Below, in pieces: positions 1 to 64,000 of a stretch of 64,000 nt of DNA. Each line of letters begins with the position of its first letter. Positions within the stretch are counted from its first letter, which is position 1. Where the stretch lies: contig JAZDGU010000029.1 in assembly GCA_043806595.1 (NCBI GenBank), positions 2,548 to 66,547 of the forward strand, given 5' to 3'. Below the pieces are notes generated by a model. It saw nothing but the letters and a program-made list of their open reading frames with translations. It made no database searches and had not been told where the DNA came from. The DNA comes from Candidatus Micrarchaeota archaeon (GTDB lineage Archaea; Micrarchaeota; Micrarchaeia; Norongarragalinales; SBBD01). The position numbers were made by a program, and so were the translations under genes.

Positions 1-285
1 TTCTACTACATAGGCACGATAATGCCGCGCATACGGCGCAACTTCTTCTTCGGCATCCGCACGCCGTGGACCATCGTGTCCGACAGGGTCTGGAAGAAGA
101 CGCACGAGTTGGGCGGGTTCACCTTCAAGCTGAACGCCGCGATAATGCTGCTCGCGCTCCTGCTGCCGAAGTACTTCATCGTGGTAGTGCTCTTCCCGAT
201 ACTCCTCAACATGCTCGGGCTCGTCGTATACTCCTACCTCGAGTTCAAGAAAACCGTTAAAAACAAGCCCTGGCTTAACAAGTAA
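1..285 (+). CDS. SdpI/YhfL-family small membrane protein, 5'-truncated at window edge
   Basis: Frame stays open to position 1. Motif FGIRTPWTIVSDRVWKKTHELGG followed by hydrophobic helices, as in SdpI-family proteins. Stop at 283-285. Confidence 0.45.
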   Translation, partial: FYYIGTIMPRIRRNFFFGIRTPWTIVSDRVWKKTHELGGFTFKLNAAIMLLALLLPKYFIVVVLFPILLNMLGLVVYSYLEFKKTVKNKPWLNK

Positions 286-298
286 TTCGGTGGGAAAA

Positions 299-1228
299 AT
301 GGGTTATGACGTGCTAGTCGTTGGAGCAGGCGCGGCCGGCCTCAGCGCCGCCATATACTCCGCGCGCAAGGGGCTGAAGACGGTCATCGCCAGCGTCGAC
401 ACCGGCGGCCAGCTCAACCTCACCAGCCACATCGAGAACTACCCTGCAGCCGACCCCATGTCCGGCCCGGAGCTGGCGTCCAAGATGTCCGAGCAGGCCG
501 GCAGGTTCGGTGCCGAAATGGTGCACGGCAAGGTCGTCAAGGTCGCCAAGTCGGGGGAAGGTTTCGAGGCCGCGCTCTCGAACGGCGAAACGATTCAGTC
601 GCGCGCAGTGGTGCTCGCGTTCGGGCAGGTAGCGCGCATGATGGGCGTGCCCGGCGAGGAGAAGTTCCTCGGCAGGGGCGTGAGCACGTGCGTCACCTGC
701 GACGGCCCGCTTTTCCGGGACAAGGAGGTCGCGGTCGTCGGAGGCGGCACGCCCGCGGTCGAGGGCGTAGTCGAGCTAGCGGCCCACTCGAAGAAGGTGT
801 ATTCGGTCAGCGAGAGGAAGGAGTATTCCGCCGACAAGGCGCTTGTGGAAAAGATGGCGGCGCTGCCGAACGTGGAAGTCGTTTCCCCGGCCAGGCCCGT
901 GGAAATATCGGGAGAGAAGGCCGTGCAGGCGCTTGCCGTGGAGAAGGACGGGAGCAGGCGCGAAATCGCGGTACAGGGCGTTTTCGTCGAGCTCGGGCAC
1001 GTGGTGGACACTTCGGCGGTCAAGGGGCTCGTCGAGCTAAACGATGCAAACGAGGTCATCGTGGACGCAAACGCGAACACTTCCGTGCCGGGGGTGTTCG
1101 CCGCAGGCGACTGCACGACCGTCAAGTTCAAGCAGGCGGTGATTTCCGCGGGCGAGGGGGCCAAGGCCGGGCTCGAGGCCTACCGCTACCTCAGCGGGGG
1201 CAAGGGAATCGCAATCGACTGGAAGTGA
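299..1228 (+). CDS. trxB: thioredoxin-disulfide reductase
   Basis: FAD motif VLVVGAGAAGLSAA, redox-active CVTCDG, second dinucleotide fold VAVVGGG, C-terminal AAGDCT. ATG at 299 preferred over the GTG at 290 used by the ORF track. Confidence 0.9.
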   Translation: MGYDVLVVGAGAAGLSAAIYSARKGLKTVIASVDTGGQLNLTSHIENYPAADPMSGPELASKMSEQAGRFGAEMVHGKVVKVAKSGEGFEAALSNGETIQSRAVVLAFGQVARMMGVPGEEKFLGRGVSTCVTCDGPLFRDKEVAVVGGGTPAVEGVVELAAHSKKVYSVSERKEYSADKALVEKMAALPNVEVVSPARPVEISGEKAVQALAVEKDGSRREIAVQGVFVELGHVVDTSAVKGLVELNDANEVIVDANANTSVPGVFAAGDCTTVKFKQAVISAGEGAKAGLEAYRYLSGGKGIAIDWK

Positions 1229-1287
1229 ACAAAAACCCAAGATATAAAAGACTCCCACGGCAGGAAAGGATGCAATAGCGGAAGACA

Positions 1288-2079
1288 ATGGGATTTCCGA
1301 TGCGAAGAAATGCTGAGGACACCTCAAAGGAAATGGCGAAATTCGTTCTCGTGCTGGCAGCAGGGACGGTCCTCGGAATCGGCATTTCTGCGGTGGCCTT
1401 CCCCCACGGCGTAGAGCCCCCCGCGGCAATCTCAATGCAGGCTCTTCCCCCCGATTTCTCAACCGTAATCACGCGAATCCCCGTGCTTGCGGTAAAGAGC
1501 AGCGACAACACCGGAATCGTGACCTTCGCGAGCGTGGAAATCAGGCCGGGCAAGGGGCGCGTGCTGATAAACACCAACCCGTTCGTGGAGCCCGACACGC
1601 AGTATTCCGCGGAGACCGCGGTCAAGATTGCGCAGGAATACACCAAGAAAAGCATCAACCAGAAGGACGTGATACTGACCTTCGAGGCCGAAACCCAGCT
1701 CGTCGGCGGGCCCTCGGCGGGCGCGGCGATGACGATTGCCGCGATTGCGGCAATACAGAACAAGACACTCCCCGCGGATGTCGCAATGACCGGAACCGTC
1801 GAGGAGGACGGCAGCGTCGGCCAGGTCGGCGGCGTGCTGGAGAAGGCCGAGGCCGCTGCCGAGGCCGGGATCCGGCTGTTCCTCGTCCCAAGGGGAGAGG
1901 CCAGGCTGCGGTATTACGAGGCCCAGACCGTGCAGAGGCGGATGGGCGCGTTCGTCGTACAGGAGACGCGGTACGTGCCCAAGACCCTGGACCTCGTCGC
2001 GTACATGGAGGAGAAGTACGGCATGGAAGTGCGGGAGGTCGCGGACATACGTGAGGCGGCGGGCGCCTTCGGCCTGTGA
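1288..2079 (+). CDS. membrane-anchored S16 (Lon C-terminal proteolytic domain) peptidase without an AAA+ module
   Basis: N-terminal hydrophobic helix (FVLVLAAGTVLGIGISAV). Lon protease catalytic region GGPSAGAAMTIAAIAAI...MTGTVEEDGSVGQVGGVLEKAEAA (Ser-Lys dyad context). Confidence 0.6.
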   Translation: MGFPMRRNAEDTSKEMAKFVLVLAAGTVLGIGISAVAFPHGVEPPAAISMQALPPDFSTVITRIPVLAVKSSDNTGIVTFASVEIRPGKGRVLINTNPFVEPDTQYSAETAVKIAQEYTKKSINQKDVILTFEAETQLVGGPSAGAAMTIAAIAAIQNKTLPADVAMTGTVEEDGSVGQVGGVLEKAEAAAEAGIRLFLVPRGEARLRYYEAQTVQRRMGAFVVQETRYVPKTLDLVAYMEEKYGMEVREVADIREAAGAFGL

Positions 2080-2122
2080 AGCCTTTTTAACGTTCGCCCG
2101 CCAACCAGAATGCTGGAAGACC

Positions 2123-2851
2123 ATGGAAAGCATAGCGGAGCGGCTGATGGCCGTGGAGAAGAGGCTGGCTTCGGCCTGCGCCAAGTCCGGAAGGGACTTC
2201 GGCGACGTGAGGCTCGTGGCGGTCAGCAAGGGCCGCTCCTTCGACGAGATGCGCGAAGCGTACGACGCGGGCATCCGCTGGTTCGGGGAAAGCAGGGTGC
2301 AGGAGGCTGAAACGAAATGGCCGCTGATGCCCGCCGGGGCGGAACTGCATCTCGTGGGGCACCTGCAGAGGAACAAGGCGAGGAAGGCGGCAGAGATATT
2401 CAGCCTAGTGCACTCCGTGGACAGCATCGATCTCGCCCAGAAGCTCAACAGGAGCGCGGAAGAGCTCCAGAAACGCCTGAAAGTGCTGGTGCAGGTCAAC
2501 GTCTCCGGCGAGGCCTCGAAGAAAGGATTCTCGCCGAAGGCGGCTGGTGCCGCCGTGCCGGAAATCGCCGGTTTCGAATGGCTCGAATTGCAGGGCCTGA
2601 TGACCATCGCCCCCATCGTCCGCGACGCCGAGCTTGCTAGGCCCGTTTTCCGGAAGGCGAGGGAACTACGCGACGAAATCGGGAAGAACGCGGGGCTATC
2701 CCTGCCCGAACTCTCAATGGGCATGAGCCAGGATTACTGGATAGCGGTGGAGGAGGGCTCTTCGATGGTCAGAGTCGGGCAAGCGGTGTTCGGGGAGGAA
2801 AGGAGGAAGACCGCGGCGGAAAAGCTCGAGGAGCTCGAGACCGAGGCCTAG
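2123..2851 (+). CDS. YggS/PLPBP-family pyridoxal-phosphate homeostasis protein (alanine-racemase N-terminal-like TIM barrel)
   Basis: VRLVAVSKGRS (PLP lysine), HLVGHLQRNKARK, MGMSQDY. Start moved to MESIAERL at 2123, an internal Met of the 2051 ORF. Confidence 0.8.
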   Translation: MESIAERLMAVEKRLASACAKSGRDFGDVRLVAVSKGRSFDEMREAYDAGIRWFGESRVQEAETKWPLMPAGAELHLVGHLQRNKARKAAEIFSLVHSVDSIDLAQKLNRSAEELQKRLKVLVQVNVSGEASKKGFSPKAAGAAVPEIAGFEWLELQGLMTIAPIVRDAELARPVFRKARELRDEIGKNAGLSLPELSMGMSQDYWIAVEEGSSMVRVGQAVFGEERRKTAAEKLEELETEA

Positions 2852-3267
2852 GCCGGCGTCATCGCATCCGAAATCTTCTGCCGATACTGCTCGATTTCGC
2901 CTTCCGCGTACGTGTTCCTCGGCCACTTGAGGAGCAGGCCGTCTTCCGGATAGCGCGGGATCACGTGGAAGTGGTTGTGCATGATGAGCTGCCCGGCGTC
3001 CTTGCCGTTGTTCTGCAGGACGTTGACCCCGGGGCATCCGAACGCCTTCTTCAGCGCGCGCACCACGGTCTGGACGACGAGAACCATGCCGGCCGCCTCC
3101 TCTTCAGTGAGTTCCTCAATCTGTTCGGAATGGCGTTTGGGAAGGACAAGGACGTGGCCCTTGTTCGCGGGGTAGAGGTCCAGAATCGCCAGGAACCCTC
3201 CGTCCTCGTAGACCTTCGAGGAAGGTATTTCCCCGGTGGCTATCCGGCAGAACACGCAGTCGGCCAT
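2848..3267 (-). CDS. HIT-family (histidine triad) nucleotide hydrolase
   Basis: CVFCRI...NKGHVLVLPKRH...HNHFHVIPR, a canonical HxHxHxx triad. Stop overlaps the YggS stop region, convergent. Confidence 0.85.
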   Translation of the reverse strand: MADCVFCRIATGEIPSSKVYEDGGFLAILDLYPANKGHVLVLPKRHSEQIEELTEEEAAGMVLVVQTVVRALKKAFGCPGVNVLQNNGKDAGQLIMHNHFHVIPRYPEDGLLLKWPRNTYAEGEIEQYRQKISDAMTPA

Positions 3268-3291
3268 CGGAAGACATGGGGCGGCCGTGGT

Positions 3292-3606
3292 TTAAAAACC
3301 TGTTTGGGCGCCCCAGCAGGTGAACATGTCGCTTGCCGCCGGGGTCACGGAATAGACTGCGGATTTGTGCCCCCTCCCGGCGGAGGAGCGCTTCAGCAGC
3401 TTCCTCCTCTCGAGTTCCTTCAAACGGCCGGCGAGGACTGCCGGCGTTATCCCTCGCAGGCGGCGCTTGAGCTCGTTGAAGTGCATCGGCGAGGAATAGA
3501 GCTGGCGGAGGATGCGCACCGTCCAGCGCTTCTCGAGCACGTCGAAATTGAGTACTATGGGGCACCTGTGCGGCATGTCGACAGCACCGGCAGGTATGAA
3601 AAACAT
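3292..3606 (-). CDS. HxlR-family winged-helix transcriptional regulator
   Basis: CPIVLNFDVLEKRWTVRILRQL...FNELKRRLRGITPAVLAGRLKELE. Start uncertain (GTG at 3627, ATG at 3606 or 3576). Confidence 0.65.
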   Translation of the reverse strand: MFFIPAGAVDMPHRCPIVLNFDVLEKRWTVRILRQLYSSPMHFNELKRRLRGITPAVLAGRLKELERRKLLKRSSAGRGHKSAVYSVTPAASDMFTCWGAQTGF

Positions 3607-3657
3607 ACTTATTAATAAAGGTTTCACCAGAATGATGGGGTAGAGGGGTGTCTAGTC

Positions 3658-4416
3658 TTGGCAACGCTTGAAATCAAAGACTTAAGCGCGAGCGTCGGGG
3701 GAAAGCTGATACTGAAGGGCGTGAGCCTTGCGGTCGCAGGCGGGGAGAGGCATGCCCTGATGGGGCCCAACGGCAGCGGCAAGAGCACGCTCGCCAACGT
3801 GATCATGGGAAACCCCAAGTACCATGTTGAATCCGGCGACATCCTGCTCGACGGTAAAAGCATTCTCAAGCTCGCGGCCGACGAGCGCGCGCGAAGGGGG
3901 ATCTTCCTCTCGTTCCAGTACCCGCAGGAAATCGGCGGCGTGCTGTATCCGAGCTTCCTTCGGAGCGCGTTCGAGGCCGTCAACGGGAAGGCCGAGAGGA
4001 TGCCCGTGGGCGAATTCAGGAAGATGCTGCGGGAGAAGATGGCTATGCTGAAGATGGACAAGTCGTATTCCGACCGCTATCTCAACGAGGGCTTCTCCGG
4101 GGGCGAGAAGAAGAGGAGCGAGATCCTCCAGATGGCAGTCCTCTCGCCTAAGATCGCGGTCTTGGACGAGCCGGACTCGGGGCTGGACATCGACTCAGTG
4201 AAGGTCGTCGCCGAAGGCGTGAATTCGATCCGGAAAAACGGGATGGGCGTGCTGTTGATCACGCATTACCCTCGCATCCTGAAGTTCTTCAAGCCGGAGT
4301 TCGTGCACATAATGATGGGCGGGGGCATCGTGCATTCCGGCGGCCACGATCTGGCGCAACTGCTGGAGGAGAAGGGCTACGGGGAGGCGCTCAAGCGCAT
4401 GAAGGCGAAGGTCTGA
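3658..4416 (+). CDS. sufC: Fe-S cluster assembly ATPase SufC
   Basis: Walker A GPNGSGKST, ABC signature FSGGEKKR, Walker B VLDEPDSGLD. TTG start. Confidence 0.9.
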   Translation: MATLEIKDLSASVGGKLILKGVSLAVAGGERHALMGPNGSGKSTLANVIMGNPKYHVESGDILLDGKSILKLAADERARRGIFLSFQYPQEIGGVLYPSFLRSAFEAVNGKAERMPVGEFRKMLREKMAMLKMDKSYSDRYLNEGFSGGEKKRSEILQMAVLSPKIAVLDEPDSGLDIDSVKVVAEGVNSIRKNGMGVLLITHYPRILKFFKPEFVHIMMGGGIVHSGGHDLAQLLEEKGYGEALKRMKAKV

Positions 4417-4422
4417 AGGCAC

Positions 4423-5883
4423 ATGAAGAAATCACTCGGGATCCGGGAAGGGTACGGCGAGAAATACGGGTTCCGGACCGACACCAAGGGCGAATTCGAT
4501 ACAGGCCGCGGGCTTTCACGGAACGTGGTACGGCAGATATCCGGGATGAAGGGGGAGCCGGAATGGCTCCTCGCGTTCCGTCTGAAGGCGTTGGAGCACT
4601 TCCGGGAAAGGGCGTTGCCCAAGTGGGGCGCCGACCTCTCGGGAATCGACTTCGCAGACGTAGTATACTATGTAAGGTCGACGGAAATGCAGGCCGAGAG
4701 CTGGGACGACGTGCCTAAGGAGATCAAGCGCACGTTCGAAAGGCTCGGCGTGCCCGAGGCCGAAAGGAAGTTCCTCGCAGGCGTCGGCGCGCAGTTCGAG
4801 AGCGAGAACGTCTACCACAGCCTGCAGAAGGGGCTGCAGGAACAGGGCGTGGTGTTCGTCGACCCCGACACCGGATTGAATCCGACGGCGAAACGCAAAG
4901 CGCAGTTCAGGATCAGCGACGCGGCAATGCTGAATGCGCACGCGAAGTTCCGGGAATGGTTCGGCAAGGTGGTGCCGCTCACGGACAACAAGTTCGCGGC
5001 GCTCAACGGCGCGGCATTCAGCGGGGGCAGCTTCATATACGTCCCGCCCGGAGTCGAGGTCGCGATGCCGCTGCAGGCATACTTCCGGATCAACCGGGAG
5101 AACATCGGCCAGTTCGAGCGCACGCTCATCATCGCGGACAAGGGAAGCAGGGTCCACTACATCGAGGGCTGCAGCGCGACGATGTACCAGAACGACAGGC
5201 ACTCGCTGCACTCGGCGGTGGTGGAAATCGTGGCGCTGGAGGGAGCGAAAGTCCGGTACACGACCCTCCAGAACTGGTCGGACAACGTTTACAACCTCGT
5301 CACCAAGCGCGCCTTCGCCTACGAGGATGCGGTCGTCGAGTGGATGGACGCCAACATCGGGAGCAGGGTCACTATGAAATACCCCGCGGTGCACCTGCTC
5401 GGAAGGGGGGCGAAGGCGGACATCCTCTCCGTGGCATACGCCGGAAAAGGCCAGGTGCAGGACACCGGGGGGAAGGTCCTCCACCTCGCCCCTGAGACGA
5501 CTTCGAGGATAATCTCGAAGTCCGTCAGCAAGGACGGCGGCAAGGCGACCTACCGCGGGCTGCTTCACATCGCCAAGGGCGCGACCGGCGCGAAGTCTAC
5601 GGTCAGGTGCGACGCCCTCCTCATGGACCCGCAGTCGAAGACCGAGACATACCCTTACAACAACGTGCGGGAGAAGACCGCTACAGTCTCCCACGAGGCG
5701 ACGGTCGGGAAGATCGGCGAGGAGCAGGTGTTCTACCTCATGAGCCGCGGGCTGTCCGAAACAGACGCGCTGGCGCTCATCGTCAACGGGTTCCTGGAGG
5801 TATTCAGCAAGGAGCTTCCCATGGAATACGCCGTCGAATTCAACCGCCTGATACACCTCGAGATGGGCGGAGCGGTCGGGTAG
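4423..5883 (+). CDS. sufB: Fe-S cluster assembly scaffold SufB
   Basis: 486 aa, SufB/SufD beta-helix core. SufB-type motifs KYPAVHLLGRGAKADI and EATVGKIGEEQVFYLMSRGL. Immediately downstream of sufC. Confidence 0.9.
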   Translation: MKKSLGIREGYGEKYGFRTDTKGEFDTGRGLSRNVVRQISGMKGEPEWLLAFRLKALEHFRERALPKWGADLSGIDFADVVYYVRSTEMQAESWDDVPKEIKRTFERLGVPEAERKFLAGVGAQFESENVYHSLQKGLQEQGVVFVDPDTGLNPTAKRKAQFRISDAAMLNAHAKFREWFGKVVPLTDNKFAALNGAAFSGGSFIYVPPGVEVAMPLQAYFRINRENIGQFERTLIIADKGSRVHYIEGCSATMYQNDRHSLHSAVVEIVALEGAKVRYTTLQNWSDNVYNLVTKRAFAYEDAVVEWMDANIGSRVTMKYPAVHLLGRGAKADILSVAYAGKGQVQDTGGKVLHLAPETTSRIISKSVSKDGGKATYRGLLHIAKGATGAKSTVRCDALLMDPQSKTETYPYNNVREKTATVSHEATVGKIGEEQVFYLMSRGLSETDALALIVNGFLEVFSKELPMEYAVEFNRLIHLEMGGAVG

Positions 5884-5898
5884 TGGGGGAAGGGGGAA

Positions 5899-7287
5899 AT
5901 GCTAGCGGATCCGGTGAAAATCAGACTCGGGGAGAAGCCCACACTCAGGATTTCAAGGGACAGGGGCGAGCCCGGCTGGCTTGCGGGAATGCGTGCCTTG
6001 GCGTTCGCGAAGTTCAAGGCCCTTCCCGTGGAATCCTCGGAAACCTTCAAGAAATACGCCGACGTCGGCGGCATCGGATGGGAAAAACTGCGCATCCCGG
6101 CGGAAGAAACGGACAATGTGCTGCACGGGCCGCTCGCGGAAATCGCAGGCGACGGCGGCATTGACCTTCTCCAGATCAACGGGAAAACCGTCAGACTGGG
6201 CAACAGGATAACTGGCAGGGGCGTGGTATTCGAGGACTGGAAGACCGCGATGGATAAGCATCCCGAACTTGCGCACGCTGCGTTGAAGGGGGTGCGGGCG
6301 GAAGGCAAGTTTGCGGCGTTGGGGCTCGCGCTTCACACCGGGGGAGTGCTCGTCCACGTGCCGGATGCGGCGAAGACCCGAGAGCCGATGCGCGTCGTAA
6401 GCATTTCGACGCGGGAAAACGCCATCTCCTCGGAATTGAACGTCGTCTCAGTTGGGAGCGGAGGAAAGGCGGCGGTGTCGTTCGAGCAATATTCTGCCGG
6501 AAAAGGCCGGTCGGTCGCACTCCGGTTTACGTACGCGAAGGCGGGAGAAGGCGCGCGGCTGGCCGTTTCGGAAGTGCAGGCTCTTGGCGGCAACGATGCA
6601 GCAATAGGCGGAAGGCATGCGGAAGTCAGGAGGGATGCGGTGTTCTCCTCGTCCGGCGGGCACTTCGGGGGGTCGACGGCCATTTCCACCGCGGACGCTA
6701 CGCTTGAGGGCGACGGCGCGGCCGCCGAAGACGTCTGCATAGCCTTCGGCAACGGCACACAGAGGCTCAGCATCACATCCAACCTTTTCCATGCGGCGGC
6801 GAACACCGTCGGCAGCGTGCACTCGAAGGGCGTGTTCGCGGAGAACTCCCGGGGCCAGTTCAAGGGAAACATCGAGATTGCAGCCGGCGCCCACGGCAGC
6901 TCGTCCTATCTCGCGGGCCATTCCATCCTCCTAGGAAGCGGAAGCTCCGCAGACTCGATGCCTTCCCTGAAAATCGGGAACAACGACGTCAAGGCCACCC
7001 ACTCCGCTTCCGTATCGCACATCGACGGGGACAAGCTTTTCTATCTCGCGACCCGCGGGTTAGGCCGGAAGCAGGCGGAGAACATCGCGGTCTGCGGGTT
7101 CCTCGAGCAGCTGGTTGCGCGGGCAAGCCAACCCAGGCATCGGAACATGCTCCGCGGGTTCATTGCGGCCAAAATCGCGGGCAGCGGAATCGAGCACGCA
7201 TGGAAGCACGGGGAAACGGATGACGAAAGGAACCAAGCCATGAATGCCGGCAGCGGGATGTTCGAAGGGCATTATAAATATCGCTGA
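5899..7287 (+). CDS. sufD: Fe-S cluster assembly protein SufD
   Basis: Position after sufB. C-terminal SufD motif HIDGDKLFYLATRGLGRKQAENIAVCGFL. 462 aa. Confidence 0.8.
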   Translation: MLADPVKIRLGEKPTLRISRDRGEPGWLAGMRALAFAKFKALPVESSETFKKYADVGGIGWEKLRIPAEETDNVLHGPLAEIAGDGGIDLLQINGKTVRLGNRITGRGVVFEDWKTAMDKHPELAHAALKGVRAEGKFAALGLALHTGGVLVHVPDAAKTREPMRVVSISTRENAISSELNVVSVGSGGKAAVSFEQYSAGKGRSVALRFTYAKAGEGARLAVSEVQALGGNDAAIGGRHAEVRRDAVFSSSGGHFGGSTAISTADATLEGDGAAAEDVCIAFGNGTQRLSITSNLFHAAANTVGSVHSKGVFAENSRGQFKGNIEIAAGAHGSSSYLAGHSILLGSGSSADSMPSLKIGNNDVKATHSASVSHIDGDKLFYLATRGLGRKQAENIAVCGFLEQLVARASQPRHRNMLRGFIAAKIAGSGIEHAWKHGETDDERNQAMNAGSGMFEGHYKYR

Positions 7288-7324
7288 AGCATATTGCAAT
7301 TTTGGATAAATGGGGGATGGATGA

Positions 7325-8545
7325 ATGTTCGACGCCGCGGAAATCAGGAAGGACTTCCCGATATTCAGGAGGAAGGCGAACGGCAAGCCGCTGGTGTACC
7401 TGGACTCCGCGGCCACGTCGCAGAAGCCGGGGCAGGTCATCGGGGCGATGACGCGCTTCCATGAGGAATGCAACGCAAACGTCCACCGCGGCATATACAG
7501 GCTAAGCGAGGAGGCCACCCAGGAGTACGAATCCTCGAGGAAAAAAACCGCGGGGCTCGTCGGCGCAAAGCCGCAGGAAATAGTCTTCACCAGGAACGCG
7601 ACCGAGGGGATAAACCTCGTCGCATACAGCTACGGCTCGCTGCTCAAGGAAGGGGGTACCGTGCTGCTTACGGAAATGGAGCACCACAGCAACATCGTGC
7701 CATGGCAGCTGCTCGCCGCGAGAAAGAAGATCAATTTGGAATTCGTGCCAGTTGACATCGGAACCGGAATGCTGGACATGGAGGCGTTCTCCCGGATGCT
7801 CGGGAAAAAACCTGCGCTCGTGGCATTCACGCAGGCGAGCAACGTCCTCGGGACGATAAGCGACGCCCGGAGCATGACCGCGGAGGCGCACGACGCCGGC
7901 GCGGCGGTGCTGGTGGACGGCGCGCAGGGGGTGCCTCACATCGCGACCGACGTCGGAAAGATCGGATGCGACTTCCTCGCCTTCTCGGGGCACAAGATGC
8001 TAGGGCCGAGCGGAATCGGCGCATTGTACGCGACCGGGGAAATGCTCGAAAAAATGCCGCCGTTCATGGCCGGCGGGGACATGATCCGCGAGGTCAGCCT
8101 GCAGGAGTCCACGTGGAACGACGTCCCGTACAAGTTCGAGGCCGGCACGCCGAACGCGGTCGGCGCGATCGGCATGGGAGCTGCGGCGGACTACCTAAAG
8201 GGCATCGGCTTCGACGTCGTGAGGGAACACGAGAAAAAAATCACGGAGCATGCGTTGCGCGGACTGGGCGCAATCCCGGAAGTCAGCATTTTCGGCCCCA
8301 TGCACGCGGACAATAAGACGGGCGTGGTGGCGTTCAACGTCAAAGGCGTGCACGCGCACGACCTTGCCAGCATAGCCGACTCCGAGGGTATTGCAATCCG
8401 CGCGGGGCACCATTGCGCGCAGCCGCTCCTGAATAGGTTCGGCGTCACGGCGACCGCGAGGGCGAGCTTCTACGTCTACAACACGGAAGAGGACGTCGAG
8501 GCGCTGGTCTTGGCGGTCAGGAAGGCGCTTGAGGTGTTCGGCTGA
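7325..8545 (+). CDS. sufS: cysteine desulfurase SufS (class V aminotransferase)
   Basis: PLP-lysine SGHKMLGPSGIGALY, active-site HHCAQPL, YLDSAATSQKP N-terminus. Stop overlaps the sufU ATG (ATGA). Confidence 0.9.
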   Translation: MFDAAEIRKDFPIFRRKANGKPLVYLDSAATSQKPGQVIGAMTRFHEECNANVHRGIYRLSEEATQEYESSRKKTAGLVGAKPQEIVFTRNATEGINLVAYSYGSLLKEGGTVLLTEMEHHSNIVPWQLLAARKKINLEFVPVDIGTGMLDMEAFSRMLGKKPALVAFTQASNVLGTISDARSMTAEAHDAGAAVLVDGAQGVPHIATDVGKIGCDFLAFSGHKMLGPSGIGALYATGEMLEKMPPFMAGGDMIREVSLQESTWNDVPYKFEAGTPNAVGAIGMGAAADYLKGIGFDVVREHEKKITEHALRGLGAIPEVSIFGPMHADNKTGVVAFNVKGVHAHDLASIADSEGIAIRAGHHCAQPLLNRFGVTATARASFYVYNTEEDVEALVLAVRKALEVFG

Positions 8546-8955
8546 TGCCGGATTCATCGCTCTACCGGGAGAACATCCTCGACCACTACAAGCACCCGCG
8601 CAACAAGGGGAAAATGGAGGGCGCGGACATGCACCGCAGGGAGGCCAACCCGCTGTGCGGCGACGTCATCGAGGTGTGGGCAAAAATCGGGAAGGACGGC
8701 AGGGTTTCCGCGGTCAAGTTCGACGGCGAGGGCTGTGCAATCAGCGTCTCCGCGGCATCCATGCTGACGGAAATGGCCAAGGGAAGGACCGCGGAGGAAC
8801 TGCTGCGCATGGACAAGGGGGAAATGCTTAAAGAGCTCGGCGTCAACCCCGGGCATGCGAGGATAAAGTGCGCGCTGCTCGCGTTCAAGGCGCTCAAGAC
8901 GGCCTCGTTCGAGTACCTCGGAAGGAAGGCGGACGAGGACACGAGGGCGCTCTGA
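8545..8955 (+). CDS. sufU: SufU/IscU-type sulfur-transfer scaffold
   Basis: NifU-N fold with conserved Cys in PLCGDVIEV, EGCAISVSAASM and IKCALLAFKAL. Translationally coupled to sufS. Confidence 0.8.
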   Translation: MPDSSLYRENILDHYKHPRNKGKMEGADMHRREANPLCGDVIEVWAKIGKDGRVSAVKFDGEGCAISVSAASMLTEMAKGRTAEELLRMDKGEMLKELGVNPGHARIKCALLAFKALKTASFEYLGRKADEDTRAL

Positions 8956-9789
8956 ATGGCCGGATTCGGCGGCCTCGTGTTCGGCAGCTCCGGCATCCCG
9001 GCGAGCGCGGAGCACAGGAATACGGCAGGCGGCATCCGGCAGACCGCGAAACTCGGGCTCGGCGCCATGGAGCTCGCGTTCGTGCACGGCGTGAACATCT
9101 CGGAGGCGGGCAGCCACGACGTTCGCAAGACTGCCGAGGAGGAAAAAATCATCCTGACCTGCCACGCGCCCTATTACATCAACCTGAACTCCGGGGGAAG
9201 CAAGCTTGCCGCGAGCCAGAAACGACTGTACGACAGCGCGCGCATCCTCGCGATGGCCGGCGGCTGGAGCGCGGCCTTCCACCCCGGATTCTACATGGGC
9301 ATGGAAAAGCAGGCGGTCTACTCCCGCGCAAGGGAGGGCCTCGCGCAGGTGAGGAAGAGGCTGGAGGACGAGGGCAACACAGTCTGGCTGCGTCCGGAGA
9401 CCATGGGCAAGGGCTCCCAGTTCGGCTCCCTCGACGAGATCATAAGGCTGTCGCAGGACGTCGAGGGCGTGCAGCCGCTCGTCGATTGGGGGCACATGCA
9501 GGCGAGGGACAACGGCACGACGAACGGGAGGGAGGCCTTCGACGGCGTCCTCGCGAAAATCGAGCAGGGCCTCGGCAGGGAGTCGCTCAGGAACGTCCAT
9601 TTCCAGGTCGCGGGCAACGAGTTCACGGATAAGGGCGAGCGCAGGCACCTGACGCTCATGGACGGCACGCTGAAGTACAGGGAGCTCGTCGAGTCATGGA
9701 AGGCCTTTTCCTGTGCAGGGGTGGTCATCAGCGAGAGCCCGAACCAGGAGCTCGACGCGCTGCTGTTGCAGAAGCTCTGGCGGGGCTAG
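8956..9789 (+). CDS. nfo: endonuclease IV (AP endonuclease family 2, TIM barrel)
   Basis: Endo IV signature HAPYYINL, metal-site motifs WLRPETMGKGSQ and VDWGHMQA. Start abuts the sufU stop. Confidence 0.7.
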   Translation: MAGFGGLVFGSSGIPASAEHRNTAGGIRQTAKLGLGAMELAFVHGVNISEAGSHDVRKTAEEEKIILTCHAPYYINLNSGGSKLAASQKRLYDSARILAMAGGWSAAFHPGFYMGMEKQAVYSRAREGLAQVRKRLEDEGNTVWLRPETMGKGSQFGSLDEIIRLSQDVEGVQPLVDWGHMQARDNGTTNGREAFDGVLAKIEQGLGRESLRNVHFQVAGNEFTDKGERRHLTLMDGTLKYRELVESWKAFSCAGVVISESPNQELDALLLQKLWRG

Positions 9790-9863
9790 CGCGGCAACGG
9801 ATTTTTATTTCTATCCTCCGCAAGTCAAAAGCTAGGGACAGGGGAAACGGGGGGAAACACTGA

Positions 9864-12800
9864 TTGGAGCCTGAGCAAGCCATCGCCGAGATACGCGCTG
9901 GGGACAAGCCGGAGCCGCAGCAGGCGCCCGGCCTGCCGGTAAAGCAGGAGGCCGCCGGGGAACTCGCCGTGGTCATAAGCGCGCTCAAGGACAAGCTCAC
10001 CGACGTTAGCAAGAAGAACCGGAGCCTCCGGCTGACCACGCTAAACATGCGCTCGCATTTCGACCTCGGCACGCTCGCCGAGGGCAAGCCCGCAGATGCG
10101 CTCCTCGAGAAGATCACTTCCGGCAAGAAGGCGCGGCTTGTCAGCCTGTTCGCCCACGACGAGGAGAAGATGAATGCCGCATACAGGCTCTCCCAGCTCC
10201 AGCTCGAGGCCGACTTCTTCGAGAAGGAGACGGGCAACTACGACCTCTACGTCGGGTACCCGTTCGCGGAAGGCGCTTTCGCCGACGGCACCTACTTTAA
10301 GTGCCCGCTCGTGCTCTTCCCCGTGGTCCTGAGGAAGGACTACCGGAGGCTTGAGCTGGCCCTCGAGCCCGACCCGGACCGCGCTCCCGTGCTCAACCGC
10401 GCCTTCCTCATCGGCTTCCAGAAGTTCAACAGCATAGCCTTCGATAACGAGGTCCCGGAGGAAATCGACGAAAACGGCGACCCGTTGGAGAAGGCGTTCG
10501 CGAAATACGCCGAACTCGGAATGAAATTCGAGAACCGCAGGACCCTCGAGAACAACCTGCAGACTTACGTGCAGAACCGGGGCAAGACCACGTCATCAAG
10601 GCTTCGCGGCAAAATCAAGGTCCTCAAGAACGCGGTGCTCGGACTGTTCCCGCAGACCGCCAGCACGCTTCTCTCGGACTACGAGGCGCTCAAGAGGGAC
10701 CCGCCCACAGCAGGCCTCCTGCACGACTTCTTCCAGGAACCCGACGACGGCAACCCCGCGCTCAGGCTCAAGCAGACGCGAATCGACGTCCCCGTCGTAA
10801 CCGAGGTGGACGACAGCCAGGAGGAGGCCCTCGCTGCGGCGCGCGTCTTCGACGGGGTGGTGGTGCACGGCCCGCCGGGGACCGGCAAGTCGCAGGTCAT
10901 AGTCAACCTCATCACCGGCGCGGTGTCGCAGGGGAAGCGCGTGCTCGTGGTGTGCGAGAAGCGCGCGGCGCTCGACGTCGTCCACAACAGGCTCCTCGGA
11001 ATCGGCCTCGGCGACCTCGCCGTGCTCGTCCACGACCACGGGAAGGACCGAAACGCGGTGTTCGAGAAAGCCGCGAGGATACTCGCCGACTACGCCGACC
11101 GCAGGCTCCCGGGGGCGGAGTTCGACGGCGCGAGAATGGAGGCGGTGCTCGACCGGCTGTACGCGAACAACCGCGCCATGCACGAGAAGCTCGCGTGCGG
11201 CGCGAGCCTGCACGAGCTTTATTCCGGGGACCCGATGCCCAAGGGCCCGGCGCTTCCGACGCTCACCCTCGAGGACCGGGTTACGTTCGCGGGGCTCAAG
11301 GACATCCGGGCGAGGCTCGAGGACACCATCCCGCTCGCGGTGCGCCACGATGCGCTGCAGGAGAAGACGCCGGCGAGGCGCAACCTCAGCGAGGTGTCGT
11401 CCGCGGAATGGAGGACGCTCGAGGAATCGCTCGAGACCGCGGAGCGCATGGAGCCGCTGCTGCACGGGCTGTGCTCGTCTTCCGCATGGAAGCTGCTCGA
11501 GCTAGCGAGGCTCGGCATACACTATCCCGTCACCCTGCGGCTCGAGGAGGACCTCGTCAGGCTCACGCGCTCGGGCATTGGCAAATTCACGGACGCCGCG
11601 TACTGGAAGGCGGCGCGCTACCTCGACGGGCTGGTCAAGCGGTGCGGCGAGGGCCGGAAGGAGAAGGACGCTGCGCTGAAGGCGATTGCGGGCGCGAGCA
11701 CGGCACACCGCCCCAAGACGCTGGAATCGATAGAGGCGCTCAGGACTTACAACTCGTGGATGAGGAACGTCGCCGGCGCGCTTGAGGCGCTGGAGGGCAC
11801 GTTCGGGCAGGACGCGACGGGAAGGGCGATACAGAAGGCCGCCGCAGGCGGGGACTACTCCGCGGAGCTCTCGGAAATCCGGCAGGCGCTCAAGGACAAG
11901 GACGGAGCGCTCACGCTAGACCGGCAGATCAAGGCGCTTTCCCCGGAGGAAAGGATCGCGTTCGAGATAGTCTACCCGCTCGTGAAGTCCGGCTACGGCG
12001 TCTCGAAGTCGCTCGACTCACTCGAGCACGCGGTGTACTCGAAGTGGATACAGCTGGCGGAGCAGTCGCGGCAGGACTCTTTCCTGGAAAGGGGCCAGCA
12101 TGAGAAGCTGCAGCGCGAGGCGAGGTCCTCGGCAAAGAAGCGCAAGCATTTCGCGCGCAGGCAGGCTGCAGCGGCATGGCTCGCGGGCATCATCCAATTG
12201 CCATACGGAAAGCGGAAGGACCTGCAGTTCCAGGTCGAGAAGCCGAGGCACAAGTGGCCCCTGCGCAGGCTGATGAACGAGCACGCGCCGGCGCTCCTCA
12301 AGATATTCCCGTGCTGGCTCGCCTCGCCGGCGACGGTCTCCTCGATTTTCCCGCTGAAGGAGGGCATGTTCGATTACGTGGTGTTCGACGAGGCCTCGCA
12401 ATGCCCAATAGAGCACGCGGTACCCGCCATGCACCGGGGCAGGCAGCTCGTGGTCGCCGGGGACGAGAAGCAGCTCCCGCCGTTCGATCTTTTCGAAGCG
12501 TACCTCGAGGAGGGCGAGCGCGGCGACGACGAGGACCCGCGGCCGAAGCCCCTGCAGGACGTCAGCGAGACCAAGTCCCTGCTGCAGCTGGCCCGCAAAC
12601 GCTACCACGAGGTCCTGCTCAAGTGGCACTACCGTTCGAGGCACGAGGAACTGATCGGCTTTTCGAACCATGCCTTCTACCGCGGGCGCATCGCGCACAC
12701 GCCGAACGCCTCCGCCTCCGACGAGCCGCCCATCGAGTGGGTGCGCGTCAACGGCACGTGGGACCACAGGAAGAACAGGGCCGAGGCCGAGAAGGTCGTG

Positions 12801-13652
12801 AGGCTCGTGGACCAGCTGATCTCCGGCCGCAACCCGCCTAGCGTCGGCATAATCACCTTCAACGCCAACCAGAAGGAGCTCATCCAGAACCTCCTCGAAC
12901 GCAAGGCGAGGGACGACCCTGACTTCTACAGGAAATACAAGCGCGAACGCGAGCGCATGCAGAACGAGGAGGTGCAGGGCCTCTTCGTGAAGAACATCGA
13001 GAACGTGCAGGGCGACGAGAGGGACGTGATCATCTTCAGCATCGGCTACGCGCCGTCTCCAGCGGGCAACGTCGTCGCGCAGTACGGAAGCCTCGCCGCC
13101 GAGGGCGGCGAGAACCGCCTCAACGTCGCCATTTCGCGCGCAAGGGAGATGATTTACGTCGTCGCCAGCATCGCTCCCGAAGACCTGCCGGTGAACGAGG
13201 ACTCGCCGACGGGCCCGAGGCTGCTGAAGGAATACCTCAGGTACGCGAAATTCGTCTCGGACGGCAAGACGCGGGACGCCGACACTCTTCTGCATTCGCT
13301 GAGCAGGATGTCCGGCGGGACGACGATGCATGCTACGGAGGCAAACCCGCTCGCCGTCAGGCTGGCGGAAACGCTGCAGGACCGCGGCCTCGAAATAGAC
13401 TCGAAGATCGGAGCGTCCGCGCACGGCCTCGAGCTCGCCGTCGTGAAAACCAAGAAGCCGCTGAGCTATTCGCTTGGCATCGAGTTCGACGGCAAGGAGT
13501 ACGACGGCATGCGCGAGCTCAAGGAATGGGAGCTCCACCGGCCGGAGTTCCTCGAGACGCGCGGCTGGAAGCTGCTGCGGCTTTCGAGCAGGGAATACTG
13601 GCAGGACCCGGACTCCATCCCCCAGCTTGTCAAGCAGGAGGCACGGCGGTGA
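9864..13652 (+). CDS. Upf1/DNA2-like SF1 helicase with N-terminal DUF4011-like region and C-terminal restriction-endonuclease-like (DUF559/REase_MTES_1575-type) domain
   Basis: Walker A VVHGPPGTGKSQVIVNL, motif II VVFDEASQC, helicase C-terminal motifs GDEKQLPP, NVQGDERDVIIFS and VAISRAREMIYVV. C-terminal LSYSLGIEFDGKEY...GWKLLRLSSREYWQDP resembles DUF559. First codon is TTG right after an in-frame stop. Confidence 0.75.
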   Translation: MEPEQAIAEIRAGDKPEPQQAPGLPVKQEAAGELAVVISALKDKLTDVSKKNRSLRLTTLNMRSHFDLGTLAEGKPADALLEKITSGKKARLVSLFAHDEEKMNAAYRLSQLQLEADFFEKETGNYDLYVGYPFAEGAFADGTYFKCPLVLFPVVLRKDYRRLELALEPDPDRAPVLNRAFLIGFQKFNSIAFDNEVPEEIDENGDPLEKAFAKYAELGMKFENRRTLENNLQTYVQNRGKTTSSRLRGKIKVLKNAVLGLFPQTASTLLSDYEALKRDPPTAGLLHDFFQEPDDGNPALRLKQTRIDVPVVTEVDDSQEEALAAARVFDGVVVHGPPGTGKSQVIVNLITGAVSQGKRVLVVCEKRAALDVVHNRLLGIGLGDLAVLVHDHGKDRNAVFEKAARILADYADRRLPGAEFDGARMEAVLDRLYANNRAMHEKLACGASLHELYSGDPMPKGPALPTLTLEDRVTFAGLKDIRARLEDTIPLAVRHDALQEKTPARRNLSEVSSAEWRTLEESLETAERMEPLLHGLCSSSAWKLLELARLGIHYPVTLRLEEDLVRLTRSGIGKFTDAAYWKAARYLDGLVKRCGEGRKEKDAALKAIAGASTAHRPKTLESIEALRTYNSWMRNVAGALEALEGTFGQDATGRAIQKAAAGGDYSAELSEIRQALKDKDGALTLDRQIKALSPEERIAFEIVYPLVKSGYGVSKSLDSLEHAVYSKWIQLAEQSRQDSFLERGQHEKLQREARSSAKKRKHFARRQAAAAWLAGIIQLPYGKRKDLQFQVEKPRHKWPLRRLMNEHAPALLKIFPCWLASPATVSSIFPLKEGMFDYVVFDEASQCPIEHAVPAMHRGRQLVVAGDEKQLPPFDLFEAYLEEGERGDDEDPRPKPLQDVSETKSLLQLARKRYHEVLLKWHYRSRHEELIGFSNHAFYRGRIAHTPNASASDEPPIEWVRVNGTWDHRKNRAEAEKVVRLVDQLISGRNPPSVGIITFNANQKELIQNLLERKARDDPDFYRKYKRERERMQNEEVQGLFVKNIENVQGDERDVIIFSIGYAPSPAGNVVAQYGSLAAEGGENRLNVAISRAREMIYVVASIAPEDLPVNEDSPTGPRLLKEYLRYAKFVSDGKTRDADTLLHSLSRMSGGTTMHATEANPLAVRLAETLQDRGLEIDSKIGASAHGLELAVVKTKKPLSYSLGIEFDGKEYDGMRELKEWELHRPEFLETRGWKLLRLSSREYWQDPDSIPQLVKQEARR

Positions 13653-13655
13653 AGT

Positions 13656-13988
13656 TCACGGAGGAGCCCCGACCTTTTGCGAATACCTGCCAATCTTTTC
13701 CGTAAGTTCACGCAGGTATTTTTTCGGCGCGCGGTTGGCGACGTCGGCCGCATCAAGGAGCGCAAGCGATTTCTGCGGATTCTTCCGGCCAAGCTTCAGG
13801 AGTATCGCGAGTACCGTGCAGGGCTGTTTCATGCCCGTGTCGGGGATATTGAGCCCGTCAACGAGGGAAACGAACGCCTCCTCGTCATAGGCTTCCAGCA
13901 TGCTGGAAAGGAGCCCGGGCTCGCGAATGAAGATTAGGCGGCCGTGCTCCCTTACCTTCTCCACGACGGCGGCAGCCGATGTTCCCAT
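13656..13988 (-). CDS. hypothetical protein (111 aa)
   Basis: Internal-Met start of a longer ORF, chosen to avoid overlap with the divergent trmB-like gene. No recognisable motif. Confidence 0.3.
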   Translation of the reverse strand: MGTSAAAVVEKVREHGRLIFIREPGLLSSMLEAYDEEAFVSLVDGLNIPDTGMKQPCTVLAILLKLGRKNPQKSLALLDAADVANRAPKKYLRELTEKIGRYSQKVGAPP

Positions 13989-14046
13989 GGAATCCTTGGC
14001 TCCTTCGCCCAATTTATTAAGCTGTCGTAACATAGCATTACTACAC

Positions 14047-14856
14047 ATGTTGAATATCGATGCGGGGGAGATTGCGCTGCAGTTCGAGCTCACCCTCGGC
14101 CAGGCGAAAACGTACTCCGCACTGGTCCGGCTGGGCAACGCCTCCGCCCCCGAAATAGTCAGGGAGACCGGCATCCACCGCGCGCTCGTCTACGACTACA
14201 TGAACCAGCTCGTCGAGCGCGGGATGGCGGCCCGTGCAGAGGTAAACAACCGGCTCGAATATGCCGCCGTCTCGCCTTCAGCGGTGGCAAGGGGATTGCG
14301 GGAGGGCTGGGAAAAGGAACGCAGGCTCGAGGACGGTCGCAGGAAGAAACTGGAAGGATTGGTTTCGGAGCTTGAGCGCCAGTTTGCCGCATCCGAAAAG
14401 CCGAACGCGTCGATACTATACGGGATGGAGGGAGTCAAGGCCCTATTCAGGGAGATATCTTCAAGTTTGGGCCCGGGCGAGGAGGACCTCGTCTTCATCG
14501 CCAACAGCGAGGGCAGGGCGCAGTTCGGCCCGACGATATTGAAGTATTACCGGGAGATGGGGAGGAACGGCGCGAGGGCGCGCGTGATATTTGACGGAAG
14601 GCCCGAGACCGTCAAGATCGGCCTGAAGACCGCCAAACTGCCATTTGTCAGCGTCCGGTTCTTGCCTGCGGAGTTTTCCACCCTGACTACCCTGCACGTC
14701 TTCCACGACACCGCGTGCCTCCTGCTTTTCTCCAAGGCCGAGGTATTCGGGCTCAAGATAGGGAACGGAAAAGTTGCCGACGGGTTCCGGAAGCAGTTCG
14801 AAGCGCTGTGGGAACTGGCCTCGCCCCCGGCCCGCTTCAGAACCGCTCGTTCCTGA
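14047..14856 (+). CDS. TrmB-family transcriptional regulator (sugar-responsive HTH)
   Basis: N-terminal TrmB HTH LTLGQAKTYSALVRLGNASAPEIVRETGIHRALVYDYMNQLVERGMA with a C-terminal effector domain. Start at MLNIDAGE. Confidence 0.65.
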   Translation: MLNIDAGEIALQFELTLGQAKTYSALVRLGNASAPEIVRETGIHRALVYDYMNQLVERGMAARAEVNNRLEYAAVSPSAVARGLREGWEKERRLEDGRRKKLEGLVSELERQFAASEKPNASILYGMEGVKALFREISSSLGPGEEDLVFIANSEGRAQFGPTILKYYREMGRNGARARVIFDGRPETVKIGLKTAKLPFVSVRFLPAEFSTLTTLHVFHDTACLLLFSKAEVFGLKIGNGKVADGFRKQFEALWELASPPARFRTARS

Positions 14857-15358
14857 AGATGGAGGAGAGCTTCCTGCGCGGGAACCGCACGCCCTTCTCC
14901 GCGGAGTACCCCAACGTGATCAGCGCCACGGGGTACATGAAGTTCGGGGCGCGAAGCAGCTCCATGACCTTCTCGGGAGCGAACTTGCCGACCCAGCAGG
15001 TTGCAAGGCCGGCGTCTGCCGCGGCGAGCTGGAAATACGCGGCGGCTATCGTCGCGTCCTGGATGCAGAGGAAGTGAGCGCCGCGGAAGCCGTATTTCAG
15101 CGAGCAGCGCGCCGAGTCGGCGAAGAAGGCGAGGACCACGGGGGCAGAGAGGACGAACTGCTGCCTGTTCGAAATCCCGTATAGCGCGCGCTTGGCCGCC
15201 GCGCTGCGGACCGCGACAATGGAGTACGACTGGAGGTTTCCCGCGGAAGGCGAATCCTGCATCTCGGTCAAAATCTTACGGAGGACAGGGTCGGGCACCG
15301 GCCTTTTTTGGTACTTCCTCGTCGAACGCCTTGCCTTCAGCACGCCGATGAAATCCAT
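14837..15358 (-). CDS. nitroreductase-family protein
   Basis: RRSTRKY...P (FMN-binding N-terminus) and overall nitroreductase fold pattern. 20-nt convergent overlap with the trmB-like gene. Confidence 0.6.
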   Translation of the reverse strand: MDFIGVLKARRSTRKYQKRPVPDPVLRKILTEMQDSPSAGNLQSYSIVAVRSAAAKRALYGISNRQQFVLSAPVVLAFFADSARCSLKYGFRGAHFLCIQDATIAAAYFQLAAADAGLATCWVGKFAPEKVMELLRAPNFMYPVALITLGYSAEKGVRFPRRKLSSIFRNERF

Positions 15359-15464
15359 TCCGACCACCGATTGAGACGGAGGCATTACGGGAAACCATTT
15401 AAAAAACTCGGCGCTTCCGAATAAAGCAGGACTGACGCGTTCGAATCAAGGGGGGTGCATTGGC

Positions 15465-16634
15465 GTGCAGATTGCGGACAGGCAGAAAGTGCTCGGGACG
15501 GAGACCGCCTTCGAGGTCTTGGCGAAGGCGAAGTCACTCGAGGCGAAGGGCAAGAACATCGTCCACATGGAAATCGGCGAGCCCGACTTCGACACGCCCA
15601 CGCACATCAAGGACGCCGCCAAGAAGGCGCTAGACGACAACCAGACGCATTACACGCCCTCCGCTGGGACGATAGAGCACAGGCAGGCCGTCGCGGGGTA
15701 TGCGGGAAGGCTGCGCGGCATGAAGTTCGACGCGGAAGAGGTCGTAGTGGTGCCCGGGGGCAAGCCCATCATCTTCTACAGCATGCTTTCCATAGTGAAC
15801 CCCGGGGACGAGGTCGTCTACCCGAACCCCGGCTTCCCGATATACGAGTCGATGATAAACTACGTCGGCGGAAAGGCCGTGCCGTACAAGCTAGGCTACG
15901 AGAAGCAGTTCCGCTTCGACCCCGACGAGATACGGAAGCTCGTGACGCCGAAGACGAAGATGATCGTCATCAACTCGCCGGCGAACCCGACCGGCGGGGT
16001 GCTGGAGAAGAGCGACATCGAGGCCGTGGCGCAGCTGGCGCTCGAGAACGACCTGTGGGTGCTCAGCGACGAGATCTACTCGCAGATAATGTATGAGGGC
16101 AGCCACTTCAGCATAGCCGCGCTGCCCGGCATGAAGGAGAGGACCATCATCCTCGACGGCTACAGCAAGACGTACGCGATGACCGGCTGGAGGGCCGGCT
16201 ACGGCATCATGAACAGGACGCTCGCGCCGCACATGACTAGGCTGATGACGAACAGCAACTCGTGCACCGCGACTTTCACGCAGAAGGCGTGCATCGCCGC
16301 GCTGCAGGGGCCGCAGGAGCCGGTGTTGAAGATGGTCTCGGAATTCCGGAAAAGGAGGGACTTCATCGTCGACGGCCTCAACGAGATTCCGGGATTCGAG
16401 TGCCTTAAGCCGAAGGGCGCGTTCTACGTGTTCCCGCGGATCACGAAGGCCGCGAAGGGCAAGACCTCGCAGCAGGTAAGCGACCATCTGCTCTTCAACG
16501 GCGGCGTGGCCGCCCTCCCGGGCACTTCCTTCGGCAGCTACGGCGAAGGCTACCTGCGTTTCTCCTACGCCACAGACATCCCAGTTATCGAGGAGGGGCT
16601 CAAGCGGGTCAAGGAGGCGGTAAAGGCGCTCTGA
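15465..16634 (+). CDS. aspartate/aromatic aminotransferase (PLP fold type I)
   Basis: MEIGEPDFDTP...VINSPANPTGGV...LDGYSKTYAMTGWRAGY (PLP lysine SK). GTG start. Confidence 0.85.
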   Translation: MQIADRQKVLGTETAFEVLAKAKSLEAKGKNIVHMEIGEPDFDTPTHIKDAAKKALDDNQTHYTPSAGTIEHRQAVAGYAGRLRGMKFDAEEVVVVPGGKPIIFYSMLSIVNPGDEVVYPNPGFPIYESMINYVGGKAVPYKLGYEKQFRFDPDEIRKLVTPKTKMIVINSPANPTGGVLEKSDIEAVAQLALENDLWVLSDEIYSQIMYEGSHFSIAALPGMKERTIILDGYSKTYAMTGWRAGYGIMNRTLAPHMTRLMTNSNSCTATFTQKACIAALQGPQEPVLKMVSEFRKRRDFIVDGLNEIPGFECLKPKGAFYVFPRITKAAKGKTSQQVSDHLLFNGGVAALPGTSFGSYGEGYLRFSYATDIPVIEEGLKRVKEAVKAL

Positions 16635-16665
16635 AACCCGCTGGCAAACCGCGGAGGGGGGAAAT

Positions 16666-16676
16666 GGTTTAAATAG
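16666..16676 (+). promoter_or_regulatory. TATA-box-like element (GGTTTAAATAG) about 23 nt upstream of the 16698 ATG; short or leaderless transcript
   Basis: A/T box in otherwise GC-rich DNA at the canonical archaeal distance. Confidence 0.3.
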
Positions 16677-16697
16677 TGCAAGGGGCTAGAGGGCTTC

Positions 16698-17396
16698 ATG
16701 GGCATCATATCCCGCCTGGGGGAGAAGCTCAGGGCCGCTGGAGGCAGGAAGCCGGCCGAAGAGGTCCGGGTTGACTCCTTGAAGGGCCGCGTCACCCTTT
16801 CCGCAGCGGACATCCGGGTAAGGATGGAACTTTTCAAGCTTTTCCCGGGACGAAGGGCGTGGGGCTTCGAAATCGTCGTCGAGAACGTCTACGGCAAGGA
16901 ACTCCACGACGTCCTCATCTGGTTCACGTCATCCAAGCATGCCACGCTGGACAGGCTTCCCGAAGGGAAGATGGCGATAAAAACCGTCGAGCTTTCGATG
17001 GACGAGGCCCCGCTTGCGGATATGGCGGTGCGCATCGAGCGCGCCCACGCACAGGGTCGCCTCACAAGCCACTTCACGGTGCCCCTGCAGAAGGTCATGC
17101 GGGAATTCCGAGAGGCGGGAAGGATTGACGTCATCGAGGAGGAGCCGGCAAGGCGTCGGGTTTCCGAGCCGGTTCCAACGTGGAGGAGCAGGCCGCCGGT
17201 TACCGCGGCCAAACCCGCGGTGGAAACTGCCGTGCCGGACCCGCTGCAGAGGCTAAGGGAAATCAATCGCGAGAAGGCCGACCTGACCGCGAACTTCATG
17301 AAGCGCAAGGTCGACTACGCGGCATACTCCCAGCTGATGAACTCCCTCCAGAAGGAGGAACTCGACATCAAGGCGAGAATCGACTCGAGGAAATGA
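16698..17396 (+). CDS. hypothetical protein with C-terminal coiled coil
   Basis: 232-aa ORF with host-like codon usage. TATA-like box 23 nt upstream. Confidence 0.45.
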   Translation: MGIISRLGEKLRAAGGRKPAEEVRVDSLKGRVTLSAADIRVRMELFKLFPGRRAWGFEIVVENVYGKELHDVLIWFTSSKHATLDRLPEGKMAIKTVELSMDEAPLADMAVRIERAHAQGRLTSHFTVPLQKVMREFREAGRIDVIEEEPARRRVSEPVPTWRSRPPVTAAKPAVETAVPDPLQRLREINREKADLTANFMKRKVDYAAYSQLMNSLQKEELDIKARIDSRK

Positions 17397-17643
17397 ATTC
17401 CAGCCAAGGCCAATGCACTTCGAGGTAAGCGCCAGACATCAGACATAGGTATGCTCGTCACGGCGTTGGAAGTCGAGCACCTGGATTTTCTTGGCAGACC
17501 AGTCGACGAAATACTTAATCCTGAAACTAGACAATCGGACTCTGTAGAATCCATCGCTTCCGGATAATTGTATTTGTTTAGCTGTCCCCTAGCCAGCTGA
17601 CTGGTAAATAATTGATTCCTACCGAAAAGTATATATTCTTAAT

Positions 17644-17937
17644 ATGTATATAATATATATTATGAAAATCGAGATTTTCGTGTGCAAGAATTGTGGCAGA
17701 GAACACCGAAAGAAAGTGTACGCCAATGCGTCTGAAGGAATAGCCGACCTTTTTACCGAGCGTTTTTTCACGCCCATCTGGGAGAAATTCAAAGACGAAC
17801 CCCACGAGCCGCTGGAAAAATTTTGTAAGGACTTAATGTTTTTCACCATCTACACCTATCACTTGAACAAGAGGCGAATTCACATTGCGAAAGATAGCGT
17901 TGAACACTCAAACGGAACTGAAACTCCACAACATTAG
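17644..17937 (+). CDS. small CxxC ORF in the AT-rich IS leader (possible IS accessory protein or spurious)
   Basis: 97-aa ORF containing CKNCG, inside the IS upstream of the transposase. Confidence 0.25.
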   Translation: MYIIYIMKIEIFVCKNCGREHRKKVYANASEGIADLFTERFFTPIWEKFKDEPHEPLEKFCKDLMFFTIYTYHLNKRRIHIAKDSVEHSNGTETPQH

Positions 17938-18035
17938 AGGGTTCCTGAAGAAGACGGTCACAAAATTCGGCACCGGCGCCAAAGTCGACTGCCCTAAAGA
18001 ATATCTCGGAAAACCAGTTTACCTAGTGATCATCG

Positions 18036-19361
18036 ATGAACGTGAGAATACGACTTGAGCGAGCATTGCTTCAAATTGCAGAATTGGAAGAAAAGATAAC
18101 CGTGCTCGAGAAGGACAAGAAGTTGCTCGAAAACGAATTGCGGAAGTACCAGAACCCTAACACCCCACCGTCCGCACACCCGCACCTGAAACCAGACTCG
18201 ACACCATTTGGAAGGCGCCGCAAACGCGGCGCCCCACTCAACCACCAAGGCGCTACGCGCCCGTGGAAGAACGCAGATGAAACCAGAGAAATCACTGCCA
18301 GAGAATGCCCCGGATGCCACAGCCCGGATATCCGCGTGATTGGCCAGCGGCACCAACAAGTCGAAGAAATGCCGCCAGACATACAACCCAAAGTAATTGA
18401 TGTTGCCCGCGAAGTCTGCCAGTGCAACGCCTGCCACCTCAAGTTTCAAGCCCGAGACGGCCGCACTCCCATACAAGGACGCTTCGGAATCAACCTAATG
18501 GTCCTCACAATCTTCCTCAAATTCATCGTGCGCGGCGTCCTGCGCAAAACCGCAGGCTTTCTCGAGGCAGGATTCGCCTTGCGAATCACTCCAGCCAGCG
18601 TAAACGCAATAATTACCCGAGCCTCACAGGCTGCCGAGGGTGAGTACGAGCAGTTGAAGCAAAAAATTCGCGTGGCGCGAATCGTTTACGTGGACGAGAC
18701 GAGCTTTTCTGTTCTCGGCGCGAAATGGTGGGTCTGGGTCTTCCGTTCAGATACGGACTTGCTCATCGTCATCCGGCACGACCGGGGGAACCCGGTCGTG
18801 AAAGAAGTGCTTGGGGTGGCTTTCAGTGGAATCGTGGTGTGTGACGGCTGGCGGGCTTACGATTGCCTTTCGCTTGCGAGCATCCAGCGTTGTTGGGCGC
18901 ATTTGCTTCGCAAGTCGGCCGAGTTGGAGGAACAGTCGGTGGCGGGAAGGCATTTTAACGAGAAGCTGGAGCGGTTGTTCAAGTGCATCGAACGGTTTAA
19001 CCGGAAACCGCGTACTGAAGAAGAACGTTTGCGAAAGTACGGGTTGTTGACGGTTAGGCTGCGGGAAACGATTCGGTATTACTCGGGTTATCCTGAGTGC
19101 GGGGGGGTAGCGAATTACGTGGGCAACCGTTTAGGGGAGTGGTTTACTTGTGTTTGGCTCGAGGGAGTCGAGCCTACGAACAATTTTGCCGAGCAGGCCA
19201 TTCGCGAGACGGTCGTGGTTCGTAAGATTATCGGCGCGTTCCGTTCACAGGGCGGTGCGAGGGCTTATGAGAAGTTGGCTTCGCTTCTTGCCACATGGCA
19301 ATTCCAACGGCGTGACGTGGCGAAAGAACTTACGCGAATGTTGTCCACGGGATTATGCTGA
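18036..19361 (+). CDS. IS66-family transposase (TnpC-like DDE)
   Basis: N-terminal leucine zipper, Zn-finger CPGC..CQCNAC, and IS66 hallmarks VYVDETSFSVLG...WWVWVF, QRCWAHLLRK and TNNFAEQAIRETVVVRKIIGAFRSQGGARAYEKLASLL. Confidence 0.85.
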   Translation: MNVRIRLERALLQIAELEEKITVLEKDKKLLENELRKYQNPNTPPSAHPHLKPDSTPFGRRRKRGAPLNHQGATRPWKNADETREITARECPGCHSPDIRVIGQRHQQVEEMPPDIQPKVIDVAREVCQCNACHLKFQARDGRTPIQGRFGINLMVLTIFLKFIVRGVLRKTAGFLEAGFALRITPASVNAIITRASQAAEGEYEQLKQKIRVARIVYVDETSFSVLGAKWWVWVFRSDTDLLIVIRHDRGNPVVKEVLGVAFSGIVVCDGWRAYDCLSLASIQRCWAHLLRKSAELEEQSVAGRHFNEKLERLFKCIERFNRKPRTEEERLRKYGLLTVRLRETIRYYSGYPECGGVANYVGNRLGEWFTCVWLEGVEPTNNFAEQAIRETVVVRKIIGAFRSQGGARAYEKLASLLATWQFQRRDVAKELTRMLSTGLC

Positions 19362-19536
19362 CCAGCTAAACAAATACGGATAATTTACTTAAGTCGAAGC
19401 GTTTTGCGGGGACGGGTTCGGTTGCAAGTACGCCGACAAGTTCGTGAATCCTTTGCCGCATTCTGGCATCCGTTTTTCGAACGGTCTTGAGCGCCTTTGG
19501 GCTGAATTCTACGGAAAACACGCCAAGCACCCTGAA

Positions 19537-19737
19537 TCAGAACAAATCCTTGGAATAAGCAATGGATTTCCCGGCGTCCATATCCTCTTTTATTCGGCGC
19601 AGTCTGGCCAGTTCGCTGGCGGATACTTTTTCTTCGGGAATCAGGCTCAGGAGCAAGGCGTTGTTTTTTTCGACTTCCTTCTGAAGATGCTTCACTTCCT
19701 TGAACAAATGGTTAACATTGACTTCCATCCAAAACAC
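19537..19737 (-). CDS. small coiled-coil ORF in low-GC DNA flanking the IS (uncertain)
   Basis: 66-aa ORF, KEVKHLQKEVEKNNALL...ELARLRRIKEDMDAG. No partner gene. Confidence 0.2.
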   Translation of the reverse strand: MFWMEVNVNHLFKEVKHLQKEVEKNNALLLSLIPEEKVSASELARLRRIKEDMDAGKSIAYSKDLF

Positions 19738-19901
19738 CGAACTTATATGGATTTGGCCATATTTAATGCCGTCGTTTATGCAAATTTAAGCGCATAATTT
19801 GCTATCGTGCCGAATCCGGCACAGTGACGCCAATATTTTTTTCGGAGTCCAACCCACGGCCAGCAGCTCGGCCAGGGCGCCTGATGACTCACTCCCTTGC
19901 G

Positions 19902-21389
19902 CTACTTCCAGTGCCGCAATGTTTCAACGACGAGCCTGACGCCGAAGCCCGTCGCGCCCTTGGCGAGGTACGGCCGCTCCTTGTCCGTCCAGGCGGTGCC
20001 CGCGATGTCTAAGTGCACCCACGGATAGTCGCCGACGAACTTCTTGAGGAAGGAAGCGCCCGAAATCGTGCCGGCTGCGCCGTTCGACCCGATGTTCTTC
20101 ACGTCCGCGCAGTCGCTCTTGACGTCCTCGTCGTAGGCCTTCCACAGCGGCAGCTGCCAGACCCTCTCCCCGCAGGCGTCGCCCGCACGGCGCAGCTTCT
20201 GGAAGAGGGCCTCGTCGTTGCCCAGCGCCCCGGCCGCCTTGTCGCCGAGGGCGACGACAACCGCCCCGGTCAAAGTCGCCAGGTCGATGACCGCCTGCGG
20301 CTTGTACCTCTGCGCGTAGGAAAGCGCGTCGGCGAGGACTAGCCTTCCCTCGGCATCCGTGTTCAGTATCTCGATGGTCTTGCCGTTCGAGGCCCTGACG
20401 ATGTCTCCCGGCTTTGAAGCGTTGCCGCCGGGAAGGTTCTCGGACGCAGGCATGAGCCCTACGAGGTTGACCTTGAGCCTGAGCTGGGCCGCGGCCTGCA
20501 TGATGCCCAACACCGCGACCGCGCCGGACTTGTCGTATTTCATGCGGTCCATGTCCTTTGAGGGCTTGAGGGAAATTCCGCCGGAATCGAAGGTGATGCC
20601 CTTGCCGACGATTGCGATGGGCTTGGAGCCCTTCCTTCCCTCGTATTCCAATACGGTCAGGGTGGGGGGCTGGCGGCTCCCGCGGGAGACGGCAAGCAGC
20701 GCCTCCATGCCGAGCTTGCGCATCTCCTTCTCGTCGATTATCCTGCATTTGAGGCCGTTCCTCTTGGCCATTTCCCGGGCCTTCTCCGCGAGCACCTGTG
20801 GCGTGACCACGTTCGCGGGCTCGTTGAGCAGCTGGCGCACGTCGTTCGCCGAGTTTGCGATGATTTCGGCGGCGGAAGCGGCCTCGCGGAATTCCCGCAG
20901 GTTGTTCGAGGGGCAGAACAGCGCGAACTCCCCGACTTCCGCACGCTCCTCCTTCTCGGTCTTGTACTTGTCGAACTTGTAGAGCGAGAGGATTGTTGCC
21001 CCGACCACGGCCTCCGCGTGGGAGGCGCTGTGCAGCACGCCGTCTGCAAGCAGGAAGCTCGCAATGGTTTTCGCTCCTGCGGACCGCAGGAAAACCGCGC
21101 TCCTTCCCGCGGCGTTCCTCAGCGTGTCGGCGTCGACGTCCTTGCGCTTGCCCAGCCCGATGAGCAGGATGCGGCCGAACCCTGCTTGTACGCCCGGCGG
21201 GGCGTGCAGGAGGGTAGCCTGCATCGCCTTTCCGGAAAACTCGCCGGACTTGACGACCGCCGAAGCCGCGCCGCCCAGCGCCAAGTCGGCTTTCTTCAGC
21301 TCGCCGGCCGGGACCTCGCCCTCGAACACGCCGAATACGGCGGCATCGCACACGAACTTGGAACCGAAAGGCTGAACCGAAACCCTCAT
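19902..21389 (-). CDS. pepA: leucyl aminopeptidase (M17 family)
   Basis: M17 signature NTDAEGRLVLADAL and metal ligands in VGKGITFDSGGISLKP. Confidence 0.85.
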   Translation of the reverse strand: MRVSVQPFGSKFVCDAAVFGVFEGEVPAGELKKADLALGGAASAVVKSGEFSGKAMQATLLHAPPGVQAGFGRILLIGLGKRKDVDADTLRNAAGRSAVFLRSAGAKTIASFLLADGVLHSASHAEAVVGATILSLYKFDKYKTEKEERAEVGEFALFCPSNNLREFREAASAAEIIANSANDVRQLLNEPANVVTPQVLAEKAREMAKRNGLKCRIIDEKEMRKLGMEALLAVSRGSRQPPTLTVLEYEGRKGSKPIAIVGKGITFDSGGISLKPSKDMDRMKYDKSGAVAVLGIMQAAAQLRLKVNLVGLMPASENLPGGNASKPGDIVRASNGKTIEILNTDAEGRLVLADALSYAQRYKPQAVIDLATLTGAVVVALGDKAAGALGNDEALFQKLRRAGDACGERVWQLPLWKAYDEDVKSDCADVKNIGSNGAAGTISGASFLKKFVGDYPWVHLDIAGTAWTDKERPYLAKGATGFGVRLVVETLRHWK

Positions 21390-21484
21390 ATCCGCATCCC
21401 CCCGCACGTGAATTTAGTGGAATAGGCTCGCGCGTATTTAAAGCGTTTCCATACGGGGAAGGGGGAGGGCCACGCGAGGCGTCG

Positions 21485-22018
21485 TCAGATTAGGCCGAGG
21501 CCCTGCATCGTCACGCCCCAGTTCTCCCCGAACACGGTGGCAAGCGCGTGCGCGCGCGGCGGGGTGGCGTAGCGCATGAGTATCCTCCTCGACTCGATTG
21601 CGACAGAGTCGCGGAGCAGGTGCTGTTCTCGGAAGGGAACGCGGCGGTTGCGGGCGACGATTATCTTCTTCACGCGGCGGAGGACGGGGGACCTGCGCAA
21701 AGAGGAAAGGAGGTCCCTCAAACGCACGTGCGGGATGGAATCGACGGCGTTTTTCGCCGCAAGCGCGTTGGAGGCGAAGCCCTCCCGCTCGGCGAGCTCT
21801 CCCAGGACGGCGGAGCTCAGCGAGGTGTTCTCGCCGGTGAACGCCCAGACCGCGGCCTTCTCGTAGTCCGATGCCCGGTGGGGCGGGAGCCTCGCGAAGA
21901 AGAGGTGCCTCGAGGCGGCAGTGCGGTTCCTCTCGTATTGCCTGAGTTTCATGGCCTTTCGCAATGCGTTCTTCGGGGCCGAATAAAAGGCTTTGGGTGT
22001 TGCGCTCGCGCTAGCCAT
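21485..22018 (-). CDS. hypothetical protein, weak resemblance to DUF1722 (YbgA C-terminal domain)
   Basis: RLPPHRASDYEKAAVWAF...RRVPFREQHLLRD loosely matches the DUF1722 pattern. True start may be the Met at 21952, given the A/T box at 22017-22026. Confidence 0.3.
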   Translation of the reverse strand: MASASATPKAFYSAPKNALRKAMKLRQYERNRTAASRHLFFARLPPHRASDYEKAAVWAFTGENTSLSSAVLGELAEREGFASNALAAKNAVDSIPHVRLRDLLSSLRRSPVLRRVKKIIVARNRRVPFREQHLLRDSVAIESRRILMRYATPPRAHALATVFGENWGVTMQGLGLI

Positions 22019-22026
22019 TTAAAAAT
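22017..22026 (+). promoter_or_regulatory. TATA-like box CCATTTAAAAAT in the divergent intergenic region upstream of rpl15
   Basis: Same CCATTTAAAAA motif recurs at 15397-15406 upstream of the aminotransferase gene. Confidence 0.3.
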
Positions 22027-22092
22027 ATTCACGTGCTTATGTTCTCTCCTGCTGTCCCGTCTTTTTGCAGAAGCAAATAGTGGTGTTCACAC

Positions 22093-22521
22093 ATGGCAAG
22101 GCGCATCAAGTCAAGCGTAAGGAAGCACGCCGGCAACCGCACGTACGGCGGGGGAAACAAGAAGAACCGCCGCGGGAAGGGCGTGCGCGGCGGAGTCGGG
22201 AGGGCGGGCTACCACAAGCACAAGTGGCTCCGCACGATAAAGACTGAAGGCACGACGCAGACCGCGCCCGGATTTGTCAATCCCTCGCCGCGCAAGGTCG
22301 CCGTCGTCCAGCTGAACAGGCTGGCGTACCGCATCGGCAAGGGCGAGTTTCAGGAGGAGAACGGCGCCTACAACATCGACGTGACGGCGAAAGGGGGTTA
22401 CGTCAAGGTGCTCGGGAACGGCAAATTCGCCAGCAAGGCGAACGTGAAGGCGAACGCTTTCTCCGCCTCCGCGAAGCGCAAGATAGAGGAGGCGGGCGGG
22501 ACCGTGCTCGTGGCTCAGTAA
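22093..22521 (+). CDS. rpl15: 50S ribosomal protein L15 (uL15)
   Basis: KHAGNRTYGGGNKKNRRGKGVRGGVGRAGYHKHKW (Gly/Arg-rich uL15 N-terminus). Upstream of secY as in archaeal spc-like operons. Confidence 0.9.
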   Translation: MARRIKSSVRKHAGNRTYGGGNKKNRRGKGVRGGVGRAGYHKHKWLRTIKTEGTTQTAPGFVNPSPRKVAVVQLNRLAYRIGKGEFQEENGAYNIDVTAKGGYVKVLGNGKFASKANVKANAFSASAKRKIEEAGGTVLVAQ

Positions 22522-22563
22522 GGTTTAAAAGAGGCGCGCGGAAAGAAATCGGAGGCTGATGCA

Positions 22564-23985
22564 ATGCTCAAGGCGTTGAAACCGATAATCGACAATCTAC
22601 CCGAAGTGAAGGCGCCGCTGAAGGCCCCCCCGCTCAAGGAGAAGCTCAAGTGGACCGCCGCCGTGCTCGTCATCTTCTACCTGATGGGGCAGATTTATCC
22701 GATCGGCCTTGACGCCACGCGAGTCGCGACCTTCGAGAGGCTCGAAATCCTGCTCGGCAGCCGCACCGGCACGCTCATCACCACCGGAATCGGGCCCATC
22801 GTGCTCGCCAGCATCTTCCTCCAGCTCGCAGTCGGCGCCAAGCTCATCAAGATAGACCTCTCCCAGCAGGAGAACAAGAAGCTCTACCAGGGCTTGCAGA
22901 AGCTGCTCGCCATCGCGCTCAGCATCCTCGAGGGATTCATCTACTCCAAGTCCATCGTCGTTGCGACCGACGCGATCACCCCGGCGCTCTTCGCGCAGAA
23001 CGCCATGTTCGGCATACTCACGCCGCTGCAGCTCGCGGTCATGTTCCAGCTTACTCTCGGATCCGTCATCCTGCTGTATCTCGACGAAATCGCACAGAAA
23101 TACGGCATCGGGTCTGGCATCTCGCTGTTCATCGCCGCGGGAGTCGCCCAGGCCGTGTTCATCGGCGCGTTCAGCTTCGCCACCACGGGAACGTCCGTCG
23201 CCGGGTTGATCCCGCAGGCGATTTTCGAGCTCGTGAACGCCAACGTCGCGAGCGCGATCTGGGCGCTGATGCCGCTCGTATTCACGATAGTCGTGTTCTC
23301 CATGGCGGTCTACGCCGAGGGAATGAAGATCGAGCTGCCCCTCGCGTACGGCGGGGCGCGCGGGCTCGGGGCGCGCTATCCCATCAAGTTCCTCTATGTG
23401 AGCAACATCCCGGTGATACTCGCCTCGGCGGTACTCCTCAACATACAAGTCTTCGGGCTGTTCATGAGCAACGCGGGCATCAACGTGCTGGGCACGTACC
23501 AGGACAACCAGCCCGTCGACGGCTTCGTTTATTATACCACACCCATGCAGTCGCCGCTGATGACCCCGGGCGGGTACTCCGTCTACCTCAGCCTCATCAC
23601 AGAGCCGAGGGAAATCCTGCACATATTCACGTACGGGATAGTGCTGGTGCTGCTCTGCGTCGTGTTCGGCTGGTTCTGGATAGAGAGCACGGGAATGGGG
23701 GCGAGCGACGTGGCGGCGCAGCTGGAGAAAACTGGAATGCAAATCCCGGGCTTCAGGCAGGACCCGCGCGTCACCGAGAGGATACTGCAGAGGTACATCC
23801 CGGTGATAACAATTCTGGGGAGCATTTTCGTGGGCATACTCGCATGGTTCGCGGACATCACCGGCGCGCTCGGAACCGGCACGGGAATCCTCCTGACCGT
23901 CGGAATCCTCTACCGGCTGTACGAGGACCTCTCCCGCCAGCAGGTATTCGAGATGTACCCGGTGCTGAACAGGTTCGTAAAATAG
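22564..23985 (+). CDS. secY: preprotein translocase SecY
   Basis: 473 aa, 10 TM segments, conserved SecY N-terminus KEKLKWTAAVLVIFYLMGQI. Position after L15. Confidence 0.92.
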   Translation: MLKALKPIIDNLPEVKAPLKAPPLKEKLKWTAAVLVIFYLMGQIYPIGLDATRVATFERLEILLGSRTGTLITTGIGPIVLASIFLQLAVGAKLIKIDLSQQENKKLYQGLQKLLAIALSILEGFIYSKSIVVATDAITPALFAQNAMFGILTPLQLAVMFQLTLGSVILLYLDEIAQKYGIGSGISLFIAAGVAQAVFIGAFSFATTGTSVAGLIPQAIFELVNANVASAIWALMPLVFTIVVFSMAVYAEGMKIELPLAYGGARGLGARYPIKFLYVSNIPVILASAVLLNIQVFGLFMSNAGINVLGTYQDNQPVDGFVYYTTPMQSPLMTPGGYSVYLSLITEPREILHIFTYGIVLVLLCVVFGWFWIESTGMGASDVAAQLEKTGMQIPGFRQDPRVTERILQRYIPVITILGSIFVGILAWFADITGALGTGTGILLTVGILYRLYEDLSRQQVFEMYPVLNRFVK

Positions 23986-23989
23986 GTGC

Positions 23990-24481
23990 ATGGAAATGGC
24001 ATTGCTCGGACTACCGGACGCGCTTGCGATATTCCTTGCCGCCGGAATCTTCTCCTTAATCACGAACGTGATCAACCGCGCGATGGGCATCACCAAGCGC
24101 AGGATCGAGCTCCAGAAGATTCAGAAGGACTACCAGAAGCGCTCGACGGACGCCATCAAGAGGAACGACGAGAAGGAGCTCGACAAGCTCAAGGAGGAGG
24201 AGAAGGTGTTCATGAAGACCGTGCAGGAGTCCATGATGCTCCCCTTCAAGAGCATGATATTCATCCTCCCGCTTTTCTTCGTGTTCCTCTGGTTCATGGA
24301 GGGCAACATGCACGGCTTCGCGATACAGCTGCCGTTCGCGCTCCACCTCAACGGCCACGAGCTCCTCGGACTGAACGTGTTCCAAGAGAGCACCTACGGC
24401 CCGAGGGGGCTGTTCATCCTCTCGTCCGTGCTCGCCGGAAGCGTTATAGAGTTTATCGCCGGAAAGACTATGAAAAACTGA
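23990..24481 (+). CDS. DUF106-family membrane protein (archaeal YidC/Oxa1/EMC3 homologue, Mj0480-like)
   Basis: Three hydrophobic helices with a long charged coiled-coil loop (KRRIELQKIQKDYQKR...KELDKLKEEEK). Conserved position directly downstream of secY. Confidence 0.65.
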   Translation: MEMALLGLPDALAIFLAAGIFSLITNVINRAMGITKRRIELQKIQKDYQKRSTDAIKRNDEKELDKLKEEEKVFMKTVQESMMLPFKSMIFILPLFFVFLWFMEGNMHGFAIQLPFALHLNGHELLGLNVFQESTYGPRGLFILSSVLAGSVIEFIAGKTMKN

Positions 24482-24499
24482 CGCGGTGATTAGGTAAAA

Positions 24500-24826
24500 A
24501 TGGTCGCACCACGACACAGGACAAGCAAGAAGACGCTCAGGAGGACTCCCGGGGGGAGGAGCGTCGCAATCTACAAGCCGAAGAAGCCGTCCAAGGCAAG
24601 ATGCGCCATCTGCGGCGCGAAGATGTTCGCCGTGCCGAACCGGAGCATTGTAGGCATGCGCAAGCTCGCGAAGACGCAGAAGCGCCCAGAGCGGGTGTTC
24701 GGGGGCGTGCTCTGCCACACGTGCGTGCAGCAGCTGCTCAAGGAGAAGCTGAGGCTGCAGGCCGGCGCGCACACCGAGGCAGACATCGGCGTCGTGCACC
24801 TGAAGTACATCCGGATGCTGAAGTGA
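24500..24826 (+). CDS. rpl34e: 50S ribosomal protein L34e
   Basis: RHRTSKKTLRRTPGGRSV...CAICGAKM...CHTC (eL34 zinc ribbon). Confidence 0.85.
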   Translation: MVAPRHRTSKKTLRRTPGGRSVAIYKPKKPSKARCAICGAKMFAVPNRSIVGMRKLAKTQKRPERVFGGVLCHTCVQQLLKEKLRLQAGAHTEADIGVVHLKYIRMLK

Positions 24827-24833
24827 AAATTGC

Positions 24834-25421
24834 ATGAGGATCGCGGTCTCGGGGCTGTCCGGCTGCGGCAACACCACGGTCTCCGCCTATGCCGCGAAAA
24901 TCCTCCGCCTCAGGCCCGTCAACTACACCATGCGCAGCCTCGCGAAGGACATCGGCATATCCTTCGGCGAGGCGATGGCGCTCCGCCTGAAGGACGGCAA
25001 GCTCGACCTCCTGCTCGACCTCAGGCAGTCCGAGCTAGCGAAGGCCGAAGGCGTGATACTCTCGAGCAGGCTCGCCATCTGGCTGATGCCCGCGGCCGAC
25101 CTCCGCGTCTGGCTCTCCGCCACGCCCGAGGTCCGGGCCCGCAGGATCGCCAAACGCGAAAACAAGACATACCGGCAGGCGCTCGCGGAGACATGCAAAC
25201 GGGACCGGCAGGACGTCTCGCAGTACAAGCGCCTCTACGGCATCGACGCAAGCGACACGTCGCAGGCTGACCTCGTGATAAACACGGAATGGCTCGACGC
25301 GCAGGAAGTCGCGGCAATCATCGCAGGCGCCGCGCGCCCGCTCAAGAGGCGCAGGGCCGCGCAAAGCGAGGCATATAATAAGATTGCCGCCGCAATAATG
25401 AAGAAACTCAAGTTCAGGTGA
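24834..25421 (+). CDS. cmk: cytidylate kinase (archaeal-type Cmk)
   Basis: P-loop VSGLSGCGNTTV and LID-region arginines. Conserved position between L34e and L14e. Confidence 0.8.
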   Translation: MRIAVSGLSGCGNTTVSAYAAKILRLRPVNYTMRSLAKDIGISFGEAMALRLKDGKLDLLLDLRQSELAKAEGVILSSRLAIWLMPAADLRVWLSATPEVRARRIAKRENKTYRQALAETCKRDRQDVSQYKRLYGIDASDTSQADLVINTEWLDAQEVAAIIAGAARPLKRRRAAQSEAYNKIAAAIMKKLKFR

Positions 25422-25430
25422 AAACGCATA

Positions 25431-25595
25431 ATGGGAGCATTGCAAGTGGGCAAGAAGTGCCTCAAGACAAAGGGAAGGAAGGCCGGACGCACGGTGGAGA
25501 TAACCAGGATAATCGACGCCAACTTCGTAGAAGTGAAGGACGACAAGGGCAAGGCCAAGCGATGCAACGTCCTCCACCTCGAACCCCTTCCCTGA
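25431..25595 (+). CDS. rpl14e: 50S ribosomal protein L14e (KOW domain), 54 aa, absent from the ORF track
   Basis: Own translation: MGALQVGKKCLKTKGRKAGRTVEITRIIDANFVEVKDDKGKAKRCNVLHLEPLP, matching the eL14 KOW core. Canonical position between cmk and cbf5. Confidence 0.7.
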   Translation: MGALQVGKKCLKTKGRKAGRTVEITRIIDANFVEVKDDKGKAKRCNVLHLEPLP

Positions 25596-25610
25596 AGGAA
25601 GGCACCGCTT

Positions 25611-26504
25611 ATGCCCAGCGCGAAAACCCCCAAAGCCGACATTGACGATCTGCTACGCTACGGGGTGGTGTGCATCGACAAGCCGTGCGGGCCCTCTTCG
25701 CACGAGGTCGCGGCGTTCGTGAGGAACATCCTCCATCTCAAGCGCACCGGCCACACGGGCACCCTCGACCAGAACGTCTCGGGGGTGTTGGTCGTCCTGC
25801 TGGAGGACTCGTGCAAGATGTCGCACTACCTGATGGGCTCGAGGAAGAAATACGAGTGCGTCATGAGGACGGAAAAACCCGTCGCAGGGGACGTGCTGGA
25901 GGACGCCTTCTCGCATTTCAGGGGGAGGATTTTCCAGACGCCGCCCCTCGCGAGCGCCGTCGCGAAGAAGCTCAGGGTCAGGGAGGTCTACCGCCTCGAC
26001 GTCCTTGAGGCGGACGGGCGGCTGGTGCTCTTCGAATGCGAGACCGAAGCCGGCACGTACATCCGCAAGATAGTGTCCGACGCGGGCGAGGTTCTCGGCG
26101 TCCGTACGGAAATGGCCGAGCTCCGGAGGACAGCGGCCTCGACGTTTTCCGAAGGCGACGCGGTCACCCTGCAGCAGCTCACGGACTACTTCTGGCTCTG
26201 GAAGGAACGCGGCGACGCGTCCAAACTGGGGAAAACCGTCCATTCCGTCGACGAGGTAGTCGGCAAGGCCATGAAAAAGGCCGTGCTCAAGGAAGGGGCG
26301 ATGAAGAAGGCCCTCAACGGCGTTAAGCCGCTGGCCGAGGACTTCATTTCAATTGACATCGAGGCACAAGCCGGGGAGGCCGTCGCGGCCTTCGACGCAG
26401 ACGGGGCGCTGCGGTGCGTATTGCAGATGAAATTCGGCGCCAGCGAGCTGGGGAAGCGGAAGGGGGAGGCCGCCGCAGACGTGCAGAGGGTCCTGCGGCC
26501 CTGA
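25611..26504 (+). CDS. cbf5: H/ACA RNP pseudouridine synthase Cbf5 (TruB family with PUA domain)
   Basis: GVVCIDKPCGPSSHEV...HTGTLDQNVSGVLVV (catalytic Asp context) and a C-terminal PUA-like region. Confidence 0.85.
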   Translation: MPSAKTPKADIDDLLRYGVVCIDKPCGPSSHEVAAFVRNILHLKRTGHTGTLDQNVSGVLVVLLEDSCKMSHYLMGSRKKYECVMRTEKPVAGDVLEDAFSHFRGRIFQTPPLASAVAKKLRVREVYRLDVLEADGRLVLFECETEAGTYIRKIVSDAGEVLGVRTEMAELRRTAASTFSEGDAVTLQQLTDYFWLWKERGDASKLGKTVHSVDEVVGKAMKKAVLKEGAMKKALNGVKPLAEDFISIDIEAQAGEAVAAFDADGALRCVLQMKFGASELGKRKGEAAADVQRVLRP

Positions 26505-26527
26505 AAACCCCTCGCTCCCGTCGGGGA

Positions 26528-26536
26528 TTATAAAGA
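26528..26536 (+). promoter_or_regulatory. TATA-like box ATTATAAAG about 40 nt upstream of the aIF2-gamma ATG
   Basis: Only A/T-rich octamer in the intergenic region. Confidence 0.3.
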
Positions 26537-26575
26537 TTGGCGTCGTTAGGAGTAGTGCTTATAGAGGGAATCTTG

Positions 26576-27787
26576 ATGCCTCAGGCTGCAGTCAACATAG
26601 GAACCATAGGGCACGTCGACCACGGCAAGACCACGCTTGTAGCGGCGCTGACCGGAAAGTGGACGGACACGCACTCCGAGGAACTCAAGCGCGGCATCAC
26701 AATCCAGCTCGGATTCGCGGACGTGACGTTCTACAAGTGCGGCAAGTGCCCCGCGCCGTACAATTATTCGGGCAAACCGAAGTGCCCCGTTTGCGGCGAA
26801 AGCGGCGAAATTGCTAGAAGGGTTTCATTCGTCGACTCGCCGGGCCACGAGACGCTCATGGCGACGGTAATAGCCGCGAGCAGCATCATGGACGGCGCGC
26901 TGTTCGTTATCGCCGCCAACGAGAAATGCCCGAAGCCCCAGACCGTGGAGCACCTCGCCGTGATGGAGTCCGCAGGAATCAAGAACGTCGTGATTGCACA
27001 GACGAAGGTGGACCTGATAGACAAGGACAAGGTCCTCGAGAATTACTCGCAGATCAAGGAATTCCTCAAGGGCAGCGCCTACGAGGACGCGCCCGTATTG
27101 CCGGTTTCCGTCAACTCGCCGAAGGCGGTAAGCGCGCTGATATCGGCGCTAGAGGAGGTCATCCCGACTCCCGAACGCCCGCAATCCGCGGAACTTCGGA
27201 TGCTCGTTGCGCGCAGCTTCGACGTGAACAAGCCGGGCATCGGCATCGACGGCATCGTCGGCGGGGTTGTCGGCGGCTCCATCGTGAGCGGCACGCTAAA
27301 GGTCGGCGACGAGATAGAGATAGCGCCCGGGCTCCTCAAGAAGAAGAAGGACCGCGAGGACTACGAGCGCCTCAAGACGAAAGTGATTTCGCTTCACGCC
27401 GAAAGGGACAGGTTCGAAACCGCCGGCCCCGGCGGTCTCGTCGCAGCCTCGACGACGCTCGACCCCGCGCTGACAAGGGCGAATGCGCTCGTCGGCAACG
27501 TCGTCGGCCTGCCCGGGACGCTTCCGGCCAACCGCACGGAAATCGACGTCGAGATCTCGGCGCTAAAGCGCACCGTGGAGGTGTTCAACGCCTCGCCGGG
27601 CATCAACGAGCCGCTCGTGCTCGGCATAGGGACGAACACTACCGTGGGATTCGTCGTCGAGCGCAAGAAGAAGTCGTATTCGCTCAAACTGAAGAAGCCA
27701 GTAGTCGCGAACGCGGGCGAGAGCCTCGCGGTGATGCGCCGCGCGAACAACCGCTGGCACCTCTACGGCACCGCGAAGATACTCTGA
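26576..27787 (+). CDS. eif2g: translation initiation factor aIF2 gamma subunit
   Basis: G1 GHVDHGKTTL, G2 RGITI, zinc knuckle CGKCPAPYNYSGKPKCPVCG, G4 QTKVD. Start at MPQAAVNIG. Confidence 0.9.
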   Translation: MPQAAVNIGTIGHVDHGKTTLVAALTGKWTDTHSEELKRGITIQLGFADVTFYKCGKCPAPYNYSGKPKCPVCGESGEIARRVSFVDSPGHETLMATVIAASSIMDGALFVIAANEKCPKPQTVEHLAVMESAGIKNVVIAQTKVDLIDKDKVLENYSQIKEFLKGSAYEDAPVLPVSVNSPKAVSALISALEEVIPTPERPQSAELRMLVARSFDVNKPGIGIDGIVGGVVGGSIVSGTLKVGDEIEIAPGLLKKKKDREDYERLKTKVISLHAERDRFETAGPGGLVAASTTLDPALTRANALVGNVVGLPGTLPANRTEIDVEISALKRTVEVFNASPGINEPLVLGIGTNTTVGFVVERKKKSYSLKLKKPVVANAGESLAVMRRANNRWHLYGTAKIL

Positions 27788-27789
27788 CG

Positions 27790-27939
27790 TCAGCCGTCCA
27801 GCATCTTGGCGAGCTGCCGGCTCCAGACCTTGTTCGGCGTTTTCTTCAGCCAATCGACGTAGGAGTCGATGAACTTCAGGCGCTCGATGAAATTCTGCCG
27901 CTTGGCCTCGTCCAACTTTTTGAGGGATGCTCTTTTCAT
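27790..27939 (-). CDS. 49-aa Lys-rich ORF translationally coupled (ATGA) to the upstream NTase gene
   Basis: Own translation: MKRASLKKLDEAKRQNFIERLKFIDSYVDWLKKTPNKVWSRQLAKMLDG. Its start codon overlaps the NTase stop. Ends 2 nt from the convergent aIF2-gamma stop. Confidence 0.35.
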   Translation of the reverse strand: MKRASLKKLDEAKRQNFIERLKFIDSYVDWLKKTPNKVWSRQLAKMLDG

Positions 27940-28547
27940 TTCAAATTCCCCGTAATGAATTCCACGTTTTCTTTTTCGACGCGCAATGCATACATGAATT
28001 CAGAAAGCTTCGCCGTATCTAAGTGCTTTGCGAATAGGCGGTATAAGAACCTTGCGTCCTCCAAATCCTTCTCCGAACCAAGGTACCCCTTGAAAGCAAT
28101 CTGAAGCTCCAAAGGCGATATAAACAGCGGGACGCCGTTAAGAACCAGCTTGACACGGTTTTCCAGCGAATGCGCATCCCACCGGCCCTTGGGGAACTTG
28201 AACTCTACGTTGGGGATGAACTGCCCCTTGAGGGCGAAGCGAATCGCAGTGCCTTTGAGCAGGTAGTCCTCGTAGGCGGCCCTGGCGGAAGGCGCGTTGA
28301 TGCAGTCGAAATCCGCGGAAAGCGACCCCCAAAGCGTTTCGAACTTGGAAAACGGGATTTTCTCGACTATAATGTCAACATCTTCAGTGTTCCTGCTCCT
28401 GCCGAAGGCGATGGCCACGTAGCCCGAAACGAAGACATAGCGGATTTTCGCGTATTCCAAACGGGCTATAAAACGTCGGGCGAAGCGGTCGACGGCGAAC
28501 TCCTCGCGGTCAAGGACGATTTTCTTGCGCGAGAACGTGATTTCCAT
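27936..28547 (-). CDS. minimal Pol-beta-superfamily nucleotidyltransferase (AbiEii/MNT-like toxin-type fold)
   Basis: NTase signature FVSGYVAIAFGRSRNTEDVDIIVE (hG[GS]...DxD) plus a downstream acidic residue in ADFDCI. 203 aa. Confidence 0.55.
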   Translation of the reverse strand: MEITFSRKKIVLDREEFAVDRFARRFIARLEYAKIRYVFVSGYVAIAFGRSRNTEDVDIIVEKIPFSKFETLWGSLSADFDCINAPSARAAYEDYLLKGTAIRFALKGQFIPNVEFKFPKGRWDAHSLENRVKLVLNGVPLFISPLELQIAFKGYLGSEKDLEDARFLYRLFAKHLDTAKLSEFMYALRVEKENVEFITGNLK

Positions 28548-28847
28548 GGCAAGCGTATTGGGCGGAAGGCTTATTTTAACCGTTTGGAACCGGCGTTTCG
28601 CTGGACTTCAAGGTAAGGTAAAAGCGGGCCCGCCGGGATTTCCAAGCTCGCCGTTTCACCCCGCCGGCGTTCCGGCGGTCGAGGCGCGCGGTTTTTTGAA
28701 CCCGGGTCTAAAGCTCCGCAAGCTTTCGTTCTGTCCAGGTTATACTACGGGCCCGCAAATGCGGAATATTTATAAGGCTCAAAGTTAAAAAGCGCTAGTC
28801 CGGATTGACGTCTGAAAACCGAAGACGCTTATTGGGTGCGATTGAAG

Positions 28848-29000
28848 ATGAAGACCTGCACGAGCTGCGGAAGGACCACGGAGGACTACACGATGTTCCC
28901 GTGCCCGGGATGCAGCAAGGCCAAGATAACGCGCTGCAAGGACTGCAAGGAGAACATAAACCGTTTTGCCTGCCCCGACTGCGGCTACGAAGGCCCCTAG
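28848..29000 (+). CDS. 50-aa double Zn-ribbon protein (COG2888/DUF1610-like translation-associated Zn-ribbon), absent from the ORF track
   Basis: Own translation: MKTCTSCGRTTEDYTMFPCPGCSKAKITRCKDCKENINRFACPDCGYEGP, four CxxC pairs. AAGGAG-like RBS of the next gene follows. Confidence 0.55.
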   Translation: MKTCTSCGRTTEDYTMFPCPGCSKAKITRCKDCKENINRFACPDCGYEGP

Positions 29001-29015
29001 AAGGAGATGCGAGGA

Positions 29016-29444
29016 ATGCCCAAGGCAAGAAAGGCGATGGCCTTCGGCGCTTTCGACGTCCTCCACCTCGGGCACATATCCTTCCTCGAGCAAGCCGCCG
29101 CTCTAGCAGAAACCTTGGTGGTCGTAGTCGCCACGGACAAGGTCATCCGCAAGGTCAAGGGCCGCGCGCCCTATTTCAACCAAGAGGAACGGCTCAAGCT
29201 TGTCTCCAGCCTGCGGTGCGTCGGCAAGGCGATCCTCGGCGACGAGGGCAACACCGTCCTCCCAATAGTCTGGGAAAAGCCGGATGTAATCGCGTTAGGC
29301 TACGACCAGCCGAAGAAGATTGGGGAGCTGCGGAAGGAAGTCGCCGAGGTCGGCCTGACCCCGAGAATCGTGCGCCTGAAGCCTTTCGGCGAGCGAAGGC
29401 ACAAGAGCAGCAAGGTCAAGGCCTACTTCGAGAGGTTCGTCTGA
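29016..29444 (+). CDS. ribL: FAD synthase RibL (CTP-dependent FMN adenylyltransferase, cytidylyltransferase fold)
   Basis: AFGAFDVLHLGHISFLEQA...VVVVATD...KGR.P...EER...ILGDE...IALGYDQ matches the MJ1179-type RibL pattern. Alternative start 29007. Confidence 0.8.
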   Translation: MPKARKAMAFGAFDVLHLGHISFLEQAAALAETLVVVVATDKVIRKVKGRAPYFNQEERLKLVSSLRCVGKAILGDEGNTVLPIVWEKPDVIALGYDQPKKIGELRKEVAEVGLTPRIVRLKPFGERRHKSSKVKAYFERFV

Positions 29445-30025
29445 TGAGCTATGCCGCGAGCAGTATTTTTGGGACTGCGATTGCAAGGGCAATGAAGCGC
29501 AATAGTTCCGAGGTCATTCACAACGGGGTGCGGGTTACGAAGAGGGGCAACATAATGCTCGCGCAGTATGCCGAAAGCAGATATCTGGGGATGCCGTATA
29601 TAGTCGCCTACCCCAAACCGGAGGACAAGCGTCTATTCGAAGAAGCGAACTCCGCGATTCACCCCTATGGGCCGGCCGAAGACTTTCCGGGGTCGATAGG
29701 AAGCCTCATGACCGAATGCGAAGAAAAAAGAGACACGGTCGTATTCATCCAGTCGCACTACAAAATCGGGAGGGAGGGGTCGCTGGAGCGCGAGATTCAC
29801 AATAAGTATGCCGGCCCGAGGGGCTGGAGATACTTCGCTGCGCTATCGGCTATCCGCAGGGCCCACTCCAACGACCGGGAAATAGTATTCCCGTTCAGGG
29901 TTCTGACAAGGAATCGCGGCCTCAAGTCCACTCTGGATACCATTTGCGAGGAGCACGGGTATTGGATGAAGAAAGAGGGCGCGAACTTCATAGTAAGGCA
30001 GAGGACGAGATTCGCTATAACATGA
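29444..30025 (+). CDS. hypothetical protein (193 aa), low-GC with atypical codon usage
   Basis: TGATG overlap with the ribL stop. Codons rich in AGA, AAA and ATA, unlike core genes. No recognisable motif. Confidence 0.45.
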   Translation: MSYAASSIFGTAIARAMKRNSSEVIHNGVRVTKRGNIMLAQYAESRYLGMPYIVAYPKPEDKRLFEEANSAIHPYGPAEDFPGSIGSLMTECEEKRDTVVFIQSHYKIGREGSLEREIHNKYAGPRGWRYFAALSAIRRAHSNDREIVFPFRVLTRNRGLKSTLDTICEEHGYWMKKEGANFIVRQRTRFAIT

Positions 30026-31100
30026 AGCCCCTGGCGTCCTCCAGCAAGCCCAGCCCGTCGCCCAGCTGCCTGCCCGCGAGCCTCGCCCCGCCGGTCTCCT
30101 CGTCGGTTGCCTCCACGAAATGCTGGTCGTAGCTGAACTCGCCCGTGCTCTGGAAGAGGAACTTGTGCCGGGCAAGCGGCCGCAGGCGCAAAAGCAGGCT
30201 CTTCTCGCCGTCGAGGAGCTCCCACGTGTTCCCCCGGGGGACATGCTCGAGCGAACATCCGCGGAACGTCCGGTAACGCCTCTTCCTGGCGTCGAAGAAG
30301 ACCGCGTCCGAGGGCGTCAGCGAACCCCATTCCCTGCTCGGCGCGAAGCGCAGGGAGAAGTAGTCGAGGCTGCTGTGGTCCTTGAAGTAGACGTGCACCC
30401 AGTTCCACGGCACGAACGGCCCGACAGCGACCACCTTCTGCACGTAGCACTCGCCGGAGAAGGGCCTGCCGTAGAGCGTGCCGGAAAAGCGGAGGAAGAT
30501 GTTGACGAGCTCGAAGCCGAAGACGCTCGTGGAGTAGTGGCCGAGCTCGAAGGGCTTGCCAGCCGGCCTCGCCTGCAGCCGCAGGTCTAGCACCTGCCTG
30601 CCCTTGTCGTGCAGCGACACGTGGTAGTCGGGGTATCGGCCGAAGAAATACATGCGCGAGGAGTCGCTCAGCACGCCGGTCTCGTGCATGCCCGCGGCGA
30701 ACGGCGAGGAGAACTCGCCCGAGCGCTTGTGCCCGCCGTCGAGGCTCCAGTAGACGCACGCGAGGTCGCACACCTCGGGCTTGCCGTGCTGCGGCCGGAG
30801 CAGGCGGCGGTTTATCCTCACGGAGCCCTCGCCCCTGCCGAAAGTCGCGATGAACTGCCTGCCGCGCGCGACGTCGACAAAGTACAGAAACCAGTATTCC
30901 TTGCCGAAGGCCGGGAGTTCCTCGAAGCCGAAAAACATCCTGTCCGGGCTGGTATGCACGGGCTTTTTCCCGAGCAGGAGCGAGACGCGGTGGAGCTGCT
31001 CGAGCGGCCAGCGGAAGTCGTGGAAGAAGCGCGCCTGCGAGTACGGGATCTTCGGGAGCAAGCGCCTGAGGGAGATAATCGCCTCCGACTGACGGGACAT
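30015..31100 (-). CDS. hypothetical 361-aa protein, possibly lipocalin-like/CrtC-AttH-like fold (speculative)
   Basis: Lower third of a 943-aa ORF whose upper part is antisense to tuf; start set at MSRQSEAI (31100). Trp/Phe/Tyr-rich beta-strand-like segments (WNWVHVYFKDHSSLDYFSLRF). Confidence 0.5.
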   Translation of the reverse strand: MSRQSEAIISLRRLLPKIPYSQARFFHDFRWPLEQLHRVSLLLGKKPVHTSPDRMFFGFEELPAFGKEYWFLYFVDVARGRQFIATFGRGEGSVRINRRLLRPQHGKPEVCDLACVYWSLDGGHKRSGEFSSPFAAGMHETGVLSDSSRMYFFGRYPDYHVSLHDKGRQVLDLRLQARPAGKPFELGHYSTSVFGFELVNIFLRFSGTLYGRPFSGECYVQKVVAVGPFVPWNWVHVYFKDHSSLDYFSLRFAPSREWGSLTPSDAVFFDARKRRYRTFRGCSLEHVPRGNTWELLDGEKSLLLRLRPLARHKFLFQSTGEFSYDQHFVEATDEETGGARLAGRQLGDGLGLLEDARGFML

Positions 31101-31138
31101 GGAATGCCGAAGTGTCCACTGGAATAAAAAGGGGGTTG

Positions 31139-31330
31139 TTAGTGGGTGATGTGGATGGGCTGGACCTTCATCATCATAGCGCCGAGGAAGACCGCGAAGA
31201 CGAGAAACGCCAGCTGCCAGCCCTCGAGCGCGTAGTTCTGCCACAGTATGTATAGGAGCATGGCGCCGACGACGAGCCAGAGAAGGTACTCGTCGAAAAT
31301 CAGCTGCCAGCTCGACACCCAGTCGACCAT
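31139..31330 (-). CDS. small two-helix membrane protein (63 aa)
   Basis: LLWLVVGAMLLYILW...LAFLVFAVFLGAMMM. Sits 38 nt upstream of the 361-aa gene on the same strand. Confidence 0.3.
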   Translation of the reverse strand: MVDWVSSWQLIFDEYLLWLVVGAMLLYILWQNYALEGWQLAFLVFAVFLGAMMMKVQPIHITH

Positions 31331-31499
31331 GGAAGCATTTTGTCGGGAAAAGCTTTTTAAAGCTGAGACGGCTAAAATTGGGATGCAGTCGATAGGCTAA
31401 ACATGGCTGATTCTTCGTAGTCAAGCGTTGGACGAGCATGCGCTTTTTCGCGCGGCCCGGCGGCGCTGCATCTGGAAAAAAAAGAGGGGGATGAGTGGA

Positions 31500-32771
31500 A
31501 TGGCCAACAAACCGCACCTGAACTTGATTTTCACGGGCCACGTGGACCACGGCAAGTCCACGCTCGTGGGCAGGATCCTGTACGACACGGGCGCGCTGTC
31601 CGAGAACGACCTTAGGAAGCTCAAGGAGGAGGCCGCAAAGATGGGCAAGGCAACATTCGAGTTCGCATTCGCGATGGACCAGCTCAAGGAGGAGAGGGAG
31701 CGCGGCGTGACCATCGACATCGCCCACAAGGACTTCAACACCCAGAAATACTACTTCACGATAATCGACGCCCCCGGGCACAAGGACTTCGTCAAGAACA
31801 TGATCACCGGCGCGTCGCAGGCCGACGCCGCCGTGCTCGTCTGCAGCGCGAAGGAGGGCGTGCAGGCGCAGACCATCGAGCACGCGTTCCTTCTCAAGGT
31901 GCTCGGCGTGTCGCAGTTCATCATCGCCATCAACAAGATGGATGCGGTGAACTACGACCGCATCAAGTACGAGGACACCAAGCAGGCGCTTTCCGCGAAG
32001 CTCAAGAGCATGGGCTACCCCGTGGACAAGATACCGTTCATCCCCGTGTCCGCATACATGGGCGACAACGTCGCCAAGAAGAGCGACAAGACGCAGTGGT
32101 ACGCCGGCCCGACCATACTCGAGGCCTTCGACCAGCTCACCGAGCCCAAGAAGGCGACCGACAAGCCCCTCAGGCTGCCCATACAGGAGGTCTTCACCAT
32201 CACCGGACAGGGCACGGTGCCCGTCGGCCGCGTAGAGTCCGGCATACTCAAGCCGAACACGACCATCGTCATCATGCCCGAGAACGTCACGGGAGAGGTC
32301 AAGACCATCGAGATGCACCACCAGCAGCTCGCGCAGGCCATCCCCGGCGACAACGTCGGCTTCGCGCTCAAGGGCATCGACAAGAAGGCCATCAAGCGCG
32401 GCAGCGTCGTCGGCTACCCGCAGGCGCCGCCGACCGTCGCCGAAGAGTTCACGGCGCAGATCGTCGTGCTCAACCACCCGACTGCAATCGGCAAGAACTA
32501 CACACCCGTGTTCCATTTGCACACCGCGCAGATTGCGTGCACGATAACCGAGATCCTCGAGAAGAAGGACCCCAAGACCGGGCAGACCGCACAGAAGAAC
32601 CCGGACTTCATCAAGACCGGCGACGTCGCCATCGTGAAGGTCAAGCCCACGAAGCCGACGTGCGCCGAGAAATACTCGGAATACCCGGCGCTCGGCCGCT
32701 TCGCCATGCGCGACATGGGCCAGACCGTCGCCGCGGGGATCATCCTCGAAATCGTGCCCAAGAAGGCATAG
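31500..32771 (+). CDS. tuf: translation elongation factor aEF-1 alpha
   Basis: GHVDHGKST, DAPGHKDF, NKMD, SAY, and the full EF-Tu/EF1A domain II and III. Alternative start 31509. Confidence 0.93.
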   Translation: MANKPHLNLIFTGHVDHGKSTLVGRILYDTGALSENDLRKLKEEAAKMGKATFEFAFAMDQLKEERERGVTIDIAHKDFNTQKYYFTIIDAPGHKDFVKNMITGASQADAAVLVCSAKEGVQAQTIEHAFLLKVLGVSQFIIAINKMDAVNYDRIKYEDTKQALSAKLKSMGYPVDKIPFIPVSAYMGDNVAKKSDKTQWYAGPTILEAFDQLTEPKKATDKPLRLPIQEVFTITGQGTVPVGRVESGILKPNTTIVIMPENVTGEVKTIEMHHQQLAQAIPGDNVGFALKGIDKKAIKRGSVVGYPQAPPTVAEEFTAQIVVLNHPTAIGKNYTPVFHLHTAQIACTITEILEKKDPKTGQTAQKNPDFIKTGDVAIVKVKPTKPTCAEKYSEYPALGRFAMRDMGQTVAAGIILEIVPKKA

Positions 32772-32820
32772 GCAGCAGGGGGGGCCGCGTGCCCCCGTCT
32801 TTTCATTTCCACAGGTCGTT

Positions 32821-33132
32821 TTGAACATGAACCGCGCGCGCATCAAGCTCGAAAGCCAGGACTACAATGACCTGGACGCAGTCTGCACCCAGATCAAGGA
32901 CATCGCCAAGAAGGCCGGCATCGAGCTCAAGGGCCCAATACCCCTACCCACCAAGAAGCTCAAGATTTCCACGCGCAAGACTCCCTGCGGCGACGGCTCG
33001 GACACGTACGAGAAGTGGGAGCTGCGCGTGCACAAGCGGCTGATTGAAATCAAGGCCGACGACCGCGTGCTCCGCGACATAATGAGAATCCGCATTCCCG
33101 ACAGCGTGCACGTCGAGATGCACCTCAACTGA
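32821..33132 (+). CDS. rps10: 30S ribosomal protein S10 (uS10)
   Basis: RIKLESQDYNDLDAVCTQIKDIAKKAGIELKGPIPLPTKK...RIPDSVHVEMHLN. Canonical tuf-rps10 linkage. Confidence 0.92.
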   Translation: MNMNRARIKLESQDYNDLDAVCTQIKDIAKKAGIELKGPIPLPTKKLKISTRKTPCGDGSDTYEKWELRVHKRLIEIKADDRVLRDIMRIRIPDSVHVEMHLN

Positions 33133-33204
33133 TTCACGAACGGACTAAATGGAAAGGGGAGAGGCCACACGCGTAGGGGAAAACCGAAGGTTGTCCCCTG
33201 AGGT

Positions 33205-33267
33205 GTGCGCGACATCATGCGCATCCGCATTCCCGACAGCGTGCACGTCGAGATGCACCTGAATTAA
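33205..33267 (+). repeat. direct duplicate of the last 21 codons of rps10, located 73 nt downstream of the gene
   Basis: 33205-33267 against 33066-33132: 38-nt identical core (atccgcattcccgacagcgtgcacgtcgagatgcacct). All other differences are synonymous (ata/atc, aga/cgc, ctc/ctg, aac/aat, tga/taa) plus one codon deletion. An in-frame stop lies 2 codons upstream of the copy. Confidence 0.8.
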
Positions 33268-33366
33268 GGACTTTTTCCGACTGCCCCCCCCGCCTAATAC
33301 CGTCGTAAGATACGTGCCTAGTAGCGGGCATACAAGTTGCGGGAAAGTCAGACTTGCAATGCGGGT

Positions 33367-33753
33367 TTAGAACCGGTTCTTGTTGTCCGCCTGCGAGAAG
33401 TCCTCCTCGACCTTGTAGCGCTCCTTAGGCGGGCGCCGGCCCGGCGAATCTGAGGAAAGCCTCGCGAGGATGTCCGCGGAAGAAATCGCCGCGTTCTCCC
33501 TTGCAGGAGTGCCGCCACTGCCATGCGGGCCCGGCTCCCCCTGCGTTCTGGAAGAGAGGTAGAAGAAAATCGCCGCCACGCCGGCTGCGAAAAGGACTAC
33601 CGATGCGGTCAAGGCCGGATTGGCCATCGAAAGCCCGGGAAGCGTCAGCGCCCCCGTCAGCGGGTGCGAGACGGACAGCGCCTGCAGGAAGAAGTAGGAC
33701 GCGCCCATGAACAGCAGGAGGACCGCTACGGCTATTGAAATGTTCCCACGCAT
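33367..33753 (-). CDS. hypothetical membrane protein (128 aa)
   Basis: Three hydrophobic helices and a C-terminal charged tail. 3 nt downstream of the next gene on the same strand. Confidence 0.45.
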   Translation of the reverse strand: MRGNISIAVAVLLLFMGASYFFLQALSVSHPLTGALTLPGLSMANPALTASVVLFAAGVAAIFFYLSSRTQGEPGPHGSGGTPARENAAISSADILARLSSDSPGRRPPKERYKVEEDFSQADNKNRF

Positions 33754-33756
33754 TTG

Positions 33757-34395
33757 CTACTGGCACCGCATTGTTGAAATCATGTAGTCGACGAGGTCCA
33801 AGTCCGGCACCAGCGGCTCGGAAATTGCGGCCACCAGCACAACCCAGTTTGAGGGGCACTGCAGGTACGCCTGCCTGATGAAGATCCTCTCGTTCCCGTC
33901 AACGGGATTCTGCATGGCCATGGAGAGCACGTAAACCGTCCTGCCGTCCTGCGGGTATGATGCGAGCGACGCGTTCTCCTCGGCCGCTGCCTCGCCAATC
34001 TTGACATCGCTCAGCTCGCCGGATTCAACCACGCGCACGTCAATGATTTCCGCGGAATACGGCGGGTGGTATGCGGAGAACCTCACGCGCACTGAAGGGA
34101 AGGGGTCGAGGTCGGCGAGGTAGCCCTGCAGATACCGCAGGGAGAAGCTGTAGTTCTGGTCGAAGTATTCCAGCGAACGCGGGTCGTACTCGGCGGCAAG
34201 CAGAGAGACTTGGGCGGCCCTCGCGGCCCCCGCGTCGGGCTTGATGAACGGGAGCGTGGAGACGAATTTCGGCGGCTGGGGCGCGAGGAAGAGAAAATAC
34301 GCGCCAACCGCGAGAGCCACAATTAGGATGATGGTCCAGAACGCGTTCGCGGACGGCGACACCCTCTTTTCCCTTGCCACGAATATTCCCTCCAC
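33757..34395 (-). CDS. hypothetical N-terminally anchored extracytoplasmic protein (212 aa)
   Basis: Single N-terminal TM helix (FWTIILIVALAVGAYFLFLA) then a soluble domain. Likely operon with 33367-33753. Confidence 0.5.
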   Translation of the reverse strand: MEGIFVAREKRVSPSANAFWTIILIVALAVGAYFLFLAPQPPKFVSTLPFIKPDAGAARAAQVSLLAAEYDPRSLEYFDQNYSFSLRYLQGYLADLDPFPSVRVRFSAYHPPYSAEIIDVRVVESGELSDVKIGEAAAEENASLASYPQDGRTVYVLSMAMQNPVDGNERIFIRQAYLQCPSNWVVLVAAISEPLVPDLDLVDYMISTMRCQ

Positions 34396-34452
34396 TGGAT
34401 AATTTTCCGCGGTTTAAAAAGAGTATGCCCGCGGGGGGCCGCATGCGCTGCG

Positions 34453-34728
34453 TCACCGCCGCAGGCCGAATGACTTGAACTTGCCCTCCGACTCGCCCCA
34501 TTCCGAAGCGATTGCCGCGACGCGGATGAAGCCGTCGTCCAATTTCACTGCGTCCAGGAACCGCTCGAGCTCCTCCCGTTCACCCTCGGCGCCGATTTCC
34601 ACGGTGCCGTCCTGCAGGTTCCGCACGAAGCCCGCGACCTTGAACCCCGCCGCGGCCCTAAGCACGAAATACCTGAAGCCGACACCCTGCACTTCGCCCG
34701 AGACGATGGCTCGCACCGATTTCAGCAT
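34453..34728 (-). CDS. acyP: acylphosphatase
   Basis: AIVSGEVQGVGFRYFV...GFVRNLQDGTVEI...G (acylphosphatase signatures 1 and 2). Start at MLKSVRAI. Confidence 0.75.
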   Translation of the reverse strand: MLKSVRAIVSGEVQGVGFRYFVLRAAAGFKVAGFVRNLQDGTVEIGAEGEREELERFLDAVKLDDGFIRVAAIASEWGESEGKFKSFGLRR

Positions 34729-34761
34729 TGCCGACACACGAGGGGTATTGGGAAGGGCAAG

Positions 34762-34771
34762 GGTTTTAAAT
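34762..34771 (-). promoter_or_regulatory. TATA-like box (TTTAAAACC on minus strand) about 35 nt upstream of acyP; near-leaderless
   Basis: GGTTTTAAAT in a 41-bp divergent intergenic region. It also overlaps the nominal ATG of the plus-strand 34770 ORF, so that ORF probably starts at a downstream Met. Confidence 0.3.
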
Positions 34772-35621
34772 GAAGAAACGCATGGCAGTCTTTCATAGAA
34801 TATTGCGGGCGATTCCACATATGGTTAGGCGGGCTTCAGGCACTCAAGGGATTTCTGGAATCCGGAGGAATCGGGTGGAGGGACCGTTCATCCACGATGT
34901 AATCCCGTGGATTCACTCACCGGACATCACCAATCCGGAGCTATCTCCAAGGAAAAGGCGGGATTTAATTCGCAAGCGATTCAGCGAGATGGTGAAAAAT
35001 CCGGAATCAATGAGGCGGTTAATCATACATGCACACGAGACCGCAGGGGCTCCGCCGTTGTCACCGGCAAGGCTAGGCATGCTACGGCACGCATTGCAGG
35101 TAGATTCAGCAGAATTCCGGTCCGTTGCAGAGGCGCACGTAAGAAAAGCGATTGGAAACGACGAAGAAGGCAGGGTGCATCTGGCAAGAATTGATTCAGC
35201 AGTCGGACTCTTGCGACAGTATGCGAGGGCGGGCACAAACCCGTTCCTCCAGGCAATAAACCAAGACCTGGGAAGGGAAGGACCGAGAACGCAGCTGGCC
35301 AGGAGGGACAGCGGTTCCAGACTGGTGAGTCTGATAGAAAGCATGGCCATCGGAAGGGCTCGCGGGAGAACCACCGACAGGAACGCCGTGGCCGGATCCG
35401 GACGGCTTGAGCAGACGTTGGCGGAGGTTTATCGCGGAACGTCCGCGGAAACCATTCTTAGAGTCATCCGCAACCTTCCCCGGCGCAAGCGCGAGCAGGC
35501 GCAGACCGTGAATATTCCAGTCGGGGTGCTTAACCAACTGCTCCAGCAAGGGGGACCCGCAGGGCATGCAGAACCCCGCGAGGAAGAAGGGGAGGAAGGA
35601 GGCCACGAGGGACATCATTAG
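34770..35621 (+). CDS. hypothetical Arg-rich protein (283 aa), atypical codon usage
   Basis: Longest ORF in a region of lower GC and low GC3; antisense ORFs look spurious. No motif recognised. Start may be 34782 or 34821. Confidence 0.4.
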   Translation: MKKRMAVFHRILRAIPHMVRRASGTQGISGIRRNRVEGPFIHDVIPWIHSPDITNPELSPRKRRDLIRKRFSEMVKNPESMRRLIIHAHETAGAPPLSPARLGMLRHALQVDSAEFRSVAEAHVRKAIGNDEEGRVHLARIDSAVGLLRQYARAGTNPFLQAINQDLGREGPRTQLARRDSGSRLVSLIESMAIGRARGRTTDRNAVAGSGRLEQTLAEVYRGTSAETILRVIRNLPRRKREQAQTVNIPVGVLNQLLQQGGPAGHAEPREEEGEEGGHEGHH

Positions 35622-35624
35622 AAG

Positions 35625-36242
35625 GTGCATCAAATGCCTCGCGAAGAACGCGCAAAACCGGAAAAAATCGACATCGAACTCCCGCCGTTGGCAAGAAGGC
35701 CGGGCAGGTGGAAAAGGTTCAAGTTACGGCTCGGCATCGGGCGCGAGAAATTCGCCCGGGAACAGCTGTATGAGCTCAGCGACAACCCCCACCTCTTCGA
35801 GCAGCTGCATCGGCAGGTTCTTGAGAGGGCGGCGCAAAGACAGGGCCTCGAAAGTGCCGGCCACGGCAGGATGACCGCGGAGGTAATCTCGGGAAGGGAA
35901 AAAAGCTTCGGAAGGATGTCTGATATTCTGAGGAAAAACCCCGAGACAGCGGACCTTGCATGGCTTTTTACCCAGCTGGGGTATACGGTGGAAAGGGATG
36001 TACGTTCTGAAGGCGTGCAGAGCTCGCGCTTCCAAAGCGTATTAAGGCAGGAGCTAAACAACCCGAACAGCGCACATGGCCGAAACCTAGTACGACTGTT
36101 TGCCAAGGGAATGCGCAGCGACGGCTCACGGACCAGCATAGAGGTTGACGCCGCAGCCTCCGCCCTCCTTCAATTGTACAAGAACAGGAACCTGCTCCGG
36201 CAGAGGATGGAGGATCTGGACGCAATCCACCGCACGGCCTGA
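35625..36242 (+). CDS. hypothetical Arg-rich protein (205 aa), atypical codon usage
   Basis: 3 nt after the previous ORF. Convergent with the giant gene (24-nt gap). Confidence 0.4.
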   Translation: MHQMPREERAKPEKIDIELPPLARRPGRWKRFKLRLGIGREKFAREQLYELSDNPHLFEQLHRQVLERAAQRQGLESAGHGRMTAEVISGREKSFGRMSDILRKNPETADLAWLFTQLGYTVERDVRSEGVQSSRFQSVLRQELNNPNSAHGRNLVRLFAKGMRSDGSRTSIEVDAAASALLQLYKNRNLLRQRMEDLDAIHRTA

Positions 36243-36266
36243 AGAGCGCGTAAGACCCCTGGGGCC

Positions 36267-39200
36267 TCAGCCTGAAGTCGCGGCCTGGGCGCGCAACGCC
36301 TCGTTGAGAAACTCGAGCGCCTTCCGGTAGCCGGCGTCATTGCCCTGGTCGACGAGCTTTTCCGCCTCCTCGATGGACTTGACGACCTCCGGCGGGCACT
36401 GGTAACCGTCGCACCACTCCTTATAGCGCGCCAACAGGTTCGTCGCGGCTTCCGACAATGGAACAGGCGTCTGCGGGCCAGACTGCTCGTCCGACACCGG
36501 CACCCCAGCCCCCTCCAGCGCCGAATACCCGGGCAGTGCCGAAGACGTGACCACTGCTTCCGTGACGCTGAACGAGTCCGTCTGGACAGGCTTGGATGCC
36601 GCGAAGAAGGACTCCGCAATCGCCTGGGTGGCCTGCCTGCCGTTGAAAGCGGTAAGCAAATCATACTGGGGGACTCCGGCATACTCCGGGCCCTTGATGA
36701 AGTAGAAGCAGAACGGCTTCGTCCTCGGGCACAAGGCATTGGCGTCGACGCGGTTGAGGCAGACGGTCTTGCTTGCCTCGTCGCGCGTGCAAATCTCCTT
36801 GACCGACGTGACCGGGTCAGGGGCGTTGTCCAAGGTGGGGTTGTTGAAGACCACGACGTGGTTGCCGTAGCGGTAGTCCAACTCGGCGCGCACGGGCCTC
36901 AGGTCCGCGTAGGTGAGTATTGGTCCGAGAACGGCGACGATGGTCCCAACCAGCCGCGGGATCTTTGCGGGGGCGAACATGGACTTGAACCTGCTGCCGG
37001 CGTTCGTGAACTGCTTGAAGAAGCCTCCCGTGGTCTTCGCCGCCTTCGCGACGTCGTCGCCCTCGCTCTTGAGGACGTTCCGAGTGATGTCGATTATCGG
37101 TTTCTCGCTCTTGACGTTTCCTCCGGAAATCAGGGTCCGAGTTCTCGATAAAAGCCGGTCAGTCACTGTCGCTCCCCTTCCGAATTTTACATCGGCATCT
37201 GGAATTGAGGACATCGCGTTTTGCACCGTTCCCAGCCTAGGATACTTCGCGGTCATTTTGCGCAGGAAATCGTCGTACTGATCGGCAGGCACTATCGATT
37301 CCGCCTTGAGTATTCCCTTGAAGCTGAACGGCTTTCGGGTTCCTGTTGCGACATCCCCCCTTTGCCTCAAGTGCTCAAGCACGTGATCAAGTGTCTCTTC
37401 CTTCAAATATTGTGCCTCACTACTAATTCCAGCAGGCCATGGACCAGAGTGTAGGAAATTCCCGTTTCTAGGACCCTTGGCGGCAGTAAGCGAATCAACA
37501 ACATCGGCCCAGAGAGATGTCGAACCCGCCTTGGTGGATCTTGTGCCTCTCAACGAGGTCACTATCTGCTCCATGCGGCGCTGATACAAGGCGTTATCTA
37601 CGGGATTAAGCGACTTCTGCAGGGTGTCGTCGGCGAGCTTGTCGAAGAGTTCCTCCATCGCGTCGCGCCCGAGCATGTCGGACATGGCATCCATTATTAC
37701 TGGGTCGTTGGGTGGAATCTTCACCTTCACCAGTTCGTGGAAATCGGCGGCAGCCTTGCCCTTGGCGACAAGTTTCGTGATTGTCCTTGCGCTGAGGTCG
37801 CCGCCGAGGCCGAGGCGTTCTGCTTCCTTGATGCCATTGCGGAGGCCGATCGAGGCGTCGTAAGCCGAGCCCATCGATAGCCCGTAGTAGCGCGTCCCCT
37901 GTTCGGCCATCCACGCCGTGCTCCCCCAAGGCAGAATCGACCTGAACGCCTTCCCCGCTGGCAGCACAAGGTCGGGCTTGGCAACGACCTTGTCGTCTCC
38001 CTTGACGTACTCCACTCCCGAGAAAACCGCGCTGAAAGCCGTGAACGTGAGGAACTCGCTGGCAAATCTTGCGCCCAGGAACTTGGCGCTGAACGCCTGC
38101 CCGATGTTCCTCATAGTAGCGGCGCTGACGCCTTCGGCCGGCTTGAGGCCGAAGTTGGGGATGTACGCGGTAAACGTGTTAAGCAGGTAGTATGACGCGC
38201 CCTGCGCGCAGGCGTTCGCGGCGTCGCACGTGTTTGCGTCCTTGAATACGGCGTTTCCGACGTTGACGACGGAAGTCGAGCCGCACAATGCTAGCGTCGA
38301 AGCGAAGCCCATGACGGTTTCCTTGAGAGCGTAAGATACGCCGAAGGTCGCCATGATACCCTGGATGACCAAGTTTGGAGCGCTCGCGGCCATCACCGAA
38401 CCGGTGACCGCGCCCAACCGCTTGGTGCAGTAGCCTGCGTCGCTGTAGGACGGCGAATAGGAGAACAGGTTGGGACTGCTGCCATACAAGGCGGAGATCA
38501 AGCCCTGGGCGTTCCGCTCGTCCAACTCGCTGTTTCCGCCGCGGTAGGAACCAAAGTAAATCAGCTTGAACTTGTCGAATATGCTCTTGGCTTCCGCGGC
38601 GTCATTCGGCTTGCGGAGCTCGAAATAGGGCAGCTTGGTGTTCGCCTTGACCTGCTCGCGTCCGACGATGATTTGCGGGTCCTCGGCGGTAAGCAGGCCG
38701 GCGTTCGCGAGCGTCTCCTCGCACGCCTTGAACTGCGTCGGGTCGGCGGGATTGACGGCCATCTCTATTGACGCGGAGCGCAGCCACGCCTTCTTGTCCG
38801 GGAAGGAATTGGGGCTCTTGCAGAGGCCGAGGCGCGCAGTCACGATGTAGATGCCGCACGAGGATATGCCGCCCGAGGTGTCCCACTTGAAGTCTTCTAC
38901 GTACTTCTCGCCAGAAGCGTCGCGGAGCTCGCCGAGGCCCTCGTCAACGGACTTCTGCAGCTCGTTGAAAGAGACGCGCGTGTTCGCGCTCTGCACGATG
39001 ATGCTTTTATAGAAGCCGTTGCGGTTGTGGACGACGAGCCTCGGCTCGGACGGGTTGCAGAACGTCGAGATTTCCTTGGGGTATTTCTCGTCGAAGTAGA
39101 ACTTGAGGACGAACTCCTGCAGCTTCGCACCGAAGCCCTTGTAGGCGTCCTGCAGCTGTTCGCCGTTGCCCGTGCAGAAGTTCGTCTGGCACTGCATCGT

Positions 39201-42200
39201 CCCACCGGCGAGCGCGTCCAGCTTGCCCTGACTCTGGGCTCCAGTAGCGCCGGCATCGGACGCCAACAGCGCATCCGCGGCGTTTTCAGGAGTCCCGGCG
39301 CCGTCGGCAGGCGTCTCGAAGTAGAGGAAAACCCCGCCCGCGGTCTGGGCCGCGCCGCCTCCTGCGGGCTCGCCGGTGCCGCCCTCCTGCGCGGCCTTCT
39401 TGGCATCGTCCGTCGAGGCGAGCTCGGGCACCGGGACGGTGAGCGTCTGCTGTGGCACGAGGTCGCCCATGGGCGAGGACGGGAAGAACTCCTTGAGGGT
39501 TTCGTCGAGCGGCTTGCCGCCGACACCGACAATGACGGCGACCCTGCGCTGTTCGGGCTTGGTGGAAATCGCGCCGACGGAACGGATCTCGATGAAGCCT
39601 TCACCGGCCTTTTCCGCGGTGCATTCCGCGATGTAGCCGGTTCCGGCCTTCAGCGCCTGCGGGATGTCGCAGGATGCAAGAATGCTTCCGTCGCGGGATT
39701 TCGCGGCGTAGGAGAGCGAGAGGTCCTCGTCGTAGTTGTTCGTCATGGAGAGCCAGCGCTTGTGGCCGACGTCCTTGAAGACGAGCACCTGCGGCTCGCC
39801 GTTCTTGGCGTTGGTCTGGCCCTGCTGGTAGTTGACGTAGAAGCCGTTGAGCGCCGCGGACAGCTGCTTGCCGAGGTTGCCGAGGCACTTGCCGGTGTCC
39901 ACGAACGAAATCCTGATGGGCGCATCCTTGGCGGGCACCGTGCCCTGCCTTACCACGCCGAAGACGATCAGCTTGCCTTCCACGGACTGTTCCTCGAACG
40001 CCTCGGGCTTGAGGCAGCCGTACTCGTCGAGGAACTGCTCGGGGACGCCGACCTCGACCTCGAAACTCTGCCTCGGGCACGGGTCTTCGCCGGCGAGGTT
40101 GCGCTCGTTGACCCGCATGGAGACCAATTCCTTCAGCCAGGCGCCCTTCTTGGTGATGCTTTTCACCGCGTGGTCGAGGTCGCCCTTGGTAGAGACTATT
40201 GAGGGTCCCTCGAGCCATCCCTGCGGGCCGGAAAGCCGGAGGCCGGAGTTGAGCGGCGTGTTGATTTCCAACCGCACTTCCCTGTTGGAACTTCCCTCGT
40301 TCTTGACGCACAGCAGTTGCGACTGCGTGAGGTGGGAGTTCTCGTTGTTGAAAGTGAAGGTCAGGTCGCCCTCGAGAAGTATCGGGAAGGCCTCGTCGGT
40401 AATCAGCAGCATGCTGCCCTTCGTCTGCTTCTCGCACAGCACGAAGACGGTCTCCTCCTTCTTGGGGACGAGGACCTCGACGGGCGCGGCAGGGGCCTCC
40501 TGGCCGTCAGCAGCTGGTGCTGCAGCAGAGGTCAATATCCGGAAGGAAGGCGGGAAGATGACCTTGCGCACCTGCTTGAGCCCGTATTTCCGCCCGTTGC
40601 GGGAAATCTGGACGGAGAGGCAGGCTCCGTTGAAGTCGGTCTCGCGCGACACCTTGTCGACTTCCGAGGCGGTTGCGGGAAGGGTGTAGGTCACTTCCTC
40701 GCTGAAGATGCCCTTGATGCGGAAGCGTTCCTTGGGCTGGGCCATGTCCGTGGGGGCAATGCGCAACACGAAGAGCGTGTTGTCGGGGATGGTGAACTCG
40801 AGGGGGTCGGAGCCGAAGCTCTCTTCAGTGGTGCGCTTGGACATGATGCGCGTGGCATCGGCCTCGAAGCGGTCCAGCGTCTGTGGATCGGACAGGGTGA
40901 GGGTCACGGGGTTGGAAAGCCGTACTGATTCCATGGGCGAGTCCTTCCAGTAGTCGGTCTTGAGGCCGAGGAGGCTCTCCTGCGGCACGGACACCCCGAC
41001 GTCGAAAGGCAGGGTGAACTCGAAGTCCATGCCCTGCAGCATGGCGAGCTCGGGGTCGACGGTTGTGAAGGTTATTGGCTGGTTGGCGGCAAGCAGGACG
41101 TCGAACGAGGAGTCTTTCCTTTGTGTCTGGGGGGTGAAGCCGGCGGGGAAGGTCGCCTCGTAGCTCGTCGTGGCGATGCGGTTCTGGACGAGGTTCGACT
41201 CGCGGGGGAAGTGCCAGACGGAAGGCGCGGGGAAGGCGACGGTGAAGCTCTCCTGCCCGCGCACGGATTCGGAAGCCTTGAGGATCCTGCGGTCCATGGT
41301 GAGCATCGAGCCTGCGTGAACCTCGAGCTTGGCCGTGCCCTGCGGGGTCTCGGCGGAGGAGGACGCGCCTTCCGCGAGCATCCTGGCTCCGTTGGCGAAC
41401 TCGACGAGCTTGGCGTCGGAGGTCGGCACGTTCCTCACATTGACGTTGGGTGCCAGTGAGAGGCTGAAGCCAGCTGGAATCTCCTTCTCGGAGCCGTAGA
41501 CGCCGAACTCGGCTGGTCCGAGGGACATCTGCGTGTACGGAAGGACGTCAACGGAATAGCTGGAGTCGGGGAGCTTGAGGCCCTTGCGCGCGACACCGTA
41601 GAACGAGAGCTGGCTGCGGTCGTTGGAGATGGAGCTGACGGTGAAGCCGTCCTGCGCGACGCTCACCGAGACCTGCTCGTCCTTCTGGATTCGGAACATC
41701 ACGCGGAACGGCAGCATCATGCTGAGCCTGCCGTAGGGGTCCTGCTGGGCGAAAGGCGAGGGCATGCGGACGGCGCTGCCCGCGGGTATTGTTATCTTCT
41801 TGAAGTCGTTGGAGTCCGTGGAAATTACTGCGTCTGCGGGCAGGGAAATCGTCGTGCCGCTGCGGAACTGGAGCGCCTTGTTGCCGTTGAACTCGTCGCG
41901 CTTGACGCGCACGAACTCCTGCGGCAGGAATACGGCCTCCACGGGGAAGTAGACCTCGTAGGCGTCGCGGGAGGAGACGAAAGGCGTCAGCTGGATGCGG
42001 AAGGGCGTGTTGGAGGGAAGTGAAGCACGGCGCTGGCCGATGTCCCGCTGGCGCGTAAGCCGTATGCTTGCGGGGATGGTGATGTCGAAGTCCTCGACGG
42101 TCGCGGTCTGGAGGGAGCCCTCGCGCGTGAACTCGGTCTCGGGCTCGAAGTCCATGAACAGGCTGACGGGGAAGCGGAGCTCCCACGCGGTGTCGGCCAT

Positions 42201-45200
42201 CGGCTGCTGGTAGGGCTCGTAGCGGTTGGAGTAGCGCTGGTTGCTTGCGACTGCTATCTTGCGCGCCCACGCCGGCGGCACCTGGAAGAACGCGCCCGCC
42301 GGGACTATCGCGGCGAGCGAGCCCGCGGAGGTCTGCAGGGAGAATATGTAGGACGCCTGGTAGGGCGACTGCGCGAGATTCGAGAGGTCGCCGACCTGCG
42401 CGCCCTGCTCGAAGAGCATCGAGTCGCCGCTCGGCAGCTCGACGTACTCCGTTCCGTCGGGGTTCTCCTTGTGCAGGGTGCCCTTGGGGAACTGGAAGAC
42501 GAGCTCGACGGGAAGCGCGAGCCGCACTCCGTTCTTGACCTCGCCGACGTCGGGCAGGGCCTCGGTGGCGCTCACCTCGATTTCGTCGGACGAGCACGGC
42601 GACCCTCCGGCAGCCGTAGTCGCCTTGTAGGTGCCTGCCGCGGGGTAGCTGCATTTGATTGAACAGGAGCCTGTGGTGCCGGTGCAGTCCTTCGCGGTGA
42701 CGGTGCGACCGTTGCCGCAGTTGACTGGAAAGACGTTGGGGGCCTTGGGCAGGTCGTAGTAGCTTATCGTGAGGAGCGTGTTCTGGTTGCGGGAGAGCGT
42801 GGTCGGGTCCGCGGTTATGACGCACTGGGGCTCGGCCTCTGACAGCGGGTCCTCGTCTGGCTTGAGCACGTCGACCTGCACGGCACTGCATTGCGTGCCG
42901 GAGGCGGCTGCCTGGACGGCGTATGTGCCGTCCTGCTCGTAGTAGCACTTGGCCTGGCATGTTCCGGTGGTGCCGCTGCAGCCGGCGGCGTTCGCTGTCC
43001 TGCCGTTGCCGCAGTTGATGAGGAGCGCGTTGGGGGCGCGGGCGAGGTTGTAGTAGTTCGCCGTCACCATCGTGAACTCGCCTTCCTTTATCCTCGAGGG
43101 GTCGATGGTGAGCGCGCAGGAGGGGCGGGATGCCTGAACCTCCACGTATGCCGTCGTACATTCGACGCCGCCGGAAACCGCCAAAACCGTGAACTCGCCT
43201 GCCCGGGGATACCGGCATTTCGCCGAGCACGAGCCGGACTCGCCGGAGCATGAGACCGCGGAAACCTTCCTTCCGTTGCCGCACTCGATTTCGAAGGAGT
43301 TCGGGGAAGGCGAGAAGTCGGAGAAGGCGACGGTAACCGAGGATTCCTGGCCCTCGTCGAGGAGGGAAGGTTCGACGGTGAGGGCGCAGGACGGTTCGGG
43401 CAATGGCGTGGGGGTGACGGTGCCGCCCGAGCCGACGTCGCTGCAGCTGTCCGAGGAAGTGGCCGAATACGTCAGGGAGAGCTGGCGTTTGGAGGAGACG
43501 CCTTGCGTCGTTGCGATAAGCTTGAGCGTCGCGTTGCGCTCGTCCGGCTCGGTTTCGCAGGGGTCGACGGGCATCGCCTTGGCATAGACCCGAAACTCCG
43601 CTGAGCCGCCGCTGGGGACCACCACGGACAGGGGCTCGACGGAGAAAATCCTCGGGAGCGTGTTCTCCTGGTTGACGAGCAGCGGGTAAGGCGCGTCGTT
43701 GGTGACGGTTATCGACTGCATGTCGGACCTGACCTTCGGGGGCTGGAGGGCGAACTGCAGGGACTCGCTGGAGACCTGCCAGAGCGTGCCAAGCTCCTGC
43801 TGGACGAAAGAGGTCTTGACGGTGAACGGCACATATTCCTCCTGAGAGCTTCCGCCGAGCCTGGCGGAAATCCTGATGCGGCCGTTTATCTTCTCGGAGA
43901 CCGTCGAGGCGCGTTCGGCGATCTGGAGGACGGCATCGTCGATTTCGGCGGTCAGGCTCACGGTGCCGGACTGGCGCGCCTTCAACCGCAAGGAGAAGGT
44001 GTCGACGTTGATGCGGGTGTACTTTGGAATCTGCGAGAACTGCAGGGACATGGTCACGGGCACACTGTCCTCGAGGAGGTTGTTCACGGAGAACGCCTGC
44101 TGCTGGGGGTCGCGGGACTCGACGGCGAGGGCAAGGGCAGTTGAGTCGACTTCGACGAGCCTGACTGCGGAAACCAGGAGGGTGCCGCGCTTGGACTTGA
44201 AGCCCTCGGCGTCAATCTTGAAGGATACGTACCCCACGCTGACCGGCCTGATGCCCTCCGCGCGGTACGACGCGCTGCCGTCCCTGCCCTCGGTGTAGAC
44301 GCCCTCAACCTGCGCGCCCCTCAAGGCGTCCGAGCCGTCCCCGAGAACAACTGAAGCGTCCTTGACCGGGAGTCCGAGGGAGTCCGAGACCTTGAACGTT
44401 ACCACGCCGTCGGCAAGCGCCTGCAGCGACTTGGGCGAGTAGGAGACCTTCAGGTCGGGCTTGGTGCCGACGACGCGCGCCGCGAGATTGCGGGTCACCG
44501 TCGACTCGCCGAAGCGCGCCTGCAGCGTCAACGGGACGTCGTTTGAGAGGCGCTGAGCGCGGATTGAGAAGGTGCCGGCTGCGTTGTCATCGGAAGTGGT
44601 AAGCGATATCGCCTGCTCGTCGCCCTTGCGCGCACGCGCGCGGCTGTCACCGCTCACGCCCTCCTCGAGGGAAAGCGAGAGGTCGTCCGCGGGCGAGGTC
44701 AGCTCTATGACCGCGCCGCGTGGGGCCGCTAGCGTGAACTTGAGGGAGAACGTTTCGCCGGACTCCGCGGCGTAGTTGTCCGAGACCGTGCCGCCCCTGC
44801 CCTCGAAGTGAGACTCGAGGCAGACCTCGCCCTCGCAGATGCCGCCGAAGGAGAGGGGAAGCGACACGGAATTGGTTGCCGCGGAGAGGGCGTCGGGCCC
44901 GGCGACGGAGTCGACGGGGTCGCGGAGGATCTCGCGCGAGGTGTAGAACGCGGCGCGGTATTGGACGTTGACCGAGGCGCGGGAAAGCGGCCTGGTGCGT
45001 ATCTGAACGGACACCTCACGGGTGCCCTCGAAGGGCTGGAAGGTGAAGTCCGCGAACTTGTAGCCTTGCACGTCCTCGCCCGCCAGAAACAGGGCGGCGG
45101 CATTCCCGGCCGGGGTCGGCGTCGGGGTCGCGGTGACAGTCGCGGTAGGCTCCTCGCGCGAATACTCGGTGCCCTTGCGGACCACCGCGCTGCCGGAACC

Positions 45201-47240
45201 GTATCCGACTATTTCCGCGGTCTCGCTCTCGAGGGAGGAGTCCTCGTTCCCGATGCGGATGTGAGCCTGTATGCGGGAGACGGAGACCGGCGGCTTGGAC
45301 AGGACGAATCGCAAATTATAGACCGTCGAGGGGGAAAGAGAGGAGGCCTTGTTCCCGGTGAGGTCGTATGCCCCCTGGAACACGAGCTTTGCCCCCGAGA
45401 GCACGCCGACGGGCATCAGCTCGAACTCCTGCTTGTTGTTGACCCCGGGCTTGACCTCGAATTCCGAGGAAAGGAGGTCGTCGTAACCCTCGGCCTCGAC
45501 CCTGGCGGCATAGAAGCCCTCGAGGATCTTGAGGGAACACGCTCCCTTCGAGGTGGTGCAGGAGCCAGTTGCGGCAAACTCGCCCATCGAGGGCGAAAAC
45601 TCGACCCGGGCGCCGTCGATGGTCTTGTTCGTGAAATGGTCGCGGACCTTGACGGAGAGCTTGCCCGGCGCGGGCATGAGTAAGACGTGAAGGAGGTTGA
45701 CGTCCTCGGACTCGCCCGTTCCTTCGACAGTGAGGAGGACGGGCAGGCTGGAGCCGTTCCTTCCCGCGGCGCTCGCAACCGCGATGACCTCGTCGAGGGG
45801 CAGGCCGTCAAATCCCGTCGTGCCGTCCGCGCTCGTGTATTTCTCCGGGACCCCGGTCGGAAGGCCGTCCAAGTAGGAAAGGGATACGTATGCGGAGGGC
45901 ACGAACTCGCCGTTCTTGTCGGTGACCTCGACGACGGCCTTCGCCGAATTGTCCTTGCCGGCCTCCTCCAGCCTGACGGAATACGATTTGCCCTTCTCTG
46001 CGTCCATGATCCTGGCGGGAAGGAAGCCGTACTTGTAGACCGTGACGTAATATGAAGACCTTTCGAGGTCCTTGAAGACGGCGACGCCGTCCGAGGGTAT
46101 TTCCTCGCTTATCTTGGCGCCTTGCGGCTCATGCAGCCAGACCGAGGGATTGGAAAGCGAGCGGTTGTCGGAATCGAAGACGGCTACCGTAATCGAGCGG
46201 AGCTGTTCCTTTGAAACCTTCCTAAGAACCGCGTCGATGCCGGTCTCGGCCTGGACCTCGGTCTCCGCGGAAAGGAAGGCAGGATATCCTGCCGCCTTCA
46301 CGGAGACGTATATGGCCGTTCCTAGCTTGATTTCCTGCGAGGGCACGCCGCCGTCCGCGCCCGACTTGAGGTTCCGGAAGATCGTCTTGCCGGTGCCGGC
46401 CTCGCTTATTTCGATTGTGGCGTTCCCAATGCCCTCGCGGGTGTCCGAGTCGGTGACGCGGATGATAACGCGGCCGTTGACCGCGGACTGCTTCGGCGTC
46501 AGGCCGAAGGGCGGCAGGGTCTTGTCGCTTGAATCGACACGCACGTCGCGCGACTCGTCGTTGAAGCCCTCGGCCTGGACGACGACCTTGTAGGCGGTGT
46601 TCTGCTGGACGTCGAACGTGACAGTAGCCCCGGTCTTGGAATCGGCGATGGGAACGTATGTAGCGGTGTCGAAGAGCCAGAAGGTCGCGGACGAGGGCGG
46701 GGGCTCGACTGAAAGCGCGAGCGAAACAGTGGTCCTTGCGGGTTCGGGCGCGAGCCTGACGGTCACGAGGTTGTTCTCCGACTTCTTGCCGACGCTAACC
46801 CTCGAGCTGGCGCCCGAGTCGAAGGTGAGGGTGGAGCCGTCGAAGCCCGCGGCGGTGAGGGTGAGCTCGGCGCCTACGGGGGCCCCGGAGAAGTAGGCGA
46901 CGCCGTCGGAGCCCGTGGTGGCCTCCATGCGCTTCATGCCGTAGGCGTTCTCGGGGTCGGCGAGGAACACCCTCGCGTCTGACACCGGCAGGCCGTCGGA
47001 TGCGAGCAGCGTGACGGTGACGTCCGCGGTCTTGGGCTCGAATGCCTTCGTGCCGCCGAGCAGAAGGAAGGCGGCCCCGCCGAAAATCAGGAGAAGGATG
47101 AGCAGGAACACGGGCAGCGAGGGAAGGCCCTTCTCCTCGAGCCAGTCCGCGGCGTCCTTGAGGGGGAGGCCCTTGTCCGCGCACCATTCGAGAAAGCCCT
47201 GCCACTTCTCATTGACGGATTCGAAGAATTCCTCGAGCAT
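36267..47240 (-). CDS. giant membrane-anchored surface protein (3657 aa) with many beta-rich Ig/CarbopepD-reg-like repeats, three Cys-rich modules and a roughly 1000-aa non-repetitive C-terminal region
   Basis: Uninterrupted 10,974-nt ORF with host-like GC3. N-terminal signal-anchor LPSLPVFLLILLLIFGGAAFLLLGG. Start set at MLEEFF (47240) because the first in-frame codon (47417) would overlap the upstream Zn-ribbon ORF. Confidence 0.75.
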   Translation of the reverse strand: MLEEFFESVNEKWQGFLEWCADKGLPLKDAADWLEEKGLPSLPVFLLILLLIFGGAAFLLLGGTKAFEPKTADVTVTLLASDGLPVSDARVFLADPENAYGMKRMEATTGSDGVAYFSGAPVGAELTLTAAGFDGSTLTFDSGASSRVSVGKKSENNLVTVRLAPEPARTTVSLALSVEPPPSSATFWLFDTATYVPIADSKTGATVTFDVQQNTAYKVVVQAEGFNDESRDVRVDSSDKTLPPFGLTPKQSAVNGRVIIRVTDSDTREGIGNATIEISEAGTGKTIFRNLKSGADGGVPSQEIKLGTAIYVSVKAAGYPAFLSAETEVQAETGIDAVLRKVSKEQLRSITVAVFDSDNRSLSNPSVWLHEPQGAKISEEIPSDGVAVFKDLERSSYYVTVYKYGFLPARIMDAEKGKSYSVRLEEAGKDNSAKAVVEVTDKNGEFVPSAYVSLSYLDGLPTGVPEKYTSADGTTGFDGLPLDEVIAVASAAGRNGSSLPVLLTVEGTGESEDVNLLHVLLMPAPGKLSVKVRDHFTNKTIDGARVEFSPSMGEFAATGSCTTSKGACSLKILEGFYAARVEAEGYDDLLSSEFEVKPGVNNKQEFELMPVGVLSGAKLVFQGAYDLTGNKASSLSPSTVYNLRFVLSKPPVSVSRIQAHIRIGNEDSSLESETAEIVGYGSGSAVVRKGTEYSREEPTATVTATPTPTPAGNAAALFLAGEDVQGYKFADFTFQPFEGTREVSVQIRTRPLSRASVNVQYRAAFYTSREILRDPVDSVAGPDALSAATNSVSLPLSFGGICEGEVCLESHFEGRGGTVSDNYAAESGETFSLKFTLAAPRGAVIELTSPADDLSLSLEEGVSGDSRARARKGDEQAISLTTSDDNAAGTFSIRAQRLSNDVPLTLQARFGESTVTRNLAARVVGTKPDLKVSYSPKSLQALADGVVTFKVSDSLGLPVKDASVVLGDGSDALRGAQVEGVYTEGRDGSASYRAEGIRPVSVGYVSFKIDAEGFKSKRGTLLVSAVRLVEVDSTALALAVESRDPQQQAFSVNNLLEDSVPVTMSLQFSQIPKYTRINVDTFSLRLKARQSGTVSLTAEIDDAVLQIAERASTVSEKINGRIRISARLGGSSQEEYVPFTVKTSFVQQELGTLWQVSSESLQFALQPPKVRSDMQSITVTNDAPYPLLVNQENTLPRIFSVEPLSVVVPSGGSAEFRVYAKAMPVDPCETEPDERNATLKLIATTQGVSSKRQLSLTYSATSSDSCSDVGSGGTVTPTPLPEPSCALTVEPSLLDEGQESSVTVAFSDFSPSPNSFEIECGNGRKVSAVSCSGESGSCSAKCRYPRAGEFTVLAVSGGVECTTAYVEVQASRPSCALTIDPSRIKEGEFTMVTANYYNLARAPNALLINCGNGRTANAAGCSGTTGTCQAKCYYEQDGTYAVQAAASGTQCSAVQVDVLKPDEDPLSEAEPQCVITADPTTLSRNQNTLLTISYYDLPKAPNVFPVNCGNGRTVTAKDCTGTTGSCSIKCSYPAAGTYKATTAAGGSPCSSDEIEVSATEALPDVGEVKNGVRLALPVELVFQFPKGTLHKENPDGTEYVELPSGDSMLFEQGAQVGDLSNLAQSPYQASYIFSLQTSAGSLAAIVPAGAFFQVPPAWARKIAVASNQRYSNRYEPYQQPMADTAWELRFPVSLFMDFEPETEFTREGSLQTATVEDFDITIPASIRLTRQRDIGQRRASLPSNTPFRIQLTPFVSSRDAYEVYFPVEAVFLPQEFVRVKRDEFNGNKALQFRSGTTISLPADAVISTDSNDFKKITIPAGSAVRMPSPFAQQDPYGRLSMMLPFRVMFRIQKDEQVSVSVAQDGFTVSSISNDRSQLSFYGVARKGLKLPDSSYSVDVLPYTQMSLGPAEFGVYGSEKEIPAGFSLSLAPNVNVRNVPTSDAKLVEFANGARMLAEGASSSAETPQGTAKLEVHAGSMLTMDRRILKASESVRGQESFTVAFPAPSVWHFPRESNLVQNRIATTSYEATFPAGFTPQTQRKDSSFDVLLAANQPITFTTVDPELAMLQGMDFEFTLPFDVGVSVPQESLLGLKTDYWKDSPMESVRLSNPVTLTLSDPQTLDRFEADATRIMSKRTTEESFGSDPLEFTIPDNTLFVLRIAPTDMAQPKERFRIKGIFSEEVTYTLPATASEVDKVSRETDFNGACLSVQISRNGRKYGLKQVRKVIFPPSFRILTSAAAPAADGQEAPAAPVEVLVPKKEETVFVLCEKQTKGSMLLITDEAFPILLEGDLTFTFNNENSHLTQSQLLCVKNEGSSNREVRLEINTPLNSGLRLSGPQGWLEGPSIVSTKGDLDHAVKSITKKGAWLKELVSMRVNERNLAGEDPCPRQSFEVEVGVPEQFLDEYGCLKPEAFEEQSVEGKLIVFGVVRQGTVPAKDAPIRISFVDTGKCLGNLGKQLSAALNGFYVNYQQGQTNAKNGEPQVLVFKDVGHKRWLSMTNNYDEDLSLSYAAKSRDGSILASCDIPQALKAGTGYIAECTAEKAGEGFIEIRSVGAISTKPEQRRVAVIVGVGGKPLDETLKEFFPSSPMGDLVPQQTLTVPVPELASTDDAKKAAQEGGTGEPAGGGAAQTAGGVFLYFETPADGAGTPENAADALLASDAGATGAQSQGKLDALAGGTMQCQTNFCTGNGEQLQDAYKGFGAKLQEFVLKFYFDEKYPKEISTFCNPSEPRLVVHNRNGFYKSIIVQSANTRVSFNELQKSVDEGLGELRDASGEKYVEDFKWDTSGGISSCGIYIVTARLGLCKSPNSFPDKKAWLRSASIEMAVNPADPTQFKACEETLANAGLLTAEDPQIIVGREQVKANTKLPYFELRKPNDAAEAKSIFDKFKLIYFGSYRGGNSELDERNAQGLISALYGSSPNLFSYSPSYSDAGYCTKRLGAVTGSVMAASAPNLVIQGIMATFGVSYALKETVMGFASTLALCGSTSVVNVGNAVFKDANTCDAANACAQGASYYLLNTFTAYIPNFGLKPAEGVSAATMRNIGQAFSAKFLGARFASEFLTFTAFSAVFSGVEYVKGDDKVVAKPDLVLPAGKAFRSILPWGSTAWMAEQGTRYYGLSMGSAYDASIGLRNGIKEAERLGLGGDLSARTITKLVAKGKAAADFHELVKVKIPPNDPVIMDAMSDMLGRDAMEELFDKLADDTLQKSLNPVDNALYQRRMEQIVTSLRGTRSTKAGSTSLWADVVDSLTAAKGPRNGNFLHSGPWPAGISSEAQYLKEETLDHVLEHLRQRGDVATGTRKPFSFKGILKAESIVPADQYDDFLRKMTAKYPRLGTVQNAMSSIPDADVKFGRGATVTDRLLSRTRTLISGGNVKSEKPIIDITRNVLKSEGDDVAKAAKTTGGFFKQFTNAGSRFKSMFAPAKIPRLVGTIVAVLGPILTYADLRPVRAELDYRYGNHVVVFNNPTLDNAPDPVTSVKEICTRDEASKTVCLNRVDANALCPRTKPFCFYFIKGPEYAGVPQYDLLTAFNGRQATQAIAESFFAASKPVQTDSFSVTEAVVTSSALPGYSALEGAGVPVSDEQSGPQTPVPLSEAATNLLARYKEWCDGYQCPPEVVKSIEEAEKLVDQGNDAGYRKALEFLNEALRAQAATSG
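42570..43400 (-). repeat. three tandem Cys-rich modules of about 85-95 aa (about 270 nt each) inside the giant gene
   Basis: Protein repeats SCALTVEPS...IECGNGRKVSAVSCSGESGSCSAKCRYPRAGEF, SCALTIDPS...INCGNGRTANAAGCSGTTGTCQAKCYYEQDGTY and CVITADPT...VNCGNGRTVTAKDCTGTTGSCSIKCSYPAAGTY. Consensus C..(T/I).P......I.CGNGR....C.G..G.C..KC.Y...G.Y. Confidence 0.6.
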
Positions 47241-47320
47241 GCGGATTATCGGAAAGATAGGGCGAAAACACTTATTTAAATACCATCGTAGCGGCCAAAT
47301 GGAAAAAATTCGCGTCCTGC

Positions 47321-47656
47321 TCAGCGGACCCTCCGCTGGAGAGGCAGGACCGAACCGCACTTCCTGCAGACCTTCTCCTTGTGCTTCCAGTTCAGTTCGA
47401 AGTCCGTGCCTCCGCACTCGGGGCAGGCGCGTATCTCGCTCTTGTGGAAGTCCATCCAGCCCTCCTTGCCGTCGCGGCCGGCGAAGGACTGGTGGGAGAA
47501 GGCGACGCGCTCGCGGCGGTCGGTCAGCTGGGGCTTGTCGTCATCGAACTTCTTCTTCTCGACGGCGGGCTTGACCTTGCGGCTGGAGCACCGCGGGCAG
47601 ATGACCGCATCCTCGGCCTCCCAGTGCAGCGAACAATTGTCGCAGGCGTATTTCAT
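47321..47656 (-). CDS. double zinc-ribbon protein (111 aa)
   Basis: CDNC...CPRC and CPEC...CRKC pairs. 80 nt upstream of the giant gene on the same strand. Confidence 0.5.
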   Translation of the reverse strand: MKYACDNCSLHWEAEDAVICPRCSSRKVKPAVEKKKFDDDKPQLTDRRERVAFSHQSFAGRDGKEGWMDFHKSEIRACPECGGTDFELNWKHKEKVCRKCGSVLPLQRRVR

Positions 47657-47701
47657 CGGAACCACGATTGTTTGGCATGGATAAAATATTATTGCTTGCG
47701 G

Positions 47702-48694
47702 TCAGCCCCCCGCGGCGGAGATCTCGCGGATGAACCGCTTCAGCCCCGAGGCGAACTTCACCCGGGGAGAAAAACGCAAGAGACGGCGCGCCTTGCCTAT
47801 GTCGTACTGGCGGTGCTCGGAAAGGGTATGAAGGTATTCCTCGGGGAAGCGTGTTTTCCTGCCGAGGAGCCGCGATCTCCACGCGTCCAGCCTCGCGGCG
47901 AGAAGCGCCATCCGCTTTGAAACGTGCTTTTTCGGGGGTTCGACGGCCAGCTCGTTGGCCACCGCCTCGAACAGCTCCCGCTGGGTGAACGACTCTCCCG
48001 AGGTTACGATGAAGTCCTCGCGCACTGCGCGCGTGCGCATCGCAAGCAGTACCGCACGGGCTAGGTCGTCGACGTGGATGAAAGAGACCGAGTTCGCACC
48101 GTCGCCGACGAGCCTCATCCTTCCCGCACGAATGCGCCCGACGACCTGCCGGAAGCCCTCCCGGAAGCCCTTCCCGTAGACAATCGGCGGCCTCAGAATC
48201 ACGTATTCGAGGGGGGAGGCGCGGAGCGCGTTCTCCGCGGCGAGCTTGCTCCTGCCGTAGGCGTTCGCCGGAAGGGGGAGGGTGCTTTCGCTGATATGCT
48301 CGCCGGGCCCGAGGCTGACGCCCCGGTAGATGGAAGTGGAGGACACGAATACGAACCGGCGCACGCCCTCGGCCACGGCGGCGTTCGCCAGCTGGGAGGT
48401 CGCGAGGTAGTTGTTCCTCACGAGCTCGTCATCCGGCGCGGAATAATCGACCTGCCCGGCGAGGTGGAGCACCGCGGACGCGCCACGGCATGCGGCGCGC
48501 AACCTCTGGAAGTTGGAGAAGTCCGAAATGTCGACGCCTTCGGCGCGCACGCCCATCGCCTTGAGGCGAGACACGCCCTGGCCCGGAAGGCAGAGCGCGC
48601 GCACGCGGACCTTGCCGCGCACGAGCGCCTGCACGACGGCAGTACCGAGCCTGCCGTCGGCCCCGGTCACCAGCACTTCGCCTTTCGCGGCCAT
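47702..48694 (-). CDS. NAD-dependent epimerase/dehydratase (extended SDR)
   Basis: Rossmann VLVTGADGRLGTAVV, catalytic YGRSK, 330 aa. Confidence 0.8.
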   Translation of the reverse strand: MAAKGEVLVTGADGRLGTAVVQALVRGKVRVRALCLPGQGVSRLKAMGVRAEGVDISDFSNFQRLRAACRGASAVLHLAGQVDYSAPDDELVRNNYLATSQLANAAVAEGVRRFVFVSSTSIYRGVSLGPGEHISESTLPLPANAYGRSKLAAENALRASPLEYVILRPPIVYGKGFREGFRQVVGRIRAGRMRLVGDGANSVSFIHVDDLARAVLLAMRTRAVREDFIVTSGESFTQRELFEAVANELAVEPPKKHVSKRMALLAARLDAWRSRLLGRKTRFPEEYLHTLSEHRQYDIGKARRLLRFSPRVKFASGLKRFIREISAAGG

Positions 48695-48703
48695 GACGGG
48701 GTT

Positions 48704-51837
<3,134 letters not shown>

Positions 51838-51841
<4 letters not shown>

Positions 51842-52944
51842 AGCGATTTCACGAAGTCGTCGAAGAGGAAATTGGCGTCCTTGGGGCCGCACGAGCCCTC
51901 GGGATGGAACTGGCAGCTGAACACCGGAAGCTCCGAGTGGCGCAGGCCCTCGTTCGTGCCGTCGTTGCAGTTCTCGAACAGCGGTTTGACGCCGTGCGGG
52001 AGGTCCTTGACGGCATAGCCGTGGTTCTGCGACGTGATGAAGATTTTCCCGGTTTCCAGGTTTCGGACGGCGTGGTTGGCGCCGCGGTGTCCGAACTTGA
52101 GCTTGTACGTCGAGGCGCCGAGGGCGTGCGCGAGAAGCTGGTGCCCCAAGCAAATGCCGAAGAACGGCAGCCTGCCCAACAGCGTTTTGATGGCGGCGAT
52201 GCTTTCCTTCAATAGCGCGGGGTCGCCGGGACCGTTGGAGACGAGCATGCCGTCGGGCTCCTCTCTCCGGATGTCGTCTGGGGAGGAGTTGAACGGGAGG
52301 ACGGTGACCGCGACATTCCGGCGAAGAAGCTCGTTGATGATGCTGCGCTTGACCCCGCAATCCAGAAGCACCGCCCGTTTCTCCGCCGCCTCGGGTAGAT
52401 ACTCAGTCTTCTTCCTGGAGGAGACCTGCTCCACGAAATTGATGCCGCCGTAGTCGTAGGAGCGGACGTTTTTCATCAGCGCGAGGACCTGCTCGCCCCG
52501 AGGGGCGGAAGCGTCGAGGGGGGCGATGGCGGCGGGCATGACGCCGCTCTCTCGGACCCGGCGGACGATGGAGCGGGTGTCCACGCCGCAAATTCCGGGG
52601 ACTTCGCTGGAGGAGAGGAAGTCGGGAAACGATGCGCCGCCGGAAGCGTGCCACTCGAAGCCGGAGACCTCGCGCGCGACTACCGCGCGCACCTGCGGCC
52701 GGTCTGATTCGAACCAGTCGCTGGAAGTCCCGTAGTTGCCCTGCAGGGGATAGGCGAAGGTGAGGATCTGGCCGGCGTAGGAGGGGTCCGTGACCGCCTC
52801 GGGATATCCAGTCATGGAAGTATTGAACACGAGCTCGCCGACTGCGGCGGAATCCGCGCCGAAGCGCCTTCCGATGTAATGGGAGCCGTCGGAAAGCACT
52901 AGCAGCGACTGCGGCGCACTAGCGTCTCGGCCTTCGGTGTCCAT
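51838..52944 (-). CDS. carA: carbamoyl-phosphate synthase small subunit (glutamine amidotransferase)
   Basis: Class I GATase triad context GICLGHQLL, N-terminal CPSase small-chain domain. ATG at 52944 (the ORF-track start is TTG at 52947). Confidence 0.92.
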
Positions 52945-52974
52945 CAAGAATCAGGATGAATAGAAGATTGGGCA

Positions 52975-52987
52975 AGTTTAAAAAATG
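52975..52987 (-). promoter_or_regulatory. TATA-like box (TTTTTTAAAC on minus strand) about 35 nt upstream of carA
   Basis: AAGTTTAAAAAATGA in the 58-bp intergenic region. Confidence 0.3.
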
Positions 52988-53005
52988 ATTGGACGGCGCG
53001 ACGCT

Positions 53006-56000
53006 TCAGAGCCGCTCGCGCAGCCTCCTGAGGGCCTCGGCGGCGGAAAACCGGGGAGCCGCCTTCACACCATCCTTCGCATTGCCCGCTTGTACGACGC
53101 CCCCGGGCGGGTTTTCGGCCCGCCGGGCGGAAATGTACACCGCGGCGCCGACAATCAATGCCAGGAGGACGAACGCCAGCCACGAATATTGCATGTAGTC
53201 GAACCCCGCACGTGCCTGCTTCTCCTTCAACAGCCGCTCGTATTCGCGCCGTATCGCGTCCTCGTCGTCGGGGTCGATTCCCATGGACTGCAGGTTCCGG
53301 ATGACCTTGAGCCGGTCCTCCGCGGAAACGTCCCCGAGGTTCAGCCTCGTCCAAACGGCTTCAATCTCGGGAGGGATATATCCGCCGTTCCAGTCCGCCC
53401 AGTCGAAGGTGGGCTCGGGGGTGGGGGTGCCGTCGGGGCCACTGGTGCCGTTGCCGCCGCCCTCGCCGTTTCCGTTACCGTTCCCGTCGGGGCCCCCGCC
53501 GGGCGGCGTTGCAGTCGGGGTTGGAGCAGCGGGGGGAGGGGTGGGCGTGGGCAGGTCGGGCGGTTCGATGATTGAGCCGGTGCCGAGGACGAATGTGAAC
53601 GCGCCCGTGCGGTTCACCGTCTCGTTCCAAGCCTCGGCGTAGGGCCCGAGGTAGTATGTGAACGTGTGCGGCGTGGACAAAACCATGAGCCCCGAATTGT
53701 CCATTTTCTCGCGGAGGGTCAGGGGGGCAGTGCCGTTCGCGAGGAGGATGACGTTCTCGACAGGCCTGCCTGAGACGTTGTAGACCGCGGCGTAGCCGGT
53801 AGCCGGCGATCCGTTGGAATACCTGAACCTCGCCTCGACGTCCCAGTCGAACCCAATCCATGCCGCGGGGTCCAGCGAATAGCGGACCGACGCGGAGCGG
53901 ATGTTGACGAAAGCCATGCTGGACTGGAACGCGAGCCGCGCGTCCAGCGCGTTTGAGGTGAAGGAGGGGCTGCGGGCGGTGATGCAGGGGCCCGAAGGGC
54001 AATCAATGGCGGAGGAGTGGTTGAAGAAAGTGGTGTTCGGGAAGACGTTCGAGCCGGTGCCCCCCCATTCCGACACTCCGTAGGCGTTGCTCCTGAACGC
54101 GTTGCTCTGGAAGACGTTCCGGTTGGACGAGCTGAGCGATGTCCCCCTCTGGGCGCCGGAGACGGAATTCAGCGAGAACAGGCTGTCCGCCGACCACACG
54201 GAAGAGATGCCGGTGCCGCCCTTCATGGCGAAGGCGTTGTTCGAGAACGTGTTGAAGCGGGAGTGGTCCGTGGAAAGCCCCACCGTCGGATCCGCGTAGT
54301 TGGCGTTGGTCGCAGTGAACCTGCAGTTGCTTATGCGCACGCCCTTCCTGCCGGAGACGTTCGCGCCGATCCGCGGAAACGACACGGAATAGCCGGCGCA
54401 GTCAAGGGACGCGTTGTCCGCGGCGAACTCGAAGCAAGGGGCGTTGCCGGGGGCCGTCACGCTCCGTGCGAGGGCGTAATTGCCGGCGGAAGAGAAAGTT
54501 GTGCATGACGAAACCTGCGAGGCGTTGGGCGGCGGGGGCGGCGCCACCGGAGTCCCGGTGCCCCAGGAGAAATTGAATATGCCGGAGCGGTTGACGGTGG
54601 TGTTCCACTGCTCGGTCCTGCCGCCGAGGGTGAAGTCGAAGCGGTGCGGAGTCTGGTTGGTCACATACGCCCAGCTCACACTGCAGCTCGTCCACCGGTA
54701 GGTCTTCTGCCTGAGGCGGAACGCCGCGGTGCCGTTGGCTCCGGTCTGGGCGCCTCCGGCTGCAGCGCCCTGCAGGTCGTGGACCAGCGCGGCGGCGTCA
54801 ACCGGCATGCCTGTAGTGGAGTTCGAAAGGTTTGCGACCGCGTGCCAGTCGACGTAGATGTACACCGGCGGGTTGCCGCCGTACGGGGCGCATAGGCACG
54901 GAATTGATACCTTGGGCTCGCCGGTCAAGGCGTTGAATATCGTAATGTTGGAGGTGAGGGTAGAACTGACGTCTATCCTGTTGTTGAGGAAAGAACAGTT
55001 GTTGATATCAATGGTGGTCAAAGCTAGCACTATGGCCTTCCCGGCGTTCGCGAACGAAGAGCGGGAAATCCGGCCGGTACTGCCCCAGTCATAGCCCGAA
55101 AGCGCATAGGAGTCGTAGTCCGTGAAATCCGAAAAGGTGTTCAGGTCGATGGTGACCGACGACACTCTAGAGACATGCAAGCCGTTCTGCCCGCCCGTGA
55201 AATGATTCCCCGTAAGATTGACGCCAGAGGACCGGTAGATAAGGCCGCTATTTCTTCCTCCGGAAACGCGGTTGCCCACGAACGCGAGCGCGTTGATGTT
55301 GCTGAAATTCAGGCCCGTTGTCTGCGATTTCAGCGAGAGGTTGTTCGCGGTCGCAGTCAAGCCCGTGACGTTGACGAAGTCGAGCGCGTAGGAGTATGTT
55401 ATGTTGGCTGAGGCAGAGAGGTTGCAGTTCGATACCGAGACGTTGCGCCGGTTGTTGGCCCTCACACCGACGTTGTAGTATTCGGCTTTGAATCCCGCGC
55501 AGTCGAGATGGACGTTGTCCGCGGTGATGGTGAAGCACGTCCCGTAATCGGAGGACACGTCGCGCACGAGGACGTAGGAGCCCGGCGCGCCCAACGTCCC
55601 GCAAGCATACACTGGGATGCAGGGCGGGTTCTGCTGAGTGCAGTCCGGGGATTCGAGGACGTTGACTGCTGCCACGCCCGAAACCGCACCGAGGCGCGCC
55701 GTGACCGTGCCATTCGAGGGGGTAGCGCCCGCGGTGAAGAGGCCGGATTGGGTGACTGAGCCGGTGGTGGAGGACCACTCAAGCGGGGGGCAGGCGACGT
55801 TCGACCCGCATTCGTTCGTGCAGGTGGCGGTGAACTGCTGGCTCGCGTTGACGAGGACGTTCGCGGGATCGGGGCTAACGGAAATCCGCGTGATCGCCGG
55901 CTGGGATCCGCCGACGCCGGTGAAACCGTAGTAATTCGTCATGACCAGCGCCCCTCCGGCGATCGCGGCACCCGCTCCATCAGAGGGATTGGAGAGCTGC

Positions 56001-57079
56001 GCCGACTGGCCGATGACGCTCCCGTTTGAAGCCGAAAGGCGCGTCACCCTGAAAGCCGGGCTGTTGTAGTCGCCGGGGAAACACTCCGTCACAACCTCGT
56101 CCTGGCCTTGGAGATAGAACGAGAAATAGGCGCACTTGATGTTGCTGTTCACCCAAACCAGCTGGCCGCTGGAGGAATCGAGCGCGCGCGGCCTGAAGTC
56201 GCCCCTGGGGCCGGAGACGGTGTACAGCCGGCCGCCGTTCTCGGACATGTAATAGCCGCTGCCGTTGACCGGCCCCCAAATCCTCCCGCTGCCGTCCGCG
56301 GCATAGGCGGCAATCTGCTCGATGTAGGGCGGGTGCGTCACGTCTCCCCTAATGCCCCCGAGGAAAATCTTGTCCCCCGAGGAAAGGATCTGCACGGGCG
56401 AGAACCGCGTGTCGTGCAAGGGCACCTGCCAGGCAGTGACCCCGGAATCCTTGTACAAAGCGACGAGGTAGCCGCTCCTCGTGAAGACGAGCACGTTGCC
56501 GGAGACCACTGGAGGGGCGTTGCCGATCGTGGAGGACGTCGCGGTCCAGATGAACTCCTTGGAGACCGTGTCGAAAGCCCGGATCTCGATGGAGTTGTAC
56601 CGCGGGAAGAACACGTAAACCCGGTTCCCCTCGGCGGCGAGCATGGGGGTCGCGCCGGAACCCTCCCCGAGGTAATACTCCTCGCCGAACCACAGCCGGT
56701 CGGTCAGCTCCTGCAGGTAATAGCTGTAGTAATAGTTCTTATGGGTAACCGAATAAACGTTCCCGCCGGCGGTCACCAAACCGGTGGGCGTCCGGTCAAG
56801 GCGGCATGCGCGCGAATCCTTGACGCTCCCGCACGCAACGTCCACCTTCTGCCAGCGGCAGTTCGACCCATCAAGCGTGAAAAACTCCTTTCCGGAAGGC
56901 GCCTCGACGGGACTCGATGCGCTCCAGGTCTTTTGCCACATCACGTAGGACATGTTCAAGGGCGCCGCGGTCGCAACCGACGGATTGCGCTGGCTGCCGG
57001 AGAAGGCCTGGTCCCATATCGCGTTGGAGCACGCCACCGACGCCAAAAGGAAGAGGATTGCTGCGAGCCGCCGGGCCAT
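53006..57079 (-). CDS. large secreted surface protein (1357 aa): signal peptide, PQQ-like beta-propeller, Ig-like (Big_2) domain, parallel beta-helix (NosD/CASH) repeats, Thr/Pro-rich and GNGNG linker, C-terminal TM anchor
   Basis: Signal peptide MARRLAAILFLLASVACSNA. PQQ-type repeats (VYVFFPRYN..., LVALYKDSGVTAWQ). PbH1 repeats (NNLSLKSQTTGLNFSNINALAFVGNRVSGG...). PTPTPPPAAPTPTATPPGGGPDGNGNGNGEGGGNG low-complexity linker. C-terminal helix WLAFVLLALIVGAAVYI plus a 45-aa cytoplasmic tail. Confidence 0.75.
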   Translation of the reverse strand: MARRLAAILFLLASVACSNAIWDQAFSGSQRNPSVATAAPLNMSYVMWQKTWSASSPVEAPSGKEFFTLDGSNCRWQKVDVACGSVKDSRACRLDRTPTGLVTAGGNVYSVTHKNYYYSYYLQELTDRLWFGEEYYLGEGSGATPMLAAEGNRVYVFFPRYNSIEIRAFDTVSKEFIWTATSSTIGNAPPVVSGNVLVFTRSGYLVALYKDSGVTAWQVPLHDTRFSPVQILSSGDKIFLGGIRGDVTHPPYIEQIAAYAADGSGRIWGPVNGSGYYMSENGGRLYTVSGPRGDFRPRALDSSSGQLVWVNSNIKCAYFSFYLQGQDEVVTECFPGDYNSPAFRVTRLSASNGSVIGQSAQLSNPSDGAGAAIAGGALVMTNYYGFTGVGGSQPAITRISVSPDPANVLVNASQQFTATCTNECGSNVACPPLEWSSTTGSVTQSGLFTAGATPSNGTVTARLGAVSGVAAVNVLESPDCTQQNPPCIPVYACGTLGAPGSYVLVRDVSSDYGTCFTITADNVHLDCAGFKAEYYNVGVRANNRRNVSVSNCNLSASANITYSYALDFVNVTGLTATANNLSLKSQTTGLNFSNINALAFVGNRVSGGRNSGLIYRSSGVNLTGNHFTGGQNGLHVSRVSSVTIDLNTFSDFTDYDSYALSGYDWGSTGRISRSSFANAGKAIVLALTTIDINNCSFLNNRIDVSSTLTSNITIFNALTGEPKVSIPCLCAPYGGNPPVYIYVDWHAVANLSNSTTGMPVDAAALVHDLQGAAAGGAQTGANGTAAFRLRQKTYRWTSCSVSWAYVTNQTPHRFDFTLGGRTEQWNTTVNRSGIFNFSWGTGTPVAPPPPPNASQVSSCTTFSSAGNYALARSVTAPGNAPCFEFAADNASLDCAGYSVSFPRIGANVSGRKGVRISNCRFTATNANYADPTVGLSTDHSRFNTFSNNAFAMKGGTGISSVWSADSLFSLNSVSGAQRGTSLSSSNRNVFQSNAFRSNAYGVSEWGGTGSNVFPNTTFFNHSSAIDCPSGPCITARSPSFTSNALDARLAFQSSMAFVNIRSASVRYSLDPAAWIGFDWDVEARFRYSNGSPATGYAAVYNVSGRPVENVILLANGTAPLTLREKMDNSGLMVLSTPHTFTYYLGPYAEAWNETVNRTGAFTFVLGTGSIIEPPDLPTPTPPPAAPTPTATPPGGGPDGNGNGNGEGGGNGTSGPDGTPTPEPTFDWADWNGGYIPPEIEAVWTRLNLGDVSAEDRLKVIRNLQSMGIDPDDEDAIRREYERLLKEKQARAGFDYMQYSWLAFVLLALIVGAAVYISARRAENPPGGVVQAGNAKDGVKAAPRFSAAEALRRLRERL

Positions 57080-57224
57080 AAGTGAACTACTGCGGCGTAT
57101 TAAAAAACGATGCCTGCGGCGAGGGGTCCGGACACCGTCCGGCAGATGCCCCGCGCGCCCGAAACCCCGTCTCCCGCCGCGAACGGTTTTTAAGGGATTC
57201 CCCGCTAATGCACGCATGTTCCTC

Positions 57225-57899
57225 TTCGACAACGTGCTCAAGCTGCTGGCGAAGGTCTTCCGGGTGGTGAACCGGCGGAGGTCGGTGGCCATCACGTTCC
57301 TCGTCGGGTCGCCGCTCACAGTCTACTGGTTCCGGACGATATGGCTGGAGCAGCCGTTCACGATGCAGGTGGTGGCGGTGTACAGCCTCGTCTTCCTGCC
57401 CTTCCTGCTCTACAAGGCGCTGCTGTACTTCTTCCTTTCCCTCTTCGATACCGTCGTGATATTCTTCGCGGACTACACGAAAAGCTACGACGTCGACTTC
57501 GAGAAGGTTCGCGCGCGCGTCGCCAAGATACTCGTCGAGAAGAACGTAAAGTACCAGTCGCTCGACAGCATGGCTCTCGGCGCGGAAAGGGGCCTCCTTG
57601 AACGACTGCGCGGCTGGCTCCACATAAAATACCCGCTCATCTTCGTCTGCGCCGACGACCCGTTCGTTGTAATAAAGATATTCAAGTCCCTCGGCTCGCC
57701 GCGCATCCAGGACCTCAAGCACCAGATTACGCACAAGGAGGCCATCAGCGTCAAGATATTCTTCGAGGAGGAACCGAGGGCGCGCGTGCTCGCCAAGCTG
57801 ATAATGAACTCGCTGGAGGTGCTCAACACCGACCAGAGGGAGGCCGAGCCCCCCGGAATTGCAGTGCAGGCGATCCAACTCTCCGACGAGGGCAGGTGA
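57225..57899 (+). CDS. hypothetical membrane protein, paralogue A (224 aa), unrecognised family
   Basis: N-terminal TM helices, then cytosolic motif EKVRARVAKILVEKNVKYQSLDSMALGAERGLL...PLIFVCADDPFVVIK. Start at first Met after the divergent intergenic region. Confidence 0.5.
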   Translation, partial: FDNVLKLLAKVFRVVNRRRSVAITFLVGSPLTVYWFRTIWLEQPFTMQVVAVYSLVFLPFLLYKALLYFFLSLFDTVVIFFADYTKSYDVDFEKVRARVAKILVEKNVKYQSLDSMALGAERGLLERLRGWLHIKYPLIFVCADDPFVVIKIFKSLGSPRIQDLKHQITHKEAISVKIFFEEEPRARVLAKLIMNSLEVLNTDQREAEPPGIAVQAIQLSDEGR

Positions 57900-58480
57900 G
57901 CATGGGCACCCTCCGTTTAGCGGTCAAGGCATGTTCGGCGCTGAATTCGCGGCCTGTGACGATAATCCTCATTGTCGCGGGATTCGTGATCAGCATACTC
58001 GCCTTCCCGAAACTCTATTCGGACGGGCTCTCCCGCAAGGAGGCCTTCGCGGAAGTCCTTTTCATTTTCGTGCCCCTTCTCTTCGGGAAGCTCACCAGCC
58101 TCACGCTCCTCTCGTTCGTCGACTTCACGCTCGGCAAGAGCCAGGAATCGTACCGGTACCGGCTCAACATCGAGAAAGCCCGAGCGCGCGTGATAAGGAT
58201 CATGGTCGAAAAGAAGGTGAGGAGCTATTCGCTCGATTCCATGGCGTTGGGAAGCGAGAGGCTGTTCCTCACCGCCGCGGCGTACATCCTGCACGCGGCC
58301 GGGGTGAAAGGCGAGCCGCCCCTCGTCATCGTCGGAGAAAACCCATTCGTGCTTGTGCGGATGCGCCGCCAGCCCGTGGCCGCGGACGAGGAAGAGGGGA
58401 TCAGCGCGCAGCTCCACTACGACGACCAGAAGGGCCAGGTGCTCTCCAAGCTGATTTCAAGCACGCTCGGCGCGCCGTAG
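57896..58480 (+). CDS. hypothetical membrane protein, paralogue B (194 aa), unrecognised family
   Basis: Shares EKARARVIRIMVEKKVRSYSLDSMALGSERLFL...PLVIVGENPFVLVR with paralogue A. GTG start overlapping A's stop (ATG 6 nt later). Confidence 0.5.
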   Translation: MSMGTLRLAVKACSALNSRPVTIILIVAGFVISILAFPKLYSDGLSRKEAFAEVLFIFVPLLFGKLTSLTLLSFVDFTLGKSQESYRYRLNIEKARARVIRIMVEKKVRSYSLDSMALGSERLFLTAAAYILHAAGVKGEPPLVIVGENPFVLVRMRRQPVAADEEEGISAQLHYDDQKGQVLSKLISSTLGAP

Positions 58481-58548
58481 CCGGTAAACCCGCGGTTGAT
58501 TCGGCTTCTACCCACGTAATATTAGCCTCTCCGCCGACTGGGAATCGC

Positions 58549-59694
58549 ATGGAAGAGCTGGGGTGGGCGACATTCGGAAACCCCTCGGCAGGCTATTCCG
58601 TCGGGAAGGCCTTCGACTTCAGCGCCGCGGAGCTGCGCGCATTCTCCTCGGCCATGTCCGAGCTGAGGGAAGGCGCCCCAGGGGAGCCGACCGCTTTTGC
58701 CGCGGTGGTGTCCGCGTGCGAGAAATTGGAACTCCCCCTTTCAAGAGCCCGCGCGGAGCTGGTCGCGCAAGCCGCGGAGCTCAACCTGAATGGCTCCGGA
58801 ATCCTCGGCCTGCTGATGGACGACGAGGACATCGAGGAAATCGCCGTCATCGGGATAGGAAAGCCCGTCCGCGTCTACCTGCGCGGCCGCGGATGGCGGG
58901 AGACCGACTGCATGCTCGCCAGCGAGGAATTCGCGGTCAACGCCGTCAACTCGATTGCCCGGCCGCTCGGCCGCAGGCTCACATATTCCAGCCCGCGGCT
59001 TAACGCCGGCATGCGAAATATGAGGCTGCACGCGAGCATGCCCCCGCTTTCGCGCGAAATAGAGATAACCATCCGCAAGTTCACAGCGAAGCCGATGCCC
59101 ATGGCGGAGCTGGTCGGGCGCGGCATGCTTACAGCGGAACAGGCCGAATTGCTGGGCAGAGCGGTGGCCCGCGACACGTCGGTCCTCGTAGCCGGGAACA
59201 CGGGCAGCGGGAAGACCACGCTCCTCAACGCGCTATTCGAGGCCGTGCCGCGCCACGAGAGGATAATCCTCATCGAGGAGACGCCGGAACTCCGGCTGCC
59301 GCACGAGCACTTGGTCGGCATGGTAAGCCAGAAGGAGCTCGGGATTTCCATGGCGTCGCTTGTCGAGGACAGCCTCCGCATGCGGCCGGACCGCGTCGTC
59401 ATCGGGGAGGTGCGCGCGCCCGAGGAGGTCAGGGCGCTCTTCGACTCCCTGCTGGCGGGGCAGGCCAAGTCCGCGTATTCGACGTTCCATGCGAATTCCG
59501 CGGCGGAGTCCTTGGAGAGGCTGGTCTCCCTCGGCGCCCGCAGGGAAGAGCTCGACTCGCTCGGGCTCATCGTGGTGTGCAAGCGGGCGACAATCCCGGG
59601 ACCGCAGGGAGTGCCGGCGGCCGAGTCGCGGCGCGTTACGGAGATTGCGGAGGTCAGGAAGGGCAGGGCAAGGAGGCTATCCGCCCGCAGGTGA
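58549..59694 (+). CDS. type II/IV secretion-system family ATPase (VirB11/CpaF/FlaI-like)
   Basis: Walker A VLVAGNTGSGKTTLLNAL, Asp box RIILIEETPEL, Walker B DRVVIGEVR, His box AYSTFHANSA. N-terminal 170 aa not recognisable. Confidence 0.75.
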   Translation: MEELGWATFGNPSAGYSVGKAFDFSAAELRAFSSAMSELREGAPGEPTAFAAVVSACEKLELPLSRARAELVAQAAELNLNGSGILGLLMDDEDIEEIAVIGIGKPVRVYLRGRGWRETDCMLASEEFAVNAVNSIARPLGRRLTYSSPRLNAGMRNMRLHASMPPLSREIEITIRKFTAKPMPMAELVGRGMLTAEQAELLGRAVARDTSVLVAGNTGSGKTTLLNALFEAVPRHERIILIEETPELRLPHEHLVGMVSQKELGISMASLVEDSLRMRPDRVVIGEVRAPEEVRALFDSLLAGQAKSAYSTFHANSAAESLERLVSLGARREELDSLGLIVVCKRATIPGPQGVPAAESRRVTEIAEVRKGRARRLSARR

Positions 59695-60696
59695 CTCCCA
59701 GCAGACCTTCTCCTCGTCAATCCTCACGCGCTGGCTCGGCGCCCTCCCCAGGCCGCATCTGCTGGAGAGCTGGAAAAGGCCGGTCAGCGCAATCATGCCG
59801 CCGTTGTCCCCGCAGTAGTCAAACGGCGGGACGCCGAACTCCGACTTGTGCTCGGCAGCTACCAGGGAAAGCATTTCCGCAAGCCGCTTGTTGCGCGCGT
59901 TCCCCCCGACAAGGAGCACCTGCCGTTTCTTGGAGACTACGAGTGCCTTCTCCGCGGTTTCGCATAGCATGGAAAACGCCGTCTCCTGCACGGAATAGCA
60001 CAAATCCGCGGCCGCAGCGCCGCGAAGCCTGCGCGCCGCGGTCAGCATGCCCGCAAAGGAAAGGTTCATGCCCTTGACGGAATACGGCAGGTCGAGCATG
60101 GTTCTGCCTTTGGCGGCTGCCTTGAGCACCCCCACCGCATCCGGAGGGGAAAGCCCGAGGTCCCTTCCGACGAGGTCCAGCAAATTCCCGAGGCCGATGT
60201 CCAAGGTCTCCCCCAGAACGCGGTACCGCATCGAGCCGCGCCTGCCTTCCAGCACGAGCAGCTGGGTGTTGCCGCCGGAGACGTACGCGACGAGCGGGTC
60301 GTGCAGGCCGCAGAAGAACCTGCCTACCTCGACGTGCGCGAGGGCATGGTTGACGCCGACGAGCGGGATGCCGAGGGATTCCGAAAACGCCCTTGCCGCG
60401 ACGTGGCCCACGTGCAGCGAGTGCCCCAGCCCGGGGCCGTAGGAGTAAGCCACGCCGTCCAAATCCCGGGGGGAGATTTTCGCCCGCTCCAGCGCCTCTA
60501 CGGCCACGGACCTGAAGTGCAGGGCATGGTGGTCCGCGAGCTTGCGCGGGATGAATCCCTCGCGGAGCGAGGGGAATTTCGCCGAGGAATTCGAGAGGAT
60601 TGAGGTCGAGCGCTTGGAGTAGGGCGTGCGTGGGTCGCCACTTGCCACTGCGACGCCGAAGGTGTGCGCGGTGCACTCGATGCCGAGGATTATCAT
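59677..60696 (-). CDS. kae1: tRNA N6-adenosine threonylcarbamoyltransferase Kae1
   Basis: MIILGIECTAHTFGVAV..., metal-binding HxxxH context HVAARAF and ASKL-fold motifs. 18-nt convergent overlap with the ATPase gene. Confidence 0.85.
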   Translation of the reverse strand: MIILGIECTAHTFGVAVASGDPRTPYSKRSTSILSNSSAKFPSLREGFIPRKLADHHALHFRSVAVEALERAKISPRDLDGVAYSYGPGLGHSLHVGHVAARAFSESLGIPLVGVNHALAHVEVGRFFCGLHDPLVAYVSGGNTQLLVLEGRRGSMRYRVLGETLDIGLGNLLDLVGRDLGLSPPDAVGVLKAAAKGRTMLDLPYSVKGMNLSFAGMLTAARRLRGAAAADLCYSVQETAFSMLCETAEKALVVSKKRQVLLVGGNARNKRLAEMLSLVAAEHKSEFGVPPFDYCGDNGGMIALTGLFQLSSRCGLGRAPSQRVRIDEEKVCWESPAGG

Positions 60697-60725
60697 GCCG
60701 GTCCAACGGAACCAAGGCGGCGTGG

Positions 60726-60736
60726 GATTAAAAAAT
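60726..60736. promoter_or_regulatory. bidirectional A/T box GATTAAAAAAT between divergent kae1 and polD small-subunit genes
   Basis: About 35 nt upstream of the kae1 ATG on the minus strand and 45-80 nt upstream of the polD1 start candidates. Confidence 0.3.
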
Positions 60737-60812
60737 CGTCGGCGCGCTAAATGATTGCCTGATTTCGGGGGGATTCCGCTTGGCAGTGCCGCGCGCGCAG
60801 ATACTGGAGAAA

Positions 60813-62282
60813 ATGTCGGAAAAGGGGCTGATGCTCGCCCCGGAAGCGCTAGCCGCGCTCGAGAAGGAGGAGCTCGCCCTCGAATACGTCGACGAGATCG
60901 CAGCTGCCACGAAGGAGCTCGTCGTCGGCGAGAAGGCGGTCGTCGACTTCCTCGACAACAAGAGCCTCGAGAGGAAGGTCGTGCAGGTCGAGGTCTCGCA
61001 GGCCACCAACTACGACCCGCCGGCGAAGGGCATGGATTCCAGTCTCGAGCTCTCCATCCGCGACAGCGACGTGACCGGCAAGTCGAAATGCGGGGGGAAC
61101 GTCGAGGACTTCGTCAAGCACCTGCGGAACAGGTTCGATAGGCAGAAGGCGAACCTGCGCGGAATGCGCGGCGAGGCGAGCGGGACACTTTCGCTGCGCG
61201 AGGCCAAGGGCGTCACCAACCGCGAGTTCCGCACCATCGCGATGGTCTACGACCGCAGGGTGACAAAGAACGGACACCTCCTCATCGAGATCGAGGACGA
61301 GGAGGGGACCGCCAACGCGCTCGTGCCAAAGGACTCGCCGCTCATGGCCGAGGCGCTCCAGATAATCCCGGACGAGATCATGGCCTTCGACGTCTACGCC
61401 TCGAAGTCGCAGCTGCTCATCGTCAAGAACTTCATGCGGCCCGGCAGCGTGCTGCAGGAGAGGAGGAAGAGGCTCGCCGAGGAGGACGTCAGCATGGCGT
61501 TCGTCAGCGACATCCACGTAGGCAGCAAGTATTTCATGCAGGAGAACTTCCAGCGCATGCTGAAATTCCTCAACGGCTACGGGTCGCCCGAGGAGCGCGA
61601 GATCGCGGGGAGGATAAAATACGTCTCCGTCGCGGGCGACCTCGTCGACGGCATCGGCGTGTTCCCGACGCAGGAGAAGCAGCTCGTCACCAAGGACATC
61701 TACACGCAGTACGAGATGCTCGGCGAGTTCCTCAAGAACATCCCCGAGCACATCGAGGCCATCGTCTGCCCCGGCAACCACGACGGCGTCCGCCTCGCCG
61801 AGCCCCAGCCGGCGCTGCCAGCGGAGTTCACGGAAAGCGTCAAGGGCCTTGGGAACATCCACTTCGTCGGCAACCCCTCGCGTCATCTCGTCCACGGCCT
61901 CGAGCACCTCATGTACCACGGCACGAGCATCGACGGGCTCATCGCCCACTCCGCGGCGCTCAAGCAGGGCTACGAGAGGCCGGAGATAATGGGCGTGTTC
62001 ATGCTCCAGCGCAGGCACCTCTGCCCCCTCTACGGGGAGGACGCCATTGTTCCCGAGGAGAGGGACTACATGGTCATCGACGAGACGCCCGACATATTCC
62101 ACTTCGGGCACGTGCACAAGACGGGCTACATCGAGGACTACAACGGCACGTTCATCGTGAACTCCGGCACGTGGCAGGACCGCACCGACTACCAGGTGCG
62201 CATGGGGCACATCCCGACGCCGTGCCAGCTGCCCGTCTACTCTCTCAAGACGGGAAAGGTCCAAGTGCTCAACTTCAAGTGA
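60813..62282 (+). CDS. polD1: DNA polymerase D small subunit (DP1, calcineurin-like phosphoesterase)
   Basis: MAFVSDIHVGSKYF, AGDLVDGIGVFP, CPGNHD, HFGHVH (phosphoesterase motifs I-V) and OB-fold region. Alternative TTG start at 60780. Confidence 0.88.
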   Translation: MSEKGLMLAPEALAALEKEELALEYVDEIAAATKELVVGEKAVVDFLDNKSLERKVVQVEVSQATNYDPPAKGMDSSLELSIRDSDVTGKSKCGGNVEDFVKHLRNRFDRQKANLRGMRGEASGTLSLREAKGVTNREFRTIAMVYDRRVTKNGHLLIEIEDEEGTANALVPKDSPLMAEALQIIPDEIMAFDVYASKSQLLIVKNFMRPGSVLQERRKRLAEEDVSMAFVSDIHVGSKYFMQENFQRMLKFLNGYGSPEEREIAGRIKYVSVAGDLVDGIGVFPTQEKQLVTKDIYTQYEMLGEFLKNIPEHIEAIVCPGNHDGVRLAEPQPALPAEFTESVKGLGNIHFVGNPSRHLVHGLEHLMYHGTSIDGLIAHSAALKQGYERPEIMGVFMLQRRHLCPLYGEDAIVPEERDYMVIDETPDIFHFGHVHKTGYIEDYNGTFIVNSGTWQDRTDYQVRMGHIPTPCQLPVYSLKTGKVQVLNFK

Positions 62283-62293
62283 AAGGTGAAAAA

Positions 62294-62845
62294 ATGCCGG
62301 CAAGAAAATTGAACCCTGAAAGGCTCGTCAGGGAAACGCGGGAAATGCTCGAAAGGATGAACGCGGACAATCCAGTCGATTTGAAGAAAGTCAATTTCGA
62401 GTGGAATGCCTACCGGGAAAACTTCTTGCGGGGCGAACCCCACACCGTGGCCAATGCCGAACAGAACAGGGCGGTGCTGACCAAGTGGATTAGAAGCACC
62501 ACGGCGTCCATCGACGCACCAAGAATGCACAAGAAAATCCTCGCCGTTACCTTCCAGAAGGCATTCGGGAATCCGCCCATCCTCAAGGCTTCACATGTGG
62601 GAGATAGCATTGCAATGAACATTTCCGATGGCGATTTGCGGGAATTCATGAAAAAAACGGGCGGAGCCGATGAAGCCAATGGGTTGTTAACGAAATATCA
62701 AATGGCGCATGTGAGGCTATTTGGACACGTCGACCGGACGCCTGTTGGTACTGTCGGCCCGGTATCTCATAATATTTGGCATTCAGTTTATGCGTTAGAT
62801 ACGATGGTTTCCTCGCTCATAATGCGGGTACATAAGTTGGGATAA
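62294..62845 (+). CDS. hypothetical protein (183 aa), low-GC, inserted between the two PolD subunit genes
   Basis: Codon usage rich in AAA, AGA and ATA, unlike its neighbours. 11 nt after the DP1 stop and 3 nt before the DP2 ATG. Confidence 0.45.
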   Translation: MPARKLNPERLVRETREMLERMNADNPVDLKKVNFEWNAYRENFLRGEPHTVANAEQNRAVLTKWIRSTTASIDAPRMHKKILAVTFQKAFGNPPILKASHVGDSIAMNISDGDLREFMKKTGGADEANGLLTKYQMAHVRLFGHVDRTPVGTVGPVSHNIWHSVYALDTMVSSLIMRVHKLG

Positions 62846-62848
62846 GAC

Positions 62849-64000
62849 ATGCCAATCGCCTCGCCGGAAATGCAGAAGTACTTCGCCTCCATCGAGGCCG
62901 AGTTCGCGCGCGGCATGAAGGCGGCGCAGGAGGCGCGCAGCAGGGGGCTCGACCCGGCTGACGAGGTGGAAATCAAGCCCGCCAAGGACATCGCCTCGCG
63001 GGTTGAAGGGCTCGTTGGGCCGCCGGGGGTCGCGGACCGCATCCGAGAGATCCTCAAGGCGGAGTCCGGCAGGGCCGAGGCGGCGTTCGTCGTCAGCCGG
63101 GACATCCTCGAGGAGAGGCTGCCGACGGACATGGGCGGCGTGCAGACGGAATACGAGAGGAAGGAAAGGCTGCTCGAGCAGGCGGTCAGGACGGGGCTGG
63201 CGCTTTTCACGGAAGGCGTGGTGTCCGCGCCCATCGAGGGAATCACGAAGGTGAAGCTGAAGAGGAATGCGGACGGCACCGATTATGCCGCGGTGTATTT
63301 TTCGGGGCCGATAAGGGGGGCGGGAGGCACGGGACAGGCGTTCACTCTACTGCTCGCCGACCACGGGAGGAGGCTGCTCGGCATCGGCGACTACCGCGCG
63401 ACCGCGACGGAGAGCGACAGGTACGTCGAGGAGAGCAACCTCTACGCGATAAAGACGCGCGCAGGGCAGTACGTGCCGACGGAGGAGGAGGTCAGGCACA
63501 TCGCCGCCAACTGCCCCGTGTGCATCACCGGCGACCCGACGGAGGACTACGAGGTGAACGTCAACAAGGGCACGCTCAACGTCGACAGCGACAGGGTGCG
63601 GGGGGGCATGTGCCTCGTGCTGAGCGAGGGCGTCTGCCTCAAGGCCGCGAAGATTCTCAAGATAAGCAAGAAGGCGGGGCTGCAGTGGCAGTGGCTGGAG
63701 AAGCTCATCAAGGTCGCGAAAAAGGGCGAGCAGAGGACGGAGCTCAAGCCAGTGGACAAGTTCATCGAGGAAATCGTCGGGGGCAGGCCCATATTCGCGT
63801 ATCCGATGCGCCCCGGCGGCTTCAGGCTCAGGTACGGCAGGACGAGGTTCACGGGAATCGCCAGCAAGGCTGTGCATCCCGCGACTATGGTCATCCTCGA
63901 CGAGTTCCTCGCGATCGGCACGCAGATGAAGATCGAGAGGCCGGGGAAGGGGTGCATCGTCACGCCGTGCTCGGCTGTCGACGGGCCCGTCGTCAGGCTG
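62849..64000 (+). CDS. polD2: DNA polymerase D large subunit (DP2), N-terminal part, continues beyond window
   Basis: Own translation from the ATG at 62849: MPIASPEMQKYFASIEAEFARGMKAAQEARSRGLDPADEVEIKPAKDIASRVEGL...ERYVEESNLYAIKTRAGQYVP...GGFRLRYGRTRFTG, characteristic of the DP2 N-terminus. Not in the ORF track because no stop lies inside the window. Confidence 0.85.
   Translation, partial: MPIASPEMQKYFASIEAEFARGMKAAQEARSRGLDPADEVEIKPAKDIASRVEGLVGPPGVADRIREILKAESGRAEAAFVVSRDILEERLPTDMGGVQTEYERKERLLEQAVRTGLALFTEGVVSAPIEGITKVKLKRNADGTDYAAVYFSGPIRGAGGTGQAFTLLLADHGRRLLGIGDYRATATESDRYVEESNLYAIKTRAGQYVPTEEEVRHIAANCPVCITGDPTEDYEVNVNKGTLNVDSDRVRGGMCLVLSEGVCLKAAKILKISKKAGLQWQWLEKLIKVAKKGEQRTELKPVDKFIEEIVGGRPIFAYPMRPGGFRLRYGRTRFTGIASKAVHPATMVILDEFLAIGTQMKIERPGKGCIVTPCSAVDGPVVRL

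What the first reader, a model, noticed from the sequence alone, without database searches (positions are those of the whole stretch)
17555..19401. IS66-family (ISBst12-like, single-ORF) insertion with imperfect terminal inverted repeats
The 441-aa ORF carries the IS66 transposase hallmarks: a leucine zipper, a CxxC Zn-finger, a DETS catalytic region, and the QRCWAHLLRK and NNFAEQAIR motifs. The flanks are imperfect inverted repeats sharing the 15-nt core GTATTTGTTTAGCTG, which on the right overlaps the transposase stop. The left repeat region is followed by an AT-rich stretch containing a 97-aa CxxC ORF. GC is well below the chromosomal average. No target-site duplication was obvious by eye.
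Basis: partly seen in the sequence, partly recalled or inferred. Interest (0 to 1): 0.5.

Follow-up and report, generated by a model that had tools for sequence, protein, structure and literature searches.

The report
Archaeal IS66 insertion splitting a toxin gene
This is an ordinary, intact 1.8-kb jumping gene (IS66 family) in a Micrarchaeota genome that landed inside a toxin gene of a toxin-antitoxin pair; its only unusual trait is that it carries three genes rather than one.

Summary
The finding is real and is a mobile element. The element spans window 17570-19377 (1808 bp). Its ends are perfect 15-nt inverted repeats, GTATTTGTTTAGCTG. The 441-aa ORF is an IS66-family DDE transposase by Pfam and NCBIfam, above both curated cut-offs.

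The element is not single-ORF. A 57-aa DUF2080 'transposase-associated' gene overlaps the transposase start.

Removing the element and one duplication copy in silico restores an 88-91-aa RelE/ParE toxin gene on the minus strand. It aligns without gaps to intact homologues from other Micrarchaeota, and an antitoxin-like gene lies upstream.

Related elements with the same ends and 8-bp duplications are common across Archaea. The closest named one is ISH10 (34% identity). The closest unnamed ones are 72-75% identical and have two genes. NCBI already annotates the transposase and DUF2080 genes on this contig.

Verdict: a new, unnamed member of a known kind. Interest is low. No second copy, empty site or evidence of current activity was found.

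The parts
17562..17569 (.). Left copy of the 8-bp target-site duplication, GGATAATT
   Evidence: Identical to 19378-19385 and directly abuts the left inverted repeat. 31 of 50 related elements also have perfect 8-bp duplications.
17570..17584 (+). Left terminal inverted repeat, GTATTTGTTTAGCTG
   Evidence: Perfect 15-nt inverted repeat with 19363-19377. 0.01 matches expected by chance in the window. The first 12-14 bases (GTATTTGTTTAG, mostly GTATTTGTTTAGCT) end the relatives L001-L010, L081 and L095.
17623..17661 (+). AT-rich block just upstream of the first gene. It is an inferred archaeal BRE/TATA-type promoter (CGAAAAG TATATATT, about 25-30 nt before ATG 17662), which would give a leaderless or near-leaderless transcript.
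   Evidence: The block CGAAA..TATA...ATATATATTATG is conserved among four three-gene elements, while the sequence between it and the repeat is not. Its function as a promoter is inference only.
17662..17937 (+). orf91: a small conserved protein of unknown function with invariant C8, C11, H15, C55 and H67 (probable zinc site).
   Evidence: Six homologues, five of 91 aa and one 63-aa fragment, 69-81% identical. Only 7 clusters among 1.84 billion representatives. Wherever the contig extends far enough (7 of the 10 P0125 places, plus L091) an IS66 transposase gene follows; the DUF2080 ORF between them was checked in L081, L005 and L098. dN is 0.10-0.19 with saturated dS. No Pfam, NCBIfam or PHROG match. 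The AlphaFold model (pLDDT 82.5) shows a beta-hairpin plus two helices, with no PDB match.
17885..18058 (+). DUF2080 transposase-associated protein, 57 aa, TTG start. It overlaps the end of orf91 by 53 nt and the start of the transposase gene by 23 nt.
   Evidence: Pfam PF09853 at E 7e-18. NCBIfam NF033496 at 44.6 bits against a cut-off of 22. NCBI annotates exactly this protein as MFH1106898.1. The TTG start is conserved in L081. DUF2080 ORFs lie upstream of the transposase in 17 of 80 related genome loci.
18036..19361 (+). IS66-family DDE transposase, 441 aa. It has an N-terminal coiled coil and two CxxC pairs (C91/C94, C130/C133). The catalytic residues are D220 (18693-18695), D270 (18843-18845) and E386 (19191-19193), with a CWAH motif at 286-289.
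   Evidence: Pfam PF03050 at E 3e-30. NCBIfam NF033517 at 225 bits against a cut-off of 180. The listed residues are invariant in 20 homologues, except C94, which is conserved in at least 90%. NCBI names it MFH1106899.1, 'IS66 family transposase'.
19363..19377 (-). Right terminal inverted repeat (reverse complement of GTATTTGTTTAGCTG), one base after the transposase stop codon
19378..19385 (.). Right copy of the 8-bp target-site duplication, GGATAATT
19386..19530 (-). 5' part of the disrupted RelE/ParE-family toxin gene. The start is GTG 19530, or more likely GTG 19521 by comparison with homologues. As it stands the reading frame runs into the element and stops at 19366.
17439..17569 (-). 3' part of the disrupted RelE/ParE-family toxin gene (stop codon at 17439-17441)
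   Evidence: Joining 17569 to 19386 restores a 91-aa ORF. That ORF aligns without gaps to eight intact 85-93-aa homologues at 66-82% identity, one of them named RelE/ParE toxin of Ca. Micrarchaeota. Pfam ParE_toxin matches over the full length at 22.2 bits, against a cut-off of 23. The DNA is 83% identical over 294 nt, without gaps, to an intact gene in L092.
19537..19728 (-). Antitoxin-like gene, 63 aa, immediately upstream of the toxin gene and intact
   Evidence: A homologous 63-aa ORF precedes the intact toxin gene in L093, and the DNA alignment (73% over 477 nt) spans both genes. No Pfam match. 'Antitoxin' is inferred from position.

Best explanation
Window 17570-19377 is a complete, structurally intact insertion sequence of the IS66 family.

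Lineage and structure:
- It belongs to an Archaea-wide lineage whose ends read GTAyrTGTTTAGC and which makes 8-bp target duplications.
- It carries three co-oriented, overlapping genes: orf91, a DUF2080 accessory protein, and the DDE transposase.
- These are probably transcribed from a promoter just inside the left end.

How it most likely works (inferred from what is established for DDE transposases and the IS66 family):
- The transposase binds the two 15-nt terminal repeats through its N-terminal coiled-coil and zinc-finger region.
- It cleaves at the GTA/TAC tips with its D220-D270-E386 site.
- It joins the ends to target DNA cut with an 8-bp stagger. Repair of that stagger produced the GGATAATT duplication.
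- DUF2080, whose end overlaps the transposase start codon, most likely acts as a small cofactor or regulator made together with the transposase.
- orf91, a probable zinc-binding protein, is an extra accessory gene of a rare sub-lineage.

What is shown:
- The element landed inside codons K-L-S of a RelE/ParE toxin gene of a toxin-antitoxin cassette in a Candidatus Micrarchaeota genome. This split the toxin and left the antitoxin gene intact.
- Its lower GC, perfect repeats, perfect duplication and intact ORFs point to a recent, horizontally acquired insertion.

Not shown: current activity.
For: Family:
- Pfam DDE_Tnp_IS66 at E 3e-30.
- NCBIfam IS66 equivalog at 225 bits against a cut-off of 180.
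- The DDE residues and the CWAH motif are invariant in 20 homologues.

Ends:
- Perfect 15-nt repeats, with 0.01 matches expected by chance.
- Perfect 8-bp duplication.

Lineage:
- 573 confirmed relatives in reference genomes, almost all archaeal.
- The same terminal sequence in dozens of them.
- 31 of 50 elements with both ends have perfect 8-bp duplications.
- ISH10 has ends GTACGTGTTTAGCCCC and the duplication CCGATCTA.

Accessory genes:
- DUF2080 passes the curated thresholds and lies upstream of the transposase in 17 of 80 loci.
- It is present in all eight relatives of at least 52% identity whose upstream region was examined.
- orf91 is conserved and under purifying selection.
- orf91 is always followed by the transposase gene where the contig extends far enough; the DUF2080 ORF between them was confirmed in L081, L005 and L098.

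Insertion event:
- In-silico excision restores a full-length RelE/ParE toxin.

Foreign origin:
- GC is 51.4% for the element against 61.8% for the window.
Against: - No second copy was found. The transposase is a singleton on one contig in a 15-billion-protein collection. The repeat occurs only twice in the window. The left end has no exact match in JGI metagenomes.
- No true empty site in a syntenic genome was found.
- Transposition activity and the roles of DUF2080 and orf91 are untested.
- The promoter is inferred from conservation alone.
- The zinc-finger Pfam model is below threshold (19.9 bits against 27.3).
- 19 of 50 related elements lack matching flanks. This probably reflects metagenome assembly across repeats, but it is unexplained.
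Confidence: 0.9

Rival explanations
1. The element is a stranded, no longer mobile copy. It is intact in sequence but silent, or dependent on factors absent from this host, and survives only because it was acquired recently.
For: It is a single copy in all data searched. A truncated relative (the left 585 nt only, 82% identical) sits in another Micrarchaeia genome, so this lineage does decay in these hosts. DPANN genomes are small and carry few insertion sequences (background knowledge).
Against: All three ORFs are intact, and both the repeats and the duplication are perfect. A sister element with an identical orf91 is seen next to at least three different left flanks in groundwater metagenomes.
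Confidence: 0.25
2. orf91 and DUF2080 are passenger genes, for example a small toxin-antitoxin-like or addiction pair carried by the element, rather than transposition cofactors.
For: DUF2080 has been reported as an antitoxin domain (SpnP2/DUF2080) paired with nuclease toxins (PMC10440598). It has also been reported as the C-terminal domain of CalpT (bioRxiv 10.1101/2024.05.08.593097). orf91 has no known fold or family.
Against: In most relatives DUF2080 occurs alone, with no partner, directly overlapping the transposase start. NCBIfam and Pfam both describe the family as transposase- or transposon-associated. orf91 has so far been seen only inside these elements.
Confidence: 0.1
3. One reading: a single-ORF ISBst12-type element whose upstream ORFs are chance reading frames in an AT-rich leader.
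For: The size (1.8 kb), the absence of IS66 tnpA and tnpB, and the 8-bp duplication all fit the ISBst12 group as described in PMC12898284. The closest named relative, ISH10, is single-ORF.
Against: DUF2080 matches at E 7e-18. Both small ORFs have low dN with saturated dS. Homologues have conserved lengths. NCBI annotates the DUF2080 gene.
Confidence: 0.03
4. The repeats are a chance match, or the region is an assembly chimera, and there was no transposition event.
For: None beyond the general risk in metagenome-assembled genomes. Some related contigs do show mismatched flanks.
Against: Chance expectation for the repeat is 0.01. The perfect 8-bp duplication has a chance of about 1.5e-5. Exact restoration of a conserved toxin reading frame on excision cannot arise from misassembly.
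Confidence: 0.02

Closest known systems
Unnamed two-gene archaeal IS66 elements (e.g. L095/L096, carrying transposase P0004; L001-L004, L006)
   Same: The transposase is 72-75% (P0002, P0004) or about 61-63% (L001-L004) identical. The ends are the same GTATTTGTTTAGC. They make 8-bp duplications (ATTTTTTT in L095). A DUF2080 gene overlaps the transposase start.
   Different: They are 1.56-1.59 kb long, have a short 45-aa DUF2080 and lack orf91. The first 60 residues of the window's transposase resemble the three-gene type instead (65% against 40%).
Three-gene elements L081/L082 (groundwater metagenomes), L005 (Woesearchaeota) and the truncated L098 (Micrarchaeia)
   Same: The gene order orf91 - long DUF2080 - transposase is the same. 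Sizes are 1784-1820 bp. The first 14 bases of the ends (GTATTTGTTTAGCT) are the same. The AT-rich block before orf91 is conserved.
   Different: Transposase identity is only 58-59% overall. None of them is a copy of the window's element.
ISH10 of Halobacterium salinarum (NCBI: 'IS66-like element ISH10 family transposase')
   Same: IS66-family transposase at 34% identity over 97% of the length. Ends GTACGTGTTTAGCCCC. 8-bp duplication CCGATCTA. Length 1584 bp.
   Different: A single annotated ORF with no DUF2080 match. The host is a haloarchaeon.
ISBst12 group of the IS66 family (e.g. ISDge4 of Deinococcus geothermalis, PMC12898284)
   Same: No tnpA or tnpB. 8-bp direct repeat. The ends GTAACTGCTCAGCA follow the same GTA..TG.T.AGC pattern. 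The transposase is about 449 aa.
   Different: The group is defined by a single ORF, whereas this element has three. These elements are bacterial.
Canonical IS66 / IS679 (tnpA-tnpB-tnpC). The comparison is from background knowledge of Han et al. 2001 and Gourbeyre et al. 2010, which were not read here.
   Same: A TnpC-type DDE transposase with a CWAH motif, 8-bp duplications, and repeats beginning GTA.
   Different: Canonical elements are about 2.5-2.7 kb and carry tnpA and tnpB. Neither small ORF here matches any Pfam or NCBIfam family other than DUF2080.

Membership tests
IS66 family | The transposase matches the IS66 DDE transposase profiles above their curated thresholds | tested here: met
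   PF03050 at 105.9 bits against a cut-off of 23.1. NF033517 equivalog at 225.4 bits against 180, covering positions 3-385 of 387.
IS66 family | A conserved DDE triad with the CWAH motif between the second D and the E | tested here: met
   D220, D270, E386 and C286-W287-A288-H289 are invariant in 20 homologues. That these residues are catalytic is taken from knowledge of the family and was not tested.
IS66 family | Terminal inverted repeats beginning 5'-GTA(A) | tested here: met
   Perfect 15-nt GTATTTGTTTAGCTG at both ends. The fourth base is T rather than A.
IS66 family | 8-bp target-site duplication | tested here: met
   GGATAATT on both sides. 31 of 50 relatives also have one.
IS66 family, canonical IS66 group | tnpA and tnpB accessory genes upstream of tnpC | tested here: not met
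   The only upstream ORFs are orf91 (no family match) and DUF2080. The element is 1808 bp long.
IS66 family, ISBst12 group | A single ORF, the transposase only (definition as given in PMC12898284) | tested here: not met
   Three conserved ORFs. Size and duplication length do fit the group.
DUF2080-associated archaeal IS66 elements (Pfam PF09853 'putative transposon-encoded protein'; NCBIfam NF033496 'transposase-associated protein') | A small DUF2080 gene directly upstream of, and overlapping, the transposase gene | tested here: met
   17885-18058 overlaps 18036 by 23 nt. The same arrangement is seen in 17 of 80 loci.
RelE/ParE type II toxin (the interrupted target gene) | Full-length match to the toxin family once the element is removed, with an adjacent upstream antitoxin gene | tested here: met
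   Gapless alignment to eight intact homologues at 66-82% identity, one of them named RelE/ParE toxin. An upstream 63-aa ORF is homologous to the one preceding the toxin in L093. The Pfam ParE_toxin score itself is just below threshold (22.2 against 23).
Active (currently transposing) insertion sequence | Multiple identical copies, excised circles, or polymorphic empty sites | tested here: not met
   Single copy. No empty site found. Read-level evidence cannot be obtained with these tools.

The most novel reading that the evidence does not exclude
orf91 would define an undescribed third gene of a rare IS66 sub-lineage confined so far to DPANN-type archaea (Micrarchaeia, Woesearchaeota) and groundwater metagenomes.
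- It is a small protein with invariant Cys/His residues and no detectable sequence or structural relatives outside these elements.
- It might regulate or target transposition together with DUF2080.
- The window's element would also be a recombinant. Its left module (orf91, long DUF2080, transposase N-terminus) comes from the three-gene type, and the transposase body comes from the two-gene type.
Probability: 0.35. Interest if true: 0.3.

Novelty: new member of a known kind. Interest (0 to 1): 0.15.

Why it matters
The significance is modest.
- It documents a clean, recent insertion event in a DPANN (Micrarchaeota) genome, a group with small genomes and few mobile elements.
- It shows inactivation of a RelE/ParE toxin gene by an insertion sequence.
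- It defines the exact ends, the duplication and the gene content of an unnamed IS66 lineage that is very common in archaeal metagenomes (more than 1600 transposase homologues) but poorly described.
- It shows that this lineage comes in one-, two- and three-gene forms.
- The DUF2080 and orf91 proteins are uncharacterised. No solved structure matched the transposase by sequence either. Any biochemical work on them would therefore be new, but nothing here challenges current understanding.

Tried and rejected
- Empty-site search. The 24-nt junction expected after excision has no exact match in JGI metagenome contigs. The intact toxin homologues sit in unrelated neighbourhoods, so they serve as a paralogous rather than a syntenic 'empty site'.
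- Search for other copies. The 28-nt left end has no exact match in metagenome contigs. An exact look-up of the transposase found no recorded contig. Its 90% cluster has one member.
- Reference genomes. The source genome, or a copy of the element, is not among the GTDB representatives; the best hit is 63% identical.
- DUF2080 and the transposase have no solved relatives by sequence.
- PHROGs gave no match for orf91, DUF2080, the antitoxin-like ORF or the 232-aa neighbour.
- The bacterial promoter and terminator scan is not informative for an archaeon.
- P0144, a 414-aa protein placed in the same 90% cluster as the DUF2080 protein, shows no similarity to the element. It was set aside as a clustering oddity.
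- The review of archaeal insertion sequences (PMC1847376) is not held in the library. The definitions of the canonical IS66 group therefore rest partly on background knowledge and partly on PMC12898284.
Full report
**What is in the sequence**

The region holds a 441-aa ORF at 18036-19361. A perfect 15-nt inverted repeat, GTATTTGTTTAGCTG, lies at 17570-17584 and 19363-19377. With up to two mismatches allowed, these are the only two occurrences in the 64-kb window, where 0.01 are expected by chance. Ungapped similarity between the two ends stops after base 15. The repeats are therefore short and perfect, not long and imperfect.

An identical 8-mer, GGATAATT, lies directly outside both repeats at 17562-17569 and 19378-19385. 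The element is thus 17570-19377, or 1808 bp. Its GC content is 51.4%, against 61.8% for the window. The left 466 bp are 41.6% GC and the transposase gene is 55.1%.

**The transposase**

The 441-aa protein matches Pfam DDE_Tnp_IS66 (E 3e-30, 105.9 bits against a cut-off of 23.1). It also matches the NCBIfam equivalog 'IS66 family transposase' (225 bits against 180, covering nearly the whole model). The Pfam zinc-finger model zf-IS66 is below threshold (19.9 bits against 27.3). No leucine-zipper model matched.

The two CxxC pairs are present: C91 and C94, and C130 and C133. So are DETS (220-223), CDGW (269-272), QRCWAHLLRK (284-293) and NNFAEQAIR (382-390). In an alignment of 20 homologues at 60-73% identity, almost all of these residues are invariant. 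D220, D270 and E386 are taken as the catalytic triad from knowledge of the family.

No solved structure matches the protein by sequence. NCBI already names this protein, MFH1106899.1, 'IS66 family transposase [Candidatus Micrarchaeota archaeon]'. It sits on an 87.6-kb contig.

**The element is not single-ORF**

A 57-aa ORF at 17885-18058, with a TTG start, overlaps the transposase start by 23 nt. It matches Pfam DUF2080, 'putative transposon-encoded protein' (E 7e-18). It also matches NCBIfam 'DUF2080 family transposase-associated protein' (44.6 bits against 22). NCBI annotates exactly this protein as MFH1106898.1.

- The 5.8-billion-protein database holds six homologues at 69-81% identity. 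Five are 91 aa and start at the matching methionine; the sixth is a 63-aa fragment.
- An exhaustive profile search of 1.84 billion cluster representatives found only seven clusters.
- Across the family, C8, C11, H15, C55 and H67 are invariant. This suggests a zinc site, but that is an inference.
- Between the window and two relatives, dN is 0.10-0.19 while synonymous sites are saturated. The same holds for the part of DUF2080 that overlaps neither neighbour. Both are therefore coding genes under purifying selection.
- orf91 has no Pfam, NCBIfam or PHROG match.
- An AlphaFold model built on eight sequences (pLDDT 82.5) shows a beta-hairpin carrying the CxxC, followed by two helices. It has no meaningful match in the PDB.

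Just upstream of orf91 lies an AT-rich block, CGAAAAG-TATATATT...ATATATATTATG. It is conserved among four three-gene elements, whereas the sequence between it and the repeat is not. I read it as an archaeal BRE/TATA promoter giving a leaderless transcript of all three genes. This is inference only.

**Relatives**

The transposase has more than 1600 homologues in the protein database, mostly on 1.4-2-kb metagenome contigs, which is typical of repeats that break assemblies. The closest are 71-75% identical. A scan of one genome per prokaryotic species confirmed 573 relatives. The best 80 are almost all archaeal: Nanoarchaeia, Woesearchaeota, Methanosarcinales, Thermoplasmatota, Halobacteria, Bathyarchaeota and Hadarchaeota.

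Their ends read GTAyrTGTTTAGC. The ten closest have exactly GTATTTGTTTAG at the tips, in most cases GTATTTGTTTAGCT. Of 50 elements with both ends and flanks available, 31 have perfect 8-bp duplications. Those duplications average 72% A+T.

Three architectures occur:
- About 1.42 kb with the transposase alone.
- About 1.56-1.63 kb with DUF2080 plus the transposase. This form is found in 17 of 80 loci, and Pfam confirms that even the short 45-aa version is DUF2080.
- About 1.78-1.82 kb with orf91, DUF2080 and the transposase. Examples are the window, L005 from a Woesearchaeote, and L081/L082 from groundwater.

The sister three-gene element carrying P0125 lies next to at least three different left flanks in different samples. 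Another Micrarchaeia genome holds a truncated copy, the left 585 nt at 82% identity.

The closest named element is ISH10 of Halobacterium salinarum, at 34% identity. It is 1584 bp long, has ends GTACGTGTTTAGCCCC and the duplication CCGATCTA, and has one ORF with no DUF2080.

The window's closest transposase relatives (P0004, 72-74%) sit in two-gene elements with the duplication ATTTTTTT. However, the first 60 residues of the window's transposase are closer to the three-gene type (65% against 40%). The remainder is closer to the two-gene type (66-88% against 44-68%). This hints at a recombinant origin.

**The target**

On the minus strand, the ORF at 19530-19366 runs into the element. Joining 17569 to 19386, which removes the element and one duplication copy, gives a 91-aa ORF. 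That ORF matches Pfam ParE_toxin over its full length at 22.2 bits, just under the cut-off of 23.

It aligns without a gap to eight intact proteins of 85-93 aa at 66-82% identity. One of them is named 'type II toxin-antitoxin system RelE/ParE family toxin [Candidatus Micrarchaeota archaeon]'. The segment KLSGSDGFYR, which spans the junction, is conserved in nearly all of them.

At the DNA level the reconstructed site is 83% identical over 294 nt, without gaps, to the intact gene in L092. There the 8-mer is present once, as AACTATCC. It is 73% identical over 477 nt to L093, and that alignment includes the upstream 63-aa antitoxin-like gene.

The element therefore split the toxin gene of a toxin-antitoxin cassette and left the antitoxin gene (19537-19728, minus strand) intact. 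The cassette itself is low in GC (47.9%). It lies between a class I/II aminotransferase gene plus an unknown 232-aa ORF on one side and an M17 aminopeptidase gene on the other. The intact homologues sit in different neighbourhoods, so no syntenic empty site was found. Exact searches of metagenome contigs for the empty junction and for the element's left end found nothing.

**Mechanism**

The following are shown:
- Family membership of the transposase.
- The ends and the 8-bp duplication.
- The three conserved genes.
- The disruption of the toxin gene.

The following are inferred from established knowledge of DDE transposases and of the IS66 family:
- The transposase recognises the 15-nt ends and cleaves at the GTA/TAC tips.
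- It inserts the element into a target cut with an 8-bp stagger.
- DUF2080 is made together with the transposase, since its end overlaps the transposase start, and acts as a cofactor or regulator.
- orf91 is an additional zinc-binding accessory factor.

An alternative for the small genes is a passenger role. DUF2080 has been reported as an antitoxin domain and as part of CalpT. Against this, it usually occurs alone beside the transposase.

Whether the element is still active cannot be told. It is a single copy in everything searched.

**Classification and novelty**

All tested defining features of the IS66 family are met. The canonical IS66 group requires tnpA and tnpB, and that feature is not met. 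The ISBst12 group is defined by a single ORF (PMC12898284), and that is not met either, although size and duplication length fit.

The best description is a DUF2080-associated archaeal IS66 element of the rare three-gene form. The genes are already annotated in GenBank, and the family, including its DUF2080 companion, is catalogued. What is new is:
- the exact delimitation of the element;
- the target gene;
- the recognition of orf91 as a conserved third gene.

This is a new, unnamed member of a known kind and is of low general interest.

Noticed in passing
window 17439-17569 and 19386-19760 (minus strand): The toxin-antitoxin cassette hit by the element is itself low in GC (47.9% against 61.8%). 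It has 66-82% identical homologues in other Micrarchaeota MAGs in unrelated neighbourhoods (L092, L093). The cassette therefore looks horizontally mobile in its own right.
   Followed up: partly
window 18036-19361: The transposase looks mosaic. Residues 1-60 are closer to the three-gene element L081 (65% against 40%). Residues 61-441 are closer to the two-gene element L095 (66-88% against 44-68%). GC content also jumps from 41.6% in the left module to 55.1% in the transposase gene.
   Followed up: partly
L098 3403-3987 (Micrarchaeia MAG GCA_041652355.1): A truncated relative of the element: left repeat, orf91 (81% aa identity), DUF2080 (86%) and the first 43 transposase codons. It has 82% DNA identity over 585 nt and then breaks off before a D12-class methyltransferase gene.
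   Followed up: partly
L081, L082 and 17 other related loci: 19 of 50 related elements with both ends lack matching 8-bp flanks. L081 and L082 are 1784-bp elements with different sequences on their two sides. This may reflect assembly across multi-copy repeats or recombination between copies. The cause was not resolved.
   Followed up: no
window 36267-47417 (minus strand): A giant 3716-aa ORF. Its only Pfam matches at E <= 1e-5 are CarboxypepD_reg and Big_1, with best stretches near the N-terminus. It may be a DPANN-style giant surface protein.
   Followed up: no
window 9864-13652 (plus strand): A 1262-aa protein with AAA_11 and AAA_12 helicase domains and a C-terminal REase_MTES_1575 endonuclease domain.
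   Followed up: no
window 53006-57319 (minus strand): A 1437-aa protein with NosD beta-helix and PQQ_2 beta-propeller matches.
   Followed up: no
window 16698-17396 (plus strand): A 232-aa ORF immediately left of the cassette. It has no Pfam or PHROG match.
   Followed up: no
window 1-64000: No tRNA gene, no Rfam family at gathering threshold and no notable tandem array in the whole 64 kb.
   Followed up: yes
L097 1686-2930 (protein P0144): A 414-aa protein with no Pfam match is listed in the same 90% cluster as the 57-aa DUF2080 protein. It shows no similarity to the element by tblastn or blastn. This is probably a clustering artefact.
   Followed up: partly

Follow-up and report, generated by a model that had tools for sequence, protein, structure and literature searches.

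The 3′ end of rps10 in the 64,000-nt stretch of Micrarchaeota DNA analyzed here (the window) is present twice, and the two copies are separated by one copy of a conserved non-coding, GC-rich hairpin repeat of ~60 nt, the S element, which is dispersed in Micrarchaeota. The same tail-S-tail layout recurs at rps10 in other Micrarchaeota lineages and at two other genes. We lean, at slightly better than even confidence, towards the reading that this small repeat is linked to recombination events in the conserved coding core that displace gene tails, in which case the second copy would be a former or allelic functional tail of rps10.

In the window, rps10 is complete at 32827–33132 with its TGA stop at 33130–33132 (coordinates are on the plus strand unless noted). 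The 101-aa ribosomal protein S10 that it encodes is 100% identical to a 101-aa Micrarchaeota MAG protein in NCBI (PF00338), and nearly all of the S10 homologues listed are 100–102 aa long. The last 18 codons and the stop (copy 1, the translated tail; 33076–33132, reading GAC ATA ATG ... AAC TGA) occur again in the rps10 frame at 33211–33267 (copy 2, the putatively displaced tail, reading GAC ATC ATG ... AAT TAA), and both copies translate to DIMRIRIPDSVHVEMHLN followed by a stop. Within them lies an identical core of 38 nt (33088–33125 and 33223–33260), which is found exactly twice in the 64 kb, with zero occurrences expected from dinucleotide shuffles. The repeat in the window is thereby confirmed as real and statistically solid. 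The original prediction, made from the letters of the window, had described the in-frame recurrence and the identical core as we find them. It had also given the repeat 21 codons and one codon deletion; the repeat stands, with a secure length of 19 codons (57 nt), and the deletion does not. The GTG[CTC]CGC similarity behind it shares bases with the 3′ strand of the S outer stem (GTGTG, 33203–33207), and since that strand is also present in solo S copies elsewhere, the secure repeat is 19 codons rather than 21.

The spacer between copy 1 and copy 2 measures 78 nt and begins with a short flank (33133–33150, TTCACGAACGG...) that, on comparison, is similar to the native post-stop flank (TTC...) of relatives lacking S. 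The first oligo-T run after rps10, a T5 at 33272–33276 that is likely an archaeal termination signal, lies 3′ of copy 2 and not of copy 1; none occurs between the copy-1 stop and copy 2. In the S-free loci L011 and L100 the oligo-T follows directly after the stop, and in L099 it follows copy 2. Copy 2 itself sits outside any long open reading frame, the only possibility being a 20-codon mini-ORF from the GTG at 33205.

Five codons differ between the two copies in the window (ATA/ATC, AGA/CGC, CTC/CTG, AAC/AAT and TGA/TAA), and all five changes, the stop switch included, are synonymous, as had been predicted; the AGA/CGC pair, described as a three-nucleotide switch, differs at two nucleotides. 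Over the window, L001, L004 and the ribosomal protein P1 gene of L099, every one of 14 differing codons (17 nt, stop-to-stop included) is synonymous; random single-base changes in the same sequences would be so in only about 19–26% of cases. On these codon comparisons, neutral drift of a copy since an old duplication can be considered excluded, and the idea that copy 2 behaves like a former functional gene end is supported. In L001, a lineage-specific His-to-Leu change is present in both tails, with different Leu codons (CTT and TTG). A diversity-generating retroelement was rejected as the source of the differences, since they comprise A/C, C/G, C/T and G/A in both directions and are not confined to adenine, and no reverse transcriptase is found among the neighbors.

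The codon data also bear on an origin in situ, which we consider unlikely. Here, the insertion of S a few bases past the stop, or replication slippage at the hairpin, would have duplicated about 40–60 nt of the target as a very long target-site or local tandem duplication, followed by intragenomic gene conversion, with no exchange between lineages. Neutral decay of such a duplicate, however, would give mostly non-synonymous differences, and 0 of 14 are seen; the Leu residue encoded by different codons in the two tails of L001 is likewise hard to fit to it.

The S element of the window spans 33151–33214 (covariance-model match of 40.9 bits, E about 1e-7) and is the only match of the model in the window even with filters off. 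It carries a purine-rich leader, GGGGAGAGGC, an outer stem that pairs 33166–33170 with 33203–33207, and a 6-bp inner stem (AGGGGA/TCCCCT) that pairs 33175–33180 with 33194–33199. A 4x3 internal loop (GCGT/GAG) separates the stems, the apical loop is extended, and GTAG directly precedes the G run in the inner stem. The predicted RNA fold has an energy of -27.3 kcal/mol (z = -3.0). The first 28 nt are 96% identical to an S copy of L006 at another locus, upstream of tuf. The inner hairpin had been recognized beforehand, as had an in-frame TGA, which we place inside S at 33199–33201 and which blocks read-through from rps10 into copy 2. A Shine-Dalgarno-like GGAGGTG occurs in S, 5′ of a GTG/ATG in frame with copy 2.

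Several other explanations for the spacer were tried and rejected. Stop-codon read-through or recoding does not agree with the in-frame TGA in the window or with L001, where copy 2 is out of frame, and a 3716-codon open reading frame without internal TGA shows that TGA is a stop here. The internal loop of S (4x4, or 4x3 in the window) between 5-bp and 6-bp stems is not a bulge-helix-bulge, and the lineages do not share the palindrome seen at the putative splice point, so an archaeal intron of that type was dismissed. By inspection, the GA/AG pairs, C box or pocket expected of a K-turn, C/D box or H/ACA sRNA are missing. The repeat features do not fit a CRISPR-like mini-array, and no tRNA or known RNA was found in the spacer of the window.

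As a family, S is defined by the purine-rich leader (GGGG.AGAGGC), a 5-bp outer stem and a 6-bp inner stem whose G run is directly preceded by GTAG; the internal loop between the stems is 4x4, or 4x3 in the window. The foot of the inner stem reads GCGTAGGGG...CCCC in the window, L001, one S copy of L089 (L089a) and L006, and GAGTAGGGG or GTGTAGGGG elsewhere; L004 (GCATGGGGG) departs from this. Scanning metagenome contigs with a strict pattern returned three loci, one of them a false positive (L090), and placed S beside a gene other than rps10 (L089). A covariance model (R1) built from five copies matches the window, L001, L004, L019, L023, L098, L099 and L100. Among 11 aligned copies, all 120 of 120 pair cells are standard and 6 of 11 base pairs show compensatory changes; no shuffle reached these values and slid controls pair at 36–66%, though the alignment is model-fitted and holds only 11 copies, so that the figures lean towards structure. 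Long forms of S in L099, L023 and L098, folded separately, consist of three consecutive hairpins of the same architecture with partly different stem sequences. No Rfam family matches at the gathering score in the window, and relaxing the threshold to E<=10 around S in L099, L023 and the window gave matches at chance level only. Across the DNA covered, the number of S copies ranges from one in the 64-kb window to three within 0.8 kb in L100. The dispersal of S, and with it the word mobile, is read from a handful of loci, several of the key ones being contigs of 1–2 kb.

Solo copies of S adjoin tRNA-Arg or sit in intergenic DNA. In L019 (3237–3362, minus strand) and L023 (2931–3101, minus strand, long form), S ends exactly at +1 of tRNA-Arg(GCG), which would make it the 5′ leader of the pre-tRNA. 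The solo copies in L019, L023 and L100 (9864–9920) are not flanked by any adjacent direct repeat of >=10 nt, which indicates that the duplication is not an obligatory product of S insertion; that is, S does not bring about an automatic target-site duplication. This also counts against the origin in situ.

Other S or S-like sequences were seen in passing. The 2-kb contig of L006 starts and ends inside S copies (1–115 and 1981–2003); the upstream copy adjoins the first eight codons (minus strand) of a homologue of a small membrane ORF found at 31139–31330 in the window, and its apical loop holds an insertion of ~70 nt with two extra hairpins. Downstream of rps10 in L044, two 95%-identical 78-nt inserts (7124–7201 and 7245–7322) lie in an apparent multi-intron tRNA gene, which received no ARAGORN call and for which trial splicing gave ambiguous assignments; on the opposite strand the inserts begin with GGGGTAGAGGGGCACGAG, a sequence similar to the S leader. 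In two more distant relatives (L093 at ~2070–2200 and L012 at ~4300–4600), rps10 is followed by a tRNA-Ser-like gene with one or more non-canonical introns, and the intron of L012 has a weak 22-bit antisense match to S.

A further alternative would make S a small or cis-acting RNA of the rps10 3′ UTR, with copy 2 kept as a mini-ORF of 16–20 residues or as an RNA decoy, a reading that we hold to be improbable. Every S copy with an assignable neighbor is sense to the adjacent transcription unit, S contains G-U but no A-C pairs, and copy 2 is conserved at the codon level; no oligo-T separates the copy-1 stop from copy 2, and by inspection the S outer stem supplies an in-frame GTG ahead of copy 2 in the window, L004, L089 and L099. 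These points count in its favor. The closest relatives L005, L007 and L092, however, have neither S nor copy 2, the downstream copies at a CoA-binding gene encode different tails (see below), the spacer of L001 has no in-frame GTG, and Rfam holds no such family. To our knowledge, no function has been assigned to the C-terminal peptide of S10.

The comparison among relatives covered the rps10 loci belonging to the closest S10 proteins and those of 80 GTDB species representatives. Tail-S-tail is present in L001–3 (S10 91% identical) and L004 (92%), with spacers of ~60–75 nt; in L006 (96%) the tail-S arrangement begins and the contig ends inside the spacer. The layout thus exists at rps10 in at least two, and probably three, diverged Micrarchaeota lineages, the carriers' rps10 bodies being only 75–85% identical in nucleotides. 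It is absent from L005, whose S10 protein is that of L004, from L007/8 (97%), L092 (93%) and L011/L096 (88%), and from all more distant archaea. The junction between S and copy 2, ..GT[G/C]CGC[-/G/A]GA[C/T]ATCATG, is the same in the window, L004 and L001, which argues for a single origin at rps10. S-free alleles (L005, L007/8, L092) fall within the carrier clusters, and repeated losses or transfers therefore have to be supposed.

An assembly artefact joining two strain variants of the rps10 end has a negligible probability in our estimate. As a MAG contig, the window stems from a mixed community, and the contig of L006 breaks inside S at both of its ends, as such an artefact might do. Nevertheless, the arrangement is found in independent JGI, ENA and NCBI assemblies from different samples with lineage-specific sequences, and is therefore not the product of assembly; the junction sequences are conserved as well.

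Within each genome, copy 2 agrees with its own copy 1 at 42–45 of 45 head and core positions, and the differences are confined to the first codon and the last three to four codons. That the cores are identical within genomes and different between them is what an origin in situ would leave, as is the repeat of L004, which extends 4 nt beyond the stop (TTCG 3′ of both copies). The copy-2 tail of L004 equals the functional tail of the S-free L005 at 12 of 12 positions, while the copy-1 tail of L004 matches it at only 9 of 12, and copy 2 of the window equals copy 1 of L004 over the same 12-nt tail (12/12); with 12-nt tails and few variable sites, such matches between lineages could be coincidence. 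L005 and L004 share the same S10 protein and are 89% identical in the gene body. The incongruence between tail phylogeny and gene body at rps10 is, on these short alignments, only suggestive. The 12/12 match nonetheless agrees, as do the synonymous codons, with the proposal already made in the original prediction that the second copy came from a functional rps10 end.

That prediction went on to take the repeat as the signature of an integrative element whose body is now missing or only about 70 bp long. The duplication does flank inserted DNA, and that part of the claim holds; the further step, to an attL/attR scar left by a plasmid or provirus with its own integrase, is not supported. Far from being a remnant, the spacer is an intact ~60-nt hairpin that is kept in diverged lineages and also occurs at unrelated loci. 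Integration at a gene's 3′ end with a replacement end carried in attP is known from phage 21 and e14 in icd, and a direct repeat of a gene end with only synonymous divergence is the classical mark of such integration. The region downstream of rps10 is, besides, an insertion hot spot. We nevertheless judge it quite improbable that the repeats are attL and attR of a site-specific plasmid or provirus whose attP contained the rps10 3′ end and which has since lost its body by deletion. Against it stand the 78-nt spacer, an intact covarying hairpin across lineages whose rps10 bodies are 75–85% identical, and the presence of the same hairpin between duplicated tails of other genes as well as alone.

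The searches for an element were likewise negative. Allowing <=3 mismatches, no third copy of the core exists in the 64-kb window. No integrase, recombinase, reverse transcriptase or transposase was detected at the locus in Pfam scans of the neighboring ORFs or among the called genes of L001–L004, L099 and L100; for integrases and transposases the result in the window covers about 7 kb around the repeat, and no integrase was found near any S copy. Neither the rps10 end nor S was recovered from viruses or plasmids by an S10-based and two S-pattern scans of IMG/VR or by blastn against phages and plasmids. Downstream of rps10, relatives differ in the presence or absence of S, and those with the arrangement keep it with no mobile element body, which is largely the outcome that the original prediction had named as refuting it.

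The surroundings of rps10 are those of an ordinary core region. Upstream in the operon lies tuf (EF-1 alpha; 31500–32771, its start inferred by length comparison), where relatives have a 423-aa GTP_EFTU protein. A convergent conserved neighbor of 128 aa without Pfam match (33367–33753, minus strand), homologous to a 123-aa gene in L004 and L005, marks the end of the variable intergenic region. The remaining neighbors, which are syntenic with relatives, include genes for Cbf5/TruB, eIF2-gamma and an acylphosphatase, along with a giant surface-type ORF. This ORF (36267–47417, minus strand) encodes 3716 aa, with counterparts of 3453 aa in L001 and at least 2843 aa in L004, whose locus ends before the ORF does; its only matches, faint ones of CarboxypepD_reg/SpaA type, make it probably a surface protein. 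The sole transposase found is an IS66-family ORF of the window, 14 kb from the rps10 repeat (18036–19361, PF03050), which is bounded by perfect 15-nt inverted repeats (17570–17584 and 19363–19377) and sits in a low-GC island (0.51–0.55 versus about 0.62 elsewhere). An IS66/IS240-type transposase is also present in L100.

A toxin-antitoxin-like pair of a nucleotidyltransferase (MNT) and HEPN occurs immediately downstream of rps10 in L004 (3913–4880), L007 (965–1132) and L008 (916–1053). It follows copy 2 in L004 and the single tail directly in L007/8, and is absent in the window, L001 and L005. As this insertion is found with and without S, the spacer downstream of rps10 is an insertion hot spot independent of S. 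In L088 (Micrarchaeum sp., DYHY01000002, a distant relative), the last 18 nt of rps10 (CTCCGGGAAACCAAGTAA) are exactly repeated 32 nt downstream (6298–6365); the spacer is not recognizably S-like, and a similar event may have taken place there independently.

Genes unrelated to rps10 display the same layout. In L099, the last 36 nt of the gene for ribosomal protein P1, stop included, occur a second time after an interval made up of TTTC, a long-form S and AGC. The two copies are identical at 34 of 36 bases, and both differences are synonymous. An oligo-T terminator follows the second copy, and in the S-free L100 the terminator comes directly after the stop.

The CoA-binding gene goes further, with two to three stacked tails of which the downstream copies encode different tails. 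In L089 and L100, the gene ends in ...WKSGSDSQK and a stop, followed by CTAA, a first S (S1), the tail CMKKEHEKMARMNSQK with its stop, ATAA and a second S (S2). In L098, an 87% relative, the gene ends in ...MRAGLDSQK and a stop, followed by ATAA, an S of the S2 type, the tail MKKEHEKWKSGSDSQK with its stop, CTAA, an S of the S1 type and then (C)MKKEHEKLR.... The units of tail, stop, 4 nt and S are therefore swapped in order between L089/L100 and L098, and each tail type travels with its own S subtype. The tails are also mosaic with respect to the gene body. L100 and L098 are 88–96% identical over most of the body and agree at 38 of 47 positions in the tail. For L104 and L100, the proteins are 69% identical and the nucleotides 54–80% per 50-nt block, while the W-type tail block is identical at 41 of 44 positions (93%); one tail type is thus common to genes with about 66% identity elsewhere. 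Swapped units and mosaic tails at this gene show that tails have been exchanged between lineages. At every site the unit consists only of the tail, a flank of 4–25 nt and the hairpin, with no protein-coding cargo.

For the origin in situ, these loci cut both ways. The tandem alternation of tail and S in L089/L100 is the kind of layout that it would produce, and by eye the 3′ end of S has a 3–4 nt similarity to the gene upstream of copy 1. A single S is present at rps10 and at the ribosomal protein P1 gene, however, and the swapped units and mosaic tails of the CoA-binding gene need exchange between lineages, which an origin in situ does not include.

Tail displacement accommodates these features as follows. 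A unit made of the end of the coding core, a functional rps10 tail, its stop, a few flank bases and S would have recombined within the conserved coding core at the 3′ end of rps10 and so have come to lie ahead of the resident tail. The incoming tail would be copy 1, which is now translated, and the resident tail would be copy 2, pushed about 135 nt downstream together with its native terminator and untranslated as part of S10. We infer this direction from copy 2 having the native terminator and from the 12/12 match of the L004 copy-2 tail to L005, and the upstream tail and S are therefore read as incoming. Copy 2 would be codon-clean because it was a working gene end and would stay allelic to the tails of S-free strains in the same populations. 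Recombination or gene conversion across the common core would keep the cores identical within a genome, and such homogenization would leave the S-proximal ends, that is the copy-1 tail and the copy-2 head, to differ, and only at synonymous sites. A single crossover between diverged donor and recipient would not yield identical cores, so the reading has to add further homogenization, by gene conversion, through very close donors or through recombination with S-free alleles able to pair with either copy. Neither a donor molecule nor a circle junction nor an enzyme was observed; we count this against the displacement reading, together with the need for homogenization, the shortness of the tails, the single S copy in the window, the short contigs and the model-fitted alignment.

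A bolder extension, which we offer as a doubtful possibility, is that S is an undescribed non-autonomous mobile element of DPANN archaea that uses the last 40–60 nt of a host gene as a portable homology arm. The unit of gene tail and S might arise from an mRNA 3′ fragment, or a small circle, with its 3′ end set by the hairpin. It could then invade the orthologous gene in other cells through the coding core and swap the C-terminal tail, and the displaced tails would be stacked behind S as a miniature cassette array.

If tail displacement holds, a 60-nt non-coding hairpin can remodel and exchange the 3′ ends of genes, essential ribosomal protein genes included, and would do so in ultra-small uncultivated archaea without an encoded recombinase. 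Homologous recombination and strain polymorphism among DPANN archaea would then have a natural marker in the displaced tails. S is in addition a candidate structured element, supported by covariation and absent from Rfam. For annotation, such duplicated gene ends should not be taken for prophage att sites.

Considered alongside known systems, the finding appears to be an undescribed variant of known phenomena. As in phage or ICE integration (phage 21 and e14 in icd), a repeat of the gene end flanks an insert and the gene is kept intact by a foreign synonymous end. Unlike in those cases, there is no integrase and no kb-scale body, but a conserved 60-nt hairpin that also occurs alone and persists across diverged lineages. 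The layout of a full gene followed by partial 3′ copies, each keeping the conserved core, is shared with the C-terminal displacement arrays of Rhs and the CdiA 'orphan' tips (PMC3150448) and with the C-terminal duplications beside mobile endonuclease ORFs in fungal mitochondria (PMC6279837). As in C-terminal displacement, the tails would be of different lineage origin, with the newest fused to the gene and older ones stacked downstream. The units here, in contrast, measure only about 100–135 nt, and their cargo is a non-coding hairpin where the known systems have a toxin/immunity gene or homing endonuclease. Among the S targets are two essential ribosomal protein genes, so their tails differ only synonymously.

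The S element itself most resembles the REP or GTAG-tagged palindromes, which along with MITE-like elements are described as repeats of bacteria (PMC3733652); double-hairpin elements and GC clusters of fungal mitochondria, cited in PMC3787672, form a further comparable group. S, too, is a short, imperfect, GC-rich palindrome; most copies have GTAG where the inner stem has its 5′ foot, and like REP sequences S lies just downstream of ORFs, where it is probably transcribed. It departs from REP in being archaeal (DPANN), in its low copy number in the DNA seen, and in having an extra outer stem, a purine-rich leader and long forms with two more hairpins; no RAYT was seen among the genes examined, and no parent IS was identified. 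MITEs have terminal inverted repeats, a target-site duplication of 2–10 bp and a related IS, whereas S is flanked by repeats of 36–57 nt at three genes and by none at solo copies, and the ends of the IS66 element in the window are unrelated to it. What sets S apart from the described REP and MITE families is that it is tied to 36–57-nt duplications of the end of the gene upstream.

What the first reader, a model, noticed from the sequence alone, without database searches (positions are those of the whole stretch)
36267..47240. Giant 3657-aa membrane-anchored repeat protein
A single uninterrupted 10,974-nt ORF, about 17% of the window, has host-like GC and GC3, so it is unlikely to be a chance open frame. 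The architecture is:
- a short cytoplasmic N-terminus and one signal-anchor helix;
- a long series of beta-rich repeats of about 90-100 aa, resembling carboxypeptidase-regulatory-like or Ig-like sandwiches;
- three Cys-rich modules;
- a roughly 1000-aa C-terminal region without repeats.
Proteins of this size are rare in archaea. In small-genome or episymbiotic archaea they are usually adhesins or host-interaction proteins. Synteny also points to a surface-remodelling locus: a Zn-ribbon gene lies just upstream, a second 1357-aa surface protein lies 6 kb away on the same strand, and two codon-atypical Arg-rich genes converge on its 3' end.
Basis: partly seen in the sequence, partly recalled or inferred. 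Interest (0 to 1): 0.8.

Follow-up and report, generated by a model that had tools for sequence, protein, structure and literature searches.

The report
Giant sugar-free surface fibre, Micrarchaeota
This is a real 3657-residue membrane-anchored surface protein of a tiny groundwater archaeon (Micrarchaeota), one of a rare family of long fibre-like proteins that have almost no sugar-attachment sites and probably tether the cell to a partner or surface.

Summary
The ORF is real: window 36267-47240, minus strand, 3657 aa, GC3 0.83. Its ATG start is backed by a TATA-like box and by homologues.

It is not an orphan. A full HMMER scan found five other proteins of 2843-3453 aa, all from Candidatus Micrarchaeota MAGs. 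They are collinear over the whole length at 33-47% identity and sit in the same neighbourhood: epimerase, Zn-ribbon, giant, acylphosphatase, small TM protein.

Architecture:
- a conserved 43-aa cytoplasmic motif and one strong TM helix (aa 44-62);
- about 2500 aa of beta-sandwich domains, of CarboxypepD_reg type and then Ig/ASH/MG-like;
- three 92-aa six-cysteine modules that match no Pfam family;
- a Pro/Ala/Gly-rich linker;
- a roughly 980-aa mostly helical head with no known fold, containing a low-charge, small-residue-rich segment.

Twenty-four invariant cysteines run to residue 3615, so the chain is extracellular.

Unexpectedly, the family has almost no N-glycosylation sequons (17 observed, about 121 expected), while neighbouring NosD-type surface proteins are enriched.

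The best reading is a long-reach surface tether or adhesin. That function is inferred. It is not a SPEARE, RTX-adhesin, alpha-2-macroglobulin or S-layer protein. The neighbours are mostly housekeeping genes, so the "surface-remodelling locus" claim is only weakly supported.

The parts
36267..47240 (-). Complete CDS of the giant protein (3657 aa plus stop)
   Evidence: The ORF is shown. GC3 is 0.83. It is identical to NCBI MFH1106925.1. It is collinear with P0005-P0009.
47273..47280 (-). TATA-like box TTTAAATA about 33 nt upstream of the ATG; putative own promoter
   Evidence: Read directly from the sequence. Its function is inferred.
47112..47240 (-). aa 1-43: conserved acidic cytoplasmic N-terminal motif, W..FL.W..(E/D)KGLP....LEEKG(I/L)P(S/A)(L/M)P
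   Evidence: The core of the motif is conserved in every family member examined, with many invariant positions (W13 F16 L17 W19 K23 G24 L25 P26 E35 K37 G38 P40) in the three-sequence alignment A1. It matches no Pfam family.
47055..47111 (-). aa 44-62: signal-anchor transmembrane helix
   Evidence: Kyte-Doolittle 2.86 and Hessa dG -4.4. This is the only clear TM helix in the protein. The family-averaged KD is 2.67.
43404..47054 (-). aa 63-1279: proximal stalk of diverged beta-sandwich domains (CarboxypepD_reg/prealbumin-like, PEGA/Big_1-like and others)
   Evidence: Pfam hits. An iterated HMM finds five copies. The region is 31-56% identical to P0002 and P0003.
42561..43403 (-). aa 1280-1560: three 92-aa modules, each with six invariant Cys (C..P..Y..PN..CGNG..C.G..G.C...C.Y..C)
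   Evidence: Shown. The copy number is variable: 3 in P0004 and P0005, 1 in P0006, 0 in P0007-P0009. Seven copies occur in the unrelated surface protein P0001. There is no Pfam or PDB match.
39522..42560 (-). aa 1561-2573: distal stalk of about 10 Ig/ASH/MG-like beta-sandwich domains; the best-conserved part of the family
   Evidence: The AF2 model has pLDDT 67.6 and is all-beta. Foldseek hits are to tandem Ig/ASH/MG arrays. Conservation is 31-54% by 100-aa block, with many invariant positions.
39201..39521 (-). aa 2574-2680: Pro/Ala/Gly-rich, low-complexity linker predicted to be disordered
   Evidence: pLDDT is below 35 in both models. Length and sequence vary among homologues.
38439..39200 (-). 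aa 2681-2934: first head domain (alpha/beta) with invariant CQTNFC, CGIYI and other Cys
   Evidence: Invariant Cys are C2684, C2689, C2728, C2795, C2807 and C2840. pLDDT is 60-80 locally. There is no fold match.
38001..38438 (-). aa 2935-3080: low-charge helical segment rich in Gly/Ala/Ser/Thr, with four invariant Cys; marginally hydrophobic
   Evidence: Charged residues are 7-10% here against 20-23% overall. GAST content is 43-48%. Small-xxx-small motifs are enriched 2-5 fold. Hessa dG is +4.4 here and +0.8 to +3.4 in homologues. The family KD peak is 1.61 at aa 2948-2966.
36981..38000 (-). aa 3081-3420: variable, helical region that looks like coiled coil in homologues; the least conserved part
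   Evidence: Identity is 15-19%. Helices are predicted at low confidence. A PDB profile search gives only weak helical or coiled-coil matches.
36606..36980 (-). aa 3421-3545: conserved amphipathic helix plus the motif (L/F)(F/T)(H/Y).(D/E)(V/L)RPV.A.LDYR, followed by a beta-rich domain with four Cys
   Evidence: Invariant residues are R3448, P3449, V3450, L3454, D3455, Y3456, H3461, C3484, C3494, C3504 and C3511. The region is also present in fragments P0010-P0012.
36270..36605 (-). aa 3546-3657: C-terminal tail ending in a helical hairpin with the invariant pair C3610 and C3615-P3616
   Evidence: pLDDT is 76-88 for the hairpin.
47321..47665 (-). Upstream 114-aa double Zn-ribbon protein (TFIIB-type Zn ribbon); a conserved neighbour
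   Evidence: Zn_Ribbon_TF scores 30.3 bits against a cut-off of 29. It is 60-63% identical to the corresponding neighbours in L004 and L007.
47702..48694 (-). NAD-dependent epimerase/dehydratase; a conserved neighbour
   Evidence: Pfam hit. Conserved synteny.
34456..34728 (-). Acylphosphatase; a conserved downstream neighbour
   Evidence: tblastn gives 53-56% identity to L004 and L007.
33757..34395 (-). 212-aa protein with an N-terminal TM helix and no known family; a conserved downstream neighbour
   Evidence: It is 35-38% identical to the corresponding genes in L004 and L007. It has no Pfam hit.

Best explanation
The gene encodes a type-II (N-in) single-pass membrane protein of a Candidatus Micrarchaeota (DPANN) archaeon that forms a very long cell-surface fibre.

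**Proposed structure**
- A conserved 43-residue cytoplasmic motif and one TM helix fix it in the cell's own membrane.
- About 25 beta-sandwich domains (aa 63-2573) form a stalk. At roughly 4 nm per domain the stalk would be on the order of 100 nm, enough to reach well beyond the S-layer. This length is inferred.
- The stalk includes three optional disulphide-stapled modules.
- A flexible Pro/Ala/Gly-rich linker then carries a roughly 980-residue, disulphide-bonded, mostly helical head.

**Proposed function**
- The most likely job is long-range tethering or adhesion of the small cell to a partner cell or a surface, with the head as the business end.
- The low-charge, small-residue-rich helices of the head (aa 2935-3080) are candidates for contacting or conditionally inserting into a lipid or protein surface.

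**Shown**
- The gene is real and belongs to a conserved family.
- The domain architecture.
- A single strong TM helix.
- Extracellular location, from the invariant Cys and the sequon purge.
- Absence of known catalytic or toxin domains.

**Inferred**
- The extended geometry.
- The adhesion or tether function.
- Any membrane activity of the head.
For: - **Real gene and family.** Full-length collinear homologues of 2843-3453 aa exist in other Micrarchaeota MAGs.
- **Anchor.** Only aa 44-62 is a clear TM helix (dG -4.4). The C-terminal hydrophobic stretches are marginal (+4.4 here).
- **Stalk.** CarboxypepD_reg, Big_1, SpaA, bMG3 and fn3 hits occur across the family. The AF2 model of aa 1560-2640 is all-beta with about 10 sandwich domains. 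Its Foldseek hits are to tandem Ig/ASH/MG arrays, with E down to 2e-7.
- **Extracellular location.** There are 24 invariant Cys outside the optional modules, the last at C3610 and C3615. The six-Cys module also occurs in P0001, between a signal peptide and a C-terminal anchor.
- **Sequon purge.** N-x-S/T is purged (17 observed against 121 expected; the reversed motif occurs 119 times). Cytoplasmic controls are neutral and neighbouring NosD surface proteins are enriched. Selection of this kind makes sense only for a chain that meets the oligosaccharyltransferase.
- **Precedent.** DPANN and other episymbionts use giant surface proteins for host contact. Examples are SPEARE proteins (PMC6642349) and the discussion in bioRxiv 10.1101/2025.05.02.651781.
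- **Nearby surface proteins.** Other large surface proteins (NosD or beta-helix type) lie nearby in the window and in L008.
Against: - No adhesion domain of known ligand specificity was found: no laminin-G, lectin, VWA or integrin-like domain.
- The family evolves at an ordinary rate and is syntenic among housekeeping genes. That is more typical of a structural core component than of an arms-race adhesin.
- The head has no confident model (pLDDT 45) and no fold match, so its role is open.
- No expression, localisation or host data exist.
- The host, if there is one, is unknown.
- The sequon purge is not a known hallmark of adhesins.
Confidence: 0.5

Rival explanations
1. Envelope scaffold. The protein is a structural component of the cell's own envelope rather than a host-directed adhesin. 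Examples would be a spacer or ruler between membrane and S-layer, an S-layer anchor, or a laterally packed sheath.
For: - The protein is conserved over its whole length at the same rate as neighbouring ordinary genes (41-48% against 36-66%).
- It occupies one conserved genomic position beside core genes.
- Its domains are non-repetitive and collinear.
- The purge of glycosylation sites along the chain would fit tight protein-protein packing.
- How the Micrarchaeum S-layer is anchored is stated to be unknown (PMC8975820).
Against: - About 25 beta-sandwich domains plus a 980-aa head are far longer than an archaeal pseudo-periplasm needs.
- The family is confined to a few groundwater Micrarchaeota: 6 clusters among 1.84 billion representatives, and 2 loci in JGI metagenomes. 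It is therefore not a general Micrarchaeota envelope part.
- The optional Cys modules and the variable head region argue for an exposed part.
Confidence: 0.25
2. Protein anchored at both ends. The hydrophobic stretches at aa 2948-3073 and 3427-3447 are real TM helices. The ectodomain would then be a giant loop, and the variable helical region (aa 3081-3420) would be cytoplasmic. This would be analogous in layout to YhgE/Pip/EsaA-type proteins and might serve as a conduit or receptor complex.
For: - Hydrophobic peaks recur at the same positions in all homologues. Examples are KD 2.15 and dG +1.5 in P0006, and dG +0.8 in P0009.
- A scheme with TM helices at about aa 2948-2966, 2975-2993, 3055-3073 and 3427-3447 keeps the invariant Cys on the outside, apart from C2986, which would lie within the second of these helices. 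This is my own inference.
Against: - In the window's own protein the best C-terminal stretch has dG +4.4, which is far from a stop-transfer sequence.
- C2986 is invariant and lies inside one of the putative helices.
- There is no Pfam match to YhgE/Pip or any membrane-protein family.
- The AF2 model gives no membrane-like bundle, although the model is poor.
Confidence: 0.1
3. Artefact. The ORF is an assembly chimera, a fusion of several genes caused by sequencing errors, or a decaying pseudogene.
For: The source is a MAG, and no read data were available here.
Against: - The frame is uninterrupted with host codon bias.
- Five independent homologues of similar length are collinear end to end.
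- One homologue is identical in three independent assemblies.
- Invariant Cys and motifs occur throughout the chain.
Confidence: 0.01

Closest known systems
SPEARE proteins of Nanohaloarchaeota (Hamm et al. 2019, PMC6642349)
   Same: - It is a giant protein (over 3000 aa) of a DPANN archaeon.
- It has one TM anchor with most of the chain outside the cell.
- It is thought to act at the cell surface or host interface.
- One SPEARE (3315 aa) is also anchored at its N-terminus.
   Different: - There is no serine-protease, laminin-G or type III restriction-endonuclease domain, and no BC-toxin-like region.
- The cytoplasmic part is only 43 aa.
- No sequence relationship was found.
- The phylum differs (Micrarchaeota).
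Bacterial giant repeat adhesins (LapA / MpIBP / Bap type)
   Same: The overall logic is shared. One end is anchored at the cell. A long extender of Ig-like beta-sandwich domains follows. A distinct distal region is presumed to do the binding.
   Different: - The extender domains are highly diverged and each is unique, not near-identical tandem repeats.
- There are no RTX nonapeptides.
- The anchor is a Sec-type signal-anchor helix in an archaeal membrane, not a T1SS retention module.
Tandem ASH/Ig/MG-domain proteins (hydin/CFAP-type ciliary proteins, alpha-2-macroglobulin/complement)
   Same: These are the best structural matches to the aa 1560-2640 model, as strings of PapD/Ig/MG-like sandwiches. 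Faint bMG3 hits occur in two homologues.
   Different: - The resemblance is in fold and array only: 6-12% identity and TM-scores of about 0.1 over the whole model.
- There is no thioester CxEQ motif.
- There is no functional link.
P0001, a 1866-aa archaeal surface protein from ENA ERZ27247117 (uncharacterised)
   Same: - It shares the 92-aa six-Cys module (seven copies; E 8e-85).
- It is also poor in sequons (3 observed, 13.4 expected).
   Different: - The framework is otherwise unrelated.
- It has an N-terminal signal peptide and a C-terminal TM anchor.
- It has neither the family head nor the N-terminal motif.
YhgE/Pip/EsaA-type membrane proteins
   Same: It has an N-terminal TM helix, a large ectodomain, and hydrophobic stretches near the C-terminus.
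   Different: - The C-terminal stretches are marginal as TM helices.
- The ectodomain is beta-sandwich, not a helical hairpin.
- There is no family match.

Membership tests
CarboxypepD_reg (PF13620) domain-containing proteins | At least one domain scoring above the Pfam gathering threshold | tested here: met
   It scores 68.3 bits against a cut-off of 32.3, with the best stretch at aa 74-149. Five of six family members match. This names a fold in the first third only. It does not name a function.
SPEARE proteins | Serine protease domain | tested here: not met
   No peptidase family matches at E<=1 in the protein, or at E<=0.01 in any homologue.
SPEARE proteins | Laminin-G or other named adhesion domains in the ectodomain | tested here: not met
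   There is no laminin-G hit. Only generic beta-sandwich families match.
SPEARE proteins | Cytoplasmic domain resembling a type III restriction endonuclease (the most conserved SPEARE part, PMC6642349) | tested here: not met
   The cytoplasmic part is only 43 aa, and no ResIII or helicase hit was found.
RTX / Bap / LapA-type giant adhesins | Long array of near-identical tandem repeats | tested here: not met
   There are no DNA tandem repeats. Self-comparison finds only the three Cys modules at 40-45% identity.
RTX / Bap / LapA-type giant adhesins | RTX GGxGxD calcium-binding nonapeptides | tested here: not met
   The motif does not occur.
Alpha-2-macroglobulin / thioester proteins | Thioester motif CxEQ | tested here: not met
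   The motif does not occur.
Alpha-2-macroglobulin / thioester proteins | MG-domain array | tested here: inconclusive
   bMG3 matches in 2 of 6 homologues (best E 1.4e-6). Foldseek matches to A2M, C5 and CD109 have probability of only 0.2-0.4.
Archaeal S-layer glycoproteins | S-layer family domain | tested here: not met
   No S-layer Pfam or NCBIfam family matches.
Archaeal S-layer glycoproteins | Many N-glycosylation sequons | tested here: not met
   Sequons are about 7-fold depleted instead.
Archaeal S-layer glycoproteins | Forms a 2-D lattice and is highly abundant | not testable with these tools
   This needs microscopy or proteomics.
YhgE/Pip/EsaA-type proteins | Cluster of true TM helices at the C-terminus | tested here: inconclusive
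   The best Hessa dG is +4.4 in this protein and +0.8 to +3.4 in homologues. No dedicated TM predictor was available.
YhgE/Pip/EsaA-type proteins | Family HMM match | tested here: not met
   None was found.
The new Micrarchaeota giant-protein family (P0004-P0009) | The family features: the N-terminal W..FL.W..KGLP..EEKG.P motif with a TM helix; a collinear stalk; head motifs CQTNFC, CGIYI and RPV.A.LDYR; and a C-terminal CxxxxCP | tested here: met
   Alignments A1, A2 and A4. Motif scan.

The most novel reading that the evidence does not exclude
The family could be a dedicated cell-cell contact device of a groundwater Micrarchaeota clade. In this reading a stalk of roughly 100 nm is kept free of glycans so that it can pack or thread through the S-layer or the partner's envelope. 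The stalk delivers a disulphide-stapled helical head. The head's low-charge Gly/Ala/Ser-rich helices would insert conditionally into the partner's membrane. That would make it a candidate for the long-sought protein that initiates DPANN-host membrane contact or cytoplasmic bridges.
Probability: 0.12. Interest if true: 0.85.

Novelty: new variant of a known kind. Interest (0 to 1): 0.55.

Why it matters
DPANN archaea are thought to live attached to other cells, but the molecules that make the contact are almost unknown outside Nanohaloarchaeota (SPEARE proteins) and Nanoarchaeota.

This work defines a separate giant-protein family that is clade-restricted and conserved in its full architecture. 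The results give:
- exact domain boundaries;
- an uncharacterised six-cysteine module;
- a roughly 980-residue head with no known fold.

They also give a striking and easily testable property. N-glycosylation sites are almost eliminated, while the neighbouring surface proteins are rich in them.

This provides concrete targets for cryo-ET, proteomics and liposome assays. If the sequon purge generalises, it also offers a simple sequence signature for finding functionally similar proteins in other archaea.

If the protein is only an envelope scaffold, it is still a useful marker of this Micrarchaeota clade, but of modest general interest.

Tried and rejected
1. **Word-index homology searches.** The full-length query timed out. 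The C-terminal 1098 aa gave no hit. The middle 1280 aa hit only P0001, through the Cys modules. These suggested a 2100-aa orphan region. That was a sensitivity artefact, overturned by the exhaustive HMMER scan.
2. **Exact look-ups.** Look-ups of the giant, EF-1alpha and the epimerase in the contig index found nothing.
3. **Collection scans.**
   - Genome contigs returned only a truncated 56%-identity N-terminal fragment.
   - The first metagenome scan, with N-terminal patterns, returned nothing.
   - The second returned two loci.
   - Viral contigs returned none, so a viral or mobile origin is rejected.
4. **Family libraries.** PHROGs, NCBIfam and PDB sequence searches with the protein and with family profiles (A2, A3, A5) gave nothing meaningful.
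5. **AF2 of the head.** With a 10-sequence alignment, pLDDT was 45 and Foldseek found no match with E<0.1. No fold assignment was attempted from it.
7. **Motif checks.** No thioester, RTX, LPxTG, PGF-CTERM or HExxH motif is present.
8. **Arg-rich pair downstream.** I tested whether the two genes are homologous to the analogous pair in L004. No significant similarity was found, so the question stays open.
9. **S-layer paper.** The Micrarchaeum S-layer paper (PMC8904052) is not held.
Full report
**1. Observation**

The window has about 62% G+C. Real genes show GC3 of about 0.8-0.9. On the minus strand a single frame is open from 47540 to the stop at 36267. The first ATG is at 47240 and gives 3657 aa. 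GC by codon position is 0.59/0.47/0.83, the same as SufB, CarB, SecY and PolD in the window.

The ATG start is supported by three results:
- Homologues begin at the same residue.
- An AT-rich TTTAAATA box lies about 33 nt upstream.
- The upstream gene ends at 47321.

- One strong TM helix at aa 44-62 (KD 2.86, Hessa dG -4.4).
- CarboxypepD_reg-type sandwiches (68.3 bits; five copies by iterated HMM).
- Three Cys-rich modules at aa 1280-1560.
- A non-repetitive C-terminal third.

The stalk domains are diverged domains, not sequence repeats. There is no DNA tandem repeat and almost no self-similarity.

**2. Organism and context**

The window carries archaeal core genes: aEF-1alpha, S10, eIF2-gamma, SecY, both PolD subunits, Kae1/TsaD, and the SUF and CarAB operons. 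The protein is identical to NCBI MFH1106925.1 from a Candidatus Micrarchaeota MAG. All relatives also come from Micrarchaeota MAGs. At least one relative locus comes from the Hainich groundwater metagenome.

**3. Not an orphan**

The word-index searches suggested that aa 1560-3657 had no relatives. The exhaustive HMMER scan of 1.84 billion representatives with aa 2560-3657 overturned this. It found the protein itself, five further giants and four fragments:

| Protein | Length (aa) | E-value |
|---|---|---|
| P0005 | 2843 (N-terminally truncated) | 5e-93 |
| P0006 | 3453 | 1.5e-92 |
| P0007 | 3243 | 1e-41 |
| P0008 | 3347 | 6e-36 |
| P0009 | 3417 | 2e-35 |

Aligned, the six are collinear from the first to the last residue at 33-47% identity overall. 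Conservation varies by region:

| Region (aa) | Mean identity per 100-aa block |
|---|---|
| 1-2900 | 27-55% (mostly 31-55%) |
| 2900-3400 | 15-22% |
| 3400-3500 | 34% |

The Cys modules are optional: 3 copies in P0004 and P0005, 1 in P0006, and 0 in P0007-P0009. The family is rare. It forms six clusters in that library, only two loci in the JGI metagenome collection, and none in viral contigs.

**4. Synteny**

In three divergent genomes (the window, L004 and L007) the order is NAD-epimerase, 112-114-aa double Zn-ribbon protein, giant, acylphosphatase, then a roughly 210-aa protein with an N-terminal TM helix. The Zn-ribbon proteins are 60-63% identical. In L007 two small genes sit between the Zn-ribbon gene and the giant.

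In the window and L004 the wider block is also shared: a T2SSE ATPase, two small paralogous TM proteins, CarA and CarB on one side, and S10 and EF-1alpha on the other.

The giant's identity to its L004 orthologue is 41% overall and 48% over the first 1400 aa. This lies inside the range of the neighbouring ordinary genes:

| Gene | Identity to L004 orthologue |
|---|---|
| 205-aa TM protein | 36% |
| T2SSE | 42% |
| Epimerase | 46% |
| Acylphosphatase | 56% |
| CarB | 65% |
| EF-1alpha | 85% |

The gene is therefore vertically inherited and under ordinary purifying selection. It is not a hypervariable locus. "Surface-remodelling locus" is not a good description.

The 1357-aa NosD/PQQ/Big_2 protein is an insertion relative to L004. 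Two NosD or beta-helix giants do sit directly upstream of the homologue in L008.

**5. Stalk**

With a six-sequence alignment, AF2 models aa 1560-2640 at mean pLDDT 67.6, with many 10-residue blocks at 75-89. The model is an all-beta string of about ten sandwich domains, followed by a disordered Pro/Ala/Gly-rich linker.

Foldseek against the PDB returns tandem ASH/Ig/MG arrays:
- ciliary central-apparatus proteins, with E down to 2e-7;
- the alpha-2-macroglobulin and complement family;
- titin, and chaperone-usher pilins.

This is a resemblance in fold class only. Together with the N-terminal third, which gives Pfam hits to CarboxypepD_reg, Big_1, SpaA, PEGA, bMG3 and fn3 across the family, and the three Cys modules, the ectodomain contains roughly 25 sandwich domains. 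If extended at about 4 nm per domain, this is on the order of 100 nm. That figure is an inference, not a measurement.

**6. Cys module**

Twelve copies from four proteins align over 92 residues with six invariant Cys, plus P12, Y27, P34-N35, the CGNG motif, G57 and Y65. No Pfam family matches beyond noise (Big_1 and PKD at E>=0.02), and no PDB sequence matches.

The module also occurs seven times in P0001, an unrelated 1866-aa protein with a signal peptide and a C-terminal anchor. It is therefore a mobile extracellular module, probably Ig-like and triply disulphide-bonded. The fold and the disulphides are inferred.

**7. Head (aa 2681-3657)**

The AF2 model is poor (pLDDT 45) and mostly helical. 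The better-predicted pieces are at aa 2690-2830 and in the terminal hairpin. No Foldseek hit had E below 0.1, and no PDB or Pfam sequence hit was found.

Conserved landmarks are CQTNFC, CGIYI, four invariant Cys at 2938, 2986, 3005 and 3011, the motif RPV.A.LDYR..H, four Cys at 3484-3511, and CxxxxCP at 3610-3616.

The segment aa 2935-3080 keeps its composition rather than its sequence in all members:
- charged residues are 7-10%, against 20-23% for the whole proteins;
- Gly/Ala/Ser/Thr are 43-48%;
- small-xxx-small-xxx-small motifs are enriched 2-5 fold;
- the family-averaged hydropathy peak is 1.61.

On the Hessa scale these stretches are marginal: +4.4 kcal/mol in this protein and +0.8 to +3.4 in homologues. 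The N-terminal anchor scores -3 to -4.4. I therefore favour a translocated head with marginally hydrophobic helices over a second membrane anchor. I keep the latter as a rival because no dedicated topology predictor was available.

**8. Extracellular location and the sequon purge**

Outside the optional modules, 24 Cys are invariant among homologues of 33-47% identity, up to residue 3615. This argues for disulphides and hence an extracellular chain.

The N-glycosylation sequon N-x-S/T (x not P) is almost absent from the family:

| Protein | Observed | Expected from shuffles |
|---|---|---|
| P0004 | 5 | 19.8 |
| P0005 | 5 | 15.1 |
| P0006 | 4 | 21.4 |
| P0007 | 1 | 23.0 |
| P0008 | 2 | 18.3 |
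| P0009 | 0 | 23.4 |
| Total | 17 | 121 |

The reversed motif S/T-x-N occurs 119 times, which is at expectation. In the window's protein the five remaining sequons all lie before aa 1237.

Controls:
- Twelve pooled cytoplasmic proteins of the window have 22 observed against 19.9 expected.
- The neighbouring NosD surface protein has 32 against 17.3.
- In L008 the adjacent NosD giant has 46 against 29.9, while the family member next to it has 0 against 23.2.

Neutral evolution would give the expected number. A seven-fold deficit means two things. The chain is exposed to the oligosaccharyltransferase, and glycans on it are selected against. I cannot say why. Possible reasons are tight lateral packing, passage through S-layer pores or a partner's envelope, or a binding surface along the whole fibre (note 4).

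**9. Interpretation**

The best-supported model is a type-II anchored, very long surface fibre with a distal head, acting as a tether or adhesin (confidence 0.5). It fits the following:
- the architecture;
- the DPANN lifestyle;
- the SPEARE precedent in Nanohaloarchaeota, described there as extracytoplasmic with one TM anchor and proposed to mediate attachment and pore formation (PMC6642349);
- the general association of giant surface proteins with episymbionts (bioRxiv 10.1101/2025.05.02.651781).

This protein is not a SPEARE. It has no protease, laminin-G or restriction-endonuclease domain. It is not an RTX-type adhesin, because it lacks tandem repeats and RTX motifs. It is not a thioester protein, because it has no CxEQ. 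It does not look like an S-layer glycoprotein, because no S-layer family matches and sequons are depleted.

The ordinary evolutionary rate and the core-like synteny keep an envelope-scaffold role alive (0.25). A topology with both ends anchored remains possible (0.1). Artefact is excluded for practical purposes (0.01).

**10. Novelty and score**

Giant surface proteins in DPANN are an expected class, and this sequence is already deposited under a generic domain name. What is new:
- recognition of a collinear, syntenic family restricted to Micrarchaeota;
- its domain map;
- an unclassified six-Cys module;
- a roughly 980-aa head with no known fold;
- the strong purge of glycosylation sites, in contrast to neighbouring surface proteins.

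I rate it a new variant of a known kind, with interest 0.55. The boldest reading still allowed is a glycan-free fibre that delivers a conditionally membrane-inserting head for DPANN-host contact. I give that about 0.12 probability. It would be highly interesting if true.

Noticed in passing
window 34770-35621(+) and 35625-36242(+); L004 20374-21057(+) and 21068-21871(+): Two adjacent Arg-rich (14% R) helical ORFs converge on the giant's stop codon. Their GC3 is 0.59 and 0.68, against about 0.83 for the host, and they have no Pfam or PHROG match. The syntenic genome L004 has an analogous pair at the same position (Arg-rich from its sequence, with GC3 0.36/0.44 against 0.55-0.59 for that genome's other genes), but on the giant's own strand. 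No significant sequence similarity links the two pairs. L007 has no such pair. The pair may be a fast-evolving or mobile two-gene cassette.
   Followed up: partly
whole CDS 36267-47240(-), and homologues P0005-P0009: N-x-S/T sequons are about 7-fold depleted in the whole family (17 observed, 121 expected). The reversed motif is at expectation. Neighbouring NosD surface proteins are enriched, and cytoplasmic proteins are neutral. The reason is unexplained.
   Followed up: yes
window 53006-57319(-): A NosD/PQQ_2/Big_2 surface protein. The long ORF starts with an Arg-rich stretch. The likely true start is M81 (MARRLAAILFLLASVAC, which resembles a signal peptide or lipobox), giving 1357 aa. Sequons are enriched (32 observed, 17.3 expected). 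It is inserted between CarA and the small TM genes relative to L004. Similar NosD or beta-helix giants flank the homologue in L008.
   Followed up: partly
window 57216-57884(+), 57902-58474(+), 58555-59664(+): Two paralogous small membrane proteins without Pfam matches lie next to a T2SSE (PilB/FlaI-type) ATPase. The trio is conserved with L004 at 35-49% identity. It may be a minimal pilus or secretion module about 10 kb from the giant gene.
   Followed up: partly
window 16000-20000, especially 18036-19361(+): A low-GC patch (0.53-0.56, against about 0.62 elsewhere) contains an IS66-family transposase. It is probably a recent insertion.
   Followed up: no
window 9864-13652(+): A protein of about 1200 aa combines an Upf1-like AAA_11/AAA_12 helicase with a C-terminal REase_MTES_1575 nuclease domain. 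This looks like a defence-type or DNA-processing architecture.
   Followed up: no
window 47112-47240(-), and the N-termini of all family members: The 43-aa cytoplasmic N-terminus carries a tandem (E/D)KG(L/I)P motif with invariant Trp and Phe. It is acidic (net charge about -6) and among the best-conserved parts of the protein. It could be a docking site for a cytoplasmic partner, for example the conserved Zn-ribbon neighbour. This idea was not tested.
   Followed up: partly
L003 2418-5816 (P0003, Candidatus Norongarragalinales MAG): The most distant N-terminal relative (31% identity, cut off by the contig end) has a cupredoxin-like domain inserted in the stalk. It is not sequon-depleted (5 observed, 3.6 expected).
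   Followed up: no
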